From: an uncultured virus (IMG/VR IMGVR_UViG_3300027896_000015)
Taxonomy: Duplodnaviria > Heunggongvirae > Uroviricota > Caudoviricetes
DNA length: 64,000 nucleotides
Virus record (IMG/VR): IMGVR_UViG_3300027896_000015
Direction: 5' to 3' (one strand)
Every line of letters starts with the position of its first letter. Positions within the stretch are counted from its first letter, which is position 1. The notes below the pieces were generated by a model. The model saw only the letters and a program-made list of their open reading frames with translations. It ran no database searches and had not been told where the DNA came from. Made by a program: the position numbers and the translations under genes. Shown piece by piece: positions 1-64,000 of the stretch.

Positions 1-76
1 GCGTTCCGTCGTCTGCGGCCGCGGGCGGTCAGCGTTCGCCGCAGGATGGCGGGCCGTCAGGGACAACTACATCCTG

Positions 77-385
77 ATGCATCGGAAGTGCGAGATCTGC
101 GGCTACATGCCTTCCGGTAAGCTGGAATCCAACAACGATGTTCACCATATCGTTCCGAGGCATGTCGATCCTGGAAGAATCTGCGACGAGTCCAACCTGA
201 TGACCTTGTGCCAGAAATACAAATGCCATCTCCGGTTCGGGCATTTCGGGGACTATCGCCGCTACTACAATCCGCGCATCAGGGAAATATTTCCGAATGC
301 CGGTACAGACATGTCCGCAGAGGAGAACAGGGCCAAAGGGATCGACTCGCCGCCTGCCAGTTCGTCAGACAGCTGGGACGACTGA
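77..385 (+). CDS. HNH endonuclease
   Basis: CxxC ... VHHIVP ... NLMTLC ... CH pattern typical of small phage HNH nucleases. Confidence 0.8.
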   Translation: MHRKCEICGYMPSGKLESNNDVHHIVPRHVDPGRICDESNLMTLCQKYKCHLRFGHFGDYRRYYNPRIREIFPNAGTDMSAEENRAKGIDSPPASSSDSWDD

Positions 386-394
386 TTTTTTCTC

Positions 395-424
395 TTGCGT
401 TCCGCGGAAGAATTGTTGTACAAT
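395..424 (+). promoter_or_regulatory. sigma70-like promoter
   Basis: TTGCGT-18nt-TACAAT. Confidence 0.55.
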
Positions 425-427
425 GAT

Positions 428-573
428 CGTCTGCACCATGTTAGGTGCAGTGACGTTGAAATATCAGTACAAATGCGGCCAAGGTTGCGCAAGGTTAGTT
501 GTACTACGGTGTGCCGGACGACTGTCTGGAAACTTTAAGCGCAGCGGGGGCTGTTTCCAGCCCCCGCTTTTTT
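428..573 (+). ncRNA. candidate structured small RNA
   Basis: Lies between a promoter and a terminator; helices 431-437/444-450, 466-472/499-505, 514-519/524-529; no convincing ORF. Confidence 0.4.
543..573 (+). terminator. intrinsic terminator
   Basis: AGCGGGGGCTG-TTTC-CAGCCCCCGCT followed by a T run. Confidence 0.85.
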
Positions 574-672
574 GTTGACTTTGTTCTCGGGGTTTTGTAT
601 CGTATCAGCCATGCAGACAGCAGAACGGTTTGCGAAGATCATCCGGCGAGCGGAGAAACAAGCAGGAGCGTC

Positions 673-1074
673 GTGAACATCTACCGATTAGCCATGGCCG
701 TGTCCCGATCCGAGTACACCAAGGACGCATACAACGATCTTTCCGGCGCGTTCGGGGAGTTCATGAAGTACAGGACGGCGGACATGAACCGCTGCTACCA
801 TGAGCGCGACCAGTGGAAACAGGAGTACCGGAAGCTGATCGATGCGGCTTTCGTCAGGAGCATAGGCAGGCCGCCGAAGGGGTCGTGGGATCAAAAGAAG
901 GTTCTGCGCGGCGTCGTCGATTTGCTGCGTTCTGAGGCCGCCTGGTATGCCGACGTCGCCGCGCGCCGCCTTGTCGTAAGATACGGGCGCGGCATCAAAG
1001 TCAAGCCGTCTTTGAACGACGCCAAGGAATTTTTCGATTTCGTCGAAGCGGCAATCAATTCTGTTTTGGGGTGA
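673..1074 (+). CDS. hypothetical protein
   Basis: GTG start with GGAG SD; promoter-like TTGACT-17-TATCGT at 575-603; abuts rtcB. Confidence 0.6.
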   Translation: MNIYRLAMAVSRSEYTKDAYNDLSGAFGEFMKYRTADMNRCYHERDQWKQEYRKLIDAAFVRSIGRPPKGSWDQKKVLRGVVDLLRSEAAWYADVAARRLVVRYGRGIKVKPSLNDAKEFFDFVEAAINSVLG

Positions 1075-1077
1075 AGC

Positions 1078-2331
1078 ATGATCATGATCAAATCTCCTGA
1101 CGGACGAAAGCCGATCTTCTCGTGGTGCCCCGACGCGGACGACGGGACCATCAGCCAGATGACGGTCATATCCTCCCTGCCGTTCGTCGATCACTGCGCC
1201 CTGATGCCGGACGCCCATGTCGGCATGATGATGCCGATAGGCGGAGTCGTCGCGTGCGACGGAGTCGTGGTTCCGAATTTCGTCGGAATCGATATTGGCT
1301 GCGGCGTAAAGGCCCTTCAGACCTGCATCAAGGAGGACGAACTGTCCGACCAGGGCCGGCAGGATATCCTTGCTGAGCTGGCGAAGTCAGTCCCCGTCGG
1401 ATTCGCGCACAACGACGCGGCAAGAATTGCCCGAATCATGACGTTCGACGGGCCGGTTGTGAGATACGTCTCCGGCTTGATCTCAAATGAGCCTCGGCAC
1501 AATCCTGTCGGAGACGTCGCCGCCAGCGTGCAGTCGCAGATCGGCACTCTCGGAGGCGGGAACCATTTCCTTGAGTTCCAGCGCGACGAGTTCGGAAGAG
1601 TATGGATCATGATCCATTCCGGATCGCGCAACATCGGAAAGAAGATCGGCGACTATTTCAACGGCGTCGCTTCCGACTTGAACGCAAGGAACTTCGCGTC
1701 GGTTCCCAGGGACATTCCGTTTCTTCCGACCGATTCCGAAGAGGGCAGGTCGTACCTGGAATGGATGCGTTTCGCCCTTGAGTTCGCGAAGTTCAACCGC
1801 TGCGAGATCATGAACGACGCCGTCAGGGTTCTGGAGACGGTTACTGGGAAGAAGTATTACCGGCTTGAAGAGCAGTTCGTTGACATCGACATCCACCACA
1901 ATTACGCGTCCCTGGAGACTCATTTTGGCAAGGAAGTATGGGTCCACAGGAAAGGGGCCACCTTGGCTTCCAAGGACACGGTCGGCGTCATCCCAGGGAG
2001 CATGGGAACCAGATCCTACATCGTCCGCGGCTTGGGCAACGAGTCGTCGCTCAACTCCTGCAGCCACGGGGCGGGCAGAAGGATGGGCCGCAAGGAGTTC
2101 AACCGCCAGAACAACTCCGCCGACGGGATCGCCGCCATCGAGAAGTCGATGGCCGGGATCGTTCACGGGGGCTTCAAAAACGAGGAGCGGCGCAAGAAGA
2201 ACGCACTTGAAATGCTGGACGTGTCCGAGGCCCCGCAGGCGTACAAGGACATCGACGAGGTGCTGGCCAACGAGGCGGATCTGGTCCGGGTTCACATCAA
2301 GCTCAGCCCGATGATTGTGCTTAAGGGATGA
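1078..2331 (+). CDS. rtcB: RtcB 3'-phosphate/5'-OH RNA ligase
   Basis: MPDAHVG, GIDIGCG, GTLGGGNHF, HSGSR, HHN, HRKGAT, IPGSMG, SHGAGR, EAPQAYK motifs. Confidence 0.95.
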   Translation: MIMIKSPDGRKPIFSWCPDADDGTISQMTVISSLPFVDHCALMPDAHVGMMMPIGGVVACDGVVVPNFVGIDIGCGVKALQTCIKEDELSDQGRQDILAELAKSVPVGFAHNDAARIARIMTFDGPVVRYVSGLISNEPRHNPVGDVAASVQSQIGTLGGGNHFLEFQRDEFGRVWIMIHSGSRNIGKKIGDYFNGVASDLNARNFASVPRDIPFLPTDSEEGRSYLEWMRFALEFAKFNRCEIMNDAVRVLETVTGKKYYRLEEQFVDIDIHHNYASLETHFGKEVWVHRKGATLASKDTVGVIPGSMGTRSYIVRGLGNESSLNSCSHGAGRRMGRKEFNRQNNSADGIAAIEKSMAGIVHGGFKNEERRKKNALEMLDVSEAPQAYKDIDEVLANEADLVRVHIKLSPMIVLKG

Positions 2332-2849
2332 CCATGCACGACACCAAATTCAAGCGCGTCTCTTGGGACGATGTCGAACAGGCCTGCCGCGTCATTCACG
2401 AGCAGATGCTCCGTGACGGATACCGTCCCGACGTGCTGATCGGCCTGCTGAGGGGCGGTATCGTCCCCGCAAGGATATTCTCGGACATGTTCGACATCCT
2501 CATCGACTTCTTCGCCTTGGACGTCAAGCTGTACGACGGCGTCAACTCCAGGAGGGACAAGCCGGTCATCAGGTCGTTCTTCAGTCTGGACGAGATACAG
2601 GGATGCAAGAAGATACTGGTGGTGGACGACATCTGGGACAGCGGGAAGACCATGAACGCCGTCCTGGACATGCTGAAAGGCAGGGATGTAACGACGGCGA
2701 CCGTCTTCTGGAAGGAAGGCGCCGAGAAGATGCCGGACTATTGCCACAGCATCGCGGCCAAAGACGAGTGGATTGTGTTCCCTTGGGATGCCCTGGAGTT
2801 CAAGAGGGAAACGGAAAACCAGATGCGGGGGCAGGAGGGGCGGCGATGA
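2328..2849 (+). CDS. type I phosphoribosyltransferase (xanthine/guanine PRT-like)
   Basis: LLRGGIVP, PRPP-binding ILVVDDIWDSGKT, WIVFPWD. Confidence 0.9.
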   Translation: MTMHDTKFKRVSWDDVEQACRVIHEQMLRDGYRPDVLIGLLRGGIVPARIFSDMFDILIDFFALDVKLYDGVNSRRDKPVIRSFFSLDEIQGCKKILVVDDIWDSGKTMNAVLDMLKGRDVTTATVFWKEGAEKMPDYCHSIAAKDEWIVFPWDALEFKRETENQMRGQEGRR

Positions 2850-3217
2850 AGAAGTGGCTGAGTCGCATCGGGCCTGCTGCCGCTTGTAGAAACATGATCA
2901 GGGCTTACTGGTGGCTGCGGATCGTGTTTTTGTCGTCGCGGTGGATTCCTCGGCTGAACCTCGGGCGACAGGTATGGTGGCGCGGAGAGAAGTGGATGCT
3001 GATTCAAGGAGTATGTTCCCCGGCGTGGGACTTGGTGCGCGGCGACAGGCGGGAAAACCACATCCACGAACGGGAGTTCCGCGCCGTGCAGAATCCGGTT
3101 GAATGGTGGCGCGCATTCCGATCAGGATACCGCTTCTACATGGGCTACTGGTTTAGCATCCGGGTAAACGAAGGCATCAGGCCTTGGATGCGAGACTGCA
3201 GAATATGGGGGTGCTGA
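2846..3217 (+). CDS. hypothetical protein
   Basis: ATGA overlap with PRTase; SD GGAGGGG. Confidence 0.6.
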   Translation: MKKWLSRIGPAAACRNMIRAYWWLRIVFLSSRWIPRLNLGRQVWWRGEKWMLIQGVCSPAWDLVRGDRRENHIHEREFRAVQNPVEWWRAFRSGYRFYMGYWFSIRVNEGIRPWMRDCRIWGC

Positions 3218-3417
3218 CATGCCGAAGTATGTCGAGAATCCTAAGCTGGCCGGCAGCGGAATCGTCGCCTGCATCCCGCAGAAGGGCGGGTGCCCGAACG
3301 GATGCGCGGACTGCTTTTTCACTTCGGGTCGCTGAGGATTACCAGCGGCTACTGGGTGATCACCTTCGACGCCTGGAACGCGGTCATGGACCAGTACAGG
3401 GACGACAAGATGGTGTA

Positions 3418-4752
3418 GTTGCCTTCTCCATGGAAAATCATGGAATCAGCTTTCACGGACCGCAGGGACTATAGGCTCCTGCCCCGCCTCCGGCCAATAG
3501 AACTTGTCCGGATGCGGACGCGCCCCCTTCGATCTTGCGACCGGAGGCAGCTTCAAGGCGATGTTCAGAGAGGCGTTCAGATCGGCGTCTGATGAAAGAC
3601 CACACTTGCCGCACCTGAACTTCTCTCCCTGACGGTTCGACTTGCGTGTCCATCCGCACCTGGAGCATCTCCGGCTGGTGTAGCCGGGCTGGACGAAGGA
3701 GATGCGGACGCCGCCCTCCTCCGCCAGAGATTCCAGCTTCCTTCTGATGACCGGATACGTCCAGTGCGACATCTTTCTGCTCGTTCTTTTTCCATTTCTA
3801 AGATGCTTGATGTTCTCCAAAACGATTTCTTTGATTCCTCCGAGATTCAGGGAGTTCAAAGCCCATTTGATGTGGTTGGCCCTGTGTCTGGAAGTTCTCT
3901 CGAAACCCTTGCTGCCCTTCTTCCTGCGGCAAAGCCTTTCCTGTATCTTCTCCAAAGTCCATCCGTGCCGGTCGGGCGTGCTGAAAGAACCGTCGCTGGC
4001 GGCGAACACCTTCCTCATGCCGATGTCGATTCCCAGGCGTTTTCCTTCGATTTTCTCGGGGGGTTTCGGCAGGTCGAACATGAAGGTCGCCTTGTTCGCA
4101 CCCAGCCTGACTCCCTTCTTGATAGTCCCTGCAGACTTCATTTCGTTGAAGTGGATGTTGCCTTTCAAAGGGACGACGATCTTCATCTTGCCGCCCAGGG
4201 ACGTCAAAGTCAGCCACATGTCGAAGGTTCCTCTGTTTTTCGGCTCCAGCTTGACGAATCTGGTATCCAGCTCGGGCTGGATGAAGGCATCCGGTTTGGA
4301 CATGACCGCTTTTTCGGCGATCCTGGCCAGCTTTCTGGCCTGCTTGAACTTGCCCTCCTTGTTCAGCTTCTTGACCATGTAGAGGCGCCTTTGCTGCTTG
4401 GCCTTGGTGCCTCGGACGATCCCCGAGGCCTGCTTGGCTGCCGCTTGGACGGCCCTCGCCGACAGCCATGTGTCGGACTTGTCGGTCATGTTTTTGGAGA
4501 AAAGAACGGGAACCTTTTCGGCGTTCCAAAGGATGTCGATGAAGAACTGGACGACCTTCTGATACTCGGCGATGAACTCTCCGATCTTCCGAATCTTGCC
4601 GGAATTGGAGAACTTCAGGGAGCATTGGGAACTTCGGATGATCGTTTTGCTGTTGACCTGGTCTTTCATCTTGTGGTATATTTCATCGCAACAGGGAGAC
4701 AAACCTTCCATCAAACGAAGATATTTTCTATGGAAGGCATGAAGGAATATGA
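3418..4752 (-). mobile_element. non-autonomous tnpB element
   Basis: Removing it plus one TA restores the host frame (V-Y-S-C); TA at both junctions; terminal hairpins TCCATG..CATGGA and CCTTCCAT..ATGGAAGG. Confidence 0.7.
3446..4669 (-). CDS. tnpB: TnpB / Cas12f-like RNA-guided nuclease
   Basis: RuvC-I LGIDIG, RuvC-II IVLENI, Zn finger CSRCG..CGKCG, RuvC-III DADLNASLNI; start taken at MKDQVNSK. Confidence 0.9.
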   Translation of the reverse strand: MKDQVNSKTIIRSSQCSLKFSNSGKIRKIGEFIAEYQKVVQFFIDILWNAEKVPVLFSKNMTDKSDTWLSARAVQAAAKQASGIVRGTKAKQQRRLYMVKKLNKEGKFKQARKLARIAEKAVMSKPDAFIQPELDTRFVKLEPKNRGTFDMWLTLTSLGGKMKIVVPLKGNIHFNEMKSAGTIKKGVRLGANKATFMFDLPKPPEKIEGKRLGIDIGMRKVFAASDGSFSTPDRHGWTLEKIQERLCRRKKGSKGFERTSRHRANHIKWALNSLNLGGIKEIVLENIKHLRNGKRTSRKMSHWTYPVIRRKLESLAEEGGVRISFVQPGYTSRRCSRCGWTRKSNRQGEKFRCGKCGLSSDADLNASLNIALKLPPVARSKGARPHPDKFYWPEAGQEPIVPAVRES

Positions 4753-4944
4753 TACTCCTGCGGACGCGCCGAGGGGATGTCGGGAGGCACGCTCTGCAAG
4801 CGGTGCGGCAACTGCCTGAGGGAGTACTTCGCGACGGTCGAGAGGATGAAGAAGGCCTGCAGGCGCTAGGCGATTTCAGGCTTGATTTTCGGCCCCGATT
4901 GTGCCACCATGTCCTCAAAAGGAAACGGAACAGAAGGGCTGTCC

Positions 4945-5736
4945 ATGTTAAAACACAACGCAATCTATCTTGGCGACTGCCTGGAAACGATGAAGCTGAT
5001 CGACGACGGATCCGTCGACCTCGTAGTCACGTCTCCTCCTTACTATCTCAACAAGGAGTACGAGAAAACGACGTCCTATGCGGAATACTGCCGCATGATG
5101 GAGATTGTCTTTCTGAGCACCAACAGAGTGCTGCGCGGCGGAGGCTATGCGGTGTTCAACTTCGGAGACTACTACAACAGCGGTAACAGGTTCTACAAGG
5201 CGGACGTTCCGGCATGCTATCCGGCGTCCATCAACTACTTCAGGTGGGGAGTGGAGAACGCCGGAATGGACCTTCAGGCCACCAGGATATGGCGCAAGCA
5301 GTTCGCCAGGATGGGCATCCCCTTCGTCTGCAACACACATCCTAGGCCTGTGTTCGACTACGAACACATCTGGACGTTCAGGAAAAGGAACGGCAACGGG
5401 GATGAATTTGTGTCGGACAGAAAGAAGACCCAGCGAGGGGTGGTCGGCAGCGACTGGACGTCGTCGGCCGGCATCGACAGCCACTGCGCCGCGTTCCCGG
5501 TCGAGCTCCCCGAGTGGGCGATCGATGTCTATTCCAAGCCGAATGCGCTTGTTCTGGACATGTTCGGAGGAAGCGGAACCACGGCGATAGCTTGCATTCG
5601 TTCCGGCAGGCGGTACATTCTGATTGAGAAGGACAAGCGGTACTGCGAGATGGCCAAGGAGCGCGTCGCGAAGGCCGTGAAGGAAGCCGCGGGATCGAAG
5701 GCGCTGTTCTCAGAAGACAAGCCCGTCGGACGCTAG
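4945..5736 (+). CDS. beta-class N4-cytosine/N6-adenine DNA methyltransferase
   Basis: GDCL, VTSPPY catalytic motif, H.A.FP, VLDMFGGSGTT SAM-binding motif. Confidence 0.92.
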   Translation: MLKHNAIYLGDCLETMKLIDDGSVDLVVTSPPYYLNKEYEKTTSYAEYCRMMEIVFLSTNRVLRGGGYAVFNFGDYYNSGNRFYKADVPACYPASINYFRWGVENAGMDLQATRIWRKQFARMGIPFVCNTHPRPVFDYEHIWTFRKRNGNGDEFVSDRKKTQRGVVGSDWTSSAGIDSHCAAFPVELPEWAIDVYSKPNALVLDMFGGSGTTAIACIRSGRRYILIEKDKRYCEMAKERVAKAVKEAAGSKALFSEDKPVGR

Positions 5737-6620
5737 GATATGGCCATGCCGGTTCTGAAGGCCTCTCTTCCGTCCTCCGGAATCGAAGATTCGATCGCCT
5801 CGGCGTTGCCGCGGTTGTCTCCCAGCCTGAATCCGGCGTTCAGCAGCCCCCACACGAACGCGTTGTTGTTGATCCTGATCTCGCCGCCCGTCGTCCTGTA
5901 CGGCGGCAGCTTGAGTTTTTCCAGCGCGGCTTTTGAAGTTTCCGGCAGATGCACGCGAAGAGTGTAGCTCCACCAGTCAGGATTGTTCGACAAGGCGTAC
6001 CCCTCTCCCTGATGGTCCGAAGCGTTTTCTCCCGTCACGCGCTTGTACATGCCCGGGAACACATCGTGGTACTTCGGAGGCACCTCGGCGCTTATTTTCC
6101 CGTGGGCCGCTATGTATCCCAGCGTCAGATAGTCGTTGTTGCCGCTGAAGTTCTGTATCGTGTTCAGGTTGAGCGTGCGGGCGATTTCGGCCTGATCGCG
6201 CCGCCTAGCGTTGAAGATCGTTTCGGCTTGGGCTACCATCGGATACCTTTTTACCGCTCCCGGCGACACGTCCGCGCGGAATGTCTGGTCGTATCGCACG
6301 TCCATGGTGCCGTCGTCGTTAATTTTCATAACGTCGTACGTGCCGTACCAGTTCGAGTATTTTTCGCCCTCTTTGAACGTGACGTCGTACTGCGAAAAAT
6401 GTTTCTGCCTGGGCTCTCGCGCGGCTTCCGGCTGCTTCGAAACCGGAGGCGCAACCGCAACGACGTTGCCCTCGTCGTCCTCAGAATACCACTGTCCGTC
6501 GATCAGGACGGGATCGCTGGACGACGCTTTAATCCATCCGTGTTTGACGCCGATGGAAATCCATTCTTTTGTTGAAACGCGCAGGATGGATCTGCCGGAA
6601 CTCGCCCTGACAATTTTCAT
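5733..6620 (-). CDS. hypothetical protein (probable virion-associated)
   Basis: 295-aa ORF; N-terminus similar to that of 14549-15730. Confidence 0.7.
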   Translation of the reverse strand: MKIVRASSGRSILRVSTKEWISIGVKHGWIKASSSDPVLIDGQWYSEDDEGNVVAVAPPVSKQPEAAREPRQKHFSQYDVTFKEGEKYSNWYGTYDVMKINDDGTMDVRYDQTFRADVSPGAVKRYPMVAQAETIFNARRRDQAEIARTLNLNTIQNFSGNNDYLTLGYIAAHGKISAEVPPKYHDVFPGMYKRVTGENASDHQGEGYALSNNPDWWSYTLRVHLPETSKAALEKLKLPPYRTTGGEIRINNNAFVWGLLNAGFRLGDNRGNAEAIESSIPEDGREAFRTGMAIS

Positions 6621-6709
6621 GGACCGCCTCCGTTAATTCTCTTGATATTTCGGGGACGGACGGGTATATTCCTGTTCAAGGCAACAAGCAGGAATGACGG
6701 AGGACGCGC

Positions 6710-7120
6710 ATGGCGAAGAAAACCAAGAAGGCGGATCAAAAGAGAGGGCCGCACGGCGACAGCCGGAATCCAAAAGGCAAGACGCCTTCGTTCCACATCA
6801 AAGTCCTCAAGCACGTCGTGTTCGACAGGCCGAAGACGTTCAGGGAGTGCCGATCCCTGTGGACGCAGGATGAGATGCAGGGCGACGGCGTCGTGCTGGT
6901 CAGCTTATGCCGTCCAGGTTTCCCAGAACAGCTGAGGGCGCTGTCCGCGACCAACGAGCTTGGCGGAATATGCGACGACTGCGTCGACCGCGACCTGATG
7001 GGCTCCATGGTCTCCGGCTACTGTATCGTCAGAATCGCGGAAACGTGGCTGATCGAAAGGAGAAGTGACCGTGAAAAAGAACAAGAAGTTTCTCAGCCCC
7101 GGCAGCGACGCTGCCGTTAA
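6710..7120 (+). CDS. hypothetical protein
   Basis: SD GGAGG before ATG. Confidence 0.55.
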   Translation: MAKKTKKADQKRGPHGDSRNPKGKTPSFHIKVLKHVVFDRPKTFRECRSLWTQDEMQGDGVVLVSLCRPGFPEQLRALSATNELGGICDDCVDRDLMGSMVSGYCIVRIAETWLIERRSDREKEQEVSQPRQRRCR

Positions 7121-7289
7121 GTCAGGATGCTTGTGCCCGGTGATGGACAACCATCGCGGCAGCGGATATATGGGCATGCCTCATGTGTTCGTCATGCAGG
7201 AGGACTGCCCGCTTCATGGGTCTGAGTCCAGAAAAACATGGGGAGAAAAGCCGTGCAAAAAGGCGTCTTTATCACGTTCGAGGGCATAG
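7071..7289 (+). CDS. small Cys/His-rich phage protein
   Basis: PGSDAA..GCLCPVMDN..G ... DCPLHG pattern. Confidence 0.65.
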   Translation: MKKNKKFLSPGSDAAVKSGCLCPVMDNHRGSGYMGMPHVFVMQEDCPLHGSESRKTWGEKPCKKASLSRSRA

Positions 7290-7903
7290 ATTGTTCCGGC
7301 AAGTCGACGCAGGCATCCATACTGGCCACTAGAATCGAGGCGAGCGGACGCCCAGTCGTCATGACCAGGGAGCCGGGCGGCACAAGGATCGGCGAGACGC
7401 TGCGGTCGATCATCAAGGATCCTCCTGAGACGCTGAGCCGACGGGCAGACGTGTTCCTGTTCGAGGCGTGCCGGTGCCAGATCGTCGACCTCGTCATCAG
7501 GCCCGCGCTGGAGGACGGCATGGTTGTCATCTGCGACCGGTTCATCGACTCGACGATCGCCTATCAAGGATTCGGAAAAGGCATTGATTCTGGTCTCTTA
7601 GCCAAAATGAACATGTTTGCGGTGGATGGCTTGGTCCCAGACTTGTCAATCTTTATCGACGTTCCAGTGGAGACCTGTGCGTCAAGAATGGTGTCTCGAC
7701 CTGGAACCCCAAAGGATCAATATGAACGGGCTGGATGCGAGTTTCAAGAGAAGGTTAGACACGGCTTCATAAGTGTCGCATCCGCACATGATAGGTTCAT
7801 GACCGTCGACGGCATAGGAATGCCAGATGATATAGGAGACAAAATATGGCTTCGCGTTTCAGACGTTTTGAATCGGCTTTTGCCGCTGTCTTCTGTATGC
7901 TAA
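7253..7903 (+). CDS. tmk: thymidylate kinase
   Basis: FITFEGIDCSGKST P-loop, TREPGG, CDRFIDSTIAYQG. Confidence 0.95.
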   Translation: MQKGVFITFEGIDCSGKSTQASILATRIEASGRPVVMTREPGGTRIGETLRSIIKDPPETLSRRADVFLFEACRCQIVDLVIRPALEDGMVVICDRFIDSTIAYQGFGKGIDSGLLAKMNMFAVDGLVPDLSIFIDVPVETCASRMVSRPGTPKDQYERAGCEFQEKVRHGFISVASAHDRFMTVDGIGMPDDIGDKIWLRVSDVLNRLLPLSSVC

Positions 7904-8793
7904 TGCCCACCTTTGGTGGTGAGTCCATTAGTCTCTATTGGGAAAATGACGTCGTTTTCGTCACTGACAGATACTACACCCAAGGAACTAGGCTGCAATA
8001 CTCGCAGTGGGGCCGCACGGACAACATCTCGATCTTCTCGGACGACATACCCCTGCTTTTCTGCGATGGGACTGCGTCCAAGCGAGAATATTGGATCCAA
8101 CAGCTGATGTACACTCCCGAGAACATCAAAATCGCCGAGCCTCAAATGGGATCCCGTCCGTGGTGCGGCATCCTGACCGCTGGATATCGGGAGACTAAGG
8201 GAAGCCCGACGTTGGCCGATTCCTTTGAAATCCAATTGGGTGCCGTCGGCCCTGAATCGTACGCCGAGGAGACCCAGGAGTGGTTCCACGACGTCACGGG
8301 AAGCCGTCCGCCTGCTGGATGGGGAAACCAGATCGACACCGTCTACGGCGGAACGGCGATCCGCAGCCGACACTGGAGGCCGTGGTCCGTCGGATCGGAC
8401 ATGAAGTGCGATGCGACGTTTTCCGGTTCGGCGGCTTTGGGAAACTTCTTCACATATGCCGAAGCCGGGGCGGTCGCGAGGGCTGGTATGCGTCCTCCTG
8501 ACGATCTTGGAGAGATATTTATCGGCCCCCGAGTCCCGGACAGGTGGTCGGCATACGTCCTTGGAGGAATCAAGGGACGGGCGGTAGCCAGGAACATAGC
8601 CCTGGACGGCGACACGATCGGATACGACTCCGACACCGAAAAGAGGCCGCTGGTGGGAGACGCGTTCGCGGGATTCGGCGCGCGCCTGATGGGGGCGGAT
8701 TTGACGTTCATCTACACATGGAGAACCGATGAGTTCTACGGGCAGAAATACGACAACGGGTTCGGTTCGCTGTCCCTATCGGCGATCTTCTAA
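7846..8793 (+). CDS. LpxR/DUF2219-family outer-membrane beta-barrel (lipid A 3'-O-deacylase-like)
   Basis: Signal-like N-terminus, WENDV..TDRYYTQG, QLMYTP, RPWCG, GAVGP.S.AE.TQ..FH, GW.NQI, C-terminal Phe; start uncertain. Confidence 0.8.
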   Translation: MASRFRRFESAFAAVFCMLMPTFGGESISLYWENDVVFVTDRYYTQGTRLQYSQWGRTDNISIFSDDIPLLFCDGTASKREYWIQQLMYTPENIKIAEPQMGSRPWCGILTAGYRETKGSPTLADSFEIQLGAVGPESYAEETQEWFHDVTGSRPPAGWGNQIDTVYGGTAIRSRHWRPWSVGSDMKCDATFSGSAALGNFFTYAEAGAVARAGMRPPDDLGEIFIGPRVPDRWSAYVLGGIKGRAVARNIALDGDTIGYDSDTEKRPLVGDAFAGFGARLMGADLTFIYTWRTDEFYGQKYDNGFGSLSLSAIF

Positions 8794-8795
8794 GG

Positions 8796-9224
8796 TTAGA
8801 TGACGACGAATCCGCCGCCAATGCTCCATTTGCCTATTCCACCATTATCCGTTGATGACGAACTCGGCAGCCATTGAGTGCTGGTCGAACTTAGGGAACT
8901 CGGCAGAACCTGTGTACTTGTGCTGCTTTCGGAACTCGGAAGCGCCTGCGTGCTGGTGCTGCTCAAGGAACTTGGAGTGCGGGAACTTGTGCTGCTCAGT
9001 GAACTTGGCGTATTGCTGCTCAAAGAACTCGGCGTCCTGCTGGACAAGGAACTCGGCGTGTTGCTGGACAATGAACTCGGTGTGCGGGAACTCATGGACG
9101 AGGTGCTGGAACTCTTCCCGCAGAACCTGGCCACCTCCTCCTCGCCGTCATACAACACGACGCAGTCAGTGTCTTTGCGTATCATCCAGTCCAGGGAGCC
9201 TCGATTGTCCAGGTATACGGTCAT
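8796..9224 (-). CDS. Ser/Thr-rich repeat protein
   Basis: PSSLSS(R/N)T repeats between unique termini. Confidence 0.6.
   Translation of the reverse strand: MTVYLDNRGSLDWMIRKDTDCVVLYDGEEEVARFCGKSSSTSSMSSRTPSSLSSNTPSSLSSRTPSSLSSNTPSSLSSTSSRTPSSLSSTSTQALPSSESSTSTQVLPSSLSSTSTQWLPSSSSTDNGGIGKWSIGGGFVVI
8860..9112. repeat. degenerate coding tandem repeat, ~24-nt unit
   Basis: Recurrent GAACT(C/T)GG core; 24-nt spacing at 9001-9080, 30-33-nt spacing nearer 8860. Confidence 0.75.
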
Positions 9225-9249
9225 ACCCTAGTTTTTCTCCACATTCAAG

Positions 9250-9277
9250 TTGCGTTCCTGCGGTTTTGTGGTACAAT
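9250..9277 (+). promoter_or_regulatory. sigma70-like promoter with extended -10
   Basis: TTGCGT-16-TACAAT with TG-N before the -10. Confidence 0.55.
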
Positions 9278-9319
9278 AGCCTCAGTTTCGAGTCGGAATA
9301 GAGCACAGAGAGGAACGTC

Positions 9320-9778
9320 GTGGATATATTCGTCGTCAAGGAAGGGGAGGAGCCGCCGTCATCGTCCAGGGCCGCCAAGACGGTCCAGACGAACAGCCGC
9401 CCCGGGCAGAAGCCGGAAGCCGTATGCAAGGCCATATCCGGCATGATAGGCGTGTGGGCTCCGGCCTGTTCGCCTGACGCCGCCAAGCAGATCGGTGACG
9501 CCTGCGTCCAGGAGATGACGGAGTCGTATGCGTCCGCGATCTTCAAGGCGTCGGAGCTTGGATATCCTGGCATCATCCTGACTCCGCTTGGGACCAAGGT
9601 TGTTTCCGCAAAGGACGGCAAGGTCGTCCGCGACCTGTACTGGACTCACGTACAGAGCGCCTTGGCGGCGAAAGCGGCCGTCCAATGGGCGGCCCCATAT
9701 CTGGCGAAGGAGTTTTTGATCGTTTTTTCAGTGCCGAAAGACGCGTACACCGACTGGGACGACGCGATGAAGTTCTAG
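9320..9778 (+). CDS. hypothetical protein
   Basis: ORF downstream of promoter, SD GAGG. Confidence 0.6.
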   Translation: MDIFVVKEGEEPPSSSRAAKTVQTNSRPGQKPEAVCKAISGMIGVWAPACSPDAAKQIGDACVQEMTESYASAIFKASELGYPGIILTPLGTKVVSAKDGKVVRDLYWTHVQSALAAKAAVQWAAPYLAKEFLIVFSVPKDAYTDWDDAMKF

Positions 9779-9801
9779 GGACGGAACATAACGGTGGCGA
9801 C

Positions 9802-10335
9802 ATGGAATATCTCGTGGTCGATCTTGAAGGGACCTGCTGCGACGACGGTTCCATACCACCGGCAGAAAGAGAGACAATCGAGATCGGAGCGGTTATCGTG
9901 ACTGATGCGGGAGAAATCTCAGGAGATTTCAGCAAGCTGGTAAAGCCGGTGCGGCACCCGTCTCTTACGCGGTTCTGCACAAAACTGACCGGCATCCGGC
10001 AGCATGACGTGGACGTGGCGACGCCGTTCCCGTCCGTTTTCGGAGAGTTTCTTGCGTGGGCCGGAGACAGGAGAATGTTCTGTTCATGGGGCAAGTACGA
10101 TCTCGATCAGTTCCGAAGGGACTGTTCGTGGAATCATCTTCCGCTGCATTTCGACCGTCATGGCGACCTAGCCAGAATGTTCGGGAGGAAGGTCGGGCAC
10201 CGCAAGGCGATGAAACTGATGGGGATTGAAGCGTGTGGATCCCATCACAGGGGGTTGGATGACGCCAAGAACATCGCCGCGATTCTGGTAGCGATGCTAA
10301 GGGATGGCAGGGTCTTGAAAACGAATCTGTTGTGA
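9802..10335 (+). CDS. DEDDh 3'-5' exonuclease (ERI-1/KapD-like)
   Basis: VVDLEGTC, ETIEIGAV, LTGI, SWG.YD, HHRGLDDA. Confidence 0.9.
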   Translation: MEYLVVDLEGTCCDDGSIPPAERETIEIGAVIVTDAGEISGDFSKLVKPVRHPSLTRFCTKLTGIRQHDVDVATPFPSVFGEFLAWAGDRRMFCSWGKYDLDQFRRDCSWNHLPLHFDRHGDLARMFGRKVGHRKAMKLMGIEACGSHHRGLDDAKNIAAILVAMLRDGRVLKTNLL

Positions 10336-10365
10336 CCAAAGTTCTAGGACAAGGAGATCGCATAC

Positions 10366-10614
10366 ATGGCATTTCATCGAGAAGAACTGATTCGTCTGAG
10401 ATCAAAAGCCGAACTCGAAGCGGCAACTGACGGGATTAATCCTACGTGGCGAAGGGCTTATCTCGCGCTGGCCGACGCCGCCGACCATCTGGACGCGATG
10501 ATCGCACGCGCCAGCGTCAGCGAGTCAAAGCCGACATTGCCACCTGACATCGTGGCTAGCGGTTCGGATCGGTTCTTATCCATGGAACAGCATGTGGTTG
10601 GCGAAAAGGCGTGA
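10366..10614 (+). CDS. hypothetical protein
   Basis: SD AGGAG. Confidence 0.6.
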   Translation: MAFHREELIRLRSKAELEAATDGINPTWRRAYLALADAADHLDAMIARASVSESKPTLPPDIVASGSDRFLSMEQHVVGEKA

Positions 10615-10640
10615 CAGCTTGAACACAAAAGGAGGCTGAT

Positions 10641-11774
10641 ATGGGCATGCTAGACTTTTTGAAGAGGAAGAACGGGAAAACCTGGATGGGCGGCAGGAAG
10701 AAGACCGAGCCTCCCGCCGCGGAAGCGGAAGTCCAGAAGGCCGTCGAACCCGGCAAGCCTGCCGAGCCGGAGAAGCCTCCCGCCGCGCCCGAAGCCGACG
10801 ACTCCGTCTTCAGCTTCAAGAAGGGGGCGAAGAAAGCCGAGCAGGCGCCGGCCGAGGAGAAAGAGGACTCGAAGATCGACGCCATCCCGCTGACCGACCA
10901 GGACCAGAAGCGGCTCCGTTCCAGCGGGTACGAGAAGCGCTCGCAGGAGTTTCCTCAGACCTACGTCCTGCAGCTGGACGTCCCGAACCCGAGAGACCCG
11001 TCCAGGACGATCCGCAGGATCGCCGAAATCAAGGCGGCCAGCTCGCTGCACGCCTGCACCATGCTGGGGTGGAGGCCGAGATACGTCAAGGTGATCAGCG
11101 TCACGGGACACGACCCGAAGCCGATCGACGTGCAGATCAACGGCAGCGTCGTCCTCACGTCCGAAGTCCGCGGAGACATTCCAGAGCTGACGGCGGAGGA
11201 GAAGCAGGCCGAGGCGTACAGGGTGGAAAATCGCCTCAGAAAAAGCAAGGACGTCAAGCGGGCCATCGCCGGCAGGAAGATCGTCAAGGTTGTCACGGAC
11301 GGCGAGTTCAAGCACGTCAATTTCGTCGTCAAGGATCCGCCGCCTCCGCCGGAGCCTCCGCCGGAACCCGCTTCCGCCGCGACGGAAGCCGTCCCGCAGG
11401 CCGAAAACTCCGAGCAGGATCAGCAGGAACAGACCGCGCAGGAACCGGCTCAGGAATCCGCCGCCGCAGAGAATGTCGCGTCGGAAGCGCAGCCGCAACA
11501 AGATCGGCAGGAACCGGCACCGGAGGTTTCTGTTTCCGATTCGGTTCTGGACCCAGTTCAAGCCAAGGCGAAGGCGGCCATGCAGTATGCGTCAGACGAA
11601 AATGTCATACAGGCGATCAACGAGACTCTTGCAATTTGCGACGTGCATCAGTTAACGGAAGAAAAGAAGGAGGTCGACGATGTCAGCGATCATCAGCAAG
11701 TGCAGCAGGATATGGGGGTTCCACAAGGGCCGGAAAACGTCGATGACGTACCAGCGTCCAGTCAGCAGCAATGA
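10641..11774 (+). CDS. low-complexity protein containing a LeuRS C-terminal-domain-like module
   Basis: 11121-11333 IDVQINGSV...VKRAIAGRKIVKVV...HVNFVVK resembles the bacterial LeuRS CTD (VQVNGK...I.KVI...LVNIVV). Confidence 0.7.
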   Translation: MGMLDFLKRKNGKTWMGGRKKTEPPAAEAEVQKAVEPGKPAEPEKPPAAPEADDSVFSFKKGAKKAEQAPAEEKEDSKIDAIPLTDQDQKRLRSSGYEKRSQEFPQTYVLQLDVPNPRDPSRTIRRIAEIKAASSLHACTMLGWRPRYVKVISVTGHDPKPIDVQINGSVVLTSEVRGDIPELTAEEKQAEAYRVENRLRKSKDVKRAIAGRKIVKVVTDGEFKHVNFVVKDPPPPPEPPPEPASAATEAVPQAENSEQDQQEQTAQEPAQESAAAENVASEAQPQQDRQEPAPEVSVSDSVLDPVQAKAKAAMQYASDENVIQAINETLAICDVHQLTEEKKEVDDVSDHQQVQQDMGVPQGPENVDDVPASSQQQ

Positions 11775-11940
11775 CGCAAAGCGCGAAGGCAGGCAGCTGT
11801 TCATCCGCAGAGGCAAGAAGACCGTCCGCCTCGACGGTCCTCAGATCAGGGCTCTGAAATGCCTGCTGCGCGACGTCGGCGAGTTCGGCAACAGGATCAA
11901 CAGGCAGCGCTGCAAGATCACGGACGAGATACTGATCTAG
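11680..11940 (+). CDS. small basic hypothetical protein
   Basis: SD GGAGG; overlaps the end of the upstream ORF. Confidence 0.55.
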   Translation: MSAIISKCSRIWGFHKGRKTSMTYQRPVSSNDAKREGRQLFIRRGKKTVRLDGPQIRALKCLLRDVGEFGNRINRQRCKITDEILI

Positions 11941-11960
11941 CAATCGCGATGAAAAATGTG

Positions 11961-11989
11961 TTGACGCAGGCAGGAATTTCTGCTACCAT
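11961..11989 (+). promoter_or_regulatory. sigma70-like promoter of tRNA cluster 1
   Basis: TTGACG-17-TACCAT with TG extension. Confidence 0.75.
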
Positions 11990-12021
11990 TTGAGAACAAA
12001 CGGTGGAGAAAGAGAAAAGCA

Positions 12022-12066
12022 ATGTACACGATTCCAGAACATCGGATTGAGGAGCCCCCGCAATAG
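12022..12066 (+). CDS. leader peptide 1 (MYTIPEHRIEEPPQ)
   Basis: 14-codon ORF between promoter and terminator; codons match the downstream tRNAs. Confidence 0.75.
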   Translation: MYTIPEHRIEEPPQ

Positions 12067-12147
12067 GGCGGCCGATCGGTTGCTGTTCTGGAAAAGAACG
12101 ACAAGATGAGGCCGCCTCCAGCGGAAGCTGAGGGCGGCTTTTGTTTT
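12040..12147 (+). promoter_or_regulatory. attenuator 1 (antiterminator/terminator)
   Basis: Terminator 12110-12147 with GGAA loop and T run; 12066-12073 GGGCGGCC can pair with 5' arm GGCCGCCT. Confidence 0.75.
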
Positions 12148-12150
12148 AAC

Positions 12151-12227
12151 TGGCGCGTAGCTCAACTTGGTAGAGCAGCTCTCTGATGAGGAGCCGGTCG
12201 TGGGTTCGACTCCCGCCGCGCCAACCA
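12151..12227 (+). tRNA. tRNA-Ile(GAT)
   Basis: Cloverleaf, loop CTGATGA, encoded CCA. Confidence 0.9.
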
Positions 12228-12237
12228 TTGCGTACAT

Positions 12238-12314
12238 GTTGGCCGTAGCTCAACTGGAAGAGCGCCAGACTGTGGATCTGGCCGTTGCGGGTTCGAATCC
12301 CGTCGGTCAACCCA
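12238..12314 (+). tRNA. tRNA-His(GTG)
   Basis: G-1:C73, loop CTGTGGA, CCA. Confidence 0.95.
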
Positions 12315-12328
12315 GTTTTGATGAGGAA

Positions 12329-12405
12329 GCCTCTGTCGTCTAAATGGACAGGATTTGTGGTTCTCAGCCACAGGATTGCGGGTTCGAACCCCGCCGGAGG
12401 CGCCA
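12329..12405 (+). tRNA. tRNA-Glu(CTC)
   Basis: Loop TTCTCAG, CCA. Confidence 0.9.
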
Positions 12406-12412
12406 AAGATAC

Positions 12413-12489
12413 GACCCAGTGGACGAACTGGAAGAGTCGGCAGCCCTTCAAGCTGCAGTTTGGGGGTTCAACTCCCCTCTGGGTCGCCA
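12413..12489 (+). tRNA. tRNA-Glu(TTC), C33
   Basis: Stem GCAGC/GCTGC, loop CCTTCAA, CCA. Confidence 0.8.
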
Positions 12490-12511
12490 ACGTAAACGGA
12501 AAGGCGAAGCG

Positions 12512-12706
12512 ATGAAAACAAAATGCGACTACTGCGGGAAGGAGCCTCCGAAGCAGACCGACTGCTGGCCGACATGGTTCGGCAGATACCGGGACGGAGA
12601 ACTGGTGTCGGTGATCTGCAAGCGGTGCTTTACTGAAAACGGGAACTCGTGGGACAAGACGATTGTTTCAAGGAACAAAAAACAGGGGTTGGCCCAGTCT
12701 AGTTAG
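12512..12706 (+). CDS. small CxxC..CxxC protein inside the tRNA cluster
   Basis: MKTKCDYCG...ICKRC; 3' end overlaps tRNA-Pro. Confidence 0.5.
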   Translation: MKTKCDYCGKEPPKQTDCWPTWFGRYRDGELVSVICKRCFTENGNSWDKTIVSRNKKQGLAQSS

Positions 12707-12760
12707 GGCGCCTCCTCGGGGGGGAGGAAGTCGCCGGAGCGGAGCCGGCACCCCTGACCA
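12683..12760 (+). tRNA. tRNA-Pro(GGG), C33
   Basis: Stem CCTCC/GGAGG, loop TCGGGGG, atypical T-loop AGCGGAG, CCA. Confidence 0.8.
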
Positions 12761-12764
12761 TTTT

Positions 12765-12841
12765 CTAGGAGTAGTTCAGTTCAGGAGAACGCGGCGTTCG
12801 GGTCGCCGAGGTCGCGGGAGCGAAGCCCGCCTCCTAGACCA
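12765..12841 (+). tRNA. tRNA-Pro(CGG)
   Basis: Loop TTCGGGT, T-loop AGCGAAG, CCA. Confidence 0.85.
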
Positions 12842-12849
12842 TTTTAAAT

Positions 12850-12928
12850 CCGAGAGTAGTTCAGCCCAGTTTAGAACGTCGCGTTTGGGGCGCGAAGGCC
12901 GCGGGAGCGAAGCCCGCCTCTCGGACCA
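12850..12928 (+). tRNA. tRNA-Pro(TGG)
   Basis: Loop TTTGGGG, T-loop AGCGAAG, CCA. Confidence 0.85.
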
Positions 12929-12981
12929 TTTTGATGTACCGAGCAGGTATGACATGAAGGTTGGTGAGAAATAAATATCGC

Positions 12982-13353
12982 ATGAAAATCATCCGCATCA
13001 TCGAATCCGAAGAACAAGAAGGCTGGATCGCCGTCGACCTTGACGGAACCCTGGCCGAATTCCACAAGTACGACCCCAAAGATCACTCGATCGGCAAGCC
13101 CGTCCCGAAGATGCTGGAACGCGTCAAGAAATGGCTGGACGAGGGCAGGGACGTCCGCCTGATGACGGCCAGGGCCGCGGCCGACGAGGATCGCGACGTC
13201 CATCTCAGGCTGATCAAGGAATGGATGCTGGAGCATCTCGGCAGGACGATCCCGATCACCTGCTCCAAGGATCAGCACATGATCGAGCTTTGGGACGACA
13301 GGGCCGTGCAGGTCGTCCCGAACACCGGAGAGAGGGCGGACGGCAAGGAATAG
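12982..13353 (+). CDS. HAD-family phosphatase (polynucleotide 3'-phosphatase-like)
   Basis: IAVDLDGTLA, LMTAR, K, LWDDR motifs. Confidence 0.85.
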   Translation: MKIIRIIESEEQEGWIAVDLDGTLAEFHKYDPKDHSIGKPVPKMLERVKKWLDEGRDVRLMTARAAADEDRDVHLRLIKEWMLEHLGRTIPITCSKDQHMIELWDDRAVQVVPNTGERADGKE

Positions 13354-13373
13354 CTTCTCCGTTAAAACAGCAC

Positions 13374-13402
13374 TTGACTTCCAGCATTATTTATGGTACA
13401 TT
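13374..13402 (+). promoter_or_regulatory. sigma70-like promoter
   Basis: TTGACT-17-TACATT with TG extension. Confidence 0.65.
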
Positions 13403-13445
13403 CATCTTCATCAAACAGCAGCGAGAAAGGCGACAGGGCACCCCA

Positions 13446-13766
13446 ATGAAAAAACAAAGCGACGTGGCGGTCAAGTTCAAGCGCGACATGAAGTTCAGAT
13501 ATGCCGGCAGGGCGGCGGCTGATGCCGCCATCAAGTCCGGATCGTCATCGTTTGCGGACGCCGCCAAGAAAATCCGAAGACGTCATTGGATGGCCGGGAA
13601 CGAGTTTTTCATCCAGCTTTTCAGTTTGTGCAGGACTCGGGAAGATGTGGATGCCGCCATGTCGGCCCTCAGCCTTTATCCTCCGAAGTCGCCGACGTGG
13701 AGCTTGTGTATGGTCAACGACGCTGAAACCAGAATGGTGATGCGCGTCGCGGACGCCACATCGTAA
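13446..13766 (+). CDS. hypothetical protein, paralog 1 of 3
   Basis: Shared G..AAD.A...G ... W..G..FF..LF..C ... PPK.P. Confidence 0.75.
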   Translation: MKKQSDVAVKFKRDMKFRYAGRAAADAAIKSGSSSFADAAKKIRRRHWMAGNEFFIQLFSLCRTREDVDAAMSALSLYPPKSPTWSLCMVNDAETRMVMRVADATS

Positions 13767-13801
13767 TCGTTCGCGCCAACCCGCAAGAGGCCTGGCAGAC
13801 C

Positions 13802-14146
13802 ATGAAAAAACAGGAAAACAGGATCATCATTTTTCGAATCCCAACGCTGAAGCAAATCGGAGCGCAGCTCAAACACAACAGGAAGTTAAGAAATACTGGG
13901 AAAGCCGCTGCTGATTCCGCCATCGCCTCCGGAATATTTTCGTTTACGGAGACGGCCAAGAAGATGCGAAGACATCATTGGGTGACGGGCTACGCATTCT
14001 TCATGAGGCTTTTTGACTCCTGCAAGACTTTGCCAGAGGCAAAATCAGCTTTGGCGGCTTTTGATCTTCACCCGCCGAAATGCCCCTGGCCGATCATGTT
14101 CACGTTTCGACAAGTGGAGTCTGAGATGATGGAACGCGTTTCCTGA
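13802..14146 (+). CDS. hypothetical protein, paralog 2 of 3
   Basis: Same motif. Confidence 0.75.
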   Translation: MKKQENRIIIFRIPTLKQIGAQLKHNRKLRNTGKAAADSAIASGIFSFTETAKKMRRHHWVTGYAFFMRLFDSCKTLPEAKSALAAFDLHPPKCPWPIMFTFRQVESEMMERVS

Positions 14147-14192
14147 TGGCGCATCTTGTGGACGTTAGCGTGTCAGCTGCGGGGATTGTGAT

Positions 14193-14552
14193 ATGGTGAT
14201 CCCAATGAAAGCAAAGAACATACGGAGAAAGTCTCCAGAAATTACCGAGAAATATGTCGCCGAACTGCGTCGCAGGAACGTCCGTCATCGCGAATCCGGG
14301 ACGAATGCCGCTGACGCCGCCGTCCGTTTCGGCGTGTTCGCATACAGCCGAGCGTCACAGGCGTTACGCAATAGAAGCTGGGTAGCGGGATACGCATTTT
14401 TCCGCAGGCTATTCGAGTCCTGCAGAAACAAGCGTCAATTCGTCGCCGCATGCGAGGCCTTCGACAGGCATCCGCCGAAGTGTCCCCCGCCAATGATGGC
14501 TATCTTGAGGTCGGCCGCCGCGGACGCCGCTGCGGCCGCCGGCTGTCGCTAG
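14193..14552 (+). CDS. hypothetical protein, paralog 3 of 3
   Basis: Same motif. Confidence 0.75.
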   Translation: MVIPMKAKNIRRKSPEITEKYVAELRRRNVRHRESGTNAADAAVRFGVFAYSRASQALRNRSWVAGYAFFRRLFESCRNKRQFVAACEAFDRHPPKCPPPMMAILRSAAADAAAAAGCR

Positions 14553-15730
14553 GACGCCTGTCCCATTTGGATCAAGGCGGTCGCGTCTTCGTCGTCTATC
14601 AGCCTGCCTTGGTCGAAGCCCTCGGAAAAGGCCGTCTCCAGCATGGCATTGATGTTCTCGTTCTTGACCTGGGCGGCGGCCAGCCTCTGCATCATCTCCT
14701 GGGATGATCGTACGCGTTCCGTCATGTTGGTGAGTATCTTGTTCGCATACGGCTTCATGTCTATATGGACGACCATCGTCTGCGCATGCCAGTCGCCAGG
14801 AACCTTCCCCTTCTGATTAACGACGCGGCGGAGGTCGAATTTTTCCTCGTGATCCCTGATCTTGTCGGCAAGCTCCTTGAGTTCCTCTCCCAAACCCAGG
14901 TTTGCCATGACGCCAGACACCTCGCTGCGCTTGGTCAGTTCGAACGTCTTCTTTTTCGGGGATATGACATAGTTGGATGACTCCTCGTTCGTTATGTCCG
15001 AGAACCACCGGATGGCGTTCATCAGCGTCGCGACCTCGGCGCCGGTGACGTGCAGGTGGTAGACGGTCTCCCAGTTGCCGTGCTGCGCCCCGACGGACTT
15101 GATCCATCCGCTGCCGTTCCTGGCGATGAACCCAGCCGCGTTCAGCATGCGCACAATCTGGTCTGCGTTCGTCGGCGTCCTGGCGGCGTATTGCTGAGCC
15201 GGAGCGTATACGTGCCGTTCAGACGGCTTGTCGATGCGGGCGCGAATGAGCCCTGTGAACTCCCCTTGCAGTTCGTTCATGGCGATGCCGTTCATGGTCG
15301 GCACGAGGTGCGGCTTGCTGGGATGGAAAACGAACGAGGTTCCGAGGCGGAACTTTCTGTCGGCCGCAATGTACGGATCGACAGCCGTGCGGAATTTCGG
15401 CGACACCCTGTACAACTGGAAGAAGGCGTCGTGCACGATCGCCTGCGCTTCGCTGTCGTCCACCGCCACGTTGTTGACGCGCAGCGTGGCGTCGTCCCCT
15501 TGCTTGAAAGCTATGGCGTTCGACAGGGCCTGTTCGTCAAAAGACCCTGGGATGCCGTTGGCGGCCTGAGTTTCGGCAGCCGGCGCTTCGGCGGCCGACT
15601 TATGCAACCCTTGAGCCGACGACGTCAGAATCCTGCTCTGCAGCCAGCCTGTTTTCAGGCCGAGAAACTTCCAAAACGTCCGCGACATGGTCAGCCTCTT
15701 TCCGTCCTTTGAAACCGCTATCTTGATCAT
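14549..15730 (-). CDS. hypothetical protein (probable virion-associated)
   Basis: 393-aa ORF coupled to the radical SAM gene; N-terminus similar to that of 5733-6620. Confidence 0.75.
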   Translation of the reverse strand: MIKIAVSKDGKRLTMSRTFWKFLGLKTGWLQSRILTSSAQGLHKSAAEAPAAETQAANGIPGSFDEQALSNAIAFKQGDDATLRVNNVAVDDSEAQAIVHDAFFQLYRVSPKFRTAVDPYIAADRKFRLGTSFVFHPSKPHLVPTMNGIAMNELQGEFTGLIRARIDKPSERHVYAPAQQYAARTPTNADQIVRMLNAAGFIARNGSGWIKSVGAQHGNWETVYHLHVTGAEVATLMNAIRWFSDITNEESSNYVISPKKKTFELTKRSEVSGVMANLGLGEELKELADKIRDHEEKFDLRRVVNQKGKVPGDWHAQTMVVHIDMKPYANKILTNMTERVRSSQEMMQRLAAAQVKNENINAMLETAFSEGFDQGRLIDDEDATALIQMGQAS

Positions 15731-16536
15731 GATTTTCTCCCCCTTCTTTGTCTCCTGTTGAACGACCTAAACTGGCGTCTCCACGTCCTCGACAGCAGGT
15801 CCTTGTCGCACTTGGCGACATAGAGCTGGTAGAAGCCGCACTTGGGGCAGACGTCCTTGAACTGTGCGATCATCGATTCCACTGTGACGTCCCCGATATC
15901 CTTGACGGCGATGTCCAGGCCGAAGACCCTGGCGATGCCCGCCGCTATGCTGCAGCAATAGAAGCCCCTGTAGTCGTATCCCAGGCCGCACAGGCGGCCT
16001 CCGAGATGGCACCCCTTATAGTCGTGCTTCCGGCTCATCTTAGGGTCGTCCACGGGCGCCAGGCAGACGGCATACCGGTGTTCCCGAGGCTTCTCCTTCA
16101 TTGTGTCCAAGACGACCAGGTCGGGGTACTGCTTGAGCATCCTTTCGACCTTCTCAAAATGGACCGGATGATGGTAGGTGTAGGTCCCGGAGTAGCATTT
16201 CGGATTGTACAGCCTTTTGTACCGCATGATCGCGTGGATCAGATCCTCGAACCTCGGATGCATGGTCGGCTCGCCCCCGGTCAGGGTGATGCGCGTCCAT
16301 ATCCGTCCGGTCTTGCCGCATTTCTCCAGCATGGCGGCCAGGACGTCAGGATCGACGTCCTCGTTGTGGCCAGCCGGCGCCAAGCTCGTGAAGCGGTTGC
16401 AGTTCGGGCATCTCCGGTCGCAGACGTAGGTGGTCTCGACCTTCAGGTGGGGCATCCGGGGCGTGTAGTACCCCTCCGCCTCGACGTACGGCCTGTCAAG
16501 ACAGGGGCGGAATACAATAGGCTGTCGCGATCGCAT
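15727..16536 (-). CDS. radical SAM protein
   Basis: CDRRCPNC (CxxxCxxC), LTGGEPTMHP, C-terminal Cys cluster. Confidence 0.9.
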   Translation of the reverse strand: MRSRQPIVFRPCLDRPYVEAEGYYTPRMPHLKVETTYVCDRRCPNCNRFTSLAPAGHNEDVDPDVLAAMLEKCGKTGRIWTRITLTGGEPTMHPRFEDLIHAIMRYKRLYNPKCYSGTYTYHHPVHFEKVERMLKQYPDLVVLDTMKEKPREHRYAVCLAPVDDPKMSRKHDYKGCHLGGRLCGLGYDYRGFYCCSIAAGIARVFGLDIAVKDIGDVTVESMIAQFKDVCPKCGFYQLYVAKCDKDLLSRTWRRQFRSFNRRQRRGRKS

Positions 16537-16608
16537 ATACTATGTTTCTCAGAAAGGCCGGGCTTTTCCCTTGCGTTTTTCATCCCGGATGTGGTACGAT
16601 GCTGCCGA

Positions 16609-17166
16609 ATGGACATTCCGTCTAAGACTGTCATGGAGCTCAGGAAAAGGACGGGTCTTCCCGTGATGGACTGCAAAAGGGCGCTGCAGCAGTCCCAAGG
16701 GAACTCAGCCCAGGCGATCATTCTGCTCCGCAGCCAAGGGCACAGGGTCTCGCCCGCCGGAGACCAAGGATCCTCCGGGTTCGGCATGATCGCCATGTAC
16801 AACCATTTCTTCGGGAAGATCGGGGCCATGGTCGAGGTCAGATGCCAGACGGACTTCGCCGCCAAGACGCCGGAGTTCATCAAGCTGTGCAACCACATCG
16901 CCATGCACGTCGCCTGGGCCAAGCCCAAGCACATATCGAGGGACGACGTCCCCCCGGCCGTCATCGAATGCATGGTGGGGGAATTCCAGGAGGTCTTCGA
17001 GAAATACTGTTCGGAAGCCTGCCTGATGGACCAGCTTGAGATGAAGGCCAGCCAGGGCACGAAAACGATCGGCCAGATGATCGCCGAGGAGTCGCACAGG
17101 CTGGGGGAGAAGATCACAGTGGTGCGGTTTTCCAGATTCGCTCTGGGGGAATCCGATGCCCATTGA
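16609..17166 (+). CDS. tsf: short-type translation elongation factor Ts
   Basis: ELRKRTGLPVMDCKRAL, VEVRCQTDFAAK, IAMHVA..P, LGEKITVVRFSRFALGE; promoter TTGCGT-18-TACGAT at 16571-16600. Confidence 0.92.
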   Translation: MDIPSKTVMELRKRTGLPVMDCKRALQQSQGNSAQAIILLRSQGHRVSPAGDQGSSGFGMIAMYNHFFGKIGAMVEVRCQTDFAAKTPEFIKLCNHIAMHVAWAKPKHISRDDVPPAVIECMVGEFQEVFEKYCSEACLMDQLEMKASQGTKTIGQMIAEESHRLGEKITVVRFSRFALGESDAH

Positions 17167-17608
17167 CGCCAAAACAGCCGCCCAGATGCGCGACTTCGCT
17201 TTCGGTAAGCCGAAGGAGAAGCCTGTTCAGGCCGTCGACAGCCGCCATGTTCTGCTGTCGGCCTGCGCCATGGCCGTCCAAAAGATGTCCGCGTCGTCCG
17301 ATCCCGCGAAAGCGGCGCGGGAGATGCATGTCAGGGTCCGCGAAGGAGGACTGAACGAGTTCTTCAAGCTGCTGCGCGAACTGGGGTCGTCCTGCAGCGA
17401 CGACGCCTTCGTCTTGGCTGACGCCGTAAACGAGGACGCCCGATCGTCGTTCTTGAAGTCCGTCGTCCTGCTGTCAGTCAAGGACATGGAGGAGTTCCTG
17501 GAGTGGATGCTGTCGATTGTCTCCAAATTGGAGACGGCTGATATTCCTCCTATCGGAGCCAAGCAGAAGCCCGTATGCGAATGGAGCGACCATGAGCCGG
17601 CTGGCTGA
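17156..17608 (+). CDS. hypothetical protein
   Basis: Overlaps the tsf stop. Confidence 0.65.
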   Translation: MPIDAKTAAQMRDFAFGKPKEKPVQAVDSRHVLLSACAMAVQKMSASSDPAKAAREMHVRVREGGLNEFFKLLRELGSSCSDDAFVLADAVNEDARSSFLKSVVLLSVKDMEEFLEWMLSIVSKLETADIPPIGAKQKPVCEWSDHEPAG

Positions 17609-17804
17609 AAAAATCGAACGGAGAAGGGCGGCGAGGGGGGCGGCCAGGGCGCGTTCGCGCGCGTCCAGCGGGGAGGCGTACATCTTGAGGGCAAGAGAGA
17701 CGTACCGAAGCCGGCATCCGGACGGGATCAGAGGAGGGGCGATAGTGCGGACCTTGGAGGATAAGGCGGCGATCGCGCCGATGATGTTCCGGCTGCTTTT
17801 TTGA
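17592..17804 (+). CDS. small Arg-rich hypothetical protein
   Basis: SD GGAG; coupled to upstream ORF. Confidence 0.5.
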   Translation: MSRLAEKIERRRAARGAARARSRASSGEAYILRARETYRSRHPDGIRGGAIVRTLEDKAAIAPMMFRLLF

Positions 17805-17813
17805 AAAATATGG

Positions 17814-17842
17814 TTGACTTTGGCAGGAATTTGTGGGATCAT
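17814..17842 (+). promoter_or_regulatory. sigma70-like promoter of tRNA cluster 2
   Basis: TTGACT-17-GATCAT; spacer shares GGCAGGAATTT with the cluster-1 promoter. Confidence 0.65.
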
Positions 17843-17870
17843 TCGAGTACAAGTGAATGAGGAAGAACAC

Positions 17871-17944
17871 TGCGGAATAGAGCAATAGTAGCTCGTCGGG
17901 TCCATACCCCGGAGTTCTGGGTGCGAATCCCAGTTCCGCTACCA
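17871..17944 (+). tRNA. initiator-type tRNA-fMet(CAT), C33
   Basis: 1:72 mismatch, three G-C pairs in the anticodon stem, loop TCCATAC, CCA. Confidence 0.85.
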
Positions 17945-17962
17945 GTTTTTGGAGATCGAAGA

Positions 17963-18046
17963 ATGCTGACCGTAGGAACAAAGGCAGTGAAAGCCGCGGG
18001 TGCGACGAAAGTCGCCACCCGGCAGGGGCTTTCCGTCTTTGTCTAA
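17963..18046 (+). CDS. leader peptide 2 (MLTVGTKAVKAAGATKVATRQGLSVFV)
   Basis: SD GGAG at 17951; codons 3-19 are only T/V/G/K/A, matching the downstream tRNAs. Confidence 0.8.
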   Translation: MLTVGTKAVKAAGATKVATRQGLSVFV

Positions 18047-18110
18047 TCGGAACAGACATAGTCGGACAAGAAGGAAGGCCCCGTCGGAAGACGAGGGCCT
18101 TTTTTGTTTT
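17989..18110 (+). promoter_or_regulatory. attenuator 2 (1:2, 2:3 and 3:4 hairpins)
   Basis: GAAAGCC 17989-17995 / GGCTTTC 18027-18033; GGGGCTTTCC 18025-18034 / GGAAGGCCCC 18073-18082; terminator 18075-18110 with GGAA loop and T run. Confidence 0.8.
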
Positions 18111-18144
18111 CAGCGTTTGTCGAAACGGTCGAGAGCAGTGAAAT

Positions 18145-18234
18145 GCAGGCGTGTCCGAACTGATTGAAGGGCTCAGACTCTTAATCTGATTGGCATTAGC
18201 CACGCTGCAGGTTCGAATCCTGCCGCCTGCACCA
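18145..18234 (+). tRNA. tRNA-Lys(CTT) with long variable arm
   Basis: Stem TCAGA/TCTGA, loop CTCTTAA, V-arm TGGC-ATTA-GCCA, CCA. Confidence 0.8.
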
Positions 18235-18243
18235 TGATCGTTT

Positions 18244-18319
18244 AGGCGGATGGCGCAACTGGATGCGCGCCTGGTCTACACCCAGGAGGATGCGGGTTCG
18301 AGTCCCGCTCCGCCTACCA
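18244..18319 (+). tRNA. tRNA-Val(TAC), C33
   Basis: Stem CCTGG/CCAGG, loop TCTACAC, CCA. Confidence 0.85.
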
Positions 18320-18370
18320 AGGAGATGGTCATGCAGAAGAGACTGAAACGGTGCGTCAGACGACAGCCAT

Positions 18371-18446
18371 CCGAGCGTAGCTCAGACGGCAGAGCACCGG
18401 TCTTTTAAACCGGGGCGCGCGGGTTCGATTCCCGCCGCTCGGACCA
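18371..18446 (+). tRNA. tRNA-Lys(TTT)
   Basis: Loop CTTTTAA, CCA. Confidence 0.92.
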
Positions 18447-18478
18447 TCTTTGAACGGATCTTTGACAACAGAATATGC

Positions 18479-18554
18479 GCCAACGTAATTCAAATTGGGA
18501 GAATACTCGGCCCGTACCCGAGATACGAGAGTTCAATTCTCTCCGTTGGCTCCA
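18479..18554 (+). tRNA. tRNA-Thr(CGT), C33
   Basis: Stem CTCGG/CCGAG, loop CCCGTAC, CCA. Confidence 0.85.
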
Positions 18555-18556
18555 AT

Positions 18557-18632
18557 GCGACGGTAACTCAATTGGTAGAGTGCTATCCCTCCAAGTTAGC
18601 TGTTGTGGGTTCAAGTCCCATCCGTCGCTCCA
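18557..18632 (+). tRNA. tRNA-Gly(TCC), C33
   Basis: Loop CCTCCAA, T73, CCA. Confidence 0.85.
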
Positions 18633-18636
18633 CTTC

Positions 18637-18712
18637 GCCGATGTAGCTCAAATGGTAGAGTACCTGACCTGTAATCAGGGGGTTGTCGGATCATGCCCGA
18701 CCATCGGCTCCA
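18637..18712 (+). tRNA. tRNA-Thr(TGT), C33
   Basis: Stem CCTGA/TCAGG, loop CCTGTAA, CCA. Confidence 0.85.
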
Positions 18713-18769
18713 ATTTTGGCTCCAGTATGTCCACAAAACGGGGACATACCGGCAACGCGTTTGTGTTTT

Positions 18770-18844
18770 GGGCCAGTAGCATTAATGGCTAATGCACCTC
18801 GTCCGCACCGAGGATTTTTGTCAGTTCGAATCTGACCTGGTCCA
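18770..18844 (+). tRNA. tRNA-Ala(CGC), C33
   Basis: G3:U70, loop TCCGCAC, no encoded CCA. Confidence 0.85.
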
Positions 18845-18864
18845 CTCATGCTAATGAATCAAAC

Positions 18865-18936
18865 GGGGGCTTGGCCTAGATGGATGGGCGGTGGCTTTGC
18901 AAGCCACATAGGTGGGATCGTTACCCACAGCTTCCA
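18865..18936 (+). tRNA. tRNA-Ala(TGC)
   Basis: Stem GTGGC/GCCAC, loop TTTGCAA, G3:U70, divergent T-loop, no encoded CCA. Confidence 0.75.
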
Positions 18937-18940
18937 TTTC

Positions 18941-19014
18941 GCGGACATGATGTAGTGGCAACATAGATTCTTGCCGAGAATCATTCGTGAGTTCGAACCT
19001 CACTGTCCGCTCCA
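18941..19014 (+). tRNA. tRNA-Gly(GCC)
   Basis: Loop TTGCCGA, T73, CCA. Confidence 0.9.
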
Positions 19015-19081
19015 CGTTCGACGAGATAACGGTTGCACAACGCATCCAGATCGTGGTATAATGCCCGCGAAAGGACGCTAT

Positions 19082-19735
19082 ATGGTCACGCTTCAATTCG
19101 ACGGATGCTGCCTGCCGTACAACCCGGGAGGGATCGCCTGCGGCGGCTTCGTCCTTCTGGACGGCAACAGGGAGATCGCTTCCGGCGCCGAGGTCGTATC
19201 CGAGCACGGGACGAACAACGAGGCCGAATATGCCGGCTTGGAGCTGGGCCTGTGGAAGGCCAAGGAGTTCGGAATCCGCAGAATGGAGGCCGTGGGCGAC
19301 TCCATGCTGGTCGTCATGCAGGTGTCTGGGGAATGGGCCGTCAAGTCGCCGTCGATGGCCGAATGCGTCGGCAGATGCCGGAAGCTGATTAAAGGCTTCA
19401 GCAGCTTCGAGATCGATTGGATCCCCCGCGAGGAGAACCGCCGCGCCGACCGTATTGTGCACAAACGCTGGATGGACGCGTTCGAAAGCAGGAGCCTTGA
19501 TGCCTCCGCGTCCATCGGAGCCGACTGCATGTCTCTGGCGGGAGGCGGAAAGCTCTACGTGGTCGGCAGCCAGCGATATCTGGTCGATCCCAGGAAGCCG
19601 TCATGTTCGTGCCGGGACTTCGAGAACAAGAACCGCTCGCCGCTGCTGGAGCGCAGCCGGCTGGTCGCCAGATGCAAGCATATTTTGGCCGCGCAGAGGG
19701 AGATGAAGGCCGAAACCATCAGGGGGCAGGCTTGA
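19082..19735 (+). CDS. RNase HI-family protein with C-terminal SWIM zinc finger
   Basis: FDG...NPG, TNNEAEY.GL, GDS.LV..Q..G.W, WIPREEN.RAD; CSC.DF...CKH; promoter TTGCAC-18-TATAAT at 19033-19062. Confidence 0.9.
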   Translation: MVTLQFDGCCLPYNPGGIACGGFVLLDGNREIASGAEVVSEHGTNNEAEYAGLELGLWKAKEFGIRRMEAVGDSMLVVMQVSGEWAVKSPSMAECVGRCRKLIKGFSSFEIDWIPREENRRADRIVHKRWMDAFESRSLDASASIGADCMSLAGGGKLYVVGSQRYLVDPRKPSCSCRDFENKNRSPLLERSRLVARCKHILAAQREMKAETIRGQA

Positions 19736-19863
19736 AAATCGATCTTCATTTTCACTATCGCCTCCGCAAAACAGACGCCCAAGACAGGCTCGCCAAGATG
19801 GTCTCGGCCGCCAGGCTTGCCGGACTGGATGCGATCGCTGTCGTCGGGAAGCGGTTTGACGGC
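19732..19863 (+). pseudogene. PHP-domain-like N-terminal fragment truncated by a tnpB element
   Basis: MKIDLHFH...AARLAGLDAIAVV, ending at the element's right end. Confidence 0.5.
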
Positions 19864-21240
19864 GTCAGCTTCTGCCGGGGCTAAAGCCCCGCAGATTGCA
19901 GGCCCAAGGCACCCACAATCGGCCGGCTGACACGGCCTGCCCATAAGGTCTGCCTTCCCCTTTCGGGGGAAGCGGAGGATACGGGGAGATGCGACGTTCT
20001 CGACCACTTCTGCGCGATGTTGATCGCGGCGTTATGGTCGGCGTCCAATTGGACGCCGTCGCTGGCGTAGTACCTGCATCCCCTTCTCACGCCTCGGGCG
20101 ATTCCTCTGGAATCGTCCTGCGACGTGTAGGCGGGGTTAACCGTCTCCACCCTCCTGCCGAGGGATCGTGCCTTGTAGGTCAACATTGTTTTGAACCCGT
20201 AGAAAGGAATCTGCGAAAGCATGTTGTTGTGGCGCCGTCCTTGGCGAACCGTATGCCTCTTGATCTTGGACAGGTCTTCGAGAACCAGCACGTCGGCCCT
20301 CGTCGTCGAGAGAACGGCGTTGGCGAGAAGATGCATCTCGTTCTTGGAGAAGTTACGCTCTTTCCTTCGCATGGCCTTCAGCTTCCTTCTGGCGGAGTGA
20401 GACATGGACTTCTTGGACTGCATCATCCGCTTGTTGTACCGGATGCGTCTTTTGGCGCGCAAAAAGGCGTCCGACTTGAACATCACGCCTTCGCTGGTCA
20501 CGGCCAGCCTGCGCTGGCCGAGATCGATGCCCGCACAGAGAGAGGACTCATGATCAAGGCAGGGGATCTCGAAGCTCATGGCCAGCCAGAACGTTCCTCC
20601 ACGTTCGAAGACGAGCGGATCCAGCATGACGTGCCTGGACATCATCTTGGACAGCCTGGGATACGTATCGATTCTGAATCTCTCCCTCTTGCCTCCGAGT
20701 ACGGAAATTTTGGCGACGTTTCCTGGAAGCATCCTGAAGATGCGGCAGTCGAGCCTCATGGCAAGGTTTGTCATGGACGGAACTTCCTTGACGGATTCTT
20801 TCCACCTTTTGCCTTCGTTGCTTTTGATCGCCTTCCAGGCGGACAAAGCGGCCTGCCTCGCCTTGATGGCGACCTGGGATTTCATTCCTGGAATCCTCAT
20901 GCATTCCTTGTAGGTCCTGGAATGGACGATCTTCTGGTCGAGAATCTTCCTGTCATCCAGATGCTCGAAGATGTATTTGCTGACGATGTCGAAAGCCTGG
21001 CTGTGGGCCGCGAGGGTCTCGTGAAGCTTGGCTTCGACGGGCTTGTCCTCGGCTTCTATTCTGGCAACCCATGTTCTGATGCCTATCTGCATATTATGTT
21101 TATTCTTCAGCGTTCGACGGATTTCCTGCTTGATCTGAAAGATTTTTTGTGTTATTTTTTGTTGTGAAGAACAGGAGAAAGGACATGCGGCGATTTCTCA
21201 GCCAGGGCAGAGACCCTGCGGTATTCTCGCCGAAGATTCG
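19864..21240 (-). mobile_element. IS200/IS605-type tnpB-only element A
   Basis: Both ends homologous to element 45642-47008; TCAT precedes the left end; right end GGGGCTTTAGCCCC hairpin...TGAC. Confidence 0.85.
19881..21092 (-). CDS. tnpB: TnpB (zinc finger absent)
   Basis: AGIDLG, LVLEDL, VNPAYTSQ, LDADHNAAINI. Confidence 0.92.
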   Translation of the reverse strand: MQIGIRTWVARIEAEDKPVEAKLHETLAAHSQAFDIVSKYIFEHLDDRKILDQKIVHSRTYKECMRIPGMKSQVAIKARQAALSAWKAIKSNEGKRWKESVKEVPSMTNLAMRLDCRIFRMLPGNVAKISVLGGKRERFRIDTYPRLSKMMSRHVMLDPLVFERGGTFWLAMSFEIPCLDHESSLCAGIDLGQRRLAVTSEGVMFKSDAFLRAKRRIRYNKRMMQSKKSMSHSARRKLKAMRRKERNFSKNEMHLLANAVLSTTRADVLVLEDLSKIKRHTVRQGRRHNNMLSQIPFYGFKTMLTYKARSLGRRVETVNPAYTSQDDSRGIARGVRRGCRYYASDGVQLDADHNAAINIAQKWSRTSHLPVSSASPERGRQTLWAGRVSRPIVGALGLQSAGL

Positions 21241-21328
21241 ATGAAAACCAGGCTGCATGGTCGGTTCAAGCGAACAAGAACAAGGCCTTGGTTTTCATTT
21301 TGATGAACACGGAAGCAGGAGAATCATC

Positions 21329-21805
21329 ATGAAGAAGAGACACGGGATGAGCGAGGTTCTTTCCAAGACGTTATACGATGAGTTCCCGGCGATCTTCGCC
21401 GAGAAGGACCTGCCGATGTCGGAGACCGCCATGTGCTGGGGCATCCAGTGCGACGACGGGTGGTTCAAGATCATCCGCGAGCTCTGCCTGAAGCTGGACA
21501 TGATTTCGAAGGCGTCTGGAGTCCCGATCGTCGCCACCACCGTCAAGGAGAAGCTGGGCGAGCTGCGGTTCTACATTCGGAACGTGGGCGCGGACAAGAC
21601 CCCGGAACAGAAGCTGTGGCTCTGCATCGCCCATGACGCGATCAGTTCGGCGGGGTGGATAAGTTCGCACGCATGCGAGCTGTGCGGAGAGATGGGGGAT
21701 CTGATGGAAAAGTCGGACAAAAGATGGCTGAAGACCCTGTGCGCCAAGCATGCGAAGTCCGAGGGCTACGTCGAGATCAAGGACAGGGACGAGTCCGCCC
21801 TGTAG
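21329..21805 (+). CDS. phage hypothetical protein
   Basis: CDDGW..II, VKEKLG.LRFY, CELCG, W..TLC..H pattern. Confidence 0.75.
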   Translation: MKKRHGMSEVLSKTLYDEFPAIFAEKDLPMSETAMCWGIQCDDGWFKIIRELCLKLDMISKASGVPIVATTVKEKLGELRFYIRNVGADKTPEQKLWLCIAHDAISSAGWISSHACELCGEMGDLMEKSDKRWLKTLCAKHAKSEGYVEIKDRDESAL

Positions 21806-21819
21806 GGAGGTTAGCCGCC

Positions 21820-22161
21820 ATGAATTATTCGCTCCCGGAAGGATTCGTAAAGGAGCTCGGCTGCACGGTGCGGACATGCGTCGGATGCGGATGCCTCGTC
21901 AGCGGAGGGCCGACGCGCTGCACAAAGTGCGCGAAAGAATTCGAACATAACCGTCACCTGTTGCCCACCGAGGTTGAGCCGATAATTGATAAGGATGAAT
22001 TAAGAAAAGGGAGATACGACCTGTTTGTCACAGCAATGCGAAGGGCGCTGAAGGCGCTCGGCATCAACAACGTGGTGGTCGAACACATCTACCTTCAGTA
22101 TAATCCAAAGAAGAAGTTCTCTTTTAGGGTTTATCGGACCGATGAACGCGGCCAAAAGTAG
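21820..22161 (+). CDS. hypothetical Zn-binding protein
   Basis: CVGCG..CTKC; SD GGAGG. Confidence 0.6.
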   Translation: MNYSLPEGFVKELGCTVRTCVGCGCLVSGGPTRCTKCAKEFEHNRHLLPTEVEPIIDKDELRKGRYDLFVTAMRRALKALGINNVVVEHIYLQYNPKKKFSFRVYRTDERGQK

Positions 22162-22170
22162 CTTAACGGC

Positions 22171-22395
22171 ATGAAGACTTGGTATCGAGCGGTTTGCGAC
22201 GAGCACAAGGAGATGTGCCATATTCTCGTCAGCAATCCGACCTGCGGGGCGCATTTTCTCGGCAAACACGACGCGGATATACAGGCTTGGCTGGAGCTTC
22301 ACGCGAATTGCGAATTGCGTATGGTTCATAGGGACGACCAGCTTGAACCGCTTTTGGGAGCATATGTCGACTGCCCAAGGGACGGCGGGATTTGA
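22171..22395 (+). CDS. hypothetical protein
   Basis: Compact ORF in operon. Confidence 0.6.
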   Translation: MKTWYRAVCDEHKEMCHILVSNPTCGAHFLGKHDADIQAWLELHANCELRMVHRDDQLEPLLGAYVDCPRDGGI

Positions 22396-22407
22396 ATGCG
22401 GCAAGAA

Positions 22408-22484
22408 GGGCACTTAGCTCAGTTGGGAGAGCGTTGCTTCGACACAGCAAAGGTTCACAGGTTCGATCCCTGTAGTGCCCACCA
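22408..22484 (+). tRNA. tRNA-Val(GAC), C33
   Basis: Stem TTGCT/AGCAA, loop TCGACAC, CCA. Confidence 0.9.
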
Positions 22485-22697
22485 ATGGAAGATGTCGTCA
22501 CGGTCGATCGGGAGTTTCTCAGGCACCTTCTGGACTGCCTGAAGAGGCAGAAGTCGCTCGCCAGCCGCTCGGAGTCCGAGGCGGTCGGCAACGAGCAGGA
22601 CGCCATCGACCGCGCGTGGCGGCGCGGGATGAGCATCCTAAGCGGAGGCCAGTCGTCCGATTCGTTTCGATGGAAGGACGACGTTTTCAGCAGATAG
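22485..22697 (+). CDS. hypothetical protein
   Basis: ATG immediately after the tRNA CCA. Confidence 0.5.
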   Translation: MEDVVTVDREFLRHLLDCLKRQKSLASRSESEAVGNEQDAIDRAWRRGMSILSGGQSSDSFRWKDDVFSR

Positions 22698-22709
22698 GCG
22701 GCATGCGCG

Positions 22710-23300
22710 ATGGCTAAGAAGCTTTATTTCCGTCACGGGGCGATGGGAAGCAGCAAGACGGCTAACCTCTTGATGGTAGCCCACAACTACCGCGAGAAGG
22801 GGCAGGAAGTCCTGATCCTGAAGCCGTCCTTGGACACCAGGAGCCCTCCTGGTAAGCTGGCGTCCAGCCTGGGCATCGAGGCCGACGCCGTCGAGATCGG
22901 GATTGACGATTCGGTCGTCGAATTGGTCTCCCGCAGGTGCATTAATCGTCCTCCGGCCTGTATCCTGGTGGACGAGGCCCAGTTCCTTTCCGAGAAGCAG
23001 GTTTCCCACCTCGCGTCCGTTGTTGATTCCATGGATATCCCTGTGATATGCTACGGACTGAGGACTGACTTCCAGGGCAAGCTTTTCGAAGGCAGCGCCG
23101 CCCTGATGGCCATGGCCGACAGCATCGAGGAGATCAAGACGGTATGCTGGTGCGGAAGGAAGGCGTCCTTTAATGCCAGAATCGAGAACGGAAAGGTCGT
23201 CAGGACGGGCCGGCAGATCGAGGTCGGAGGCAGGGACGCTTATGCTTCCCTGTGCCGGAAGCACTGGATGTCGGGGGAACTCGGATGTCAATACCGCTGA
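22710..23300 (+). CDS. tdk: thymidine kinase
   Basis: GAMGSSKT, LVDEAQFL, YGLRTDF.G.LFEGS, Y.SLCRKH. Confidence 0.95.
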   Translation: MAKKLYFRHGAMGSSKTANLLMVAHNYREKGQEVLILKPSLDTRSPPGKLASSLGIEADAVEIGIDDSVVELVSRRCINRPPACILVDEAQFLSEKQVSHLASVVDSMDIPVICYGLRTDFQGKLFEGSAALMAMADSIEEIKTVCWCGRKASFNARIENGKVVRTGRQIEVGGRDAYASLCRKHWMSGELGCQYR

Positions 23301-23536
23301 TGGAACTAAGCTCGCAACAGTTTGCGCGCATCCACGGCTTGGATGCCAAGATGTTCTGGTGCCGGGCGTGCGGCAGCCAGAACACGGTCATCGTGTCGGC
23401 AGACCGACACGGGTTGGGCAATTCAAACAGCTTTTGGTCTGAAGTAGCAGTCTACTGTTGTGACTGTGATCGCAGTCAAAGTGTGCGGGTCAACGGCAGA
23501 CACGTGAGTTTTGACAACGATCCTTTCAGATGCTAG
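23285..23536 (+). CDS. array Zn-ribbon protein
   Basis: CRACG..CCDC..NDPF. Confidence 0.75.
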   Translation: MSIPLMELSSQQFARIHGLDAKMFWCRACGSQNTVIVSADRHGLGNSNSFWSEVAVYCCDCDRSQSVRVNGRHVSFDNDPFRC

Positions 23537-23558
23537 CGGACGACAAGCGGAGGGGCAG

Positions 23559-23798
23559 ATGATGTGGAAGAAAACGCTGTTTTTATGCGGTGGCTGCGGA
23601 AGCCGATCGGGTTCTGTCATGGCTGTTGTCAGGCAGCAGCCGGGACAAAGCCGCCCGTGCATAGTTGTTAAGTGCCAGAACTGCGGCCTGATCTGGGATG
23701 AATTCTTTGACGGCACGACAGGCGAGCCTATTTTTGATGACGCATTAACGGACAAGGAAAAAAGGAATGAAAAGCGCGAAAATATTCGCGGACACTAA
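23559..23798 (+). CDS. array Zn-ribbon protein
   Basis: CGGCG..CQNCG..DDAL. Confidence 0.75.
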   Translation: MMWKKTLFLCGGCGSRSGSVMAVVRQQPGQSRPCIVVKCQNCGLIWDEFFDGTTGEPIFDDALTDKEKRNEKRENIRGH

Positions 23799-24033
23799 CG
23801 GATTGGACGCCGCGATTTTCCAGTGCCAGGTGTGCGGAAACACGGAGACGTTCGTCACGAGCACCTGCTGTTACAATGCTTGCACGCCTGGCGCCAGAAT
23901 GGTCGCCAACGTGCGGTGCCAGGAATGCAAGAAAACGTGGGAAGTTCCGCTGATAGGAGTACCGCTGAATACGGACAGAAGTATGTTTCTGGCAGATCCG
24001 TTCGGCGAAGACGATCAGGGGGCATTCCGATGA
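23767..24033 (+). CDS. array Zn-ribbon protein
   Basis: CQVCG..CQEC..ADPF. Confidence 0.8.
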   Translation: MKSAKIFADTNGLDAAIFQCQVCGNTETFVTSTCCYNACTPGARMVANVRCQECKKTWEVPLIGVPLNTDRSMFLADPFGEDDQGAFR

Positions 24034-24284
24034 TGGACACCAACAAAATGACGCCGCAGGAGTTCGCCGACAAGTACGGCTTTACGTGCGATTTAAAGAT
24101 TTTTTGCTGTTCGAAATGCGGCAGTGACAGAACGCACATGAGCTGGATTAACACCAGTAAAATAAGCCATCAGCAGGCTTGGATCGAATGCGACGACTGC
24201 GGTCACAGACGGAAGCACTATTTTCCGATGTTTGTCTCTGGCAACAAGTATGCAGACAGGTTCCGAGATCCGTTCGAATGTTAG
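24030..24284 (+). CDS. array Zn-ribbon protein
   Basis: CSKCG..CDDCG..RDPF. Confidence 0.8.
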   Translation: MMDTNKMTPQEFADKYGFTCDLKIFCCSKCGSDRTHMSWINTSKISHQQAWIECDDCGHRRKHYFPMFVSGNKYADRFRDPFEC

Positions 24285-24452
24285 CGACCATGCCAGCACG
24301 AATGTTTTGGGCGCCAGGAGAAAACGGATGCCAATGACCATAGTGACGGCGATAGATCCGAAAAGATTTGCGGGCATTGGATGCATTTGAACGACGTGGA
24401 GGATAAGGCCGGGCTTAAGCGCGATCCGTTTTCAAGCCAGGAGCAGACATGA
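24285..24452 (+). pseudogene. decayed array member
   Basis: No usable start; retains CGH.W and RDPF. Confidence 0.5.
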
Positions 24453-24694
24453 CGAAAAATGGCAATATTCTGGATATTTTAGAAGACGGAGCCAAACGCG
24501 CCGCCAAGCAAGGTCCTTTCGGCACCTTGATATTGCTGTGCCCAAAATGCGGAAAGTATTGTGCCAAAATAGTTGAGGACGTATTTGATTCTGAACAAGC
24601 TGTGATATTGGTATGTAACATCTGTGGGTTTCGCCACAGGTATGCACGCACAGACTTTCCTCCTGAGCACACGAACGACGATGCGTTCGAATGA
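24449..24694 (+). CDS. array Zn-ribbon protein
   Basis: CPKCG..CNICG..DDAF. Confidence 0.8.
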   Translation: MTKNGNILDILEDGAKRAAKQGPFGTLILLCPKCGKYCAKIVEDVFDSEQAVILVCNICGFRHRYARTDFPPEHTNDDAFE

Positions 24695-24706
24695 CGGAGA
24701 CACGGC

Positions 24707-24928
24707 ATGACGAAGAAGGATGAGATTCCGGACGACGACGGACGCAGGACTGGTCTGTGCGGATTATTCTGCTTTAAATGCAAGAAGCGCCGCGCCAAGA
24801 TCGTCCGGGACGTCTTCGACGACAACGTGCTGATTCTGGTGTGCGACGAATGCGGATTCCGCTACAGGCACAGGCGCGTAGAGATTCCTCACGAGGACAT
24901 GGATGACGACGAGCTCGACGGCGAATGA
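24707..24928 (+). CDS. array Zn-ribbon protein (close paralog of the previous gene)
   Basis: CFKC..AKIV.DVFD..ILVCDECGFR; acidic tail. Confidence 0.8.
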   Translation: MTKKDEIPDDDGRRTGLCGLFCFKCKKRRAKIVRDVFDDNVLILVCDECGFRYRHRRVEIPHEDMDDDELDGE

Positions 24929-24938
24929 CGGAGGCGGC

Positions 24939-25190
24939 ATGGATTGGACCCTGCAGGATTTTCTCGTGAGGCACGAAGGCGCCCTCAGCGAGGATATGCT
25001 TCGGCGTTTGAGCCGGTGCCGGTCGTGCGGCGGCGGCAACCTGCGCGTTGTTCTTTGCGGAGGATCAGTTTCGCCCGAACGCCAGACATATTCGTTCCAG
25101 ATAGTATGCGGCGACTGCCGGCGCAAGACTGACGTGAATTTCAGCGGCCCTTTGGCCAGCGAGATCATGATGCGCGACAAGTTCGCGTGA
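24939..25190 (+). CDS. array Zn-ribbon protein
   Basis: DFLVRHEG..CRSCG..CGDC..RDKF. Confidence 0.8.
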   Translation: MDWTLQDFLVRHEGALSEDMLRRLSRCRSCGGGNLRVVLCGGSVSPERQTYSFQIVCGDCRRKTDVNFSGPLASEIMMRDKFA

Positions 25191-25200
25191 CGGAGGGAAC

Positions 25201-25524
25201 ATGGAGTACTCAGTAAGCGACTTTTTCAGAAAATACGGCAACGTTTTCGTCGAGGAGTTCTTTAAGTGCCGCAAATGCGGGAGGATGAGCATCCGCATCG
25301 GCGTCTTCTTGAGAGACGCTGATCGCGCAGATTGCACCGAAATCTCCGAGATGGAATGCCCGCACGAGGAGGACGAAATTCAATGCAGAGACTGCGAATT
25401 CAACCATCCTAGCCGCCTTGCGCTGAGATGCGAAGACTGCGGCCATGCATGGGAATATAGGGTCACTGGTGCCGTCGCGGACAAGATGCTTCACGATCCG
25501 TTCGACGGCCAGGGGGCGAAATGA
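25201..25524 (+). CDS. array Zn-ribbon protein
   Basis: DFFRKYG..CRKCG..CEDCG..HDPF. Confidence 0.8.
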   Translation: MEYSVSDFFRKYGNVFVEEFFKCRKCGRMSIRIGVFLRDADRADCTEISEMECPHEEDEIQCRDCEFNHPSRLALRCEDCGHAWEYRVTGAVADKMLHDPFDGQGAK

Positions 25525-25769
25525 AACTAACCCCGATTAAGGATTTTCTTGCGCGGCACGATGGCGTTTTCGCCCTTCCCTCCGAATACCAATGCACGAA
25601 GTGCGGTGGCGTCAATTTGAACGTCGGCGTGGATCTTTTGCAGTCTTCTGAACCCGGACCCGGAGCCGTAATGATCCTTGTGTGCGAGGACTGCGGCTTT
25701 CGGTGGGAATGGGTCTTCGATTCCGAAATGGAGAAAAGAATCAGGAACGACAAGTTCGCGGGAGCCTAG
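25521..25769 (+). CDS. array Zn-ribbon protein
   Basis: DFLARHDG..CTKCG..CEDCG..NDKF. Confidence 0.8.
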   Translation: MKLTPIKDFLARHDGVFALPSEYQCTKCGGVNLNVGVDLLQSSEPGPGAVMILVCEDCGFRWEWVFDSEMEKRIRNDKFAGA

Positions 25770-25780
25770 CGGAGGACGGC

Positions 25781-26026
25781 ATGAGCAATGCGGCCATTGA
25801 ATTCGCCCTGTCGGAATGCAAAGGCATTGAATGCCCGCTGTGCTCCGGCGCTAACACGACCGTTTTTTCGCTGCATGACGCCGTCTGCCATTTCCGGATA
25901 ACCTGTTTGGATTGCGGGAAATCGTGGGAAATTCTGCTGCCGAAGGGAGCGAAAAATCCTCGCGATCTCGTGCGCGGATTTTTGGGTCGGATTGTGGATT
26001 TGTCGCGGGACCTTTTTAATGCGTGA
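25781..26026 (+). CDS. array Zn-ribbon protein
   Basis: CPLC..CLDCG..RDLF. Confidence 0.8.
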   Translation: MSNAAIEFALSECKGIECPLCSGANTTVFSLHDAVCHFRITCLDCGKSWEILLPKGAKNPRDLVRGFLGRIVDLSRDLFNA

Positions 26027-26037
26027 CGGAGGACGAC

Positions 26038-26292
26038 ATGAAACAGCCCATGGGGGATTTTTTCGCCCGGCACGAGGGCGGCATGGCAGCTAAGGATTTT
26101 CGGTGCCCGAACTGCGGAAGCGAAAATTTGTACGTCACTAACGGGATCGCTTTTTGTGAGTTTGTGCGATCCGGATCGGGGCAGTCCGCCTGCCTGAAGA
26201 TGGAGTGCGGTGACTGCGTCTATGTGTTCGGAATGTCCGCCGCCGGCCGCCTGGCCTGGCATGCGGGACGCGATATGTTCGAGGAAGAATAG
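26038..26292 (+). CDS. array Zn-ribbon protein
   Basis: DFFARHEG..CPNCG..CGDC..RDMF. Confidence 0.8.
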   Translation: MKQPMGDFFARHEGGMAAKDFRCPNCGSENLYVTNGIAFCEFVRSGSGQSACLKMECGDCVYVFGMSAAGRLAWHAGRDMFEEE

Positions 26293-26306
26293 CGGAGGAT
26301 AACGCG

Positions 26307-26564
26307 ATGCAGAAGCTGGAAGAATTCCTTAGCAGGTACGAGCATGTTTTTGACGAGCGGCAGTTCGTCTGCCCCGAATGCGCGTGCAGGCAGCTGCTCG
26401 TCTCGTCTTTAATGTGCCTGGAACACGATGTCGGACCGGCGTCGAAACACCGGGACGCGTATTTCATCCTGCTGGTGTGCGAAAACTGCGGGCACAGATG
26501 GAAGCTGTTCGTCGACCAGCTTACGGTCGAAAAGATGAGCGGGGACAGGTTCGCGGAAGCGTGA
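26307..26564 (+). CDS. array Zn-ribbon protein
   Basis: EFLSRYE..CPEC..CENCG..GDRF. Confidence 0.8.
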   Translation: MQKLEEFLSRYEHVFDERQFVCPECACRQLLVSSLMCLEHDVGPASKHRDAYFILLVCENCGHRWKLFVDQLTVEKMSGDRFAEA

Positions 26565-26578
26565 CGGGAGAAGGAATC

Positions 26579-26893
26579 ATGGAGCGCGACAAGCCGCTGC
26601 GCGATGGTTGTGGCTGGGACGACGATCCGTTATGGGATGACGGCCCGCACTGGATGACGCTGCGCGATTTTCTCGCGAGGCATGACGGGATTTTCGGCAA
26701 CGAGACCTACCTGCATTGCCATAAATGCGGCGGCCGGAGGCTGTCGGCGGAGGCCAGAAGATCTTACGACGGCGACACGTCCCTGTTTCTGGCGTGCGAC
26801 GACTGCGGAAACCAGTGGATCGTCAGCCTGGGGAAATCAATGGCGATGAAGATGCGCGACAGGTTCGCGGAGGATCGGCCGGAGCATGATTAG
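26579..26893 (+). CDS. array Zn-ribbon protein
   Basis: DFLARHDG..CHKCG..CDDCG..RDRF. Confidence 0.8.
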   Translation: MERDKPLRDGCGWDDDPLWDDGPHWMTLRDFLARHDGIFGNETYLHCHKCGGRRLSAEARRSYDGDTSLFLACDDCGNQWIVSLGKSMAMKMRDRFAEDRPEHD

Positions 26894-27101
26894 GAACATA
26901 GAAAACCCCACTAAAAGATGCCCCAGATGCGGCGGCGTCAACCTGGACAAATCGCCGTCGTCATCGTCGAGCCATAAGTGGACCGACATCCGATGCCGCG
27001 ATTGCGGATGGGCTGCGGTCGCGCGCGCGTCGGATATTGCCGACGGACGCAAAATCATTCAGCTGGCCTGCAACGATCCGGACCACCTGTTCGGAGAATA
27101 G
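26886..27101 (+). CDS. array Zn-ribbon protein
   Basis: CPRCG..CRDCG..NDPDHLF. Confidence 0.8.
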   Translation: MIRNIENPTKRCPRCGGVNLDKSPSSSSSHKWTDIRCRDCGWAAVARASDIADGRKIIQLACNDPDHLFGE

Positions 27102-27114
27102 GAGATGTCCGACG

Positions 27115-27339
27115 ATGGACACGAAGCAAGACGGCATCAGGGCCACGATTGATGCGTGTCTGGAATGCGGATGGTGCGACAGCGTGCAGGTCCGGCATAA
27201 CCAGCGTTCTTCGATGACGGAGATCGTATGCGGAAGATGCGGGGCTGTTCGCGAGGTCTTGGCGCGGAAAGAGCGCAGAAAAATCTGCGGAGTGTTCAAA
27301 ACACGCGATGTACTGTATGATCCGTTTAGCGCAGGATAA
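27115..27339 (+). CDS. array Zn-ribbon protein
   Basis: CLECG..CGRCG..YDPF. Confidence 0.8.
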   Translation: MDTKQDGIRATIDACLECGWCDSVQVRHNQRSSMTEIVCGRCGAVREVLARKERRKICGVFKTRDVLYDPFSAG

Positions 27340-27348
27340 GGGTAGTGT

Positions 27349-27588
27349 ATGAAGTCTAAGGACGCAATATCAAGATGCCCGCGTTGTTCTGGGCTTCTTC
27401 TGTATAAGCCATCTTCATCTTCACTCGCCTACTCACATTTCAGATGTCGCGATTGCGGGACGGAAGTTGATTTCTCAAGGGAGGATGTAGACAACGGATG
27501 CGACGTTGTTAGGCTGATCGAAGGCGATGTTGATGATGAAGACAATAGAAACGATCCGTTCGATACAAGGCGGCAGCATGAATCCTAA
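27349..27588 (+). CDS. array Zn-ribbon protein
   Basis: CPRC..CRDCG..NDPF. Confidence 0.8.
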   Translation: MKSKDAISRCPRCSGLLLYKPSSSSLAYSHFRCRDCGTEVDFSREDVDNGCDVVRLIEGDVDDEDNRNDPFDTRRQHES

Positions 27589-27853
27589 CCGGCGTTCGGA
27601 CATCATCAAGTGCAAGGGATGTCCCGTATGTGGAAGCAACAGGACGCGTGCCACGAGCCCCAAGAAAGCCGGCGACTATGCTGTAGGGATGGCGTGCGAC
27701 GATTGCGGCAGCACGTGGATAGCAAGCGGAGACGTTTGCAGGGGAACCGAAATGACGGTGTACCGCGACTCAATAACCGATTCTTTTGGAGAACAGGACA
27801 CGTTCAGCGTAGACGACCCTTATGGTGAAAGGGAGGCGTTTCGTGAAATCTAA
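27578..27853 (+). CDS. array Zn-ribbon protein
   Basis: CPVCG..CDDCG..DDPY. Confidence 0.8.
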   Translation: MNPNRRSDIIKCKGCPVCGSNRTRATSPKKAGDYAVGMACDDCGSTWIASGDVCRGTEMTVYRDSITDSFGEQDTFSVDDPYGEREAFREI

Positions 27854-28043
27854 AGACGCAACCGCAAGATGCCCCCGATGTTCAGGAACCGACCTGTCTG
27901 TGACCAAGATTAATTCCGCGATACGGCGCGTCCGATGCCTTCATTGCAGAGAGTCTTGGGACTTGGTGGCGTCTGACATGGATAACGGATTGGACGAGAT
28001 CAGGTCGGGGCTGGTTATACTGGATGATCCGTTTGACGACTAG
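27843..28043 (+). CDS. array Zn-ribbon protein
   Basis: KSKDA..RCPRCSG (as in 27349)..CLHC..DDPF. Confidence 0.8.
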   Translation: MKSKDATARCPRCSGTDLSVTKINSAIRRVRCLHCRESWDLVASDMDNGLDEIRSGLVILDDPFDD

Positions 28044-28075
28044 AAGTCAAAATTTGGCGGGTGGTGGAGGTCGGT

Positions 28076-28318
28076 ATGAAAAAGACGGCAAGTCGTTGTT
28101 TCGACGAGAAGGTGCTGGATGCTGCGGCGACGTGCACATCGTGCGGCAGCCAAAACGTGTCCAGATGCCTTCCGTCAGAGTCCGACAACTGCGACATGGT
28201 GTGCCGCTGCCAGGAATGCGGAAAGATTTGGACCGTCGAATTAAAGCACGACGAAAACGGGTTTTGCGCCGTCCTGCGGACGACACACGACCCGTTCGGG
28301 GAGGCGCGTGCGCCATGA
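28076..28318 (+). CDS. array Zn-ribbon protein
   Basis: CTSCG..CQECG..HDPF. Confidence 0.8.
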   Translation: MKKTASRCFDEKVLDAAATCTSCGSQNVSRCLPSESDNCDMVCRCQECGKIWTVELKHDENGFCAVLRTTHDPFGEARAP

Positions 28319-28557
28319 CAGGATACAGGACATATCCAGCCCTTGAGTACTTCTCAAAGGAGTTTCGGAAGCTGGCGGTCTGCCCCGGGTGCGGAAGCGT
28401 CAACACGTATGCGTCTCCGCAGCCGCCCCACGACCTCGTGATCAAGATGCAGTGCCTAGACTGCTTGAAATTGTGGGTTCTGTATGCCGGCGAGATCGGA
28501 CCGTACTGGAAAGCTTCCTTTAAATGCCATGATGTGCGAGACTGGTTCGGTGAATAG
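28315..28557 (+). CDS. array Zn-ribbon protein
   Basis: CPGCG..CLDC..RDWF. Confidence 0.8.
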   Translation: MTGYRTYPALEYFSKEFRKLAVCPGCGSVNTYASPQPPHDLVIKMQCLDCLKLWVLYAGEIGPYWKASFKCHDVRDWFGE

Positions 28558-28558
28558 G

Positions 28559-28789
28559 ATGCGTCAGACAAAAGAGCGTTTTTCCGAGTGGGCGCGCCGG
28601 ATGAATTTTCCGGTAGATTTCGCCACATCGTGCCCGTCCTGCGGCGGACGCGACATCCGGCATCTGTTCATCTTGTCCATGGAAAACGATATCCGCCTTG
28701 AATGCGGAAATTGCGGCAAACGGTGGACGGCGGTTCGAGGATACGCTGGCGACAGCCCCAGCCTGCGGATGAAGGACCCGTTCGAATAG
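28559..28789 (+). CDS. array Zn-ribbon protein
   Basis: CPSCG..CGNCG..KDPF. Confidence 0.8.
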   Translation: MRQTKERFSEWARRMNFPVDFATSCPSCGGRDIRHLFILSMENDIRLECGNCGKRWTAVRGYAGDSPSLRMKDPFE

Positions 28790-28795
28790 AATGGG

Positions 28796-29050
28796 GTGGC
28801 GATGAAAACGAATAATTTCTACACCAGAATATACGGAAGGCTCGGATGCCCGTTCTGCGGGAGCATGGCCGTGGAAGTTTACCCAGACCTGGAAGACGGC
28901 ATAGTTTTCAAGTGCCGCGATTGCGGACGGCTGTCAAGGATGTCAATGTCTTTCGCCGACAAACTGCTGTCGTCTTTTGAAGATCGAAGGCCCGTACCGG
29001 CACTCTGGATAGCGCCGCCAACACAAAAATCGGATCCGTTCGATGCGTGA
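28796..29050 (+). CDS. array Zn-ribbon protein
   Basis: CPFCG..CRDCG..SDPF. Confidence 0.8.
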   Translation: MAMKTNNFYTRIYGRLGCPFCGSMAVEVYPDLEDGIVFKCRDCGRLSRMSMSFADKLLSSFEDRRPVPALWIAPPTQKSDPFDA

Positions 29051-29279
29051 ACAATTTCTAACAGGCCACCAGTTGCTGGGGAAACAGTTTCTAACATGTC
29101 CATGGTGCACTTTCGAGTCGTCGTTGATTGTCTGCTGGGACGACACGCCTGGCGGGACGCAGGTCCGTCTTCGGTGCCCGATCTGCAAAATGTCATGGGA
29201 AGTTGACTGCACGTTTTCAGACATCGCGGGAAATCGTTTTTCGGAACCCGCAATAATAAGAAGCTGGCTCAAGGCTTAG
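29043..29279 (+). CDS. array Zn-ribbon protein
   Basis: CPWC..CPIC..GNRF. Confidence 0.75.
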   Translation: MREQFLTGHQLLGKQFLTCPWCTFESSLIVCWDDTPGGTQVRLRCPICKMSWEVDCTFSDIAGNRFSEPAIIRSWLKA

Positions 29280-29290
29280 GAGAGCGTTGC

Positions 29291-29580
29291 ATGATTGCTA
29301 AAGAACTAGATTGCGTTGTCGGAATGGGGATCGGAATCGATATGCTGGTGCAATGCCCCGCATGTCGCGGGGATAGGGCGCACGCCATCAGGAACATCCA
29401 GAGGCCATACGAAATCTGCAGGGAATGCGAGGACTGCGGGCACAGGTGGAGGATCGCGCTCAAGCCGAGAGGGGCGGAATGAAATTCGACTGGTTCGAAA
29501 CACGAGGGGATTGACATGACATTTACGAGTTCCTGAACGATCCGTTCAAGGGTCAAGAACCTGAACTGGAGCCGCCATGA
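29291..29580 (+). pseudogene. broken array member
   Basis: CPAC..CEDCG ORF stops at 29482; NDPF tail survives in another frame ending at 29580. Confidence 0.55.
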
Positions 29581-29837
29581 AAGACAGGTCGCAGTTCGTT
29601 TTTATGGATCCGTTCGACGACTACTGCTGCTGTCCGGAGACGATGGTCGACCGCGGCGACGGATGGCATTTCCCCCCTGAAGACGGCGATCCTGGCTTCA
29701 GGTGTTTTCAATGCTCCGTATGCGGTTCTTTGTGGTTCAAGGATGACGGCGCCGACGTGTACTACACGCACTCCGCCAAGACGTGTGCTCGACGCAAGTA
29801 TGCGTCCGGAAAACGCCGAAGAAGGACGCCTAAATGA
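29577..29837 (+). CDS. array variant with N-terminal DPF
   Basis: MDPFDDYCCCPET...CSVCG. Confidence 0.75.
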   Translation: MKDRSQFVFMDPFDDYCCCPETMVDRGDGWHFPPEDGDPGFRCFQCSVCGSLWFKDDGADVYYTHSAKTCARRKYASGKRRRRTPK

Positions 29838-30073
29838 GCTCGTTTGGGATCAAGATATCGGGGCAATGGAAATGCCCTGACTGCTGCAGCCGCAATGTCA
29901 AGGTGACTGAAAAGCCGATGACGCTGCGCTTCATCGTTTTGTGTCTGGACTGCGGCTGCGTCAACGTGCTGAGGCTGTCGGCGTTCAAGAAGACGAAGGG
30001 CGACATCGACGCGGCGTGCAGCAGGAAGTTCGCCCTGAGGGTGGATGACCCGTTCGATGAAAAGAAATTTTGA
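29834..30073 (+). CDS. array Zn-ribbon protein
   Basis: CPDC..CLDCG..DDPF. Confidence 0.8.
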   Translation: MSSFGIKISGQWKCPDCCSRNVKVTEKPMTLRFIVLCLDCGCVNVLRLSAFKKTKGDIDAACSRKFALRVDDPFDEKKF

Positions 30074-30131
30074 TTGCTCGATAACCGGTAATTTTTTAGG
30101 GCGGAAACACATCTTCATCCGCAGGATCAGG

Positions 30132-30392
30132 ATGAAAATCCTGGATGCGTTCGACACCTCGTCGTGCTGTGTTCCCGGCACCATGCGCCTCATCATGTGT
30201 CCTAAGCCGCAATTTGATCCTGAAACGGGAGAACGGCAATATCCTTATGAATGCGAAATATGCGAGAAAGACTGGCTTGGCGACGGCAAGGGCAGATTCT
30301 GGTGCAGAGTGTTCGGGGCGATTCCCGTCGAGAAGGACGTTCCTGACGGTTGGGAGATATGCAGAAGATCTGACGGCGACTGGACATTTTGA
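30132..30392 (+). CDS. array variant with N-terminal DAF
   Basis: LDAFDTSSCCVPGT...CEIC. Confidence 0.75.
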   Translation: MKILDAFDTSSCCVPGTMRLIMCPKPQFDPETGERQYPYECEICEKDWLGDGKGRFWCRVFGAIPVEKDVPDGWEICRRSDGDWTF

Positions 30393-30415
30393 AGCTGTCG
30401 GAAAGGAATAGGGCG

Positions 30416-30676
30416 ATGCAACAGGACATGTCGGAGTTTCTCGCCGACCAGAAACGCTGTTGGGCGAAGTTTGCTAGTCGAGGGTGCCCGGCTTGCGGCA
30501 GCAAAGATGTAATCGTCAGTCCGCTTCCCAAGACCAGAGAACTTTTGTTCGAATGCCTGTCGTGCGGCAGAAGGTCGGTCGTGCCTTTGCGGGACGCCGT
30601 CAGGGTGCCGTCGTCATCGGAGGCGCGCGGTCAGCCGAACATTGTCGGGGATGTGTTCGATGAAACACGATCTTAA
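30416..30676 (+). CDS. array Zn-ribbon protein
   Basis: CPACG..CLSCG..GDVF. Confidence 0.8.
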   Translation: MQQDMSEFLADQKRCWAKFASRGCPACGSKDVIVSPLPKTRELLFECLSCGRRSVVPLRDAVRVPSSSEARGQPNIVGDVFDETRS

Positions 30677-30790
30677 GGAACAAACGCCATGATTTGTTTT
30701 GGTTCCAAGTCGGAACAGCATATTTTGTTGACACTCTGCCGGGGATAAATCCCCGCAGATTCTTGAGGACCGCCTTGCGGCGCCCTATCC

Positions 30791-31948
30791 TCAAGCAACA
30801 CGGAGGTACGGTTCGTACTTGACGTCCCGTATCTCCGAGGCCGGTCTCATAGCGGCAACTACTGATTCATTCCGGATGCCGGAACTACTCAGATACATTC
30901 TGAGGATGTTGAACGCGCCCACCACGTCCCTGTGGCCGTGGAACCCGCACTTGCACCTGTACTCCCTGCCCTTCGGATGCTTCCTCTTGCCGCAAGACGG
31001 GCAGGTCTGTGAGCTGTAGGCTTCGTTCTGAAGCCTGAAGTTCAGCCCCGCCTTCTCCGCCTTGTATTTCAGCATCCGAGTAGCTTGCGAGTACAGCCAG
31101 GCATGGTTCTCCTGGTTGCGCATTCTCCCCTTGTTGTTCTCCTGGCGGTATCCGTTCAAGTCGCCGACCACGAGGGTGTCCTTGCCGCTTTTCTTGCAAG
31201 TCGACACGATTCCCGTGGTGTACTTGTGCAGGATGTCGCTGGTCCTGTTCTTCGCCTTCCTAAGAAACTTCTTTTTGCTTTTCAGCAGCCGCTTCCATTC
31301 CCTTGATCCCTTCTTCTTTCGGGACATCTTCTCCTGGATGTCGGCCAGCTTCTTGTCCTTCCACTGCCTCAAGGATCGAAGCAGCCTGCCGTTGTAGATG
31401 ACTCCGTCGGACGTGGCGGCAACATGTATCTGGCCGAGATCGATAGACAGAACCTGAGATTCCGGCGCAAGTGCGGGAGCCGCATGGTCGTACACGCAGA
31501 TCATCTCGTACTGCTTCCCGTTCCACCGAAGAGTGCATTGAACTGGAATCTCGTATTTCCAATCCTTGAAAATCAGCGGTTCGCTGATCCTTCCGTTGCT
31601 CAGAATCAGGGCTCCGTCTTTGAGTCTGATGGCGGTGTTCTTCCATACGACCTGGAAGTATTTTCGCAGCCTTCGGGGCGGCCTAGCCTCGGGGACATGC
31701 TTCCTTAACGCCCTCCAGGACTTGAGAGACTGGAAGAACGCCTGGACGGATGCGTCGGAGGAATGAGCGTGCATCTTGTCGGAGCTGAAGATTCTCATCA
31801 TCGACGAAGGTTTCAGCCAGATGCCCTTCTTCCTGACGGTCCTCCAGAAGAACTTGACGGCGCTGGAATAGAGCATTCCGGACTCCAAAGCAAGCCTGTC
31901 CAGCATTTCCGTCTTCTTCAATTTGAAATGTCTGACACGGTAGCTCAT
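30791..31948 (-). CDS. tnpB: TnpB
   Basis: LSIDLG, LVVGDL, EAYSSQTCPSCG..CKCG..HRDVVGAFNI; start overlaps the tnpA stop. Confidence 0.92.
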   Translation of the reverse strand: MSYRVRHFKLKKTEMLDRLALESGMLYSSAVKFFWRTVRKKGIWLKPSSMMRIFSSDKMHAHSSDASVQAFFQSLKSWRALRKHVPEARPPRRLRKYFQVVWKNTAIRLKDGALILSNGRISEPLIFKDWKYEIPVQCTLRWNGKQYEMICVYDHAAPALAPESQVLSIDLGQIHVAATSDGVIYNGRLLRSLRQWKDKKLADIQEKMSRKKKGSREWKRLLKSKKKFLRKAKNRTSDILHKYTTGIVSTCKKSGKDTLVVGDLNGYRQENNKGRMRNQENHAWLYSQATRMLKYKAEKAGLNFRLQNEAYSSQTCPSCGKRKHPKGREYRCKCGFHGHRDVVGAFNILRMYLSSSGIRNESVVAAMRPASEIRDVKYEPYLRVA

Positions 31949-32334
31949 GACCTTGACTGGGCCTCTATATACTTTTGGATCGCTTCCGCGCTGACGTTTC
32001 CGGCGGTGGACGCAAAATAAGAGCGGGTCCACATGCACGGAAGCTTCTTCAGATCCGAAAACTCCCTCCTGAGGAAGTACGATGTGATGCCCTTGCACTC
32101 CTTGACGATCTCGCTGGCCGGAACCGTCGGAAACGAACGGATGAAGAGATGGATGTGATCCGGCTGCGCCGACAGCTCCAAGACGGTCCAAGCCATCTGG
32201 TCGCATTTTTCCCGGATAAGCTCCTCGCATCTGTCCTTGATCTTTCCCAGCAGCGCAGGCTTGCGCCGCTTCACGCACCAGATCAGATGATAGACGATCA
32301 GGTGCACCCGATGTTCGTCTCTGATATAGTCCAT
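31945..32334 (-). CDS. tnpA: Y1 HUH transposase TnpA
   Basis: YHLIWCVK.R, PDHIHLF (HUH), W.RSYF..T.G, I.KYIE.Q. Confidence 0.95.
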   Translation of the reverse strand: MDYIRDEHRVHLIVYHLIWCVKRRKPALLGKIKDRCEELIREKCDQMAWTVLELSAQPDHIHLFIRSFPTVPASEIVKECKGITSYFLRREFSDLKKLPCMWTRSYFASTAGNVSAEAIQKYIEAQSRS

Positions 32335-32973
32335 GTTTCCATTATACAACAAAACTTGTTCAGATTCCTTCTTAAATCTGGAATATTCTTGGAACATACC
32401 CGCCTAACCGCTGGGGCTAAAGCCCCGCGGCTTGCGGCGGGAAGATTCTGTCAGAAGGATCAGGCCCGGACAGTTCGGCGAAACGATCACGGACGAGAAT
32501 GGAACCACCTATTGCATCGAGGGGTGGCCTCCATTCGGCGAGAGCAAGGTCTATCCGCCGGAGTACTGGGGCGTGTTTCCGTTGTACTTCTTCGACGCGC
32601 CGGTCGGCGTTCAGGTGAGCGTGGAGAACCTCGATCCGCGCAACGTCGCCAAGGTGCGGGTTAGGGTCGAAGCGTACCCGCTCGAAACGGACGGAACCCA
32701 CGGGGCGCCGCTGTGCCTGCCGAGCGAGACCGACATCGAGGTGGCGGCGGGCGCAACGAAGTTTGTGGACGCCTCGATCGTACCGGCCTTCAGCGAAGAT
32801 TCCGAGTCCGGCTTGGACCGCATGGTCGTGAAGATTCTCCATCCCAACAAGGGGCAGGATGACCCGACAGCGGTCTATGACGATCCAGCGCTGATCCTGA
32901 TGAAGGAAGCGATTTTCTGCCCACCGATCCTGAGCCAGCCGGTGCGGGAGATCGTGAACCAAATGCTTCTGCC

Positions 32974-33468
32974 TTAAAGGTCGTACACGGTGACTGGGAC
33001 GCCTTGGTCAGCCAATTCCCTCTTGACGATATCCTCGATTTTGTTCCATAAACCGCCCGCCAAGCCGCACCCCATTCTTGGCATATGAACGCTGACTGGC
33101 TGCCCAGTATCTTCGGACAGCTTCAATGCGAAATTTCTGACTTTTACCAGCCCTGACGCGATAGCCTCGTAGCGAATCGGCTTGCCTCCGGGTGCGTTTC
33201 CGCACCCTCTTTGCCCGATGATGTTGGCCACATGCGTGTCAGGTTCGACAAGAACGAACTGGACATCCCCTAGCGTCATCCTTCCTCCGCGTTCTGCGGA
33301 GTGCCATTTCCTGTATTCGTGTTCAGGTTTTTTCCACCGTCTGGACAGCGCCAGCACGAAGCCTGCACCCCATGCGCCGATGTCGTTGCAGCAGTGGACG
33401 ATGATTTTTTGGCCTTCGCCAACGGGGGCCGTAGCATCCCCGCGAACATATTTGATTGACGTGTTCAT
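32974..33468 (-). CDS. macro domain protein (ADP-ribose hydrolase-like)
   Basis: GDAT, IVHCCND.GAWGAGF, MPRMGCGLAGG.W. Confidence 0.9.
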   Translation of the reverse strand: MNTSIKYVRGDATAPVGEGQKIIVHCCNDIGAWGAGFVLALSRRWKKPEHEYRKWHSAERGGRMTLGDVQFVLVEPDTHVANIIGQRGCGNAPGGKPIRYEAIASGLVKVRNFALKLSEDTGQPVSVHMPRMGCGLAGGLWNKIEDIVKRELADQGVPVTVYDL

Positions 33469-33525
33469 GCGGGCGATGATATCATGTTCTGCGAGAAACG
33501 GTCAAGAACCAATTAAGGAGGCACC

Positions 33526-33726
33526 ATGTACGAGGTAAACGACACATCATCCATGTTCGACAAGATCATCGGGGTCTATGAAGCGCTGCTGAAGAACGAC
33601 AAGTTCTTTCTTCTGCACGCCAAGACACAGAAGAAGATGTTCGACGCTTTCGTGGCCGAGGGTTTCACCAAGGAACAGGCCGTCAAGCTGCTGTGCTCGA
33701 TGGGCGCATTCTTGAAAACATCATGA
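33526..33726 (+). CDS. hypothetical protein
   Basis: SD AAGGAGG; GFTKEQAV.L motif. Confidence 0.65.
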   Translation: MYEVNDTSSMFDKIIGVYEALLKNDKFFLLHAKTQKKMFDAFVAEGFTKEQAVKLLCSMGAFLKTS

Positions 33727-33758
33727 CCACATTGTGCAGCAGGTCGTGACACGGGCTA

Positions 33759-34109
33759 ATGGAGGCAACGATCATGGCCGAATTGCTAATAGGTGGACCA
33801 GACGCATATCCAGAATTGGTTCCAGGACTTATGGTTAATGGGCATAGCACACAATGTTGCCTTGAAGGTCCGCTGGTACAGGATACATCCTACGAACGAT
33901 ATGGCATCTGGCTCGCCATATGTCCGAAGTGCCATTTGATGTGGAGAACATTCCATGGACTTTGCGGCGCGAGATGCGTGTGGTATGCCCCGTCGCAAAT
34001 CATAGCGAGAGTGCTTGGAGAAAACGCCTTAACAAAGGAAGAACAGGAAGATTATGCGGGAATCAAAGGGACGTGGCTGGAAAATCTTCAGCTGACACCA
34101 ATGGCTTGA
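33759..34109 (+). CDS. hypothetical Cys-rich protein
   Basis: CC...CPKC..W; somewhat resembles the array variants. Confidence 0.6.
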   Translation: MEATIMAELLIGGPDAYPELVPGLMVNGHSTQCCLEGPLVQDTSYERYGIWLAICPKCHLMWRTFHGLCGARCVWYAPSQIIARVLGENALTKEEQEDYAGIKGTWLENLQLTPMA

Positions 34110-34115
34110 TGCATC

Positions 34116-35243
34116 ATGAACCGTAAGTTTCTATTCATCGACGGCAACAATCTCGGCATTCGGGCTTCCTTCGCCAACAAGGAACTGTCTGTCGATATGT
34201 TCGACTATTCCGAGGACTTCAATCCTGACGACACGGTCGGCGACAAGCACGTCATGCCGACTGGGGCGCTGCACGGGTTTATGACAACCATAGCGGCGTT
34301 GCGCAGGAGATTTCCAGGCAGGTATTTCGCCGTCGTGTGGGACGCAGGGTGCGAGAGCAGAATCACGCTGTCCAAGGACGCGGCCTCCAGGGGAATTATT
34401 CCTCGGGAATACAAGGCCAGCAGAAGGGTCGGGAACCCGCCGCAGGCCGTCATCGACTTCGTCAAGCAGAAGCCTATCCTTCAGAAGATCATCTCGTCCA
34501 CCAACATTCCTCAGGTTGTCAAGCCCAGGGAGGAGGCCGACGACGTCATCGCGTCGTACGTCAGAAAATACCAGGGCGACGACATCCTGATCCTGACGAA
34601 CGACAACGACTACTATCAGCTTCTCGGCGACGGCGTCATGATCGTCCGCGGGGACGGCATCGTGTCGGAGGACGACTTCAGGAAGAAGCATGGAATATCG
34701 CCTAAGCAGTGGATTGACGTCGGCGCCCTTGCCGGGGACGACAGCGACGACATATTCGGCATTCCAGGGTGGGGCGAAACGTCAGCCGTCAAGGAGATAG
34801 CCGCCCACGGGACGTGCGAAAGCGTCATCGCCGAAATTCACGCCAAGCATGACATTCTGCGAACTCAGTATCCCGACCTAAAGGGCGAAGACCTGAAGGA
34901 GATATCGGAGATCATGTGCGGATCGGGAAGCAAGGCAAGGAAGAAGTATCCCTGTCTTCAGGAATGGATGCCGTTCACCGGTGTCGCCTTGGCGTACGAG
35001 CGCAAGAAGGCGAAAATACCGTGGCTGCACCTCAACGCCCTGATATACGAGAGCCGCGTCCCCTTGGCCAAGCAGCTCAAGGCCATGCGCGACGGACTTG
35101 TGCTGCCGGACTTGCAGGAGCTTGACAGGAACGGGATGGCCGCCTTCATGGCACTATGTGCACAGTACAAGCTGGCTTCCGTGTCCGAACAGGCCGGCGT
35201 CATTTTCGGAAAAGGCGACGAAGAATCGCCTCTTTTTGCCTGA
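34116..35243 (+). CDS. 5'-3' exonuclease / flap endonuclease (PolI N-terminal-like)
   Basis: IDGNN, VWD, YK..R, EADDVIA, T.D.DY.QL, L.GD.SD.I.GIPG.G. Confidence 0.92.
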   Translation: MNRKFLFIDGNNLGIRASFANKELSVDMFDYSEDFNPDDTVGDKHVMPTGALHGFMTTIAALRRRFPGRYFAVVWDAGCESRITLSKDAASRGIIPREYKASRRVGNPPQAVIDFVKQKPILQKIISSTNIPQVVKPREEADDVIASYVRKYQGDDILILTNDNDYYQLLGDGVMIVRGDGIVSEDDFRKKHGISPKQWIDVGALAGDDSDDIFGIPGWGETSAVKEIAAHGTCESVIAEIHAKHDILRTQYPDLKGEDLKEISEIMCGSGSKARKKYPCLQEWMPFTGVALAYERKKAKIPWLHLNALIYESRVPLAKQLKAMRDGLVLPDLQELDRNGMAAFMALCAQYKLASVSEQAGVIFGKGDEESPLFA

Positions 35244-35252
35244 TCCCGCATA

Positions 35253-37265
35253 TTAGGCCTTGGGCATCTCGCCGCGTTCGTTGTCGCGGCTGGTGAGCAG
35301 CGAGTAGGCCATCCTCTGCCAGTTCTTCCAGTTCGGCGGGCAGTAGTGCTGCGCGAACGCTGGAAGCTGCGCGAAGGCGGGTCCTCCTGAGAAGTTGCGC
35401 TTGATCGTCCCCGCCGCCCATTGCGCCTGAAGCTTCAGGCTCTTCTCGAAGTTGCCCGCATAGCGTCGGGCGGGATGGTTGGGGATGCCGTCGCCTACTC
35501 CCATCTCAAGTCCCGGGCCGCCGTGCTCGATGATCCGTATGGAGAACAGCAGCTTTCTCTGGACTCCCGTCAGGCCGTACTCGTCGGCGGCCTCCTTAAT
35601 GATCTCGTATTCCCGCCCCCCGATCCTCGATGCGATGTAGGAATGGTCGTCGCTGATTTCGGCCAGAAGCTTTTCGTCGCGCAGGATGTCGGACGGCATG
35701 CCTCCTCGCATCTTTTCCTGGCGCGGCGTTTGTACGGCTGTCGGAGGCTTGGGTGCGGGCGTTCTTGTCGGCGCCGTTTGGACGACATGAGTCTGCTGCC
35801 GCGGAGCCATCTGACCGCGCAGGCGCATGGCCTCGTCATACGCCCTTCGGCTGTTGGGGTCGGAGTCGACGGTGTTCATGACGTGCTTGGCTTCCGCAGC
35901 CGCCTCGGGATGCTCCTTGACGTCCTTCCCGGTAACGCCGAGCCACCGCATGGCCGTAGACGCCGATATGCCGGACGTGACGAGCAGGTAGGCCATCAGG
36001 AGCGCCCTTCCGACGTCCTTCATCTTCCCGGATTCCTTTTTCAATTCGGAGCGCTGCATCCAGCTGAGCGCATCCAGGTCGTCATCTAGGTCCATGCCTT
36101 CTCCTCCGCCTGCCGAAAAATCCCTCATCATTTTGTGGTATGCGGCGAACGCGGGATCAACATTGTCCCACGCCGACGGATGCGCGTCAAGGGCTTTTTT
36201 AATCTCGGCGTACCTGTCGAGCGAACGATCGGTATTGCCAGTCAGCTCCTTGACGACCTGGGCGTATTTCCACCACTCTTTTCCCGCCACGTAGTCGAAA
36301 GCCGCCTTGTCGCTGTCGGACGCCAGGATTGACAGCAGTTCGGAGTTTGCTTCCTCCGCCTCGGCGTTCGTCCCCTCTTCCGAATCTACGGAGATCATCA
36401 TGACTGCTTCCATCACCTTGATTTTGTCGCCGGTCGGCATGGACTTCGAGCTGAACAGCCTCTTCAGCATGTTGCATCCTTCCTTGATGTTCATGCCGAT
36501 TCCTGCGTCGTCTTTCGAATACAGGATTCCCAGTATCTCATTAGCGTCCTGAGACCTGAAGATGATTTTTTCAGCTGTCCTGTGCTTGACGTCGTCAGGC
36601 GCGTCCTTCATGACGAAGGCCAGATATGCTGGAGGAAAGCTGGTAAGATTTTCGATGTCAGAACACAGCTCGGAATGCCATCCGTTTTCTTCTATCGCTT
36701 TCTTCCAGGACGGGAAGACCGTATGCCCGATCCACCTGGCCCCGTTTTCCAGCAAAGTGTTGACGGCGGATATCAGGGTTTTTCTGTTGGCCAGCGAACG
36801 ACCGTAATTCTTGGCCGACATCCCGTTGTTGGCGACGATAAAATCGGCCAGATCGGCGGGAATCGAGCGGCTCATCAGCGCGGCTGCTGAAAAATAGCGA
36901 TGTGCGGACAAATTGCCCAAATTCTCGCGAGCAATAATGTCGCGCAAATATGGCGTGGATCCGTTGTGCGCGTTTAGCATTTTATGCAAAGCCATCGCAA
37001 GTTTGATGTCCTGCGCGTCGCTTTTCATGGCGTACTTTGATATCAGCTTCGACAGAATGGAGAAGTAGGCGCTGGCAATCATGGGCAGAGATGCGGCGGC
37101 TTCAATCAGGCTGACGGCTTGGGAATCCGGCATGTTCGTTTCGTCAACGTATATCAGGGCTTTATGGGCTTCTGTCGGTGTCGCGATGCTGATAGCCGCG
37201 TCCAGATCTTCGAAGGATATCGATTTTAATCGTCCTTTGCTGGGTATTTTTGCGAACTGTTCCAT
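35253..37265 (-). CDS. large probable virion protein, C-terminal lysozyme-like region (tentative)
   Basis: 670 aa; C-terminal IRIIEHGG..EMG...QA.WAAGTI...YCP.NW..W. Confidence 0.55.
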   Translation of the reverse strand: MEQFAKIPSKGRLKSISFEDLDAAISIATPTEAHKALIYVDETNMPDSQAVSLIEAAASLPMIASAYFSILSKLISKYAMKSDAQDIKLAMALHKMLNAHNGSTPYLRDIIARENLGNLSAHRYFSAAALMSRSIPADLADFIVANNGMSAKNYGRSLANRKTLISAVNTLLENGARWIGHTVFPSWKKAIEENGWHSELCSDIENLTSFPPAYLAFVMKDAPDDVKHRTAEKIIFRSQDANEILGILYSKDDAGIGMNIKEGCNMLKRLFSSKSMPTGDKIKVMEAVMMISVDSEEGTNAEAEEANSELLSILASDSDKAAFDYVAGKEWWKYAQVVKELTGNTDRSLDRYAEIKKALDAHPSAWDNVDPAFAAYHKMMRDFSAGGGEGMDLDDDLDALSWMQRSELKKESGKMKDVGRALLMAYLLVTSGISASTAMRWLGVTGKDVKEHPEAAAEAKHVMNTVDSDPNSRRAYDEAMRLRGQMAPRQQTHVVQTAPTRTPAPKPPTAVQTPRQEKMRGGMPSDILRDEKLLAEISDDHSYIASRIGGREYEIIKEAADEYGLTGVQRKLLFSIRIIEHGGPGLEMGVGDGIPNHPARRYAGNFEKSLKLQAQWAAGTIKRNFSGGPAFAQLPAFAQHYCPPNWKNWQRMAYSLLTSRDNERGEMPKA

Positions 37266-37362
37266 AGCTTTGTTATTCTCCGTGCGGGCGCCAAAATTCC
37301 TTGCATCGTTTCGGAGCCGCTTGTTGTATAATGGCCGCACAAGAAGCTATCGGAGACGCAAA

Positions 37363-37827
37363 ATGGCAAGGGACATGCGAGAAATTTTGGCGGACGTCGT
37401 CGCGTCCAGGCCGGCCATGCAGATAGAGAACGTCAACACCAACGGCGATGTGTCGTTCCTGACGGGGCTGACCGACATCGGACTGCGACGGTCGGATCTC
37501 GACAATCCGTTCGTCATGTCCAGGTTCTTCGTCAACTTCATCGGGGAGCTGATCGTCAGGTCGCATATCGACAAGTTCTCGGAGATACTGACGGGGCTCG
37601 ACGCCAAGCTGTACGACAAGATCATTCTAAGCAGCCGTCATACCGACTTCGGCATGGGTGTCGACAACGACAAGAACATCGTCAGGTTCATGATGCATAT
37701 TTCCCTCGTCCAGCAGATACTCAGCGAGGACTTCGACAGGATCATCGCTGACGACTGGGAAAATCCCGAGGACGAAGAACAGCCTAACAGCGAGGAATCA
37801 CATTCATCAGAGGAGCCTAATGTCTGA
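37363..37827 (+). CDS. hypothetical protein
   Basis: TGTTGTATAAT -10 element and SD GGAG upstream. Confidence 0.7.
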   Translation: MARDMREILADVVASRPAMQIENVNTNGDVSFLTGLTDIGLRRSDLDNPFVMSRFFVNFIGELIVRSHIDKFSEILTGLDAKLYDKIILSSRHTDFGMGVDNDKNIVRFMMHISLVQQILSEDFDRIIADDWENPEDEEQPNSEESHSSEEPNV

Positions 37828-38983
37828 ACCTATTTCGAACAATCCAGCCACGTGGCCCATGATCCGCCTGAAAAGGCTGTTCCTGAAGAACTTCGGCAGG
37901 CACGAGAACGTCGAACTGGACCTTTTCGACGAGGGGATGACCTGCCTTGTTGGGCCTAACGGTACTGGAAAGACGACCATTCTGGACGCCATCCAGATGC
38001 TGTGCTCAAATTTCGAGGGGATCGACGTCATCAGGTTCAGGGCTATGATGCTTCCGAGAGTCAGGAACTACGTGCATTTCCTGACCGACAAGGAGTATCT
38101 GGACGGCAGTTTCAGCGTCACGGGAGACTTCTCTTATGACGACCATGCAGGCACCAGGGGCGAATACCGCGTCGAGTTTACCAGGACTAAGTTCCTGTCG
38201 CGCCACCCCGAGTTCATCGAGCGCAACATGCAGCACTACTGCTTTTCGGCCAGGTTCGACCAGGAACTGAGGATATTCCAGGTGCGCAGGGATCGCTGGC
38301 CTCTGTTTCAGAGCCTCTTCTCGGCGGTGACAGGATTCGCGATCGAGGAGCTGGACAACATGTTTGACGACAGCTCGGACACCAGGTCGAGAAGCATATC
38401 CGAAAACTTCGTTCTGGGGTTCAAGATCGTCAAGGACCGCGAGACGATCACGCACCGCCAATGCAGCTCAGGAGAGAAGAAGATCATCAAATGCTTCTCA
38501 ACGATCCTGAACAAGCAGATTCAGCCGTCCATCATCCTGATCGACAACGCCGTCATGCACGTCGAGGTCGGACGGCATCTGGCCGTCATCGATGCCCTAG
38601 AAAAATGCTTCCCGTCCAGCCAGCTGGTCGTCAGCTGCCACAGCATACCCGTACAAAGGTACATGCGCGACAGGCGGCGGCTGTTCGACATGCGCTTCCT
38701 GACCGCGCCGAAGATCGTCATCGATGAGCCGTGGAGGATGCGGTTCTACGACGAGGTCGCCGAGGCGGTCGTAAAGATAAGGAACGCCAGCCACCAGGAT
38801 CAGGCCGCTAAAAACAAGGCTGCAGCGGAAGGCGAAAGGCTTTTATCCGTCCTGGCTGGCGAAAAGCGTTCCGACGGCGAGGATTTAGGGAAGTCCTGCA
38901 CCGCATTTCTGGCATCCGTTCCGCAGCTGATGCTGTGGGATTTCCAGCGCACTCCGCCAGTAGAACTACATTCTCTCTCTTGA
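37820..38983 (+). CDS. ABC-type (SMC/Rad50-like, lacking long coiled coil) ATPase
   Basis: L.NF, Walker A GPNGTGKT, signature SSGEKK, Walker B IILIDN, SCH. Confidence 0.85.
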   Translation: MSEPISNNPATWPMIRLKRLFLKNFGRHENVELDLFDEGMTCLVGPNGTGKTTILDAIQMLCSNFEGIDVIRFRAMMLPRVRNYVHFLTDKEYLDGSFSVTGDFSYDDHAGTRGEYRVEFTRTKFLSRHPEFIERNMQHYCFSARFDQELRIFQVRRDRWPLFQSLFSAVTGFAIEELDNMFDDSSDTRSRSISENFVLGFKIVKDRETITHRQCSSGEKKIIKCFSTILNKQIQPSIILIDNAVMHVEVGRHLAVIDALEKCFPSSQLVVSCHSIPVQRYMRDRRRLFDMRFLTAPKIVIDEPWRMRFYDEVAEAVVKIRNASHQDQAAKNKAAAEGERLLSVLAGEKRSDGEDLGKSCTAFLASVPQLMLWDFQRTPPVELHSLS

Positions 38984-39038
38984 AGTCCGCAAGGATATGG
39001 GCTGGCCGCCGTCGAATAATCAGCACGGAGAGGTGCCC

Positions 39039-40277
39039 ATGTTCATCACCATATCGAAAGGCGTCAGCGGCAGGTATGCTTTTTCTGCGGGATGCCATGC
39101 CGGCGATCCCGTTGGTGCCGTTTTCTCGTCCGAAATTGATTTTCATCTGGTAGAAGGGCTTCCCTCGACTTATGCGTCGTACGGAGACGCGCACGCTTTT
39201 GCAGCCCGCATGGTCGAGGAAAGGCCGTCCTGCATTATGGCCAAGAGGATAGGCCACTACAGGCGCTCCCAGAAATCCGAAAGCCCGGAGATCGAGATGG
39301 ATCCAGAGGACAGCATGGTCAACCACTATTCCGAACAGATACGGATCATCGAGCAGAGGTTCAAGGGCGCCGTCGACAGCGACGATCGCGACGAGGCCGA
39401 AGGCGTCATCAAGGAGCTGAGCGGGATCAGGTCTGAGATCGGAAAGATGTCCGCGATGATCGAGAATCCAGACAACAAGAAACTGATCTCGGACATCGAG
39501 AAAGACATCGAAGCCTTGAACGAAAAGCTTCGGGACAGGTTTCCGGGAGTCGGATCGGACAATGCGGACAAGCCTGTTCCGTCCGCCAAGACGGCGTCGA
39601 ATTCCGCTCCGCTTCCGGCCAACAAGAATCTCGCCAAGAACGTCATCAGGGCCTTCGGAGAGGCGGCAGCCAAGGCGATCGAGCCGTCGCACGGAGAGGC
39701 CTATCTTAGGCGAGCCGAATGGGTGCCCGGACGATCGGAGTTCGCGGCGGTGATTTCCGAGCCAGACGAGTCGTCGCACAGGGACATTGTCCGACTGGCT
39801 TTCGACGAGAACATGATACTGTTCGGTATCATGCCGTTCGGTACGACTGCCGCGTCGCATCCGCTGCATAGCGCGTCATTTTTGGAAAGATACTGGCTGC
39901 CGATCGTGAAGGCCGTAGGGCACGTAAAATCAGGGAGCAGGGTGCTTGTCGCCTCCATGCCGTCCGATTCAGGGCAGATGCGCGGGTTCGACGCCGACTC
40001 AGGAAAGGAAGTCTGCGTCAAGATTTCCGCGGACGGCGGAAGGTGGGCAATCAAGTCAGCCCAGAGAATTTCCAAGTTCAAGGAGGACGAAGTCAAGCCC
40101 GGCAACGAAGTCAGGTGCGTCGCCAAGCACCTTCCGACGTACTACGGCAGGACGGGCGAGGTCGTCGAAGTCCTTCCCAAGCGGGACTGCATGGAGGTCA
40201 GAGTCGATTTTCGGCGCGGATTGGGGCCTATGTGGCTTGAGGACAAGGATATCGAACTGGTTTCCTTGCCTTCGTAG
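39039..40277 (+). CDS. hypothetical protein with possible C-terminal SH3/KOW-like domain
   Basis: Long ORF; PG.EV...YYGRTGEVVEV. Confidence 0.7.
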   Translation: MFITISKGVSGRYAFSAGCHAGDPVGAVFSSEIDFHLVEGLPSTYASYGDAHAFAARMVEERPSCIMAKRIGHYRRSQKSESPEIEMDPEDSMVNHYSEQIRIIEQRFKGAVDSDDRDEAEGVIKELSGIRSEIGKMSAMIENPDNKKLISDIEKDIEALNEKLRDRFPGVGSDNADKPVPSAKTASNSAPLPANKNLAKNVIRAFGEAAAKAIEPSHGEAYLRRAEWVPGRSEFAAVISEPDESSHRDIVRLAFDENMILFGIMPFGTTAASHPLHSASFLERYWLPIVKAVGHVKSGSRVLVASMPSDSGQMRGFDADSGKEVCVKISADGGRWAIKSAQRISKFKEDEVKPGNEVRCVAKHLPTYYGRTGEVVEVLPKRDCMEVRVDFRRGLGPMWLEDKDIELVSLPS

Positions 40278-40298
40278 ATCGCGTCGCCGCCTAACATC

Positions 40299-41180
40299 AT
40301 GAAGCGCATTCTGTCAATTTCAGCCGCCACCGGAGCCTCCGAGGAATTCTGCATCCTTCCGGACGAGGCCCTCTCCATGTGCGTCGTCGAGTCGTCGGGC
40401 GACCCAGCCTATTCCAAGCTTGGCGGCAGCACGCTTGTCCTTTTGGACTCGTCCGGCAAGGTTCAGGAAGAGTATTCCAGGGCGGAAATCAGCAATCCGT
40501 CCGTCATTGCCAAGGGGATCGGAGGAGAGATCGTTGCTTGGCAGCCTTCCGGAGACATGCTGTGGGCCGTCAGCTTGGGCAGCGAGGTCGCCAGGAGGAT
40601 GGCGGGCGTCAGCGCGTCAGCCGCGTATGTTTCGACCGCGCCTAAACGGGAGACCGACGACGGCGTCGCCTTGTGCAGCATCACCCCGGACTGGGTTCTG
40701 ATCGCTTCGCCCATGAAGCACAGGATATTCCAGTGCAGAAACAGCGCCGTCAAGGTCGTCGCAGGATGCGGCCGCGCCGGAATGACCATATCGTCGAGGG
40801 CGTCCGAGGACATGATGGATTCGCCGTCGGGGATCTCCTACGCCGGCGACAGCCGATCGATCATTGTGTCCGACACGGGCAATTCTATCATCAGGGTCAT
40901 GTCCGCCGGAAGCGACGGATGGGCTACGACGTCAATCGTCGGCTCTCCGAAAAAGCCAGGTAACGCCGACGGGATATTCAGGCAGGCGTCGTTCGATAGG
41001 CCAGGACGCATGTCGACAAAGGGCCGCAGGACGATCCTGATCGACGGGAAGACTTCCGGCCTGCTCAGGATCGTGAACTGGAAGGGTTCGTCCGTTTCGA
41101 CGATCTGGAGGTCTCAAGGAAGAATCATCGATGCTGACTGGTCAAGCGGAGATCGCATTTTTGTAATGGAGTCGACGTGA
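40299..41180 (+). CDS. NHL-repeat beta-propeller protein
   Basis: P.GIS...IVSDTGNS.IR, G.ADG....SFD.P. Confidence 0.7.
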   Translation: MKRILSISAATGASEEFCILPDEALSMCVVESSGDPAYSKLGGSTLVLLDSSGKVQEEYSRAEISNPSVIAKGIGGEIVAWQPSGDMLWAVSLGSEVARRMAGVSASAAYVSTAPKRETDDGVALCSITPDWVLIASPMKHRIFQCRNSAVKVVAGCGRAGMTISSRASEDMMDSPSGISYAGDSRSIIVSDTGNSIIRVMSAGSDGWATTSIVGSPKKPGNADGIFRQASFDRPGRMSTKGRRTILIDGKTSGLLRIVNWKGSSVSTIWRSQGRIIDADWSSGDRIFVMEST

Positions 41181-42931
41181 TCACAACGCAGCAAATCAAA
41201 AGCCCGTCGGCCAGGAAAAGGACGATGGGCGGAATCGTCTCCGCGCTGGAGTCGCAGCACAAGCTGGAATCTCCCAGCACGCAGCCGCAGTCCAAGCAGA
41301 TTGTCGACATCATCACGTTCTGCGAAGATCCTAACCTGCTCGACCTCCCGGGAAACAACCTGATACTGTTTCCGTCCCAGAAGATCGTCCTGAAATGCCT
41401 TTACATGGGGTCGAGAGGAAACGAGAATCTGTTTCTCGACGCGGAGGAGATGCAGTGGCTGCGCGACAAGAACCAGCACAACGTCATCAAGATGATCGAG
41501 CGCAAGACGCGCGGCGAGAAGTTCAGGATTTCGGAGCTCGTCATGGTGCTGGGGCGCCGGTCGAGCAAGACGGTCATCGCCAGCATCATCTCGGCGTACG
41601 AGCTGTACAAGCTGCTGATGGTCGGGGACGGCGACCCCTACAAGTTCTACGACATCCCCTACGACCAGGAAATAGCCGTCATCAACGTGGCGACGTCCAA
41701 GGACGCCGCCGGCAGGCTGTGGAGCAACATCAGGGCCAGGATCAGAAACAGCCCGTTCTTCGCCAACCGGATACAAAAGCCAGTCAAGGCCGACCGGATG
41801 AGGATCTACACCGACGTCGACCTCAGGAAAATGCAGGATCCGACGCTCAACGTCCCGGTCGACGGGTCGCTGCTCTGCATGTGCGGCCATACCAACTACG
41901 ACGCCCTCCGCGGATTCCAGACTATCTGCCTGCTGTTCGACGAGCTGGCGTTCTACGACGAGTGCGACAAGGTGTCGGGCAGCGAGTTCTACAACGCCCT
42001 GGCCCCGTCGGTCGGCGGGTTCAAAGGGCGCGACGGCGTCGAGGACGGCGTCAAGGTGGAGCTGTCCACTCCTGGGCCGAAGAGCGGAATCTTCTACAAG
42101 CTGTGGGAAAGCAGCTTAAAAATCGATTCCATGCTCTCGTTCCAGATACCCACATGGGAGTTCAACCCCAGAAGGCCGTACGACGATCCTGAACTTGTGT
42201 CCGCAAGGATGAAAGACATGGCGTCGTTCGAGATCGAATACGGCGCCAAGTGGCCGGAAGGCGGCCTGAGCGGCATCTACTTCCCGGAGGGGCTGATCCA
42301 GAAGGCCACCAACCTGAGCCTGGTCGAGGAGCGCGACCCCGATCCGGGATGCGAGTACTATTTCCACGTCGACCCGGCCCTGAACAACAACCGCTACGTT
42401 CTGGTCTGCGTCAAGAGGACGCTGTATAGGGACCAGATAACGGGGAACCTGATGCCGAAGGTGACGCTCGCGTTCACGCGGATGTGGACGGCCAAGGAGG
42501 GCGTCGGGCTGGAGTACGCCGACATCGACCGCGAAATACTCCAGCTGTGCATGACCTGGCATCCGGTCGTGGTCAGCTATGACCAGTGGCAGTCCGTGCA
42601 CAGCATCCAGATGCTCAGGCAGAACGGATTCAACGTCGTGCAGACGGCCTTCAACAGGGGATACAAGCAGAGGATATACCAGAACCTCCGGAACCTGATG
42701 CAGAGGGATCCGTGCGCGCTGGAGTTCTACGACCATTCCCTGCTGATCCAGGAGCTTCTGCATCTGCGATACCGCCCGACGGCGAGAGGAGTCAGCATAG
42801 GCGCGGACACGAAGGGCGACTGCCCGACGGACGACTTCGCGGACTGCCTGGCGGGATCGGCGTTCATGGCGTCAGGAAACTACCACGCCAGGCTGCCGCA
42901 GATGCTGCTGGTCAGGACGGGCACGTTGTGA
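41177..42931 (+). CDS. terL: terminase large subunit
   Basis: P.Q, Walker A GRRSSKT, Walker B LLFDE.AF, STP coupling motif, nuclease HVDP...YD.W...DDFAD. Confidence 0.9.
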   Translation: MITTQQIKSPSARKRTMGGIVSALESQHKLESPSTQPQSKQIVDIITFCEDPNLLDLPGNNLILFPSQKIVLKCLYMGSRGNENLFLDAEEMQWLRDKNQHNVIKMIERKTRGEKFRISELVMVLGRRSSKTVIASIISAYELYKLLMVGDGDPYKFYDIPYDQEIAVINVATSKDAAGRLWSNIRARIRNSPFFANRIQKPVKADRMRIYTDVDLRKMQDPTLNVPVDGSLLCMCGHTNYDALRGFQTICLLFDELAFYDECDKVSGSEFYNALAPSVGGFKGRDGVEDGVKVELSTPGPKSGIFYKLWESSLKIDSMLSFQIPTWEFNPRRPYDDPELVSARMKDMASFEIEYGAKWPEGGLSGIYFPEGLIQKATNLSLVEERDPDPGCEYYFHVDPALNNNRYVLVCVKRTLYRDQITGNLMPKVTLAFTRMWTAKEGVGLEYADIDREILQLCMTWHPVVVSYDQWQSVHSIQMLRQNGFNVVQTAFNRGYKQRIYQNLRNLMQRDPCALEFYDHSLLIQELLHLRYRPTARGVSIGADTKGDCPTDDFADCLAGSAFMASGNYHARLPQMLLVRTGTL

Positions 42932-43013
42932 CGATTAAAAGAAGGGATTTTTCTGGTTGTTGCGGAAATCTACTACGGTGTTGTGTCGAGTCGGAAAGAC
43001 AGGGGGATCAAAA

Positions 43014-43943
43014 ATGACCTTCAACATGAAGAAGTACGCCGCATCCAAGAAGTCGCCCGACGGCGACATGCCGATCGAGTCCAAGCTGCGCGTCAAGCCG
43101 GCAGCCGATGAGCCGCAGCAGGTGTCCGAAGCCCAGCTGGACGACAGGCGCGAAGGAACCGAAGACTGGCTGACCGAGAAGAAGCTGGAAAACCGCAGGA
43201 CGGGAGCGGCCGAGACACTGAGATCGGAGCGCCTGGACGCCAGCGACAGCGGACTCGTGATGCATCGCAACAAGTCGGCGTACGAAGGCGACATCAACAA
43301 GCTTGAGGAACAGAGGCTGGCGAACTCCCCCGTCGAGAAGGAGAAGTACGAGCCGGCGGCTGTGTTCGACAAGAGGACGATGAAGGAAATCAAGGGCGAC
43401 GACGGGCTGAGGACAGCCAGCGTCGTCAAGCAGGCCGTCGGCGCGACTGAGTTCGACATCGATTACCCCGTTCCGTCTTCGAAAACCAAGAAGGACGACG
43501 AGGAAAGCGAGTGGGCGACCATCAGCCCGGGCATGGAGGAGGCTTTCGGCATTGAGCCGCATGTCAGCCGCGAGGAGGAAGAGGTCCCCGACTTCGATAT
43601 CGAGGCGGAGGACGAAGACGACGTCGATCCCGCCACGCAGAAGATGATCGACGAGATGACCCAGGAAACCGACAAGGAGCTTGAAGAAGGCGGCGAGGAT
43701 ATCGTCGACAGCGACCTGTTCCAGCAGACCGAGATCAGGCCTGTGCGTTCAGGTGGCAGAAGGCTGACCCAGTACGAGTTTGTGTTCGACCCCATGATGT
43801 TCGCCGGAAAGGACGACGCCGAGACGAAAGCCGCGGCGTGGATCATGTCGTCGCATCCCGACATTCCGAAAGAGTTCGACGTGCTCGACAATCTGGTCAT
43901 GGATTATGTCGAAGGGCGCGTGACTTTGACCGTTCCGGCATAG
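43014..43943 (+). CDS. acidic hypothetical protein (probable head/internal)
   Basis: T.E..L...R repeats; RTAS/KQAV motifs. Confidence 0.7.
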   Translation: MTFNMKKYAASKKSPDGDMPIESKLRVKPAADEPQQVSEAQLDDRREGTEDWLTEKKLENRRTGAAETLRSERLDASDSGLVMHRNKSAYEGDINKLEEQRLANSPVEKEKYEPAAVFDKRTMKEIKGDDGLRTASVVKQAVGATEFDIDYPVPSSKTKKDDEESEWATISPGMEEAFGIEPHVSREEEEVPDFDIEAEDEDDVDPATQKMIDEMTQETDKELEEGGEDIVDSDLFQQTEIRPVRSGGRRLTQYEFVFDPMMFAGKDDAETKAAAWIMSSHPDIPKEFDVLDNLVMDYVEGRVTLTVPA

Positions 43944-44044
43944 TCCGCGGTTTTTCGTCGGCGTTCGAAATTCCAGGCAATCTGGTTTTCCACCACATTT
44001 CCGCGATTTTGTTGTATAATGGTCGCAAAGAAGGAGACTACCAT

Positions 44045-44590
44045 ATGTCCAGAGTTAAAATCATCAACCTGACGGACAAGACCTTCGTCATCAACAGCCT
44101 CAAGATTAGGGTGCTTCCCAGGGGCAGCGAGGCCAAGATCATCCTGCGCGATCCGTCCATCAAGGACGATCCTGACGTTCAGGAGCTAGAAAACCTCGGC
44201 TACATCAGCATCGTGGACGTCGCAGATCAGGCCGCGCCAGCGGAACCGCCAAAGCCTGCAGATGTCGCCGAAAAAGTTACGAAAGCCGAGCCAGTTCAGC
44301 CTCCGGAAAAGCCTGCGTCCAAGAGGATGTCCAGAAAAGAGCGCATCCGCATGCGCCGGCAGGCCAAGAAAAACAGCGAACGCGAACCGGCCGTCACGCA
44401 CGACGACATGAACTCCCCCGAGAACAGGATGGGGGCGTCCGTCGTCATCATGGGCGAGAACGGACCGGTAAAGAAGGCGATGAATCCCGGTCTGCACCAC
44501 GCCAGCGACCCGAAGTTCATCCAGGACGGGCCTCCTGAGAACGAAGACGAGGACGAGCCGCTGGACGAAAGATTCATTAAGATCACATAG
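44045..44590 (+). CDS. hypothetical protein
   Basis: TGTTGTATAAT and SD AGGAG upstream. Confidence 0.7.
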   Translation: MSRVKIINLTDKTFVINSLKIRVLPRGSEAKIILRDPSIKDDPDVQELENLGYISIVDVADQAAPAEPPKPADVAEKVTKAEPVQPPEKPASKRMSRKERIRMRRQAKKNSEREPAVTHDDMNSPENRMGASVVIMGENGPVKKAMNPGLHHASDPKFIQDGPPENEDEDEPLDERFIKIT

Positions 44591-44637
44591 GCTTGACGGC
44601 CTCCTTCGTGGAAGAATAGTTGGGAATGTGTTTTTCC

Positions 44638-45687
44638 ATGCGGAGGTTCAAGTTGAAGATCGCCCAAAGAACGTTCACTCCATTCGACGGGCTCAGCCCC
44701 GCCACCGAGAAGTCAAGAGCCGTGCCGCTTTTCGGCGACACGCCGTCCTTCGCCGACATCATCAACGGAGACGTCAGCAAGAAGATCGACATCCACGACA
44801 GGGGTTCCTGGGGAGCCGGGAAGGACGCCGACAAGACCTACCGGGAAGAGGGCAACGACTTCATGCGCGAGGTGACCGACCGCGACAGGGTTCTTCAGGA
44901 TGCGTTCAAAAGAAGGAAGTCCCGCGGAACGGAATGGGCTATCGAGTTCGAGGACGGGACCGTCTCGTCATTCCCGTCGAAACCCGAAGCGGAACAGGCC
45001 GCATCCAAGGCGCCGAAGCCCGTCAGAAGGATATTTACCAGAACCGCCCAGTCCCACGCCGACATCATCGACATGCTGATGGGCGGATGCGTCACGATAT
45101 ACTCCAGCGAGGGCGGCGGCAAGTCAAGCGTCGGCGCAGGGTTCTTCGTCAAGGAAGGGATTGTCGTAACCTGCGCGCACGTCGTCAGATCCTTCGACGA
45201 TCCCGAGTCGTCCGACGAGAGGGAATGGTTATCCAGGAAGGTCATGCTGCATGGGCGGGCCGGCGAGGACTTCGGCACGGTCATCCATGCCAGCCTCAGG
45301 CTTGACATCGCCGTCATCTCAACGAAGTTCGCCGGAACTCCCATGGGCATCGTCGAAAGCAGAAAGATCAGGATCGGCGACCCCGTATTCACGGTCGGCG
45401 CCCCGCACGGCTTCGAAAGCAACGTTTCTGAAGGCATCCTCAGCGGACGAGACAGGACAGTGTTTTGGCACAAAGGAGCTCCGAAGTTCCTGTTTACTGA
45501 CGCCCAAGTAGCTCCAGGAAATTCCGGCGGGCCGCTTATTGAATACGGATCGAAAGCCATCATAGGTATGATGCAGCTGATCGTCGGAGCGTCGAGAGGA
45601 CTGCCTGGCTTGAACGCCGCGCTGCCGTCGGAAGACATCATCAAATCTTTGGCGAGGATACCGCAGGGCTTCAGCCCTAGCGGATGA
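44638..45687 (+). CDS. trypsin-like (S1C/HtrA-type) serine protease without PDZ
   Basis: Catalytic triad VTCAHVV, DIAVI, GNSGGP; last ~14 aa derive from the IS left end. Confidence 0.9.
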   Translation: MRRFKLKIAQRTFTPFDGLSPATEKSRAVPLFGDTPSFADIINGDVSKKIDIHDRGSWGAGKDADKTYREEGNDFMREVTDRDRVLQDAFKRRKSRGTEWAIEFEDGTVSSFPSKPEAEQAASKAPKPVRRIFTRTAQSHADIIDMLMGGCVTIYSSEGGGKSSVGAGFFVKEGIVVTCAHVVRSFDDPESSDEREWLSRKVMLHGRAGEDFGTVIHASLRLDIAVISTKFAGTPMGIVESRKIRIGDPVFTVGAPHGFESNVSEGILSGRDRTVFWHKGAPKFLFTDAQVAPGNSGGPLIEYGSKAIIGMMQLIVGASRGLPGLNAALPSEDIIKSLARIPQGFSPSG

Positions 45688-47008
45688 ATCGCCGCATGTA
45701 CTTTCTCTTGTCCTTCACAACAGAAAAATAGCACAAAAAATCTTTCAAGTCGAGCAGGGATATGGTAGCCGACTTAAGAATCAATAAATATGAGGACCTA
45801 CAACGCCAAGCTGGTGCTGTTGAAAGAAGACGAGGAGAAGCTTCGCAACACGCTTCGTCTGCACTCCTTGGCGTGGAACAAAGTCAGCCAGTTTCTCTTC
45901 AAGAAAAAGGTTCTCGTTCACACCATCGTCCACAAGAAGACCTACAAGGCGATCCGGAAGGAGTTCCCCGACATGCCTTCCCAAGTCGTAATTAAGGCGC
46001 GGATGGATTGCATCGCCGCCTACCGCACGGCGAAAAGCAACAAGGTCAAGCTCGAAGAGCCCATGCAGAGGAACAGGCTGGCCATGAGGCTAGACACTTG
46101 TCTCTTCAGGCTTAAACGCGAAATGGATGGTTCACTTTGGGCCATGTTCACGGTTGCGGGGAACAGGAGGAACAGGATCAAAGCCAGAATCGTCTCTTAT
46201 CTTCGGCTGGAAGAAATGATGAAATACGAGCTGGCCGATCCCCTGGTCTTCGAGAAGGACGGCCAGTTCTGGCTGGCCATGAGCTTCCGGACCCCCGAAG
46301 CGACTTACGTCGCCGACAAGTGCGTCGGAGTGGATTTGGGACTGAGAAGGCTGGCGGCCACCAGCGACGGACTGATCATCAAGCTTCCTGTCCATATGGC
46401 CGCCAGAAGAAGGATCCGATATCAGAAAAGGATGCTGCACGAAGTCAAAGCCAGGCTGACTCGGAAGAAGAACCAGTCCGCCAGAAGGAAACTAAGAAAG
46501 CTGAGAAGAAAAGAAAGGAACCAGTCCAAACAGATATGCCATCTGGTCGCCAACAGGCTGCTAGAGACGAAGGCCAGCACTATCGTCCTAGAAGACTTAT
46601 CCAAGTTGAAGGAGAACACCAAGCATCAGGGCAGGAGGCACAACAACAGGCTTTCCCAGATGCCGTTCTGCGCGCTGAGAACCATCTTGACCTACAAGGC
46701 ACAAGCCCTCGGGAAGAGGGTGGAAACCGTTGACCCCAGGTACACATCGAAGGATGACTACAGAGGCATCCCGAGAGGCGTGCGGAAGGGCTGCAGGTAT
46801 CTTGCCAGCGACGGCAAGGTTCTGGACGCGGATCACAATGCGGCGATCAATATCGCCCAGAGGTGGACCGCACGGAACGAACACCCCGTATCTTTTGCCA
46901 GCCCCGAAAGGGGCCGGCAAACCTTATGGGCAGGCCGCAGTCAACCGGCCGATAGCAGCGCGCCTATGGTGCTGCAAGCTGCGGGGCTTTAGCCCGGCAG
47001 AAGTTGAC
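45642..47008 (+). mobile_element. IS200/IS605-type tnpB-only element B
   Basis: Follows TCAT; ends ...GGGGCTTTAGCCCGGCAGAAGTTGAC; excision restores protease end DIIRSLKIAKM*. Confidence 0.88.
45790..46992 (+). CDS. tnpB: TnpB (zinc finger absent)
   Basis: VGVDLG, IVLEDL, VDPRYTSK, LDADHNAAINI; clearly similar to 19881-21092. Confidence 0.92.
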   Translation: MRTYNAKLVLLKEDEEKLRNTLRLHSLAWNKVSQFLFKKKVLVHTIVHKKTYKAIRKEFPDMPSQVVIKARMDCIAAYRTAKSNKVKLEEPMQRNRLAMRLDTCLFRLKREMDGSLWAMFTVAGNRRNRIKARIVSYLRLEEMMKYELADPLVFEKDGQFWLAMSFRTPEATYVADKCVGVDLGLRRLAATSDGLIIKLPVHMAARRRIRYQKRMLHEVKARLTRKKNQSARRKLRKLRRKERNQSKQICHLVANRLLETKASTIVLEDLSKLKENTKHQGRRHNNRLSQMPFCALRTILTYKAQALGKRVETVDPRYTSKDDYRGIPRGVRKGCRYLASDGKVLDADHNAAINIAQRWTARNEHPVSFASPERGRQTLWAGRSQPADSSAPMVLQAAGL

Positions 47009-47118
47009 TCGGTCGCTGAAAATCGCCAAAATGTAGCCATATGTGTGCAGGACACGTCATGAAGGCTGAAGAATAACCAAGTGGTTTTTTAGCCAACTCG
47101 AACAAGGAGAACAACAGC

Positions 47119-47676
47119 ATGAGCGCCCACAAGGTTGTTTTGACAGAAATGAAGAATCAGGTTCTGATCGCGGAAGCCCTGCGAAAGGTTCTTCCTCAGC
47201 TGCACGGACAGGAAGGCTTTCAGGGGCAGGTCCAGACGGGAAAACGGCGGCAGAACGAGCTGCAGTGCGAAGGGCATATGGGCAGCACCGGATGCGACAT
47301 CGTGGTCAAGAAAGAAGACCTGCTGGGGAAAAAGGCGGACAGCGCTTATTCAGACATCGGCTTGAAATGGAACGCCAAAACAGGAAAATACGAGTGGATC
47401 GTTAGCGACTGCGATCTCGGAAATTACGAAAAGCTTTCAGGCGACCGCCCCGATCCGAACGGACACTTCAACTCCAACTACGGCCTCTACGGCGAAGAAT
47501 TCATGAACGAGGTCGGCGCCGCCTATGCGTGCCTGGAACAGATGGAGGAGTCTCACCGTACCGGCGCCACCGTAGTTTCCGAGCCTGAGCCGACGCAGGT
47601 CGGCGGCAGAAACGTATGGAAGGCGGTCATGGAAATAGACGAGGATCAGCTTGCCGTAGCAGGCGTGACCATCTGA
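47119..47676 (+). CDS. DUF1257/Ycf35-like protein
   Basis: MS.H....TE.K....I..AL, DIVV, DIG..W...G.YE.I. Confidence 0.65.
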   Translation: MSAHKVVLTEMKNQVLIAEALRKVLPQLHGQEGFQGQVQTGKRRQNELQCEGHMGSTGCDIVVKKEDLLGKKADSAYSDIGLKWNAKTGKYEWIVSDCDLGNYEKLSGDRPDPNGHFNSNYGLYGEEFMNEVGAAYACLEQMEESHRTGATVVSEPEPTQVGGRNVWKAVMEIDEDQLAVAGVTI

Positions 47677-47693
47677 CGACGCGGAGGACAAAA

Positions 47694-47933
47694 ATGCAAA
47701 TTCTGAAGACAGCAGGAAGGAAGATCAAGTTCGAGGTCATCGGGTATGTGGACGCGGGCGGCGTAGTCAGGAAGGAAGTCAAGATGCTTCCCGACCAGGG
47801 CCTCGGGCAAAGCTGCCACGACATCGTCAACGCGCTAAGCCCAGGCGCTGGCGCGATCGTCAACGAATGGGATGACGACAAGGAGCCGAAGGATTACGAC
47901 ATCGAGGAACAGGCGGTCGCGCAAGGCATCTGA
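47694..47933 (+). CDS. DUF2997-like protein
   Basis: D.GG.V..EV ... G.G.SC.DI...L; adjacent to the DUF1257-like gene. Confidence 0.5.
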   Translation: MQILKTAGRKIKFEVIGYVDAGGVVRKEVKMLPDQGLGQSCHDIVNALSPGAGAIVNEWDDDKEPKDYDIEEQAVAQGI

Positions 47934-47962
47934 TGCTATGCGTTGCCGACGCAATGCGCTAA

Positions 47963-47992
47963 CGGCCCCTTGGTCCATCCTCGGGGCCTTTT
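47963..47992 (+). terminator. intrinsic terminator
   Basis: GGCCCC...GGGGCC followed by TTTT. Confidence 0.6.
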
Positions 47993-48017
47993 AGTTGCGG
48001 GGTCACAAGGTTGTGAA

Positions 48018-51000
48018 ATGGAACATAGAACCATAGATTTCAGCACGTTCCTTTCGCACAAGGACAGCATCCAGTGGCACCGTCTGTCCCAGTGGGTCCG
48101 AGGAGCCGGGGCGGTGCAGCATCTCGTCTGGAAGGGGTTCATGGTGCGGGACGGGAAGGTCGTCGATATTCCGATGTACTTCGCGTACGTCAGCGTCGAC
48201 AGCAATACCGGGCGCGCATCGCTGTCCTTGTCGGCCAACGTCAAGTTCGACCCGCAAGGCAGGGGCCAGCAGGTCATCGACTCCGTTCCTCTCGGAAGAA
48301 GCGAGGACATCAACGACTCGCTGATCAAGGAAATCATGTCGTCAAGATACGGGATGGCGGAGATTGACTTCAGCAAGACTCCTGTCGGCCACGAACACAG
48401 CCCGCTGGCCAAAAACGCCATCATGATTACGCGCATGGTCAACCAGCAGAACAGGACCATCGCCAACATCTACCTGTACAAGCTGGAATACTCAGGCAAG
48501 AAGGAGTACCGCACCGAGACCATGATTGTCGACATGGAGAGCGGCTTGACGTCCACCGACGAGTCTCAGCGCAAGCGCGAGTCGGTCGCGGACGTCAGGG
48601 ATGCAGCCGCACAGTTCCGCCAGACGGTTCGCCATCTTGCATCCGTAGGATACGTCGAGTCGCCTAGTCTTCCTCAGATGGCTAACGAGTCCAATTGGGA
48701 CTTCGAGCTCAATCTTCCGAAGGATGTAGCCGATAACATGAGGCAGATGATGGAAGCCACGACTGCAAAGGATCAGGAGGAGAGCCGGGAGCGGCTGGAC
48801 GCCCTGATGCAGACAGGGGACGACGATGTGTTCGCGTCATCAGGACACGAACATATCAGGACGGCGCAGGGGCTGTCGCAGTGGGTGCAGGCCCCCCTGC
48901 CGGATCCCAGGCAGCTGCAGCAGTTTGTCGGGACTTCTGGAGTCGAGGCATCCCAGCTGAGGTCGGTTTTCGGAGGCGTCGACGACGCCATCAGGATGGT
49001 GAACGAGTTCGACTCGTCGCTGCTTCTTAACGTCGCCTTCATATTCAACTTTTCGTCCGGAGGAGAATACGGCGTGTACGTGTCCGCGCTCGACGAGAAA
49101 ATCAAGCGTGAGGCGGTCAAGCAGGAGCTGAGATCCGCAGGGTTCCAGATACAGGAGTCTCCTGACGGCATGGCTTTCTCCGCGTCGCACCCTGAAAAGA
49201 CCCCAGAGGAAACGCAGAAGATGCTGGACGACTGCTATCAGAGGGTCGGATCCAAAGGCGCCACCGCCTTCGGAGTCAACATGAACAAGGTCGTGTCTTC
49301 GGCCGCCGCGGACGCCGCGCAGCTTGGAATTTCCAAGCCGGAAGAGATAGCCGATCTCGTCAAGATCAGGCTGGGCGAGACAATGGTTCACGAGGCCGTC
49401 CACTCCAAAGGGGAGCACTCCGAAGGCCCCGCCGAGGCCTACGACTCCAAGTTCGTGCAGTGGGCCTTGGGACGCCTGAACAAGGCCAGAATGGAAAGGA
49501 TGAAGTCCGAAGGGCGCGAACAGGAATACACCCCTCTTATTATGGACGCTGGACGCCGCCAGGCCGGATGCGAAACATGGCTGGAGTCCGCGGCAAGGAT
49601 GGTCAAGAAATCCCAGTTCGGGGCGCAGTTCGTAGGGCTTCTGCGGCATGACACGCCTGCCTTCCCGTGGTCGGTACTGCCGCACGACTCCAATGTCGCC
49701 ATCATAGAGAGCATGCTGGACCTGAGCAGGAATCCTGGCGTGTCGCTGGCGAACGCGAGCACCGAAAAGCGCATGCGCGACGCTGAGAAGGACAAATGGG
49801 ACAACAGCGTCGACACCGACGAGCTGCACGAAAGCCTGCTGGAGAAGGACAGGCAGCCTCTGGAATCGTACAGGCATACGGAAAAGCTCCTGGAGGACAG
49901 GCGCGACAAGCCTTTGATGGTTCCCGTCAGGAAGTCTGAGAACTCCGGAATGATCAGGACCGCCTACAGCGGCGAGGGCGGATCGGCCTTCGGATGGACG
50001 AACAATCTTAACCTCCCCATGAACGAGAGGATGTGGACGGGCGAGGACGAGGACGGCGAGAACGTCGGAACGTGGATGGACTGGAGGATGATCCGCAAGC
50101 TTCCCAGATACAACCCCGAATACGGCGATCCGTTCTCGAAGTTCAAGGACGTCTATTATGCGTGGCTGGATCCCAGGCTGGCGCCAGAATTATGGGACAA
50201 GATGATCCAGGAGCGTCCCTGCTTCATGACGTCGCCCGCCAGAAGGTTCGCGTCTCAGAAGACGACGCGAATGATGACAGTTCAAGCGCAAAGCCATATG
50301 CCTATCGTACATAATGTGGCCGAATTGGTTGCTGCCGTTTATTCGGGATCAACATGGATTGTGATTGATTCCTCCCCATATACAGAAATGCTTTTGGATA
50401 GAGAAATAACTTATGAAGTTCACGGCAACAGCCGTGTTTTAGCCACTGGCTTCAGCAAAGTGCGTGCTTACGATTCCAGTATTGTGACCGCTCATGATAG
50501 AAGTAATGTGTGGGCTTATGGTTCCAGCCAAGTGGATGCTCATGATTTCAGCCAAGTTGAAACGTACGACAACAGCCACATGAATGATTTCCGATCTGGT
50601 GCGTCTGCCTCCCAAGCCGCTGAACCGGAAAAGAAAGCGCCAAAGAAGGATGCAGAACATCCTCCTGTTCCGGTGCGTTTTGACGCCCCCGAAGAGATTT
50701 TCTTCGACGAGGACGATGTTTTCTCGTCGTCTCGTTCGCCAAACAGGACGGCTCAGAAGTCAGCATCAACCGATGACCTTTCTAAGGTCGGCGGCATCCT
50801 GTACGCCGCCGCCGCCGCGATATCAAAGGGAGAGATTAGGGGCACGAGATTCGTGGCGACGCACGACATCGTCTCACATCTGGTCAGGTTCTATGAGGAC
50901 AATCCGGACATCAGGGTGGTCAGATTCAAGCTCGGCCAGAACACCGAATCCGTGTGGGTCGTCAAAAACGACATTCCTCAGAAGAACGCGGTAGAAATGG

Positions 51001-51773
51001 CCGAGGAGTTCGCCAGCGGCAGGTCGGGCGGAAAGGAATACGAGGAGATGTTCGACTACATCACCGGCATGTCCGCCGGACGCAAACGCACGATCATGAA
51101 GATTCTTTCGGCCGTCAAGGACGCCGCGGGAAAATCAACCAAGATGCGCGTCGTCGGAGCCCTGCCGCGCGCCATGATCATGGGCGACCCGTGGTCGCAC
51201 GTCGCGGCGCTCAGCTTTGCCTGCGACGATCCGGACGCGTGCCTTAAGATAGGAACCGCGGCGGCGGAGATCGCCGGCCTGCCCTTGTCCGCGATCGAAT
51301 ACGACTCGTCGTCGGTATCGTGGGAGCTTTTCGGGCTGAAATGCGAGTTCCTGAGCCAGTCACCGAAGGATGCCGCCAGGCTTCTTCCGCTGTCCTGCGA
51401 CCAGATCGCCTATGCGGTCGAGGACGGGAAGCTATACGACCTGAGCGACGACGGACACGGAATAAGCGACGCCAGGGCGAGGGTCGCACGCGCCCGTTCC
51501 GACCCGAAGGCGGTCTTCAAGCGCAATCCGTTCGGGATTCTCAGGACGATCAGATCGGCGGTCAAGTACGGCATGGAGATCGATCCGGAAACGTCCAAGG
51601 CCATGCTGGAATGCGCCAATTCGCTGTTCGACGGGTCGATCAGCGACGGCAGGCTGGCCTTGGCCTACGTCGAAATCATGTCGGAAGGGAAGGAAAAGGC
51701 GTCCGAAATCTTGGAATACTACAAGGTGAAGGACGATCTTAAGAGGAGATTCGACGATGCCGATGCCGATTAG
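48018..51773 (+). CDS. 1251-aa mosaic protein: HExxH motif, 8-aa beta-solenoid-like repeats, C-terminal degenerate CCA-adding/poly(A) polymerase-like domain
   Basis: MVHEAVH; (V.A.D.S.)n at ~50412-50589; RVVGALPR, YDL...G.SD, F..NP..ILR.IR.A.KYG..I. Confidence 0.7.
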   Translation: MEHRTIDFSTFLSHKDSIQWHRLSQWVRGAGAVQHLVWKGFMVRDGKVVDIPMYFAYVSVDSNTGRASLSLSANVKFDPQGRGQQVIDSVPLGRSEDINDSLIKEIMSSRYGMAEIDFSKTPVGHEHSPLAKNAIMITRMVNQQNRTIANIYLYKLEYSGKKEYRTETMIVDMESGLTSTDESQRKRESVADVRDAAAQFRQTVRHLASVGYVESPSLPQMANESNWDFELNLPKDVADNMRQMMEATTAKDQEESRERLDALMQTGDDDVFASSGHEHIRTAQGLSQWVQAPLPDPRQLQQFVGTSGVEASQLRSVFGGVDDAIRMVNEFDSSLLLNVAFIFNFSSGGEYGVYVSALDEKIKREAVKQELRSAGFQIQESPDGMAFSASHPEKTPEETQKMLDDCYQRVGSKGATAFGVNMNKVVSSAAADAAQLGISKPEEIADLVKIRLGETMVHEAVHSKGEHSEGPAEAYDSKFVQWALGRLNKARMERMKSEGREQEYTPLIMDAGRRQAGCETWLESAARMVKKSQFGAQFVGLLRHDTPAFPWSVLPHDSNVAIIESMLDLSRNPGVSLANASTEKRMRDAEKDKWDNSVDTDELHESLLEKDRQPLESYRHTEKLLEDRRDKPLMVPVRKSENSGMIRTAYSGEGGSAFGWTNNLNLPMNERMWTGEDEDGENVGTWMDWRMIRKLPRYNPEYGDPFSKFKDVYYAWLDPRLAPELWDKMIQERPCFMTSPARRFASQKTTRMMTVQAQSHMPIVHNVAELVAAVYSGSTWIVIDSSPYTEMLLDREITYEVHGNSRVLATGFSKVRAYDSSIVTAHDRSNVWAYGSSQVDAHDFSQVETYDNSHMNDFRSGASASQAAEPEKKAPKKDAEHPPVPVRFDAPEEIFFDEDDVFSSSRSPNRTAQKSASTDDLSKVGGILYAAAAAISKGEIRGTRFVATHDIVSHLVRFYEDNPDIRVVRFKLGQNTESVWVVKNDIPQKNAVEMAEEFASGRSGGKEYEEMFDYITGMSAGRKRTIMKILSAVKDAAGKSTKMRVVGALPRAMIMGDPWSHVAALSFACDDPDACLKIGTAAAEIAGLPLSAIEYDSSSVSWELFGLKCEFLSQSPKDAARLLPLSCDQIAYAVEDGKLYDLSDDGHGISDARARVARARSDPKAVFKRNPFGILRTIRSAVKYGMEIDPETSKAMLECANSLFDGSISDGRLALAYVEIMSEGKEKASEILEYYKVKDDLKRRFDDADAD

Positions 51774-52851
51774 GCCGATCAGCGACATGGCGTGGTACGG
51801 AAAGGAGGACCGCGGCCAGCTGTCCATCGATCTGGACACGCTGTCCAAGGCCATATCAGGATATTCGACTTCCGCAGGATGGATAGAGAAGACTGCCGCG
51901 TCCGACGAAGACGCCGACATCCTGTTCGACTTATGGAGGGCGAGCAGCGTCGTCGAGGAGGGCGAATCCCCGTCCCTGACGCGGTATGCGATCCCCCAGC
52001 AGTTCCCGGACGACTCGCTTATGCGCCTGAAGGCGGCCAATCTCGTTTCCGGGGACGGCAGGACGATACGCTTCACCGGCAGCGCGATCGGCGTCATCAG
52101 GACCATGGTGCTGGCGGAGGAGAACGCCTACGAGAAGACGGCTGTGAAGAAGCCGTACAGCGTCATACTGGCCGAGGTTAAGGCCACATCAGGAAGAAGC
52201 GGACTGGCGTTCGGGAACGTCACCGCGTCCGCTCAGGTCAAGACCGCGCAGAACGTTGTTCTTCCGGCGGGCAGGATACCGCAGGCGAATACTCGGTACA
52301 CGCGTTCGCAGAGGCTCGTATGCGACACCGGAGGGCACAACAAAGAGTATACGGTGAGGATATACCAGTATCCGGACGGGATGTACTCCGTCGTGGCCTG
52401 GAGCGGAAGAATCGACGGGGCGCTTAGGGCTCAGCCCAAGGTTTTTACGGGGTCTCTGGCCCTGGCCGATCACGCTTTTCACAACCTGATTAATGAAAAG
52501 ACGTCGAAGCCGCAGGATCCGTACTTCTTGGCCGGGGAAAGCCCGAACGTCCCAGGGTCTCCGACGAATCCCGCATCCGTAGAGCCGACGTCCGTACAGA
52601 CGGCTGTTCCGCGACCGACCAGGACGTCCCCTTCGCGTCGTCCAAGGACTCCGACGGCTGATCCTCACGGCCCCGCCGCTACGGAGCAGAGATCAAAAAA
52701 GCAGAAGACGGAGCCGGAAAAGCAGAAGGACGCGGCGCCGAAGCCCGAGGCAGCCAAGAAGATCGACGAAGGGGAGGCGATCCAGAACATTTTGGACCAG
52801 CTCGGAGTCCAGGATCTCGGAATCGACTTCGAATCAGATGAGCAGCTCTAG
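51757..52851 (+). CDS. WGR-domain-containing protein
   Basis: HNKEY...VVAWSGRIDG...A...F..LINEK.SK. Confidence 0.7.
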   Translation: MPMPIRPISDMAWYGKEDRGQLSIDLDTLSKAISGYSTSAGWIEKTAASDEDADILFDLWRASSVVEEGESPSLTRYAIPQQFPDDSLMRLKAANLVSGDGRTIRFTGSAIGVIRTMVLAEENAYEKTAVKKPYSVILAEVKATSGRSGLAFGNVTASAQVKTAQNVVLPAGRIPQANTRYTRSQRLVCDTGGHNKEYTVRIYQYPDGMYSVVAWSGRIDGALRAQPKVFTGSLALADHAFHNLINEKTSKPQDPYFLAGESPNVPGSPTNPASVEPTSVQTAVPRPTRTSPSRRPRTPTADPHGPAATEQRSKKQKTEPEKQKDAAPKPEAAKKIDEGEAIQNILDQLGVQDLGIDFESDEQL

Positions 52852-53272
52852 CATCAGCATGGTCAGTCCGATGGGCGGAAGCAGCAGCCGGACGATGTCC
52901 CTGTCGACCAGGCATGCGGATGACGCCCCGGAAAAGTCGTATCTGGTAGCCGTCAACGGCAGGTTCTTGAAGGCCGCTTCCGGCATGCGGAACGTGAGGA
53001 TGATCGGAAGAGGAATGGTCGCGATAACGGTCGAAGGAGATTCGTCCGACGATATGGAGGATCTTCTCGACTCTACGGGATGCGCGTGGGAGCATGAAGA
53101 GGATCAGAATATCAGCGGAAATCGTAAAGAAGCCCGAGGACCTGGCCACGGGCCTGATGGGAAGAAAATGCCTGGGGCGCAACTCGGGAATGCTCTTCGA
53201 CTTCAGGACGGAGAGGCCTCTTTCGTTCTGGATGGCGAGGACCTATATCCCGCTTCAGATAGCGTTCATTGA
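52838..53272 (+). CDS. hypothetical protein (3' part overlaps the DUF192 gene)
   Basis: First ~85 codons fill the intergenic gap. Confidence 0.45.
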   Translation: MSSSSISMVSPMGGSSSRTMSLSTRHADDAPEKSYLVAVNGRFLKAASGMRNVRMIGRGMVAITVEGDSSDDMEDLLDSTGCAWEHEEDQNISGNRKEARGPGHGPDGKKMPGAQLGNALRLQDGEASFVLDGEDLYPASDSVH

Positions 53273-53771
53273 CGACAGCGGACGCATAGGACAGATCGAG
53301 AGGATGGCCCCTCTGAGCACTCGCGCCGTAAGATCCTACGGCAGTTACCGCTACGCCCTGGAGGTCAACGACGGCTGGTTCGACGACAACAGGATATTTG
53401 TGGGGGCGCAGGCGGCCCTTCCAGGCATGGATGCTCATCCTGTCAATCCGGACGTTGCGATCGATCAGAGCATCAAGGACATTCTGAAGGCGGCGGACAC
53501 GTACGGCGTTACGCTCATGGTGGACTACGTGTCCAAGTCGGGATTCGACGTGCCTCTGAAGACGATCGTCCCGCCGTTCGAGTTCGCGGAGACGGCGGAC
53601 GGCGACCCCGAGGGGATCGTCATCGTCAGGGACGCGCAAAGAGGCAGATATAGCAGCCTGATCATCGAGAACATCACGGCTGTCAAGGACATGAACGGGA
53701 ATCCTGTTGTGAACGCGCAGCAGGTGCAGGCGATTTCCAAGGAAGGGATTTCGACGCCGCCTGCGGAATAA
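53094..53771 (+). CDS. DUF192 protein with C-terminal extension
   Basis: GLM.R, GMLF.F, FWM..T.IPL.IAFID, YALEVN.GWF. Confidence 0.88.
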   Translation: MKRIRISAEIVKKPEDLATGLMGRKCLGRNSGMLFDFRTERPLSFWMARTYIPLQIAFIDDSGRIGQIERMAPLSTRAVRSYGSYRYALEVNDGWFDDNRIFVGAQAALPGMDAHPVNPDVAIDQSIKDILKAADTYGVTLMVDYVSKSGFDVPLKTIVPPFEFAETADGDPEGIVIVRDAQRGRYSSLIIENITAVKDMNGNPVVNAQQVQAISKEGISTPPAE

Positions 53772-53808
53772 CGATTAGTCGCGGGAAGATCAATTGAGGA
53801 GAACTACG

Positions 53809-54189
53809 ATGGGCGTTTTCAACACGAAGCGATGGCTGGAGAAGCGCGCGAACATCAACTACGAGGGCGCCCAAGGTTTCTTTGTGGCGCACCAGCGCGC
53901 CTGGATGAACTGCTGCAAGGACAAGATGGACGCAGGAGCCCCCGCGCAGAAGTCATGGTTCGACTGCCTGGACGAGTACCAGAAGGGAGCCAGCAACCAC
54001 GACTGGGTCGGCAAGTACGCGTCCGACGCCAAGTCCGCTCTGGAGAAGAGCGGGCGGGCTAACGCGCCGCAGTACGGCGAAAGGATCGCGAAAAAGATGG
54101 CGTCCGGCAAGGACGTCAGGTCCGCCGTCATGGAGACTCTTGAGGAATGCGACAAGGATCCGTCCGTCGCCACGCCGAAATCCGCATAA
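53809..54189 (+). CDS. hypothetical protein
   Basis: SD GAGGAG. Confidence 0.7.
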   Translation: MGVFNTKRWLEKRANINYEGAQGFFVAHQRAWMNCCKDKMDAGAPAQKSWFDCLDEYQKGASNHDWVGKYASDAKSALEKSGRANAPQYGERIAKKMASGKDVRSAVMETLEECDKDPSVATPKSA

Positions 54190-54278
54190 CGGATGCAGGA
54201 AAAGGCGGGCGAAATGAAGAAGAAACGTAAGTGAGCATCGCCGCAGGTGCGGCAGGCAAGAAACAAGGAGAAGCGAAA

Positions 54279-54893
54279 ATGCCATCGATCATCATGCCAG
54301 CAGGCGGAAGCAAGGTTGAGTGGTCTCCGAATCCGGAAGCCGAAAAGACCGAGAAGAAGGTCGCTGTCGATCCTCAGTTCGACGCGATCCGCAACCTCCC
54401 GGGAATCAAGGCGCAGGCCGAATCCCTCGATCTTGAATCAGCGGAAGAGGTTCAGGAAGAGGTCAAGGCCGAGGAAAACCCGGCGGCAGCGGCCGTCCAG
54501 GAAGTTGCCAAGGCAGCCGAGGAAGTCAAGGAGAAGGTCGAGGAAGCCGTCGAGAAGGTCGTCGAGGTGGCGCAGGAAGCCGTCGAGGCCGTCAAGGCTG
54601 GCGCCGAAGCCGTCGTCGAGAAGGCCGAGGAGAAGCCGGCGGAAGAGAAGAAGGAAGACGAGGTCGCCGAGATCGCCGTCATCGTAGAGGAAGAGCCGGA
54701 AATCCCTGGGGTCGTCGAGGACGGAACGGGCAAGGTCGAGAAGGAGACCTGCGTTGCGTCCGACAAGGGCCAGTTCGTCAGGATCGCGGCCCTGTCCCCG
54801 CAGAACCGCAAGGACCTCGTTGACTACTGGAAGAACATGCTTGGGTTCGAGCCCGAGTACGTCGACGCCATGGTCAAGGACTACGAAGAGTAA
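54279..54893 (+). CDS. acidic Glu/Ala/Lys-rich protein (scaffold-like, tentative)
   Basis: Helical low-complexity core; SD AGGAG. Confidence 0.65.
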   Translation: MPSIIMPAGGSKVEWSPNPEAEKTEKKVAVDPQFDAIRNLPGIKAQAESLDLESAEEVQEEVKAEENPAAAAVQEVAKAAEEVKEKVEEAVEKVVEVAQEAVEAVKAGAEAVVEKAEEKPAEEKKEDEVAEIAVIVEEEPEIPGVVEDGTGKVEKETCVASDKGQFVRIAALSPQNRKDLVDYWKNMLGFEPEYVDAMVKDYEE

Positions 54894-54914
54894 TCCGATA
54901 ATTCGCTGAAAGCA

Positions 54915-54948
54915 AGGGGCTCCGCTTCAGGCGGGGCCTTTTGTTTTT
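54915..54948 (+). terminator. intrinsic terminator
   Basis: GGCTCCGC-TTCAG-GCGGGGCC followed by TTTTGTTTTT. Confidence 0.7.
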
Positions 54949-55033
54949 AAGGGAAGGATTCCAAGTCTTCTTTGTTGAATGTGTGTGTTGTGCAGTCTTT
55001 TTTGCTGAAATCGACATCAATGGAGACCCGCCC

Positions 55034-58000
55034 ATGAGGAAAATAGCCATGGACATGTTCCGGAACTACAAGCAGCCCGTCGACAAAAACGGCAATCCTC
55101 TCAGGAAGGATCGCAGCGGAAAGTGGGTGGACGCGGAAGGCAAGCCGGTCGCCGGAACCGATCCCGTCGAAAGAATGGTCCAAAGGCCGGTCATGACCAT
55201 GGACGATCTGAAGCTGTCCACTCCGATCCTCGGCAAGGTTCTCGATCTGCCGAAGTACGCTGACCTCATCAAGGAACTGCGCGACGCCACCGAGGCGTCG
55301 AAGTCGGGCGTGGTCAACTTCGTCGTCGGAAGCGAGACGGAGATGGCGGACGCCGTCCTGAAGGCAGCTTTTCCTCCCGGATCGGGTGTCGTCTACCGCG
55401 GCGTGGACGGATACGGGATCGACTGCGCGACATGGGGGGCTGCAGCAGACGCGGCCAGAGGGTCGTTCCAGCAGATCATCCGCGGCATGCCGAAGGTATT
55501 CTCAAGGGACGACATCAACGTCGTCCGCCAGATGTCGCAGGCTATCCCGGGCTTGGCGTCGTTGTGGGGCGGAGAACAGGAGGCCCCGGTGCGGCGCCAG
55601 ATCGGCGGCCGACCAGCGGCGCAGCCCGAGGACGCGGGCGAACAGGCCAGCGCCCTGGACAACGCGCTGAAACTTCTGGAGGATCTCCACAACACTCTCG
55701 ACCAGGTTAAGGCTCAGCTTCGCGTGACGGACCGGTACAGCAGCGAGCCGGGAACGACCAGGACTGCGGACGGCAAGGACATCAAGGATACGTTTCCGCA
55801 GTCCGAGAAGTTCAAGATACTCCAGCAGTCGGAGATCGACATCATCGCCAGGATGCGGAACATCCAGAGGACCCTGCCCAAGTTCACGCACTGGTTCGGA
55901 AAGAACGCGTCCGAGTACGACGGCAGCGGCTTCATGGACTTCCAGTCCGAGGCATCGTCGATCGTCAAGAGCATCATGCGGCTGCTCCAGCCCAAGAAGC
56001 TGATGGAGTCCGGACGTTCCCTTCCGCAGTTCCGCGGATCGACTCCCGAGGACCTGATGGACAAGGTGTACACGTACTTCAAGAACGACGCCAAGCAGGC
56101 GCTTGACGCGTTCGCTCGCGGCGCCACCCTGGAAGTCCGCGATCCCATCAAGCGGCTGTCGGACTTCCTCGGTCAGGATAACAAGACGATTCTGACTTCG
56201 CTGTCCACGCTGAAGAAACTGACGTCCGATCTGGTCAGGATCGCCGAGGACCAGAACCGGCTCCTGATTCTCAACAACGTCGACGAGAGCGGCCTTGTGG
56301 CCAGGGAAAGGATGGGGTCCATGGGGGGCACGGCGGTGTCCTTCAACGGCGACGACATCCTGACGAACCAGTACGTCTCGCATGCCGAAAGAGGCAAGAA
56401 GAAGTGCATCATCATGGTCAGCCGCGATCCGATCCGGTTCGGGTTCCACGGGACGGTGACCGTCAACCTGAGCGAGTACAGCGTCGACGACAAGGAAGCC
56501 GAGACGATCGTGTCGCACTTCCTAACCCTGCTGCGCAACATGGCGCAGAAGTCCGGCGGCGGGGTATCCAACATCCGAGTCAGCCGCAACGACATCAGGA
56601 AGATCGGACTGGTCCTTGAAGGCATGACGCACGCCCAGGCCATGCAGCTGCTCAGCACGACGCTCCAGCGCGTCAGGACGGCGGGCACGGACGTGATCGA
56701 CGGCGAGAAGCTCTGGAAGATGGCCACCGAGATCAACAACTCATGGGCGAGGTCGGGAGCCATAGGAGAGTCGAAGGTGGGCGGACCGCTGCGGGGATGC
56801 TACTACAAGAACCCCAAGAAGACCATGGACGACTATATCCGCGACAAGCGCACCGACTGGGGCGAGCACGTCAACAAGATCAATGACAAGATCGAGATGG
56901 CCAACGAGAAGATCAAAAGGCAGGAGCAGACCCGCCAGCAGATATGGGAGATGGACGAGGCCGGCAAGCTTCCGATCACGGAGAGGATCGCCAAGGAGCG
57001 CGAGGTCGACCAGCTTGACAAGGAGATCTACGCCGAGCTGCAGGGCATTCCTCACTTCCAGATACTGTACGGCAGCGCCGGCTGCGGCAAGTCCGTATAT
57101 CCCGAGGCGTTCGCCAAGAAGCTGGGATTCAGGCTAGTCGACGTCGACTTCGGGCAGACGAGAGGCGGGCTGGTCGGACAGACCGAAACGTGGTCGCGCG
57201 CCCTGATCGAGTCCTGGAAGAAAATGGCCAACGTCGTCATCCGCATGGACGAGATGGACGGCCAGATCGCGTCCAGCGTCCAGGAGAGGAACGAAAGCTT
57301 CAACGCCAACGTCCTGGCGCAGCTGCTGTCCTTCTTCGAGGAGAACAAAGACACGCTGGTCAAAAGGAACATTTTCGTGTTCGGCACGACCAACAACCCC
57401 GACAGGATCCGCAGGGAGATCAGGGACAGGGCCGAAAGGCTGTTCGTGCCTGAGCCGTACACCGTCGACGGGTATGTCGAGTTCCTTAACCGGGCGTGCA
57501 GCATCATCGGAAAGGAAAACAGCATGGGGTTCATATACGACCCCGATTCGAAGACGACGAGCGCCAACTTGTGGCCTGAGACCCAGGCTCTGATGGACAC
57601 CGTCAAGCCGGACTTCCCAAGGATCGCGGAGGCTCTTGTCGATACGGGCATGAATTTCAGGCAGCTGGAACGGTGGCTGATCTCCATGTGGGACGTGCAC
57701 ATGCTGCACGTCCAGATCGCCAGGAAGAAGAGGCTCCTGGAGGCCGGCAACATGGAGCTGTTCAAGAAGGAGTACCCCGACAGCTGGGAGCACGACGAGT
57801 CGGGAGACCACGTCAAGCCTATCGTCGTCAGGGGATTCCCGTTCACGACGGAGAACATCATCAGGGCGTGCAAGCTGACGTATCCGACCGACATGGGCGG
57901 GCACAGGATATCGGTGGCCAGAAGGCGCGGAGGCGTCGACGGCGACATCCATATCGGCGTGTACGAGCTGGAGCGCCAGATGACCACGTCCAGGGAGGAG

Positions 58001-58405
58001 CCGGAGGAAGCCGGCGCGGCCGGACAGATGGAGCTCGGCCTGGCGCAGGCGCCGGCAGCCGAGGCCCTGGACGAAAGCGTTCTCTCGCCTCCGGGAGACT
58101 CGGTCCTGGCGTCGACGGACTATTATTTCGATGCGCTCGTGAAGTCCGGCATCGTCGGCAAGGACGGGCTGAAGCAGGAATCCGCAAGGCGGCGCAAGCC
58201 GCAGCCCAGGACGCGCGGACGGCTGAGCGCGATGGACGTCGGAGAGAGGGGATACTACGAGCACGGCACGATCGCCCTGGTCCCGATACCCGATCTTCCG
58301 ACCATGTGGAGGAAATACATTTCGGACAAAAGAAGGCAGGCCCTGAGGGCCGCCAAGGAAATCGCAGGAAAAGAAAGGGGAACGGCCATAGCTCCGGCGA
58401 ATTAA
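55034..58405 (+). CDS. large AAA+ ATPase (Ycf46-like core)
   Basis: Walker A GSAGCGKS, GLVGQTE pore loop, Walker B IRMDEMD, sensor FGTTN. Confidence 0.85.
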   Translation: MRKIAMDMFRNYKQPVDKNGNPLRKDRSGKWVDAEGKPVAGTDPVERMVQRPVMTMDDLKLSTPILGKVLDLPKYADLIKELRDATEASKSGVVNFVVGSETEMADAVLKAAFPPGSGVVYRGVDGYGIDCATWGAAADAARGSFQQIIRGMPKVFSRDDINVVRQMSQAIPGLASLWGGEQEAPVRRQIGGRPAAQPEDAGEQASALDNALKLLEDLHNTLDQVKAQLRVTDRYSSEPGTTRTADGKDIKDTFPQSEKFKILQQSEIDIIARMRNIQRTLPKFTHWFGKNASEYDGSGFMDFQSEASSIVKSIMRLLQPKKLMESGRSLPQFRGSTPEDLMDKVYTYFKNDAKQALDAFARGATLEVRDPIKRLSDFLGQDNKTILTSLSTLKKLTSDLVRIAEDQNRLLILNNVDESGLVARERMGSMGGTAVSFNGDDILTNQYVSHAERGKKKCIIMVSRDPIRFGFHGTVTVNLSEYSVDDKEAETIVSHFLTLLRNMAQKSGGGVSNIRVSRNDIRKIGLVLEGMTHAQAMQLLSTTLQRVRTAGTDVIDGEKLWKMATEINNSWARSGAIGESKVGGPLRGCYYKNPKKTMDDYIRDKRTDWGEHVNKINDKIEMANEKIKRQEQTRQQIWEMDEAGKLPITERIAKEREVDQLDKEIYAELQGIPHFQILYGSAGCGKSVYPEAFAKKLGFRLVDVDFGQTRGGLVGQTETWSRALIESWKKMANVVIRMDEMDGQIASSVQERNESFNANVLAQLLSFFEENKDTLVKRNIFVFGTTNNPDRIRREIRDRAERLFVPEPYTVDGYVEFLNRACSIIGKENSMGFIYDPDSKTTSANLWPETQALMDTVKPDFPRIAEALVDTGMNFRQLERWLISMWDVHMLHVQIARKKRLLEAGNMELFKKEYPDSWEHDESGDHVKPIVVRGFPFTTENIIRACKLTYPTDMGGHRISVARRRGGVDGDIHIGVYELERQMTTSREEPEEAGAAGQMELGLAQAPAAEALDESVLSPPGDSVLASTDYYFDALVKSGIVGKDGLKQESARRRKPQPRTRGRLSAMDVGERGYYEHGTIALVPIPDLPTMWRKYISDKRRQALRAAKEIAGKERGTAIAPAN

Positions 58406-58449
58406 TAGCCGCAAGGACGGCTGAAAACCAACAAGAAGGACATCAACTC

Positions 58450-59436
58450 ATGACTACGGTGATCAGACTGGATCAGAACGACGTGCCGGGCTGGCTGTCG
58501 GAAACGGCGTCCGCCGGCGCCCCTTCCGGTGAAGCGGAAAGGATATCAAAGCTTCCTGACGCGATCGACGACGACGCCGTCGCCTCCGAGATGGAGGTGA
58601 TCGAGCGGCGCGCGGCGGAGGGAAAAGCCTACCATTACAGCTCCAAGTGGCCCAGCGACGCCGTCGCCAAGCTGCGCGAGTACGCCCACGTGTGCGGCAT
58701 CGGCGACAAGTTCGCCGCTGTCGAGCCGGCGCGCGACGACGCGGATCCGCAGGCCGTGCCGGACGACCCGATGTCCAGGAAGGCCGCCGAAATTCTGGCC
58801 GCCAGAAAGGACGCCCCAGCCGGATCGCTCAGCGAGACCGTCGGCGACCCGTTCCATCTGGCGGACAAAGCCGAGGCCGCCCAGGACGACGTCCCGGTCA
58901 TGCCGAGGGTCGGAGCCGTCGCGTCGATCGTCGGCGAATACGACTACCTTAAGAGCCCCGCTCCTCATGTGAAGAGAGGCGAGAACAGCATCGCCGAACC
59001 GGACGCGATCGGCGCCATGTCCGCCGACGAGGACACCGGCGAGAGGCTGAGAAAGGAGAACAGGAACCTCGCCGCGCAGAGAAGGGCGGAAAAGTCGGCA
59101 TGGCAGAAGGAAGCCGTCCAGGCCGCCAAGGACGCAGGGGCCGGCAGCCTTCCGAGAGGGTCGGTGTTCATGACCGAAGCCTGCAACGCCCAGCCGGGGC
59201 TCAGGGACGGCGCGGTGCAGCAGGGGGTCTTCCAGGAGAAGGCCGCGGAGATGCCCGACAGGACGGGCGGCGAGATGCTGAAGGAGAAGAACAGGCTCCG
59301 CCGCGTCGCGATCCAGCGCGTCAAGGACGGCGCCGGCGACTGGCAGAAGGTCGCGGGCACGACAAAGGCCGAGATATCCGACCCCTTCGCCGAAGAGCTT
59401 GAAAAGAGGCTGGAAGGCCTCGGACTGAAACAATAA
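58450..59436 (+). CDS. hypothetical protein
   Basis: Long ORF in the head-gene run. Confidence 0.75.
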   Translation: MTTVIRLDQNDVPGWLSETASAGAPSGEAERISKLPDAIDDDAVASEMEVIERRAAEGKAYHYSSKWPSDAVAKLREYAHVCGIGDKFAAVEPARDDADPQAVPDDPMSRKAAEILAARKDAPAGSLSETVGDPFHLADKAEAAQDDVPVMPRVGAVASIVGEYDYLKSPAPHVKRGENSIAEPDAIGAMSADEDTGERLRKENRNLAAQRRAEKSAWQKEAVQAAKDAGAGSLPRGSVFMTEACNAQPGLRDGAVQQGVFQEKAAEMPDRTGGEMLKEKNRLRRVAIQRVKDGAGDWQKVAGTTKAEISDPFAEELEKRLEGLGLKQ

Positions 59437-59447
59437 GGAGTCCTGCA

Positions 59448-61091
59448 ATGGCCAGTTTCTTCAGAAGCCCGGGCGACCTGGCCGACTGGGTCAGGCAGAG
59501 AGGATCGCGCGAGGAGGCGTCCGAGATCATCGTCAACCTCCCGGGCGTCGGGACGAAATACGCCGAGGACGTCGCGGAGATATCCAGGCGCATCTTCTCG
59601 AACAGGGACGCGGATAACGCGGCCCGCACGCTGTTCGAGATGCTCAAGCAGGCCGGAATCACCGAGGACGGAGTCAAGGAGGCGGTCGCCGGGCGCGACG
59701 CCAGGATAGCCGCCGAGGCCCTGGAGAAGTCAGGCGTCGTCTCCGCGGAAGAGTCCGCAAAGATGATCAAGCAGGCGCAGATCATGCGCCAGCCCGGCGA
59801 GTACATCATGCCGCTGCGGTACTGCCCCAAGCTCCCCATGCAGTCCAACGGCCACGGGCTGATCAGCACCTACAACTGCAGGCACTACTGCCTCGACAGC
59901 CTCGTCCTCGACGACGATCCGGGCAGGGTCTACTGCCTTGAAGCCATGTGGCGCCGCCACGTCATGGACAAGTTCTCCCACGAATGGCGCGACCGCGAGA
60001 CTGGCAAGTGGGTCGGCGGGTACATCAACAGCCGCTTCCATGTGTTCCCCGACGGCGGAACGCCGGGCAACCCAGACGCCCCCAGGGACGGCGGGAATCT
60101 GATGGGTCTGAAGCCGAACGAGAAGTCCAAGCAGCCCAGAAAGCACGAATGGTCGACCGAACGCAGGCTGGACGAGCAGCGCGGCAACAAGCTGAAGTCG
60201 TTCCTGTCGACCGCTTCCGCCAAGGGCTTCAAGCGCGAAGCCGGAATCCATTACACGGACTATTCCCCCGAGTCGGTTCTCGGTTTCCTGATGAACGACA
60301 AGAAGCCCAGCCAGGCGCTTGTCGATGCGTACAAGACCTACTCCGACAACGCCAAGAACCTCATGCTGAGCTGGGCGGCATCCAACGGCGACAAGTTCGC
60401 GTCGCCCGAGGCGCAGGCCGAATGGCTGAAGCTCGCCGACGATGGCGAGGCGCAAGCCGACATTCTGTTCACGCTCCGAGGGGACGGAATCGGGATATGG
60501 GACGGCAGATGGGACAAGTATTTCAAGGACGAGAAGACGCTGGAAGAGATTGAGAACTACCTGAAGGAAAACCTGAAGGAGTACGCCGATGTCGGAGACT
60601 CGGGCATTCTCGACGTCATAATGTTCGAAGAGACCGAAGGAGTCGAAGCGTCGGCAAACAGGCAGGTCCTCCTGGCCGCGGGCCGCGAGAACTTCGTCAA
60701 GATCGCATCGGAAAGCCCCAGGAAGTCCGGCGATCCGGTGTTCGGCATCTTCTCGGCGGCCGTCGAGCTGAGAAGCCAGGGAGTCGAGGACTCCGAAGCG
60801 GCTTCAAGGATCGCCAAGACGTTCGCGACGGATATCGGCAAGGTCGCGTCAATACAGTCGCAAGCCCTGTCCAAGATGGCGGCCCACCTGTCGGACGTCT
60901 ATTCAGCCGAAGGCCCGTCGGCGCCCAAGGACGAGATGGACGACGCCAAGGAACTCGGGCTTCTCGACAATCCGCAATGCCCGCAATGCCAGGGTCCAGG
61001 CGTGCCGCTCGGCAAGCTCGGCAAGCGCATGCACTATCGCTGCAGGAACTGCGGAGCGGATTTCAGCCAAACTGAAGAATCTGCAAAATAG
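59448..61091 (+). CDS. hypothetical protein with C-terminal Zn ribbon
   Basis: CPQC...CRNCG; SD AAGGAG. Confidence 0.75.
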   Translation: MASFFRSPGDLADWVRQRGSREEASEIIVNLPGVGTKYAEDVAEISRRIFSNRDADNAARTLFEMLKQAGITEDGVKEAVAGRDARIAAEALEKSGVVSAEESAKMIKQAQIMRQPGEYIMPLRYCPKLPMQSNGHGLISTYNCRHYCLDSLVLDDDPGRVYCLEAMWRRHVMDKFSHEWRDRETGKWVGGYINSRFHVFPDGGTPGNPDAPRDGGNLMGLKPNEKSKQPRKHEWSTERRLDEQRGNKLKSFLSTASAKGFKREAGIHYTDYSPESVLGFLMNDKKPSQALVDAYKTYSDNAKNLMLSWAASNGDKFASPEAQAEWLKLADDGEAQADILFTLRGDGIGIWDGRWDKYFKDEKTLEEIENYLKENLKEYADVGDSGILDVIMFEETEGVEASANRQVLLAAGRENFVKIASESPRKSGDPVFGIFSAAVELRSQGVEDSEAASRIAKTFATDIGKVASIQSQALSKMAAHLSDVYSAEGPSAPKDEMDDAKELGLLDNPQCPQCQGPGVPLGKLGKRMHYRCRNCGADFSQTEESAK

Positions 61092-61199
61092 CGGTCAAAG
61101 GACGGGCGCGCGTGTTGTATAATGGCGGCAAGGCAGAAAGCTTGGCCTAAATACGGACGCAGCGCCCGTTTTTGTGCCGGGCTGGAGGCGGTGGAAAAT

Positions 61200-64000
61200 A
61201 TGGCGTCCCCTTTGATAACAAGCGACCTAGACTCCAACTTCAGGGCGGCCCTTCAGGGAGGAACGTCCATACCGGGATTCCGCTCCTTCTCGGGATCATC
61301 GATGTCGGAAATCATTTCTCCTGAGTCCATCATAAGGCAGGCGGCTGAAGCCGCGGCCAGAACCAACTACGCCCCAGGGGTGCTGGCCGCTACTGGCGAC
61401 GGCATACGCAAGACGGCCAGCAGCGGCATCATCTACACCCAGCCCATATTCTTCTCGCCGATCCACACGCCAATCAACTGGCAGATACCGTCAAAACGAA
61501 GAGAAATAATGCAATGGTCGATTGTTGATGGGCAATTGCTCAGAGAAGATTTTACATACGTATCGGTACACGATTTTGTTGTCGAAGGAGACACAACGGA
61601 AGATAGCGTTACTGGTGGGATCATGTGGGAACATCCAGAAACAGTTCCAATAGCATCAGGGACTGGACGAATGATTAACCCGTCAAAATGGAGTGCGCGA
61701 TCTTCTTGCGATAAGCGGTCGTTCGAGTTTTTCACATACGGGTATCATCGAGGTTTTGCCGTTACTGAAGAACATGGAGTGTATGTTCTTGACGGACATT
61801 GGTGGAGAAAAAAGCAGAAAAAAGAGAGTAACACGAGATATCGGCGTGATTTGGGCATTCCACCTAATGGCGTGGTCAAAGTGCATATTCCAGAAACCTT
61901 GATCGTCAAAAAAGATGCTAAAGACGTATCGCTAGAAGACTACTTGGTAACGCCGATTATGCCGTTCCCTGAATCTCATTCTGTCGGGAAGGACATGTCG
62001 TATCTGATAGGATTGTGCGCAGCTGATGGGTGTATACAGTCTGACAATGCAGTCAATGTGACATCAAGCATTACAGATAAGCATGTTATTATGCTTGATG
62101 AAACATTCGAAAATGCCATTCTTGGATTGGTTAAATGTGTCACCAAACCTCATGCTTCATCGGCAAATGCATTGCGTACAACAGTTACTGGGAATCGTGT
62201 CGGTTTGCAATTTGGCAAGTATTTAACGGGCAAGCATACTAAAAAGAAGTTCACGAAAGACGTGTTTGACCTTCCCGAATTCGACATATTGGAGATTCTC
62301 GGTGGATACTTTGACGGAGATGGGAGTTACGTTCCTGAACAAGGAATCCTTGTCGCAAACAACTATTCCGAGGACATGGCCGACCAAATATGGTGGATGC
62401 TTGTCAAATGCGGAATCAAGGCTAGCATTGGCAGGTATCCGCTGACGGGACGCCATTATCCGACAACCACGACGCATTACTACAGAATCTTCGTCCCGTC
62501 TTCTGAGGTAACAAAGGTTGCCCCTTACATGAGATCGGGAAAAGTTCCTGCAGATTTTTCTCCGAAGACGGCTAGAGAACTGAAGTTTTTCCACGAAGAA
62601 AATGGCCAGAGATTCTTGTGCCAGCCTATCAGCGACATAAGGACTTTTCTGTATTCAGGAATCGGGCACGACATGCAAATCGATCCTGAAAAATCTTATG
62701 TTCTTAGCGGATTTAAAATATCTAATTGTCGCTACTATATGGAAAATGAGCCGAAAGTCGCGACATCGATTGAGTTCTATTCGCGATATCCCATCAACGG
62801 CTTCGTCCACGAATGTCACAACCGATACGTAAAAAGATACTACGACAAGCTGTCTGAGAGGCTCAATTTAATCCGATGGCTTAGAATTATCAGCCATGAG
62901 GCGCATCTGCTAGGTGACTGCTTCCCGTTCCTCGAGGCGGAGTGCGAAAGATGCGGGGGAACTGGTGCATTTCAGGGAAGAGTATGCAATCACGAAGGAG
63001 GATCGTTCAAGCGCATAGTCATTCTGAATCCAGAATCCGTCGAGGTCTATTCCGATCCCATCCATCCTGACGTGATGATCGCGTTCGTCCCGAACGAGGA
63101 ACTGCGCAATCTCATCATGAAGCGCGGGCCTGGGTTCGACCGTTTTTCAGTGGACGTCAGGAACAAGATATTGTCGGGGATGCCCATCCTACTCGACAAC
63201 AGGAACGTCAGCCACGTCAAGTACGGCGACAACGGCTACAACCGCTACGGGGTCGGCATGGTCAGAAGGCTGTTCCCCATGCTTGCCTACAAGACCAAGC
63301 TGATGACCGCCCAGTGGATTGTGTCGGAACGCCTCATCCTCCCGATAAAGATTGTGAAGATTGGAAGTGATCTGAGGCCAGCCAGCCCGCAGGATTTGGC
63401 CAACGCTCAGGCCTTGATGGCTCAGATTGCCAACGACCCGAACATGACGCTCGTGACGCACCACAATTTCGAGCTGGACTTTTTCGGTGCGGCGGGCAAG
63501 GTGCTCCAGCTGACGGGCGAGTTCGAGATCATCAACCAGGAGATACTGGACGGCCTTGGAATCAACAAGGCGCTGCTGAACGGTGAGGGACCTTGTGCAA
63601 CCCCAGACGTAGAAGTGCTGACGGAAAACGGATGGAAGAAGTATTACGAAGTTTTCGACGGAGAAAAGCTGGCTGGTTTTGACCCCAAAACAGGAAAGAT
63701 GATTTTCGAACATTTCAAGAACAGGATCGTCAGAAACTACGACGGAGATCTTGTTCACTTTAAGACCGACACAATCGACATGCTTGTGACCGCAAACCAC
63801 AGAATGTGGGTTCAAGAGAACAACGCCGACTGGCACGTCTCCGCAGCAGAAAACGTGAAATACGGAAGCAGAATGCGTGCATCTTTCTGCACATGCGAAG
63901 ACCAGCCGATGGGTCTGCGAGACACGATCAAGACTATCGCCGAAAACGTCCAGGGCTATGAGACGACTTCAAAATTGACAGCCGACAAACTGATGATGTC
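61200..64000 (+). CDS. portal-like protein with two inteins (truncated by window end; not in ORF track)
   Basis: Open frame from 61200 (or GTG 61191); extein PSKRREIMQW|CRYYMENEP.V...I.FY, ILNP..V.V, YG..MV.R, P+KIVKIG, LLNGEGP. Confidence 0.8.
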   Translation, partial: MASPLITSDLDSNFRAALQGGTSIPGFRSFSGSSMSEIISPESIIRQAAEAAARTNYAPGVLAATGDGIRKTASSGIIYTQPIFFSPIHTPINWQIPSKRREIMQWSIVDGQLLREDFTYVSVHDFVVEGDTTEDSVTGGIMWEHPETVPIASGTGRMINPSKWSARSSCDKRSFEFFTYGYHRGFAVTEEHGVYVLDGHWWRKKQKKESNTRYRRDLGIPPNGVVKVHIPETLIVKKDAKDVSLEDYLVTPIMPFPESHSVGKDMSYLIGLCAADGCIQSDNAVNVTSSITDKHVIMLDETFENAILGLVKCVTKPHASSANALRTTVTGNRVGLQFGKYLTGKHTKKKFTKDVFDLPEFDILEILGGYFDGDGSYVPEQGILVANNYSEDMADQIWWMLVKCGIKASIGRYPLTGRHYPTTTTHYYRIFVPSSEVTKVAPYMRSGKVPADFSPKTARELKFFHEENGQRFLCQPISDIRTFLYSGIGHDMQIDPEKSYVLSGFKISNCRYYMENEPKVATSIEFYSRYPINGFVHECHNRYVKRYYDKLSERLNLIRWLRIISHEAHLLGDCFPFLEAECERCGGTGAFQGRVCNHEGGSFKRIVILNPESVEVYSDPIHPDVMIAFVPNEELRNLIMKRGPGFDRFSVDVRNKILSGMPILLDNRNVSHVKYGDNGYNRYGVGMVRRLFPMLAYKTKLMTAQWIVSERLILPIKIVKIGSDLRPASPQDLANAQALMAQIANDPNMTLVTHHNFELDFFGAAGKVLQLTGEFEIINQEILDGLGINKALLNGEGPCATPDVEVLTENGWKKYYEVFDGEKLAGFDPKTGKMIFEHFKNRIVRNYDGDLVHFKTDTIDMLVTANHRMWVQENNADWHVSAAENVKYGSRMRASFCTCEDQPMGLRDTIKTIAENVQGYETTSKLTADKLMM
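61518..62726 (+). mobile_element. intein 1 (403 aa) with LAGLIDADG homing endonuclease
   Basis: Starts S, block B VTEEH, LIGLCAADG and LGGYFDGDG, ends ISN before C; lower GC. Confidence 0.88.
63594..64000 (+). mobile_element. intein 2 (partial)
   Basis: CATPDVEVLTENGWK block A; VTANHRMWV block B. Confidence 0.88.

Follow-up and report, generated by a model that had tools for sequence, protein, structure and literature searches.

A putative codon-matched leader-peptide attenuator in front of a tRNA cluster of an uncultured freshwater phage

Introduction

Leader-peptide attenuation is a textbook mechanism of transcriptional control. It is represented in the amino-acid operons of enterobacteria by trpL, hisL, thrL, ilvL, leuL, and pheL, and in pheM (E. 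coli pheST) and rtpLP (B. subtilis anti-TRAP) the translation of a leader reports the supply of one charged tRNA. The T-box riboswitch likewise monitors tRNA status and acts by antitermination in a 5' leader. A general description of leader-peptide transcription attenuators is given in PMC1183508. As far as could be found, attenuation has been described only for genes that serve the making or charging of amino acids. No description of attenuation of tRNA genes was found in full-text searches of open literature. Text searches of PMC7162821, PMC11025619, PMC10264068, and PMC11555353 returned no mention of attenuation or leader, and that of PMC2965389 no mention of a tRNA gene or tRNA operon.

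The locus described here belongs to an uncultured freshwater phage. By sequence analysis of a 64-kb stretch of its DNA, referred to below as the window, a leader module was placed directly 5' of a block of seven tRNA genes. As in trpL, hisL, thrL, ilvL, leuL, and pheL, a promoter is followed by a short ORF with regulatory codons, and the pairings of trp-type attenuators are predicted here too, with 1:2 as a hairpin, 2:3 as the antiterminator, and 3:4 as the intrinsic terminator. The stop codon is also placed so that a terminating ribosome would mask segment 2, and read-through must be kinetic in both cases. However, amino-acid attenuators control biosynthetic enzymes and carry a run of one amino acid, whereas tRNA genes follow here and the leader has codons for four amino acids and seven isoacceptors, each present 1-3 times. 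Furthermore, the match appears to reach synonymous codons, the sensed molecule would be the product itself, the device is phage-borne, and it has no Rfam leader hit. The pheM and rtpLP systems are similar in that a leader peptide controls a gene that serves translation or tRNA charging, but they act on protein genes, sense one amino acid, and have no downstream tRNA gene. The T-box differs in binding uncharged tRNA directly and without a ribosome, and its targets are aaRS and amino-acid genes rather than those of tRNAs. At E<=1, the stretch 11800-19200 matched neither the T-box nor any further cis-regulatory Rfam family, and a cmscan of curated Rfam leaders (His, Thr, Leu, Trp, Phe, etc.) returned only tRNAs and sub-threshold chance hits.

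Results

Organization of module 1 and tRNA cluster 1

Module 1 is arranged head to tail as promoter, ORF, hairpins, U-run terminator, and tRNA. The features of the module and its cluster are as follows.

11950..11957, + strand: A-rich block TGAAAAAT, just 5' of the -35 element; common to module 2 (17802-17809) by alignment
11961..11989, + strand: sigma-70-like promoter, TTGACG-17 nt-TACCAT with TG before the -10 element; 9/12 match
11996..12021, + strand: putative 5' untranslated leader
12022..12066, + strand: leader ORF MYTIPEHRIEEPPQ with stop, 14 codons
12032..12093, + strand: hairpin 1:2, -30.4 kcal/mol; codons at 12032-12059 pair with 12066-12093
12066..12073, + strand: antiterminator core GGGCGGCC, beginning at the final base of the stop codon
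12108..12147, + strand: predicted intrinsic terminator; interrupted GC-rich hairpin 12108-12141 (-25 kcal/mol) and U-tract TTTTGTTTT at 12139-12147
12151..12227, + strand: tRNA-Ile (GAT), CCA encoded, G37
12239..12314, + strand: tRNA-His (GTG), ARAGORN and Rfam
12329..12405, + strand: tRNA-Glu (CTC), ARAGORN and Rfam
12413..12489, + strand: tRNA-Glu (TTC), ARAGORN and Rfam, C33
12512..12706, + strand: 64-aa ORF within the cluster, two CxxC pairs, no family match; 3' end overlaps tRNA-Pro (GGG)
12683..12760, + strand: tRNA-Pro (GGG), ARAGORN only, C33, odd T-loop AGCGGAG
12765..12841, + strand: tRNA-Pro (CGG), ARAGORN and Rfam
12850..12928, + strand: tRNA-Pro (TGG), ARAGORN and Rfam

The promoter at 11961, the leader ORF, GGGCGGCC at 12066-12073, the terminator arm at 12110-12117, and the seven tRNAs had been proposed in the original prediction, and all of them are present. 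The A-rich block TGAAAAAT is a possible UP-like element, and transcription of the module would start near 11996. A GGAG at 12005-12008 lies 13 nt 5' of the leader ATG and a weaker GAGA at 12012-12015 lies 6 nt 5' of it; the ribosome-binding site of leader 1 appears poor, and its assignment is uncertain. The leader reads ATG TAC ACG ATT CCA GAA CAT CGG ATT GAG GAG CCC CCG CAA TAG, and its sensor codons (ATT CCA GAA CAT and, after CGG, ATT GAG GAG CCC CCG) span 12031-12060.

An independent promoter between 12147 and the tRNAs was not found. The + strand promoter scan gave no promoter-like site between the module 1 promoter and 13374, and only 3 nt separate the end of the U-run (12147) from the start of tRNA-Ile (12151), which leaves no room for a separate promoter there. 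A simple terminator scan listed neither attenuator terminator of the window, we think because their stems are interrupted.

All seven tRNAs were called by ARAGORN at 12151-12928, with the anticodons given originally. The Rfam tRNA model recovered six of the seven; Pro-GGG (12683-12760) had no Rfam tRNA match even at E<=10. C33 occurs in 9 of the 18 tRNAs of the window. Genes for RtcB, a PNKP-like protein, and an EF-Ts-like protein lie nearby, and a lone tRNA-Val at 22408 is without a leader.

Match between leader codons and downstream tRNAs

Leader 1 covers 7/7 tRNAs of cluster 1, and cognate codons make up 9 of the 13 after the ATG. The match had been claimed to include three Pro codons and both Glu codons, which was confirmed. 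Under phage codon usage, the probability of 7/7 in 13 codons is 1.06e-5, and that of at least 9/13 cognate codons is 7.3e-5. When Pro-GGG is omitted, P(6/6) is 7.1e-5, and when U34 is allowed to read G as well, P(7/7) is 1.3e-4. Of 989 small ORFs (8-20 codons, both strands of the window), one reached 7/7, which is the leader itself, and one reached 6/7. The codon match of leader 1 is non-random, far beyond chance.

With the peptide held fixed, the probability that synonymous choice by itself covers every isoacceptor is 0.078 for leader 1 and 0.008 for leader 2 (described below), and matching at the codon level, beyond the amino-acid level, is only suggestive for leader 1. The rare synonymous codons CCA (9% of Pro codons) and ATT (15% of Ile codons) are used in leader 1, and in this way every isoacceptor is covered.

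A paralogous module with a different leader

A second module on the same strand precedes a second tRNA cluster.

17814..18110, + strand: paralogous module 2
17814-17842, + strand: module 2 promoter
17871-17944, + strand: tRNA-Met within module 2
17963-18046, + strand: leader ORF 2, MLTVGTKAVKAAGATKVATRQGLSVFV with stop
18071-18105, + strand: module 2 terminator hairpin, with T-run to 18110
18145..19014, + strand: cluster 2, nine tRNAs (Lys-CTT, Val-TAC, Lys-TTT, Thr-CGT, Gly-TCC, Thr-TGT, Ala-CGC, Ala-TGC, Gly-GCC)

Leader 2 covers 9/9 tRNAs of cluster 2 (P = 1.1e-5) and has no Pro codon. Exchanged between clusters, the leaders perform poorly, at 1/9 for leader 1 against cluster 2 and 0/7 for leader 2 against cluster 1, so that each leader is tied to its own cluster, as had been suggested.

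The promoter blocks of the two modules are identical at 31/42 positions and the stretches from CGGAAG to the T-run at 21/26, both without gaps, and GACAAGA lies 5' of both terminators, in agreement with the terminator design that had been described as common to the two. The promoter word TTGACNNNGGCAGGAATTTNTG was found in the window at the two module sites only (the second at 17814-17835), against 0.03 expected. Gapped identity between the modules is uninformative, as shuffles reach 0.66. Module 1 had been called an independent second attenuator. This holds for the leaders, which are unrelated; promoter and terminator, judged by these alignments, are paralogous, and only the leaders are independent. 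The two modules have one promoter and terminator chassis in which only leader and cargo differ, a natural swap experiment and a clean test case.

One further ORF of the window, at 61783-61902, also scores 9/9 for cluster 2. It was rejected as a leader and attributed to chance, being without promoter or terminator context and located in a low-GC stretch.

Folding of the leader RNA

The region folds better than its shuffles (z = -3.9), none of 200 being equally good. In the absence of a ribosome, hairpin 1:2 conceals GGGCGGCC in the predicted fold. The alternative partners of GGGCGGCC are GCCCCC (12054-12059) and the terminator 5' arm GGCCGCCT (12110-12117); pairing with this arm or with the upstream GCCC had been proposed, and folding recovered both. 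The antiterminator duplex of GGGCGGCC with the 5' arm has -20.3 kcal/mol, and pairings 1:2, 2:3, and 3:4 are mutually exclusive. Complementarity to the 5' arm that is at least this strong (-20.3 kcal/mol or better) also occurred in 80 of 708 stretches of 90 nt drawn at random from the window (11%), and the antiterminator complementarity by itself is not unusual.

In masked folding, the nascent transcript was folded with the bases under a ribosome on the leader masked. For stalls at 12025-12055, the terminator 5' arm had an upstream pairing probability of 0.78-0.84, and for a stall at CCG 12058 one of 0.50. With the ribosome at CAA or the stop codon, upstream pairing was 0.35-0.36, which is the baseline without a ribosome. 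The last matched codon (CCG 12058) is at the edge of the effective stall window. Module 2 showed the same behaviour, and its matched codons stop where stalling no longer helps. In the equilibrium fold with the full terminator present, the terminator wins at all ribosome positions (P(term) 0.54-0.96); therefore, read-through would have to be kinetic, as in trp.

Relatives of the locus

A relative contig of about 93% identity was found in metagenome run X3 as one short fragment. The leader peptide is kept in it, the sole listed change in the 45-nt ORF being synonymous (CGG>AGG), and the leader frame is conserved in the one relative found. The flanks have four listed substitutions and two indels, with the switch geometry kept, and the change G12005A abolishes GGAG. 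The listed changes comprise five of the eight substitutions of the relative. Masked folding of the relative gave the same behaviour as in the window, and for a ribosome whose A site holds the second Pro codon, upstream pairing of the 5' arm is 0.31. Apart from this relative, the extra depth at 12124-12339 among metagenome contigs consisted of tRNA look-alikes of other organisms.

Searches of collections gave little else. A blastn of 11900-13000 against the phage collection returned tRNA-like pieces only, from four records. In IMG/VR, no relative was found for the upstream 377-aa protein, TerL, or the EF-Ts-like protein, and neither the terminator word nor the back-translated leader pattern had a match. 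The promoter word had two IMG/VR matches, unrelated and both without tRNAs, and the downstream 130-aa PNKP-like protein was found there at 17 loci, with a tRNA in 0/17. For the EF-Ts-like protein, the metagenome contigs yielded two short and distant matches without context, and a protein search yielded just eight weak EF-Ts matches. LpxR had no relative in the genome collection, and the TnpB-like protein only 25-35% matches spread over many phyla.

Codon-matched leaders in phage LR745208.1

Within the phage collection, TerL matched best to that of LR745208.1, a public 485-kb phage (25% identity, E 2e-35). An upstream ORF covers all tRNAs of its own cluster in 7 of the 12 tRNA clusters of this phage (3/3, 5/5, 3/3, 2/2, 2/2, 3/3, and 5/5), and only 1 of 5040 leader-to-cluster reassignments does as well. 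The five other clusters have no fully matched ORF. As in the window, each short ORF covers its own cluster, and consensus-like promoters precede 5/7 modules. In contrast, the leader sequences are unrelated to those of the window and the clusters are amino-acid-sorted. The matched leaders stop 7-51 nt 5' of the first tRNA, one of them being a 10-codon leader for His/Cys/Tyr, and a hairpin followed by a U-run was seen in 1/7 matched modules (Gln). The simple terminator scan listed nothing in LR745208.1, a weak negative given that it misses the window's own two. The codon match in LR745208.1 may serve an output other than termination. No printed description of these leaders was found.

Discussion

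Module 1 is likely to control a phage tRNA block as a ribosome-mediated leader-peptide transcription attenuator, with sensor codons that are those read by the same tRNAs. The phage would probably make these tRNAs only when ribosomes decode the matching codons slowly. This reading draws on computed evidence, namely the identified parts with their coordinates, a codon match that is not random, the exclusive pairings, the paralogue with a swapped leader, and the recurrence of matched leaders in another phage, and it is supported by the in-silico tests run, the ribosome-binding site of leader 1 being the uncertain part. It implies that leader 1 would be translated, that the terminator would work, and that stalling would raise read-through.

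Transcription would initiate at the promoter (11961-11989), and a ribosome would translate the 14-codon leader as RNA polymerase approaches the terminator. When Ile, His, Glu, and Pro codons are decoded fast, the ribosome would arrive at the stop codon and cover GGGCGGCC (12066-12073), the terminator hairpin (12108-12141 plus U-run) would form, and transcription would stop 3 nt 5' of tRNA-Ile. When any matching aminoacyl-tRNA is scarce, the ribosome would stall between 12025 and about 12055 and keep the leader codons off GGGCGGCC, which could then pair with the terminator 5' arm, so that read-through would occur and the seven tRNAs would be made. In this way each tRNA cluster would limit its own synthesis by a codon-addressed negative feedback.

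An alternative that we regard as unlikely is that the leader is a real sensor whose output is not, or not only, intrinsic termination. It would act on tRNA-precursor processing, stability, folding, or Rho access, with hairpin and U-run as a constitutive partial stop. The leaders of LR745208.1, which end 7-51 nt before the first tRNA and mostly go without a hairpin and U-run, are in line with such an output, as are the window terminator winning at equilibrium for all ribosome positions and an antiterminator pairing that is not rare alone. However, both modules of the window have a strong hairpin and TTTTGTTTT run directly 5' of their tRNAs, the complement of the 5' arm lies exactly at the stop codon, and the matched codons fill the window in which stalling frees that complement.

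It is improbable that the leader senses amino-acid supply through tRNA charging instead of tRNA abundance, either with tRNA synthesis raised in starved cells or as the relic of a captured amino-acid attenuator and its terminator. A stalled ribosome cannot distinguish missing from uncharged tRNA, and the module is built like a classic amino-acid attenuator. Nevertheless, a sensor of this kind is hard to reconcile with four amino acids and seven isoacceptors, each present 1-3 times, without a single-amino-acid run. The codons sensed are the same set as the tRNAs that follow them, both in the two modules of the window and in seven of LR745208.1, and the rare CCA and ATT codons are used so that each isoacceptor is covered. 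Extra tRNA would not relieve a shortage of amino acids, and the absence of an Rfam leader family match points in the same direction.

Chance, with an incidental short ORF before an ordinary terminator or leaky stop and tRNAs from constitutive read-through, is already very unlikely. The weak ribosome-binding site, the antiterminator complementarity that is not significant alone, and the 9/9 reached by chance in ORF 61783-61902 would be compatible with it. Against these stand a P of about 1e-5 for each of two modules, 7/7 in one small ORF of 989, which is the leader, the poor cross-match of the leaders (1/9 and 0/7), the peptide conserved in the relative of about 93% identity, and the seven further matched modules in LR745208.1.

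That the E-P-P end makes the module a sensor of EF-P activity and not of tRNA supply, as had also been raised, is weak and highly improbable. Two neighbouring Pro codons lie at 12055-12060 and Pro-Pro pairs can pause ribosomes (PMC8129111), but a ribosome whose A site holds the second of these codons already leaves the antiterminator half masked in the window (0.50) and masked for the most part in the relative (0.31). Leader 2 lacks Pro altogether, and the Ile, His, and Glu codons are left unexplained.

Under the attenuator reading, tRNA genes appear to be governed by this device, whose sensor codons list the tRNAs that it controls, and a tRNA product would be measured through its own use. If true, this would be a simple modular way for phages to keep individual tRNA pools topped up, and it would account for the division of phage tRNA genes into small blocks. 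It would also bear on the purpose of phage tRNAs, which might compensate for codon usage, replace host tRNAs that have been degraded, or evade defences that cleave tRNAs.

A broader scheme is speculative, and we regard it as rather unlikely. Large phages might have a demand-driven tRNA supply with a codon-coded sensor for each block, in which depletion of host tRNAs, by an anticodon nuclease or by phage-induced decay of the translation apparatus, would switch on the matching block alone. If so, this block would deliver replacement tRNAs for the specific host tRNA that is depleted. Replacement tRNAs with altered anticodon loops (C33, 9/18) may escape the nuclease, and the RtcB, PNKP-like, and EF-Ts-like genes could belong to the same module of counter-defence and translation take-over.

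The leader codons for Tyr, Thr, Arg, and Gln had been thought to mark lost tRNAs, which was not supported; the ACG of leader 1 is read by Thr-CGT of cluster 2. TAC-AC and the other unmatched codons may instead be a generic N-terminal spacer, as TAC-AC also follows the start codon in two leaders of LR745208.1.

Anatomy of the module ahead of tRNA cluster 1

ARAGORN identified 18 tRNA genes in the window, all on the + strand. Cluster 1 (Ile-GAT, His-GTG, Glu-CTC, Glu-TTC, Pro-GGG, Pro-CGG and Pro-TGG) is preceded by a promoter, a 14-codon ORF (leader 1) and a terminator, together called module 1. Every element named in the original prediction was found, as were its seven anticodons, six of them confirmed by the Rfam tRNA model. 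A related unit (module 2, with leader 2) precedes cluster 2.

11961-11989, promoter TTGACG-17-TACCAT with TG ahead of the -10
12022-12066, leader 1 ORF, ATG TAC ACG ATT CCA GAA CAT CGG ATT GAG GAG CCC CCG CAA TAG
12066-12073, GGGCGGCC, whose first base is the final base of the leader 1 stop codon
12108-12141, GC-rich interrupted hairpin (-25 kcal/mol), leading into TTTTGTTTT at 12139-12147
12151 (start), tRNA-Ile
12151-12928, +, tRNA cluster 1 (n = 7; ARAGORN)
17871-17944, +, tRNA-Met (ARAGORN)
17963-18046, leader 2, MLTVGTKAVKAAGATKVATRQGLSVFV*
18145-19014, +, tRNA cluster 2 (n = 9; ARAGORN)
22408 (start), +, lone tRNA-Val (ARAGORN)

The 156-nt leader region folded at -57.9 kcal/mol (z = -3.9), and 0/200 shuffles were as stable. 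Leader 1 has a poor ribosome-binding site. This anatomy fits a trp-type attenuator, and module 1 is probably best read as demand-driven negative feedback, by which the phage tRNA block would limit its own transcription.

Codon match of leader 1

Codons and tRNAs were matched by Watson-Crick pairing plus G:U reading. A direct codon count bore out the predicted 7/7 match: leader 1 has a cognate codon for every cluster 1 tRNA, and 9 of its 13 post-ATG codons are cognate. The codon-usage test that the original prediction had proposed, in which 13 codons were drawn from phage codon usage (10,049 codons, 20 long ORFs), gave P = 1.06e-5 for 7/7 and P = 7.3e-5 for at least nine cognate codons. The P value was 7.1e-5 without Pro-GGG and 1.3e-4 with U34 also reading G. 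Among 989 window ORFs of 8-20 codons, 7/7 was reached by one, leader 1 itself, and 6/7 by one. The codon match of leader 1 is real. With the peptide fixed, synonymous choice alone covered all seven tRNAs with P = 0.078, so the match at the isoacceptor level is no more than suggestive. The proposals that unmatched leader codons mark lost tRNAs and that leader 1 may report EF-P status were not supported.

Ribosome-masked folding

For folding of the nascent transcript, 28 nt around the A-site codon were masked at each ribosome position. When the full terminator was included, it was the favoured structure at equilibrium wherever the ribosome stood (P 0.54-0.96), so read-through, if any, has to be kinetic, as it is in classic attenuators. 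A second folding used the transcript only to 12124, before the terminator 3' arm exists. Without a ribosome, the leader codons paired with 12066-12093 (-30.4 kcal/mol), and the terminator 5' arm was mostly free (upstream pairing P 0.36). A stall at each of the codons in 12025-12055 let GGGCGGCC pair with the terminator 5' arm at 12110-12117 (P 0.78-0.84), in agreement with the predicted pairing. Antiterminator pairing was 0.50 for a stall at CCG (12058) and 0.35 at CAA or the stop codon, and 8/9 cognate codons of leader 1 lie within the effective stall window. In module 2, the antiterminator was kept for stalls at 17966-18011 (P at least 0.92) and was at 0.26-0.63 from 18014 onward; the matched residues of leader 2 end at this 18011/18014 border. 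Complementarity to the terminator 5' arm is not rare alone, being equalled by 80 of 708 random 90-nt stretches.

Relation between the two modules

The cluster 2 promoter and the promoter at 11961 are identical at 31 of 42 positions, ungapped. From CGGAAG to the T-run, 21/26 positions are identical, and GACAAGA lies upstream of the terminator in both modules, in keeping with the common terminator design first noted. The extended promoter word occurs at two sites only in 64 kb, those of modules 1 and 2, versus 0.03 expected. These common features indicate that the modules are paralogous, built on one chassis and not independent in origin. The claim of independent attenuators therefore holds for the leaders, which are unrelated in sequence, but not for the modules.

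Leader 2 has a codon for 9/9 cluster 2 tRNAs (P = 1.1e-5) but for 0/7 in cluster 1, and leader 1 has one for 1/9 in cluster 2; each leader matches its own cluster, as had been claimed. The synonymous-codon test of leader 2 gave P = 0.008. Three of 1387 window ORFs of 15-40 codons reach 9/9: leader 2 and two starts of an ORF at 61.8 kb. This 39-codon ORF (61783-61902) was rejected as a cluster 2 leader, having no promoter or terminator context and reaching 9/9 by chance in a low-GC stretch; it illustrates the false-positive rate among longer ORFs.

In module 2 the tRNA-Met gene (17871-17944) follows the promoter and precedes the leader ORF, and it would be made regardless of attenuator termination.

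Close relatives

Queries with neighbouring proteins and module words found no syntenic relatives in IMG/VR, metagenome contigs or the phage collection; the lineage of the window phage is almost orphan. When contigs of four runs were aligned, one ~93% relative was found in a sediment metagenome of another study (run X3), as a 177-nt contig spanning 11960-12133. Outside the ORF it has a 4-nt insertion after 11994 and two 5' UTR substitutions, and segment 2, the antiterminator region 3' of leader 1, has two substitutions and a 1-nt deletion. The 45-nt ORF has one listed change, CGG>AGG, synonymous and in an unmatched codon. The comparison uses listed changes, which leave out 3 of the contig's 8 substitutions; once the listed changes are introduced, the peptide is identical to leader 1, and the leader frame, whose conservation had been proposed as a check, is kept in this one contig. 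The switch geometry persists as well, at 0.73-0.79 with the ribosome stalled at 12025-12055 and 0.07 with it at the stop codon.

Comparison with known attenuators

On the attenuator reading, the device would be the same as in known leader-peptide attenuators; the novelty of module 1 is a known mechanism with new cargo (tRNAs) and a sensor that spells out that cargo. Full-text literature searches turned up no account of tRNA genes controlled by leader-peptide attenuation. In term searches, 'attenuat', 'leader' and 'terminator' were absent from the main text of the huge-phage paper (PMC7162821), 'attenuat' and 'leader' from PMC11025619, an opinion article about phage tRNAs, and from PMC10264068 and PMC11555353 (phage tRNAs versus tRNA-cleaving defences), and 'tRNA gene' and 'tRNA operon' from a survey of bacterial attenuators (PMC2965389).

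Matched leaders in LR745208.1

In the phage collection, the terminase was best matched by LR745208.1, a 485-kb uncultured phage (25% identity, 93% of the protein, E 2e-35). It is presumably a product of the huge-phage paper's project. It has 36 tRNA matches, grouped by amino acid into many small clusters. Seven of the 12 clusters examined, in stretches 140000-178000 (L023) and 186000-202500 (L024), have an upstream short ORF covering every tRNA of their own cluster, with consensus-like promoters ahead of 5/7.

Matched leaders of LR745208.1 and their tRNA clusters
Glu/Asp/Glu: MNSYTTSERERESDSERT
Arg x3, Gly x2: ...HGRDGGTLARGCGRVQRRRRIRPTT
Thr x3: MRFFTTTRTRTAGLTRKG
Gln x2: ...QPRQQPQQQQQ
Pro/Ala: MNLSTHSTNTAPAATAACVVACVGPAAPPAA
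Tyr/Cys/His: MNQHLHHHCY
Leu x5: ...SLKLELLLS...DL...

LR745208.1 offers an independent case of codon-matched leaders. One of 5040 leader-cluster reassignments, the real one, yields seven full covers, for leader ORFs picked by eye from ORF lists, which is a selection step. The Met cluster and two Ser clusters have no candidate leader ORF; in the Lys/Val/Arg and Ile/Phe clusters, promoter-proximal ORFs extend into the tRNA and, from a reading of their codons, cover 1/3 and 1/2. A hairpin followed by a U-run is present in the Gln module only, of the seven, so the regulatory output may differ from that in the window. A simple terminator scan of L024 listed none, and the same scan misses the window's own terminators.

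At 2333-2407 of L023, adjoining tRNA-Met, ARAGORN called a tRNA whose anticodon has four bases (ttta); this is a mis-call or else a tRNA of the frameshift type.

Unusual tRNAs of the window

Pro-GGG (12683-12760) gave no Rfam tRNA-model match, even at E<=10, and has C33 and an unusual T-loop; the call is thus ARAGORN's alone. In all three Pro tRNAs (12683-12928) the T-loop is unusual, reading AGCGAAG or AGCGGAG. A 64-aa ORF (12512-12706) with two CxxC pairs, whose 3' end overlaps Pro-GGG, lies between the Glu and Pro tRNAs within the attenuated transcription unit; PHROG and Pfam searches with this ORF gave no match. Position 33 of tRNAs is almost invariably U. C33 was found in 9/18 window tRNAs (starts 12413, 12683, 17871, 18244, 18479, 18557, 18637, 18770 and 22408), and tRNA-Ile(GAT) carries G37. 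These bases could alter decoding or shield the tRNAs from anticodon-loop nucleases.

Genome setting

The window is phage-like, has 57% GC and also codes for exonucleases and several TnpB-like proteins. Nearly all of its DNA is contained in one freshwater metagenome run, a possible source.

1078-2331, RtcB RNA ligase
7846-8793, LpxR-like protein (lipid A deacylase family; Pfam E 2e-66)
12961-13353, small HAD/PNKP-phosphatase-like protein, near the tRNA clusters
15748-17166, 472-aa protein with EF-Ts domain (Pfam E 4.9e-14), between both tRNA clusters
41177-42931, large terminase
3446-4963 (-), 19881-21092 (-), 30791-32278 (-) and 45790-46992 (+), the four TnpB/IS605-type 'transposase' ORFs in 64 kb

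The LpxR-like protein suggests a Gram-negative host; no close match to it was found in the genome collection. The RtcB ligase and the HAD/PNKP-phosphatase-like protein near the tRNA clusters hint at a possible tRNA-repair kit. The sole homologues of the EF-Ts-domain protein were eight weak cellular EF-Ts matches. For the one TnpB/IS605-type ORF searched, matches had just 25-35% identity and were spread over many phyla.

Follow-up and report, generated by a model that had tools for sequence, protein, structure and literature searches.

Two tRNA gene clusters of an uncultured freshwater phage lie within the window, the 64-kb stretch analysed here from a 141-kb contig. Cluster 2 consists of nine tRNA genes on the + strand (18145..19014), identified with ARAGORN as Lys-CTT, Val-TAC, Lys-TTT, Thr-CGT, Gly-TCC, Thr-TGT, Ala-CGC, Ala-TGC and Gly-GCC. 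All nine score above the Rfam gathering threshold, and their anticodons agree with those given in the initial annotation. The genes are preceded by leader ORF 2 (17963..18046, + strand), which contains 27 sense codons followed by TAA and encodes the peptide MLTVGTKAVKAAGATKVATRQGLSVFV. As first read from the sequence, codons 3 to 19 of this ORF specify only Thr, Val, Gly, Lys and Ala. Its sampling zone (17972-18007, +) reads GTA GGA ACA AAG GCA GTG AAA GCC GCG GGT GCG ACG. A Shine-Dalgarno-like GGAGA (17950..17955, +) can be read 7 nt 5′ of the leader ATG.

A further gene, tRNA-Met(CAT) (17871..17944, +), was found by both ARAGORN and Rfam 5′ of leader 2. It has a 1:72 mismatch and A11:T24, and its anticodon stem has GGG:CCC, or three G-C pairs, at the base; we take these to be marks of initiator identity. 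The gene had been annotated as a tRNA-fMet outside the control of the leader; these initiator-like marks fit that assignment, and its position upstream of leader 2 would place it outside the attenuator proposed below.

The same arrangement is present at cluster 1, where leader ORF 1 (12022..12066, +) encodes the peptide MYTIPEHRIEEPPQ with the codons ATG TAC ACG ATT CCA GAA CAT CGG ATT GAG GAG CCC CCG CAA TAG. The Shine-Dalgarno sequence of this leader is weak and of the AGAGA type. Seven tRNA genes follow (12151..12928, +), namely Ile-GAT, His-GTG, Glu-CTC, Glu-TTC, Pro-GGG, Pro-CGG and Pro-TGG. ARAGORN detects all seven and Rfam lists six; the Pro-GGG gene (12683-12760), absent from the Rfam listing, forms a full cloverleaf in ARAGORN. 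Of the 17 tRNAs that ARAGORN finds in 11800-19200, 16 are confirmed by the Rfam tRNA model. A small Cys-rich ORF (12514-12705) is located between Glu-TTC and Pro-GGG.

Each leader is preceded by a promoter-like site on the + strand. That of cluster 2 (17814..17842) consists of TTGACT, a 17-nt spacer and GATCAT, with 9/12 consensus matches, and that of cluster 1 (11961..11989) of TTGACG, 17 nt and TACCAT, with the leader 1 ATG at 12022 approximately 25 nt 3′ of it. A 19-nt motif, TTGACNNNGGCAGGAATTT, is common to the two sites and occurs in the window with zero mismatches only at 11961 and 17814. These putative promoters are thus dedicated to the tRNA clusters, as judged from their sequence. 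When the motif was searched in genome contigs, 16 matches were obtained in unrelated taxa. Three had a tRNA-Lys 409 nt downstream and were rejected as chance; in one of these (L116) the match falls within protein-coding sequence.

Codon match between leaders and tRNA genes

The central claim of the initial annotation was that leader 2 contains a codon for every one of the nine downstream tRNAs. Coverage was scored under strict decoding, in which U34 is credited for the A-ending codon only. Cognate codons for 9/9 tRNAs are present in leader 2, all within 12 codons (17972-18007), and leader 1 covers 7/7 of its own tRNAs. Full coverage for cluster 2 is reached in 13 of 74,932 open 26-codon windows (six frames, 64 kb), and every one of the 13 overlaps leader 2; the same is true of the six 17-codon windows that attain 9/9 across the same six frames. 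For cluster 1, only 2 of 96,265 open 13-codon windows reach 7/7, both of which overlap leader 1. When the leader-cluster pairs are swapped, coverage falls to 1/9 and 0/7.

Synonymous resampling, with the peptide held fixed and the codon usage of the phage applied, gives full coverage in 765/200,000 trials for leader 2 and in 15,216/200,000 for leader 1. At least 20 distinct codons were obtained in 4,433/200,000 resamplings of leader 2. With the window-wide, swapped and synonymous controls all surpassed, a match between leader codons and tRNAs far beyond chance is confirmed.

Several of the leader codons are rare in the phage (GTA 7%, ACA 6%, GCA 9%, GGT 4% and CCA 9%), and it is through such synonymous codons that every isoacceptor is reached. 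For the tRNAs with G34, sampling is through the wobble codon (GGT in leader 2, ATT and CAT in leader 1) and not through the Watson-Crick one. Neither leader is made up entirely of cognate codons: ACC, GCC and GTC in leader 2, and TAC, ACG, CGG and CAA in leader 1, are not read by the tRNAs of the respective cluster.

Relatives of the phage were sought by several routes. In a megablast search, 10000-24000 matched none of 50,697 phage records, searches of viral contigs with single proteins (EF-Ts-like, RNase H-like, TerL) yielded no confirmed relative, and exact DNA patterns for the long tRNA-Lys and the shared promoter had 0 matches in viral contigs. Only 8 weak partial matches were obtained when the EF-Ts-like ORF was used in a homology search. 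Alignment of TerL recovered 24 viral loci; among ten records from this search that were examined for tRNAs, three contain them (G002, G003 and G004, with G004 contained in G003), and the other seven are fragments with 0 tRNAs. The same alignment in metagenomes gave 80 loci, in which only TerL is visible within the 100-nt flanks. The closest relatives by TerL, at 55-60% identity, are metagenome loci (L034-L037).

The distant relative G004, the terminase of which is 41% identical, has matched leaders and terminators before 6/6 tRNA clusters. For 31 of its 34 distinct tRNA species, a cognate codon occurs in the species' own leader. An 8 x 8 comparison of upstream regions with tRNA amino-acid sets, for which operon limits were set post hoc with an earlier result already in view, places the row maximum on the diagonal in 8/8 rows, and the identity alone among 40,320 permutations attains the diagonal sum. 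A promoter motif of G004 occurs five times in its 296 kb, each time at a tRNA leader. Among viral contigs this motif has 13 matches, comprising 10 in G003/G004 and three without a nearby tRNA. The leader peptides of different clusters have no sequence in common; all that they share is that each fits the tRNAs of its own cluster. In the relative G002, a clear matched leader was found at one of 21 tRNA blocks (Asn/Asp), the sole one to score above every mismatched pair. The prediction that concordance would be found in other tRNA clusters was borne out at cluster 1 and throughout the six clusters of G004; G002 largely lacks such leaders.

Leader RNA folding and the proposed attenuator

Three mutually exclusive helices had been described for leader 2, and folding recovered all of them with the pairings as described. 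Hairpin 1:2 (17979..18041, +) is the minimum free energy structure, formed by 17979-17995/18027-18041 with an inner stem 17996-18006/18011-18023; the helix 17989-17995/18027-18033 originally noted is part of this longer hairpin. While the leader is free of ribosomes, hairpin 1:2 would hide segment 2. The 2:3 antiterminator (18025..18082, +) appears on folding with a masked ribosome as 18025-18044/18062-18082. Its core pairs GGGGCUUUCC with GGAAGGCCCC (18025-18034/18073-18082; 10 bp, of which one is G-U), and the pairing continues as far as 18044/18062. The 3:4 hairpin is a predicted intrinsic terminator (18071..18112, +) of -19.4 kcal/mol, with arms 18071-18085/18090-18105 followed by the T tract TTTTTTGTTTT.

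Leader 1 folds into a hairpin 1:2 (12032..12093, +; 12032-12059/12066-12093) and a predicted intrinsic terminator (12108..12148, +) of -23.6 kcal/mol, formed by 12108-12122/12127-12141 and followed by TTTTGTTTT. The terminator ends 2-3 nt 5′ of the first tRNA. An alternative pairing is available between GGCGGCC (12067-12073), directly 3′ of the stop codon, and GGCCGCC (12110-12116). Both terminators are bulged and were missed by a simple terminator scan; they were revealed by folding.

The folds of both leader regions are more stable than those of shuffled sequences, with z = -5.12 for leader 2 and z = -3.93 for leader 1, and with 0/200 shuffles as good in either case. The antiterminator of leader 2 is matched in pairing probability by 3/300 shuffles and in duplex energy by 1/300, at -22.8 kcal/mol vs a shuffle mean of -12.8. 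That of leader 1 is not clearly better than shuffles (99/300 for pairing probability, 17/300 for duplex energy).

A modelled ribosome placed at any of the nine sampling codons of leader 2 leaves the 5′ arm of the terminator sequestered at a probability of at least 0.78, under footprints of A+9, A+12 and A+15. At the last eight positions, from CAG 18023 to the stop codon, sequestration is 0.42-0.55 under the same footprints. This two-zone pattern of ribosome positions was present in 9/9 leaders analysed. For leader 1, the CCG codon is in the read-through zone only under the shortest footprint, A+9. When the truncated leader 2 transcript is taken at equilibrium, the antiterminator forms even without a ribosome (0.89-0.95), and the off state of leader 2 would therefore depend on the order of folding. 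Within the full-length RNA, the terminated conformer is more stable than the antiterminated one for both leader 2 (-73.0 vs -63.1 kcal/mol) and leader 1 (-57.7 vs -49.2 kcal/mol), so that read-through would need kinetic trapping.

It is likely, with some reserve, that each of the two clusters constitutes one transcription unit under the control of a ribosome-mediated multi-codon attenuator, and the phage probably makes the cluster tRNAs mainly when ribosomes read the sampled codons slowly. We infer that the leader ORF is translated, that its translation is coupled to RNA polymerase and that the system responds to stalling. Transcription would begin at the dedicated promoter of the cluster, followed by loading of a ribosome on the short leader ORF as the polymerase heads for the strong intrinsic terminator. 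Under fast decoding throughout, the ribosome would proceed to the 3′ part of the ORF in leader 2, or to the stop codon in leader 1. Segment 2 would thereby be covered, allowing the terminator to form and leaving the tRNA genes silent. A pause at any sampled codon would instead hold segment 1 within the ribosome. Segment 2 would then pair with the terminator's 5′ arm, letting the polymerase continue into the tRNA genes.

As each sampled codon is read by a tRNA encoded past the terminator, the predicted circuit is an OR gate over nine (or seven) isoacceptors with negative feedback. Phage tRNAs would be produced until the combined supply of host and phage suffices for each sampled codon. The trigger may be starvation, a host tRNA pool that does not suit the phage or attack by an anticodon nuclease, none of which is favoured. 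A more tentative proposal, for which the odds are rather against, is that the leaders are isoacceptor-level sensors of tRNA loss, including cleavage by host anticodon nucleases, and that they direct the production of replacement tRNAs. Together with the phage RtcB tRNA ligase they would form a counter-defence circuit, with the initiator tRNA placed ahead so that the sensor is always translatable.

Alternative explanations and comparison with known systems

The strongest competing explanation, itself improbable, is that the same attenuator senses amino-acid supply through the charging of Thr, Val, Gly, Lys and Ala tRNAs, and that the tRNA match holds at the amino-acid level only. As in the trp and his attenuators, stalling looks the same whether a tRNA is absent or uncharged, and leader 2 does include the codons ACC, GCC and GTC, which specify the same amino acids and are unread by the cluster tRNAs. 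The choice of codons is however more diverse than synonymous sampling provides, both in coverage (765/200,000) and in the number reaching at least 20 distinct codons (4,433/200,000). Extra tRNA also gives no relief of an amino-acid shortage, and the output would therefore be mismatched to an amino-acid input.

Slightly less probable again is a terminator that only damps or times tRNA transcription and is relieved, for example, by a phage antitermination protein, the ORFs not acting as sensors. Proteins of this kind are common in phages, and the shuffle result for the leader 1 antiterminator is in keeping with such a role. It leaves unexplained the occurrence of full-coverage ORFs at just these two places in 64 kb, as well as the concordance at 6/6 clusters of G004.

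Direct binding of tRNA by the leader RNA in the manner of a T-box is very unlikely. T-box leaders do control a terminator in response to uncharged tRNA, but no T-box or other cis-regulatory family is recognised by Rfam in 11800-19200 at E up to 1, and only one specifier codon is present in a T-box vs the nine and seven in-frame codons found here after a start codon and Shine-Dalgarno sequence. That the ORFs arise by chance, or specify small peptides that have some separate function, is hardly credible: short ORFs are abundant (208 of at least 20 aa overlap 10000-24000), but the window-wide, swapped and permutation controls speak against chance, and the peptides of different clusters are unlike one another in sequence, alike only in the fit to their own tRNAs.

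The multi-codon attenuator, sensing the tRNAs themselves, remains the preferred reading, and it can be set beside known leader-peptide attenuators. An ORF near a promoter with a ribosome-binding site (GGAGA in leader 2, weak in leader 1), enrichment of regulatory codons and an intrinsic terminator are found at both leaders. An antiterminator that excludes the terminator and has its 5′ strand in the end of the ORF is found for leader 2. With a leader ORF, matched codons, antiterminator and terminator all located there, the earlier reading of this layout as that of a ribosome-mediated attenuator is supported, and the checks on the sequence proposed along with it all gave the predicted result.

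The enterobacterial multivalent attenuators include thrL, which responds to Thr and Ile, and ilvL and ivbL, which respond to Leu, Val and Ile. They resemble the phage leaders in having a promoter-proximal short ORF with regulatory codons for more than one amino acid, an intrinsic terminator and the hairpins 1:2, 2:3 and 3:4. Read-through upon ribosome stalling, which for the phage leaders is a proposal, is a further likeness. The enterobacterial leaders control biosynthetic enzymes and contain runs of one codon, whereas those of the phage control tRNA genes and use synonymous codons, with each isoacceptor sampled mostly once or twice. The two groups lack sequence homology: the Rfam amino-acid operon leaders (Thr, His, Leu, Trp) are absent from the 23 matches that 11800-19200 gives with E up to 1.

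The leader attenuator of the phenylalanyl-tRNA synthetase operon (pheST), pheM, is similar in that it governs a translation component acting on the sensed tRNA. It takes in one amino acid and controls a protein-coding gene, whereas in the phage the sensed tRNA would itself be the output, in direct feedback. The T-box riboswitch also senses the state of a specific tRNA through a terminator/antiterminator switch, but it binds the tRNA directly and free of ribosomes, unlike the many codons in a putative translated frame of the phage leaders. Ordinary bacterial tRNA genes such as E. coli pheV, with promoter, tRNA and terminator in that order, are similar to the phage clusters. An attenuator-like leader at pheV in E. 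coli K-12 was considered and rejected, as the promoter-like TTGACG...TTTAAT is followed directly by the tRNA and neither a leader ORF nor a terminator intervenes.

A full-text literature search, subscription journals and old scans excepted, found no paper on control of tRNA genes by a leader peptide. Phage tRNA genes are usually regarded as constitutively co-transcribed cargo. If the proposal is correct, this would be the first attenuator in which the output is the sensed molecule, and a small natural device that senses how fast particular codons are decoded. It would also explain the grouping of tRNAs by amino acid in these phages, and would provide a signature that can be searched genome-wide, in which the codon set equals the tRNA set. 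Control of this kind would bear on the role of phage tRNAs, in terms of codon-usage compensation vs the evasion of tRNA-targeting defences.

Codon content of the two leaders

The stretch of uncultured phage DNA in the window has a G+C content of 57% and contains 18 tRNA genes (ARAGORN), every one on the + strand. It is present in full in a single sequencing run, a freshwater metagenome from which it may originate. A matched leader and terminator precede 16 of the 18. Nine of these form cluster 2 (18145-19014), behind the short ORF of leader 2 (17963-18046), which has a GGAGA 7 nt upstream. The ORF begins ATG CTG ACC GTA GGA ACA AAG GCA GTG AAA GCC GCG GGT GCG ACG and continues AAA GTC GCC ACC CGG CAG GGG CTT TCC GTC TTT GTC TAA. 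Under strict decoding, in which C34 reads G, U34 is counted for A only and G34 reads C or U, it holds a codon for all nine downstream tRNAs, exactly as the initial annotation had claimed. The nine sampling codons are confined to 12 codons (17972-18007). Coverage of 9/9 occurs in 13 of the 74,932 stop-free 26-codon windows in the six frames of the 64 kb, and all 13 overlap leader 2. Codons for T, V, G, K and A account for 20 of its 26 post-ATG codons, and a single one of all these windows attains that number. The leader 2 codons ACC, GCC and GTC are unread by the cluster 2 tRNAs.

Cluster 1 (12151-12928, + strand) has the same layout. A promoter-like site (11961-11989) is followed by the leader 1 ORF (12022-12066; ATG TAC ACG ATT CCA GAA CAT CGG ATT GAG GAG CCC CCG CAA TAG), a bulged terminator (12108-12141) with TTTTGTTTT, and seven tRNAs in the order Ile-GAT, His-GTG, Glu-CTC, Glu-TTC, Pro-GGG, Pro-CGG and Pro-TGG. 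Coverage is 7/7, reached by only two of 96,265 open 13-codon windows, both overlapping leader 1; TAC, ACG, CGG and CAA are unread by the cluster 1 tRNAs. When the leaders are swapped, coverage drops to 1/9 for leader 1 on cluster 2 and to 0/7 for leader 2 on cluster 1. The concordance proposed earlier stands against these controls, with full-coverage windows only at the leaders. The sequence TTGACNNNGGCAGGAATTT is common to both cluster promoters and has no other copy with 0 mismatches in the window.

With the peptides fixed and codons drawn from the usage of 14 window genes, full coverage was obtained in 765 of 200,000 synonymous draws for leader 2 and 15,216 of 200,000 for leader 1. The leaders also use codons that are rare in the phage: GTA (7% of Val), ACA (6% of Thr), GCA (9% of Ala), GGT (4% of Gly), AAA (17% of Lys), CCA (9% of Pro) and ATT (17% of Ile). 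The rarity of such draws and the use of rare codons argue for leaders that would sense tRNA species, not amino acids.

The two tRNAs without a matched leader and terminator ahead are an initiator-like tRNA-Met (17871-17944, + strand), upstream of leader 2, and a lone tRNA-Val(GAC) (22408-22484, + strand), immediately 3′ of a 74-aa ORF and with neither a leader nor a terminator of any kind ahead of it. GTC, the codon of the latter, is present three times in leader 2. Several tRNAs are unusual in form. The tRNA-Lys(CTT) (18145-18234) is 90 nt long, with A73, an encoded CCA and a long variable arm (4-bp stem) resembling class II tRNAs. Over-long tRNAs also occur in relatives (Lys-TTT 88 nt, Ile-GAT 91, Glu-TTC 91, Cys-GCA 88 and Val-AAC 95); tRNAs for Lys, Ile, Glu, Cys and Val normally have short variable arms. 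The T loops of all three tRNA-Pro genes (12683-12928) are non-canonical and read AGCGGAG or AGCGAAG in place of a TTCGAAT-like sequence. The tRNA-Pro(GGG) has C33, as does the tRNA-Met, and forms a full cloverleaf by ARAGORN, yet is absent among the Rfam tRNA-model matches.

Alternative RNA structures and a modelled ribosome

Compared with dinucleotide shuffles, the folding of leader 2 gave z = -5.12 and that of leader 1 z = -3.93, with 0/200 shuffles as good in each case. The three helices proposed for leader 2 in the initial annotation were recovered. Helix 1:2 of that annotation (17989-17995/18027-18033) is contained in a minimum free energy (MFE) hairpin pairing 17979-17995 with 18027-18041, and the terminator 3:4 folds at 18071-18085/18090-18105. 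Segment 2 (18025-18044), which lies inside the ORF, has an alternative partner in the terminator's 5′ arm (18062-18082). This predicted antiterminator, which excludes the terminator, has a duplex energy of -22.8 kcal/mol, a value equalled in 1/300 shuffles (-12.8 +/- 2.6). The leader 1 antiterminator (GGCGGCC 12067-12073/GGCCGCC 12110-12116) was no better than shuffles (99/300 for pairing probability, 17/300 for duplex energy).

The modelled ribosome occluded A-16 to A+9, A+12 or A+15 on a transcript ending at the terminator loop, so that the 3′ arm was not yet made. In this equilibrium model, whichever of the nine leader 2 sampling codons occupied the A site, the terminator's 5′ arm was paired upstream with a probability of 0.78-0.92 for each of the three reaches. 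The probability was 0.42-0.55, likewise for each reach, when the ribosome stood at one of the final eight ORF positions (CAG 18023 to the stop); with a reach of A+12 the drop starts at GCC 18014. Leader 1 behaved similarly at ATT, CCA, GAA, CAT, GAG and CCC (0.72-0.83 at A+9 and A+12), and its CCG falls within the read-through zone at A+9 only. The two-zone pattern was found in 9/9 leaders analysed.

Truncated leader 2 RNA free of ribosomes still prefers the antiterminator (0.89-0.95). At full length the terminated conformers are the more stable (-73.0 vs -63.1 kcal/mol for leader 2; -57.7 vs -49.2 for leader 1). Folding order and kinetic trapping would therefore have to account for both the off and the on state, as they do in classical attenuators.

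Leaders in distant relatives

Sequence searches reached no close relative. The window carries a terminase large subunit gene (TerL, 41177-42931; phrog_2, E 9e-21), whose exact protein is also recorded on a contig of 141,164 bp. An alignment of 29 terminase sequences led to 24 viral loci. Among ten relative records searched, tRNAs were present in G002 (255 kb, 46 matches), G004 (296 kb, 45 matches) and G003 (476 kb, which includes G004); the other seven were fragments without tRNAs. The G004 tRNA clusters recur in G003 at an offset of ~212 kb. The first ~212 kb of G003, with extra tRNAs at about 20-24, 78-80, 110 and 195-198 kb, may derive from a host or from a join made in assembly, and could point to the host of the G004 lineage.

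G004 is A+T-richer and its TerL is 41% identical. In front of each of its six clusters come a promoter, a short ORF with an AAGGA-type ribosome-binding site, and a strong terminator. The leader peptides are MYATTKTTKTTKTTKKRVASGGLLS ahead of three Thr and two Lys tRNAs, MKKRVEIAIAVVAVAVVADGQGFSALSG ahead of Val, Ala, Ala, Val and Ile, MNNLNNIFRFFSHL ahead of two Phe, MYIREPEREEPPAFGRRSADL ahead of Glu and Pro (six in all), MNVVRDMHIIRRDWSHRASDLRYRMF ahead of four Arg, Trp, two Ile, Val, two Asp, Met and His, and MKSLSLSLCSSYLSLRWTGLCVQRT ahead of two Cys, two Tyr, Leu and Ser. The promoter motif CTTGAAAAG-N12-17-TATAATRGGG has five copies in the 296 kb, all at tRNA leaders. A Met-Tyr start is seen in three leader peptides, those of leader 1 in the window and of the Thr/Lys and Glu/Pro clusters in G004.

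Concordance was tested, with selection controlled, on eight upstream regions (six from G004, two from the window). In each region the ATG ORF with the best score (8-45 codons, within 300 nt) was compared with all eight tRNA amino-acid sets. With the G004 operon limits fixed only after inspection of its clusters, the diagonal was the row maximum in 8/8 rows and the column maximum in 6/8 columns, and its sum was reached by the identity only among 40,320 permutations. High off-diagonal scores occur where sets overlap, as for the Thr/Lys leader against window cluster 2. At the codon level, the leader of the respective cluster contains a cognate codon for 31 of the 34 distinct tRNA species of G004; the exceptions are Glu-CTC, Pro-GGG and Arg-TCG.

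The concordance that the initial annotation proposed to test at other phage clusters holds at 6/6 clusters in G004. It did not extend to most of G002, where, among 21 tRNA blocks, only one leader scored above every mismatched pair, which counts against generality. This leader, MSFKNDNNWRDADDNTSSRLVVRS, lies ahead of Asn and Asp (Trp further on) and has a score of 3.2, the off-diagonal maximum being 3.07; weaker candidates are Arg-TCT (2.85) and Ile/Cys (2.19).

Probable attenuation of phage tRNA genes

The evidence best supports a ribosome-mediated attenuator that would work as an OR gate across the isoacceptors whose genes follow the terminator, with the phage's own tRNAs exerting negative feedback on it. 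The initiator-like tRNA-Met ahead of leader 2 would fit this reading because the sensor cannot work without initiation. In a G+C-rich host the natural trigger could be scarcity of the tRNAs for A/U-ending codons; host shut-off, starvation and anticodon nucleases are further candidates, the last made attractive by the presence of an RtcB tRNA ligase gene (1078-2331, E 7e-99).

Translation and RNA-repair genes lie around the clusters: the RtcB ligase, an ORF (15748-17166) in which an EF-Ts domain spans residues 293-407 only, and an RNase H-like (RVT_3) protein gene (19082-19735). A Cys-rich small ORF (12514-12705; ~63 aa, two Cys-x-x-Cys pairs) lies between Glu-TTC and Pro-GGG in cluster 1, overlapping the start of Pro-GGG; co-transcription with the tRNAs would place it under the attenuator too. 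The window also carries two TnpB/IS605 OrfB-like genes and a third transposase-like ORF (30791-32278, - strand; 45790-46992, + strand; 3446-4963, - strand, respectively), the pair having OrfB_IS605 plus a Cas12f1-like TNB domain.

The attenuator would work in the same mode as the multivalent thr and ilv leaders and pheM, the leader of pheST, and is not homologous to them; no Rfam leader or T-box family matched the tRNA-cluster region (11800-19200) at E up to 1. The genes that would be controlled here are tRNAs. Unlike the window clusters, the ordinary tRNA gene pheV of E. coli has no leader between promoter and tRNA. Full-text searches of the literature outside subscription journals and old scans yielded no account of leader-peptide control of tRNA genes, in agreement with the earlier statement that none was known for phage tRNA arrays. 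With two sequence-unrelated leaders, one promoter type and complete codon-level coverage, the window is a particularly clean example.
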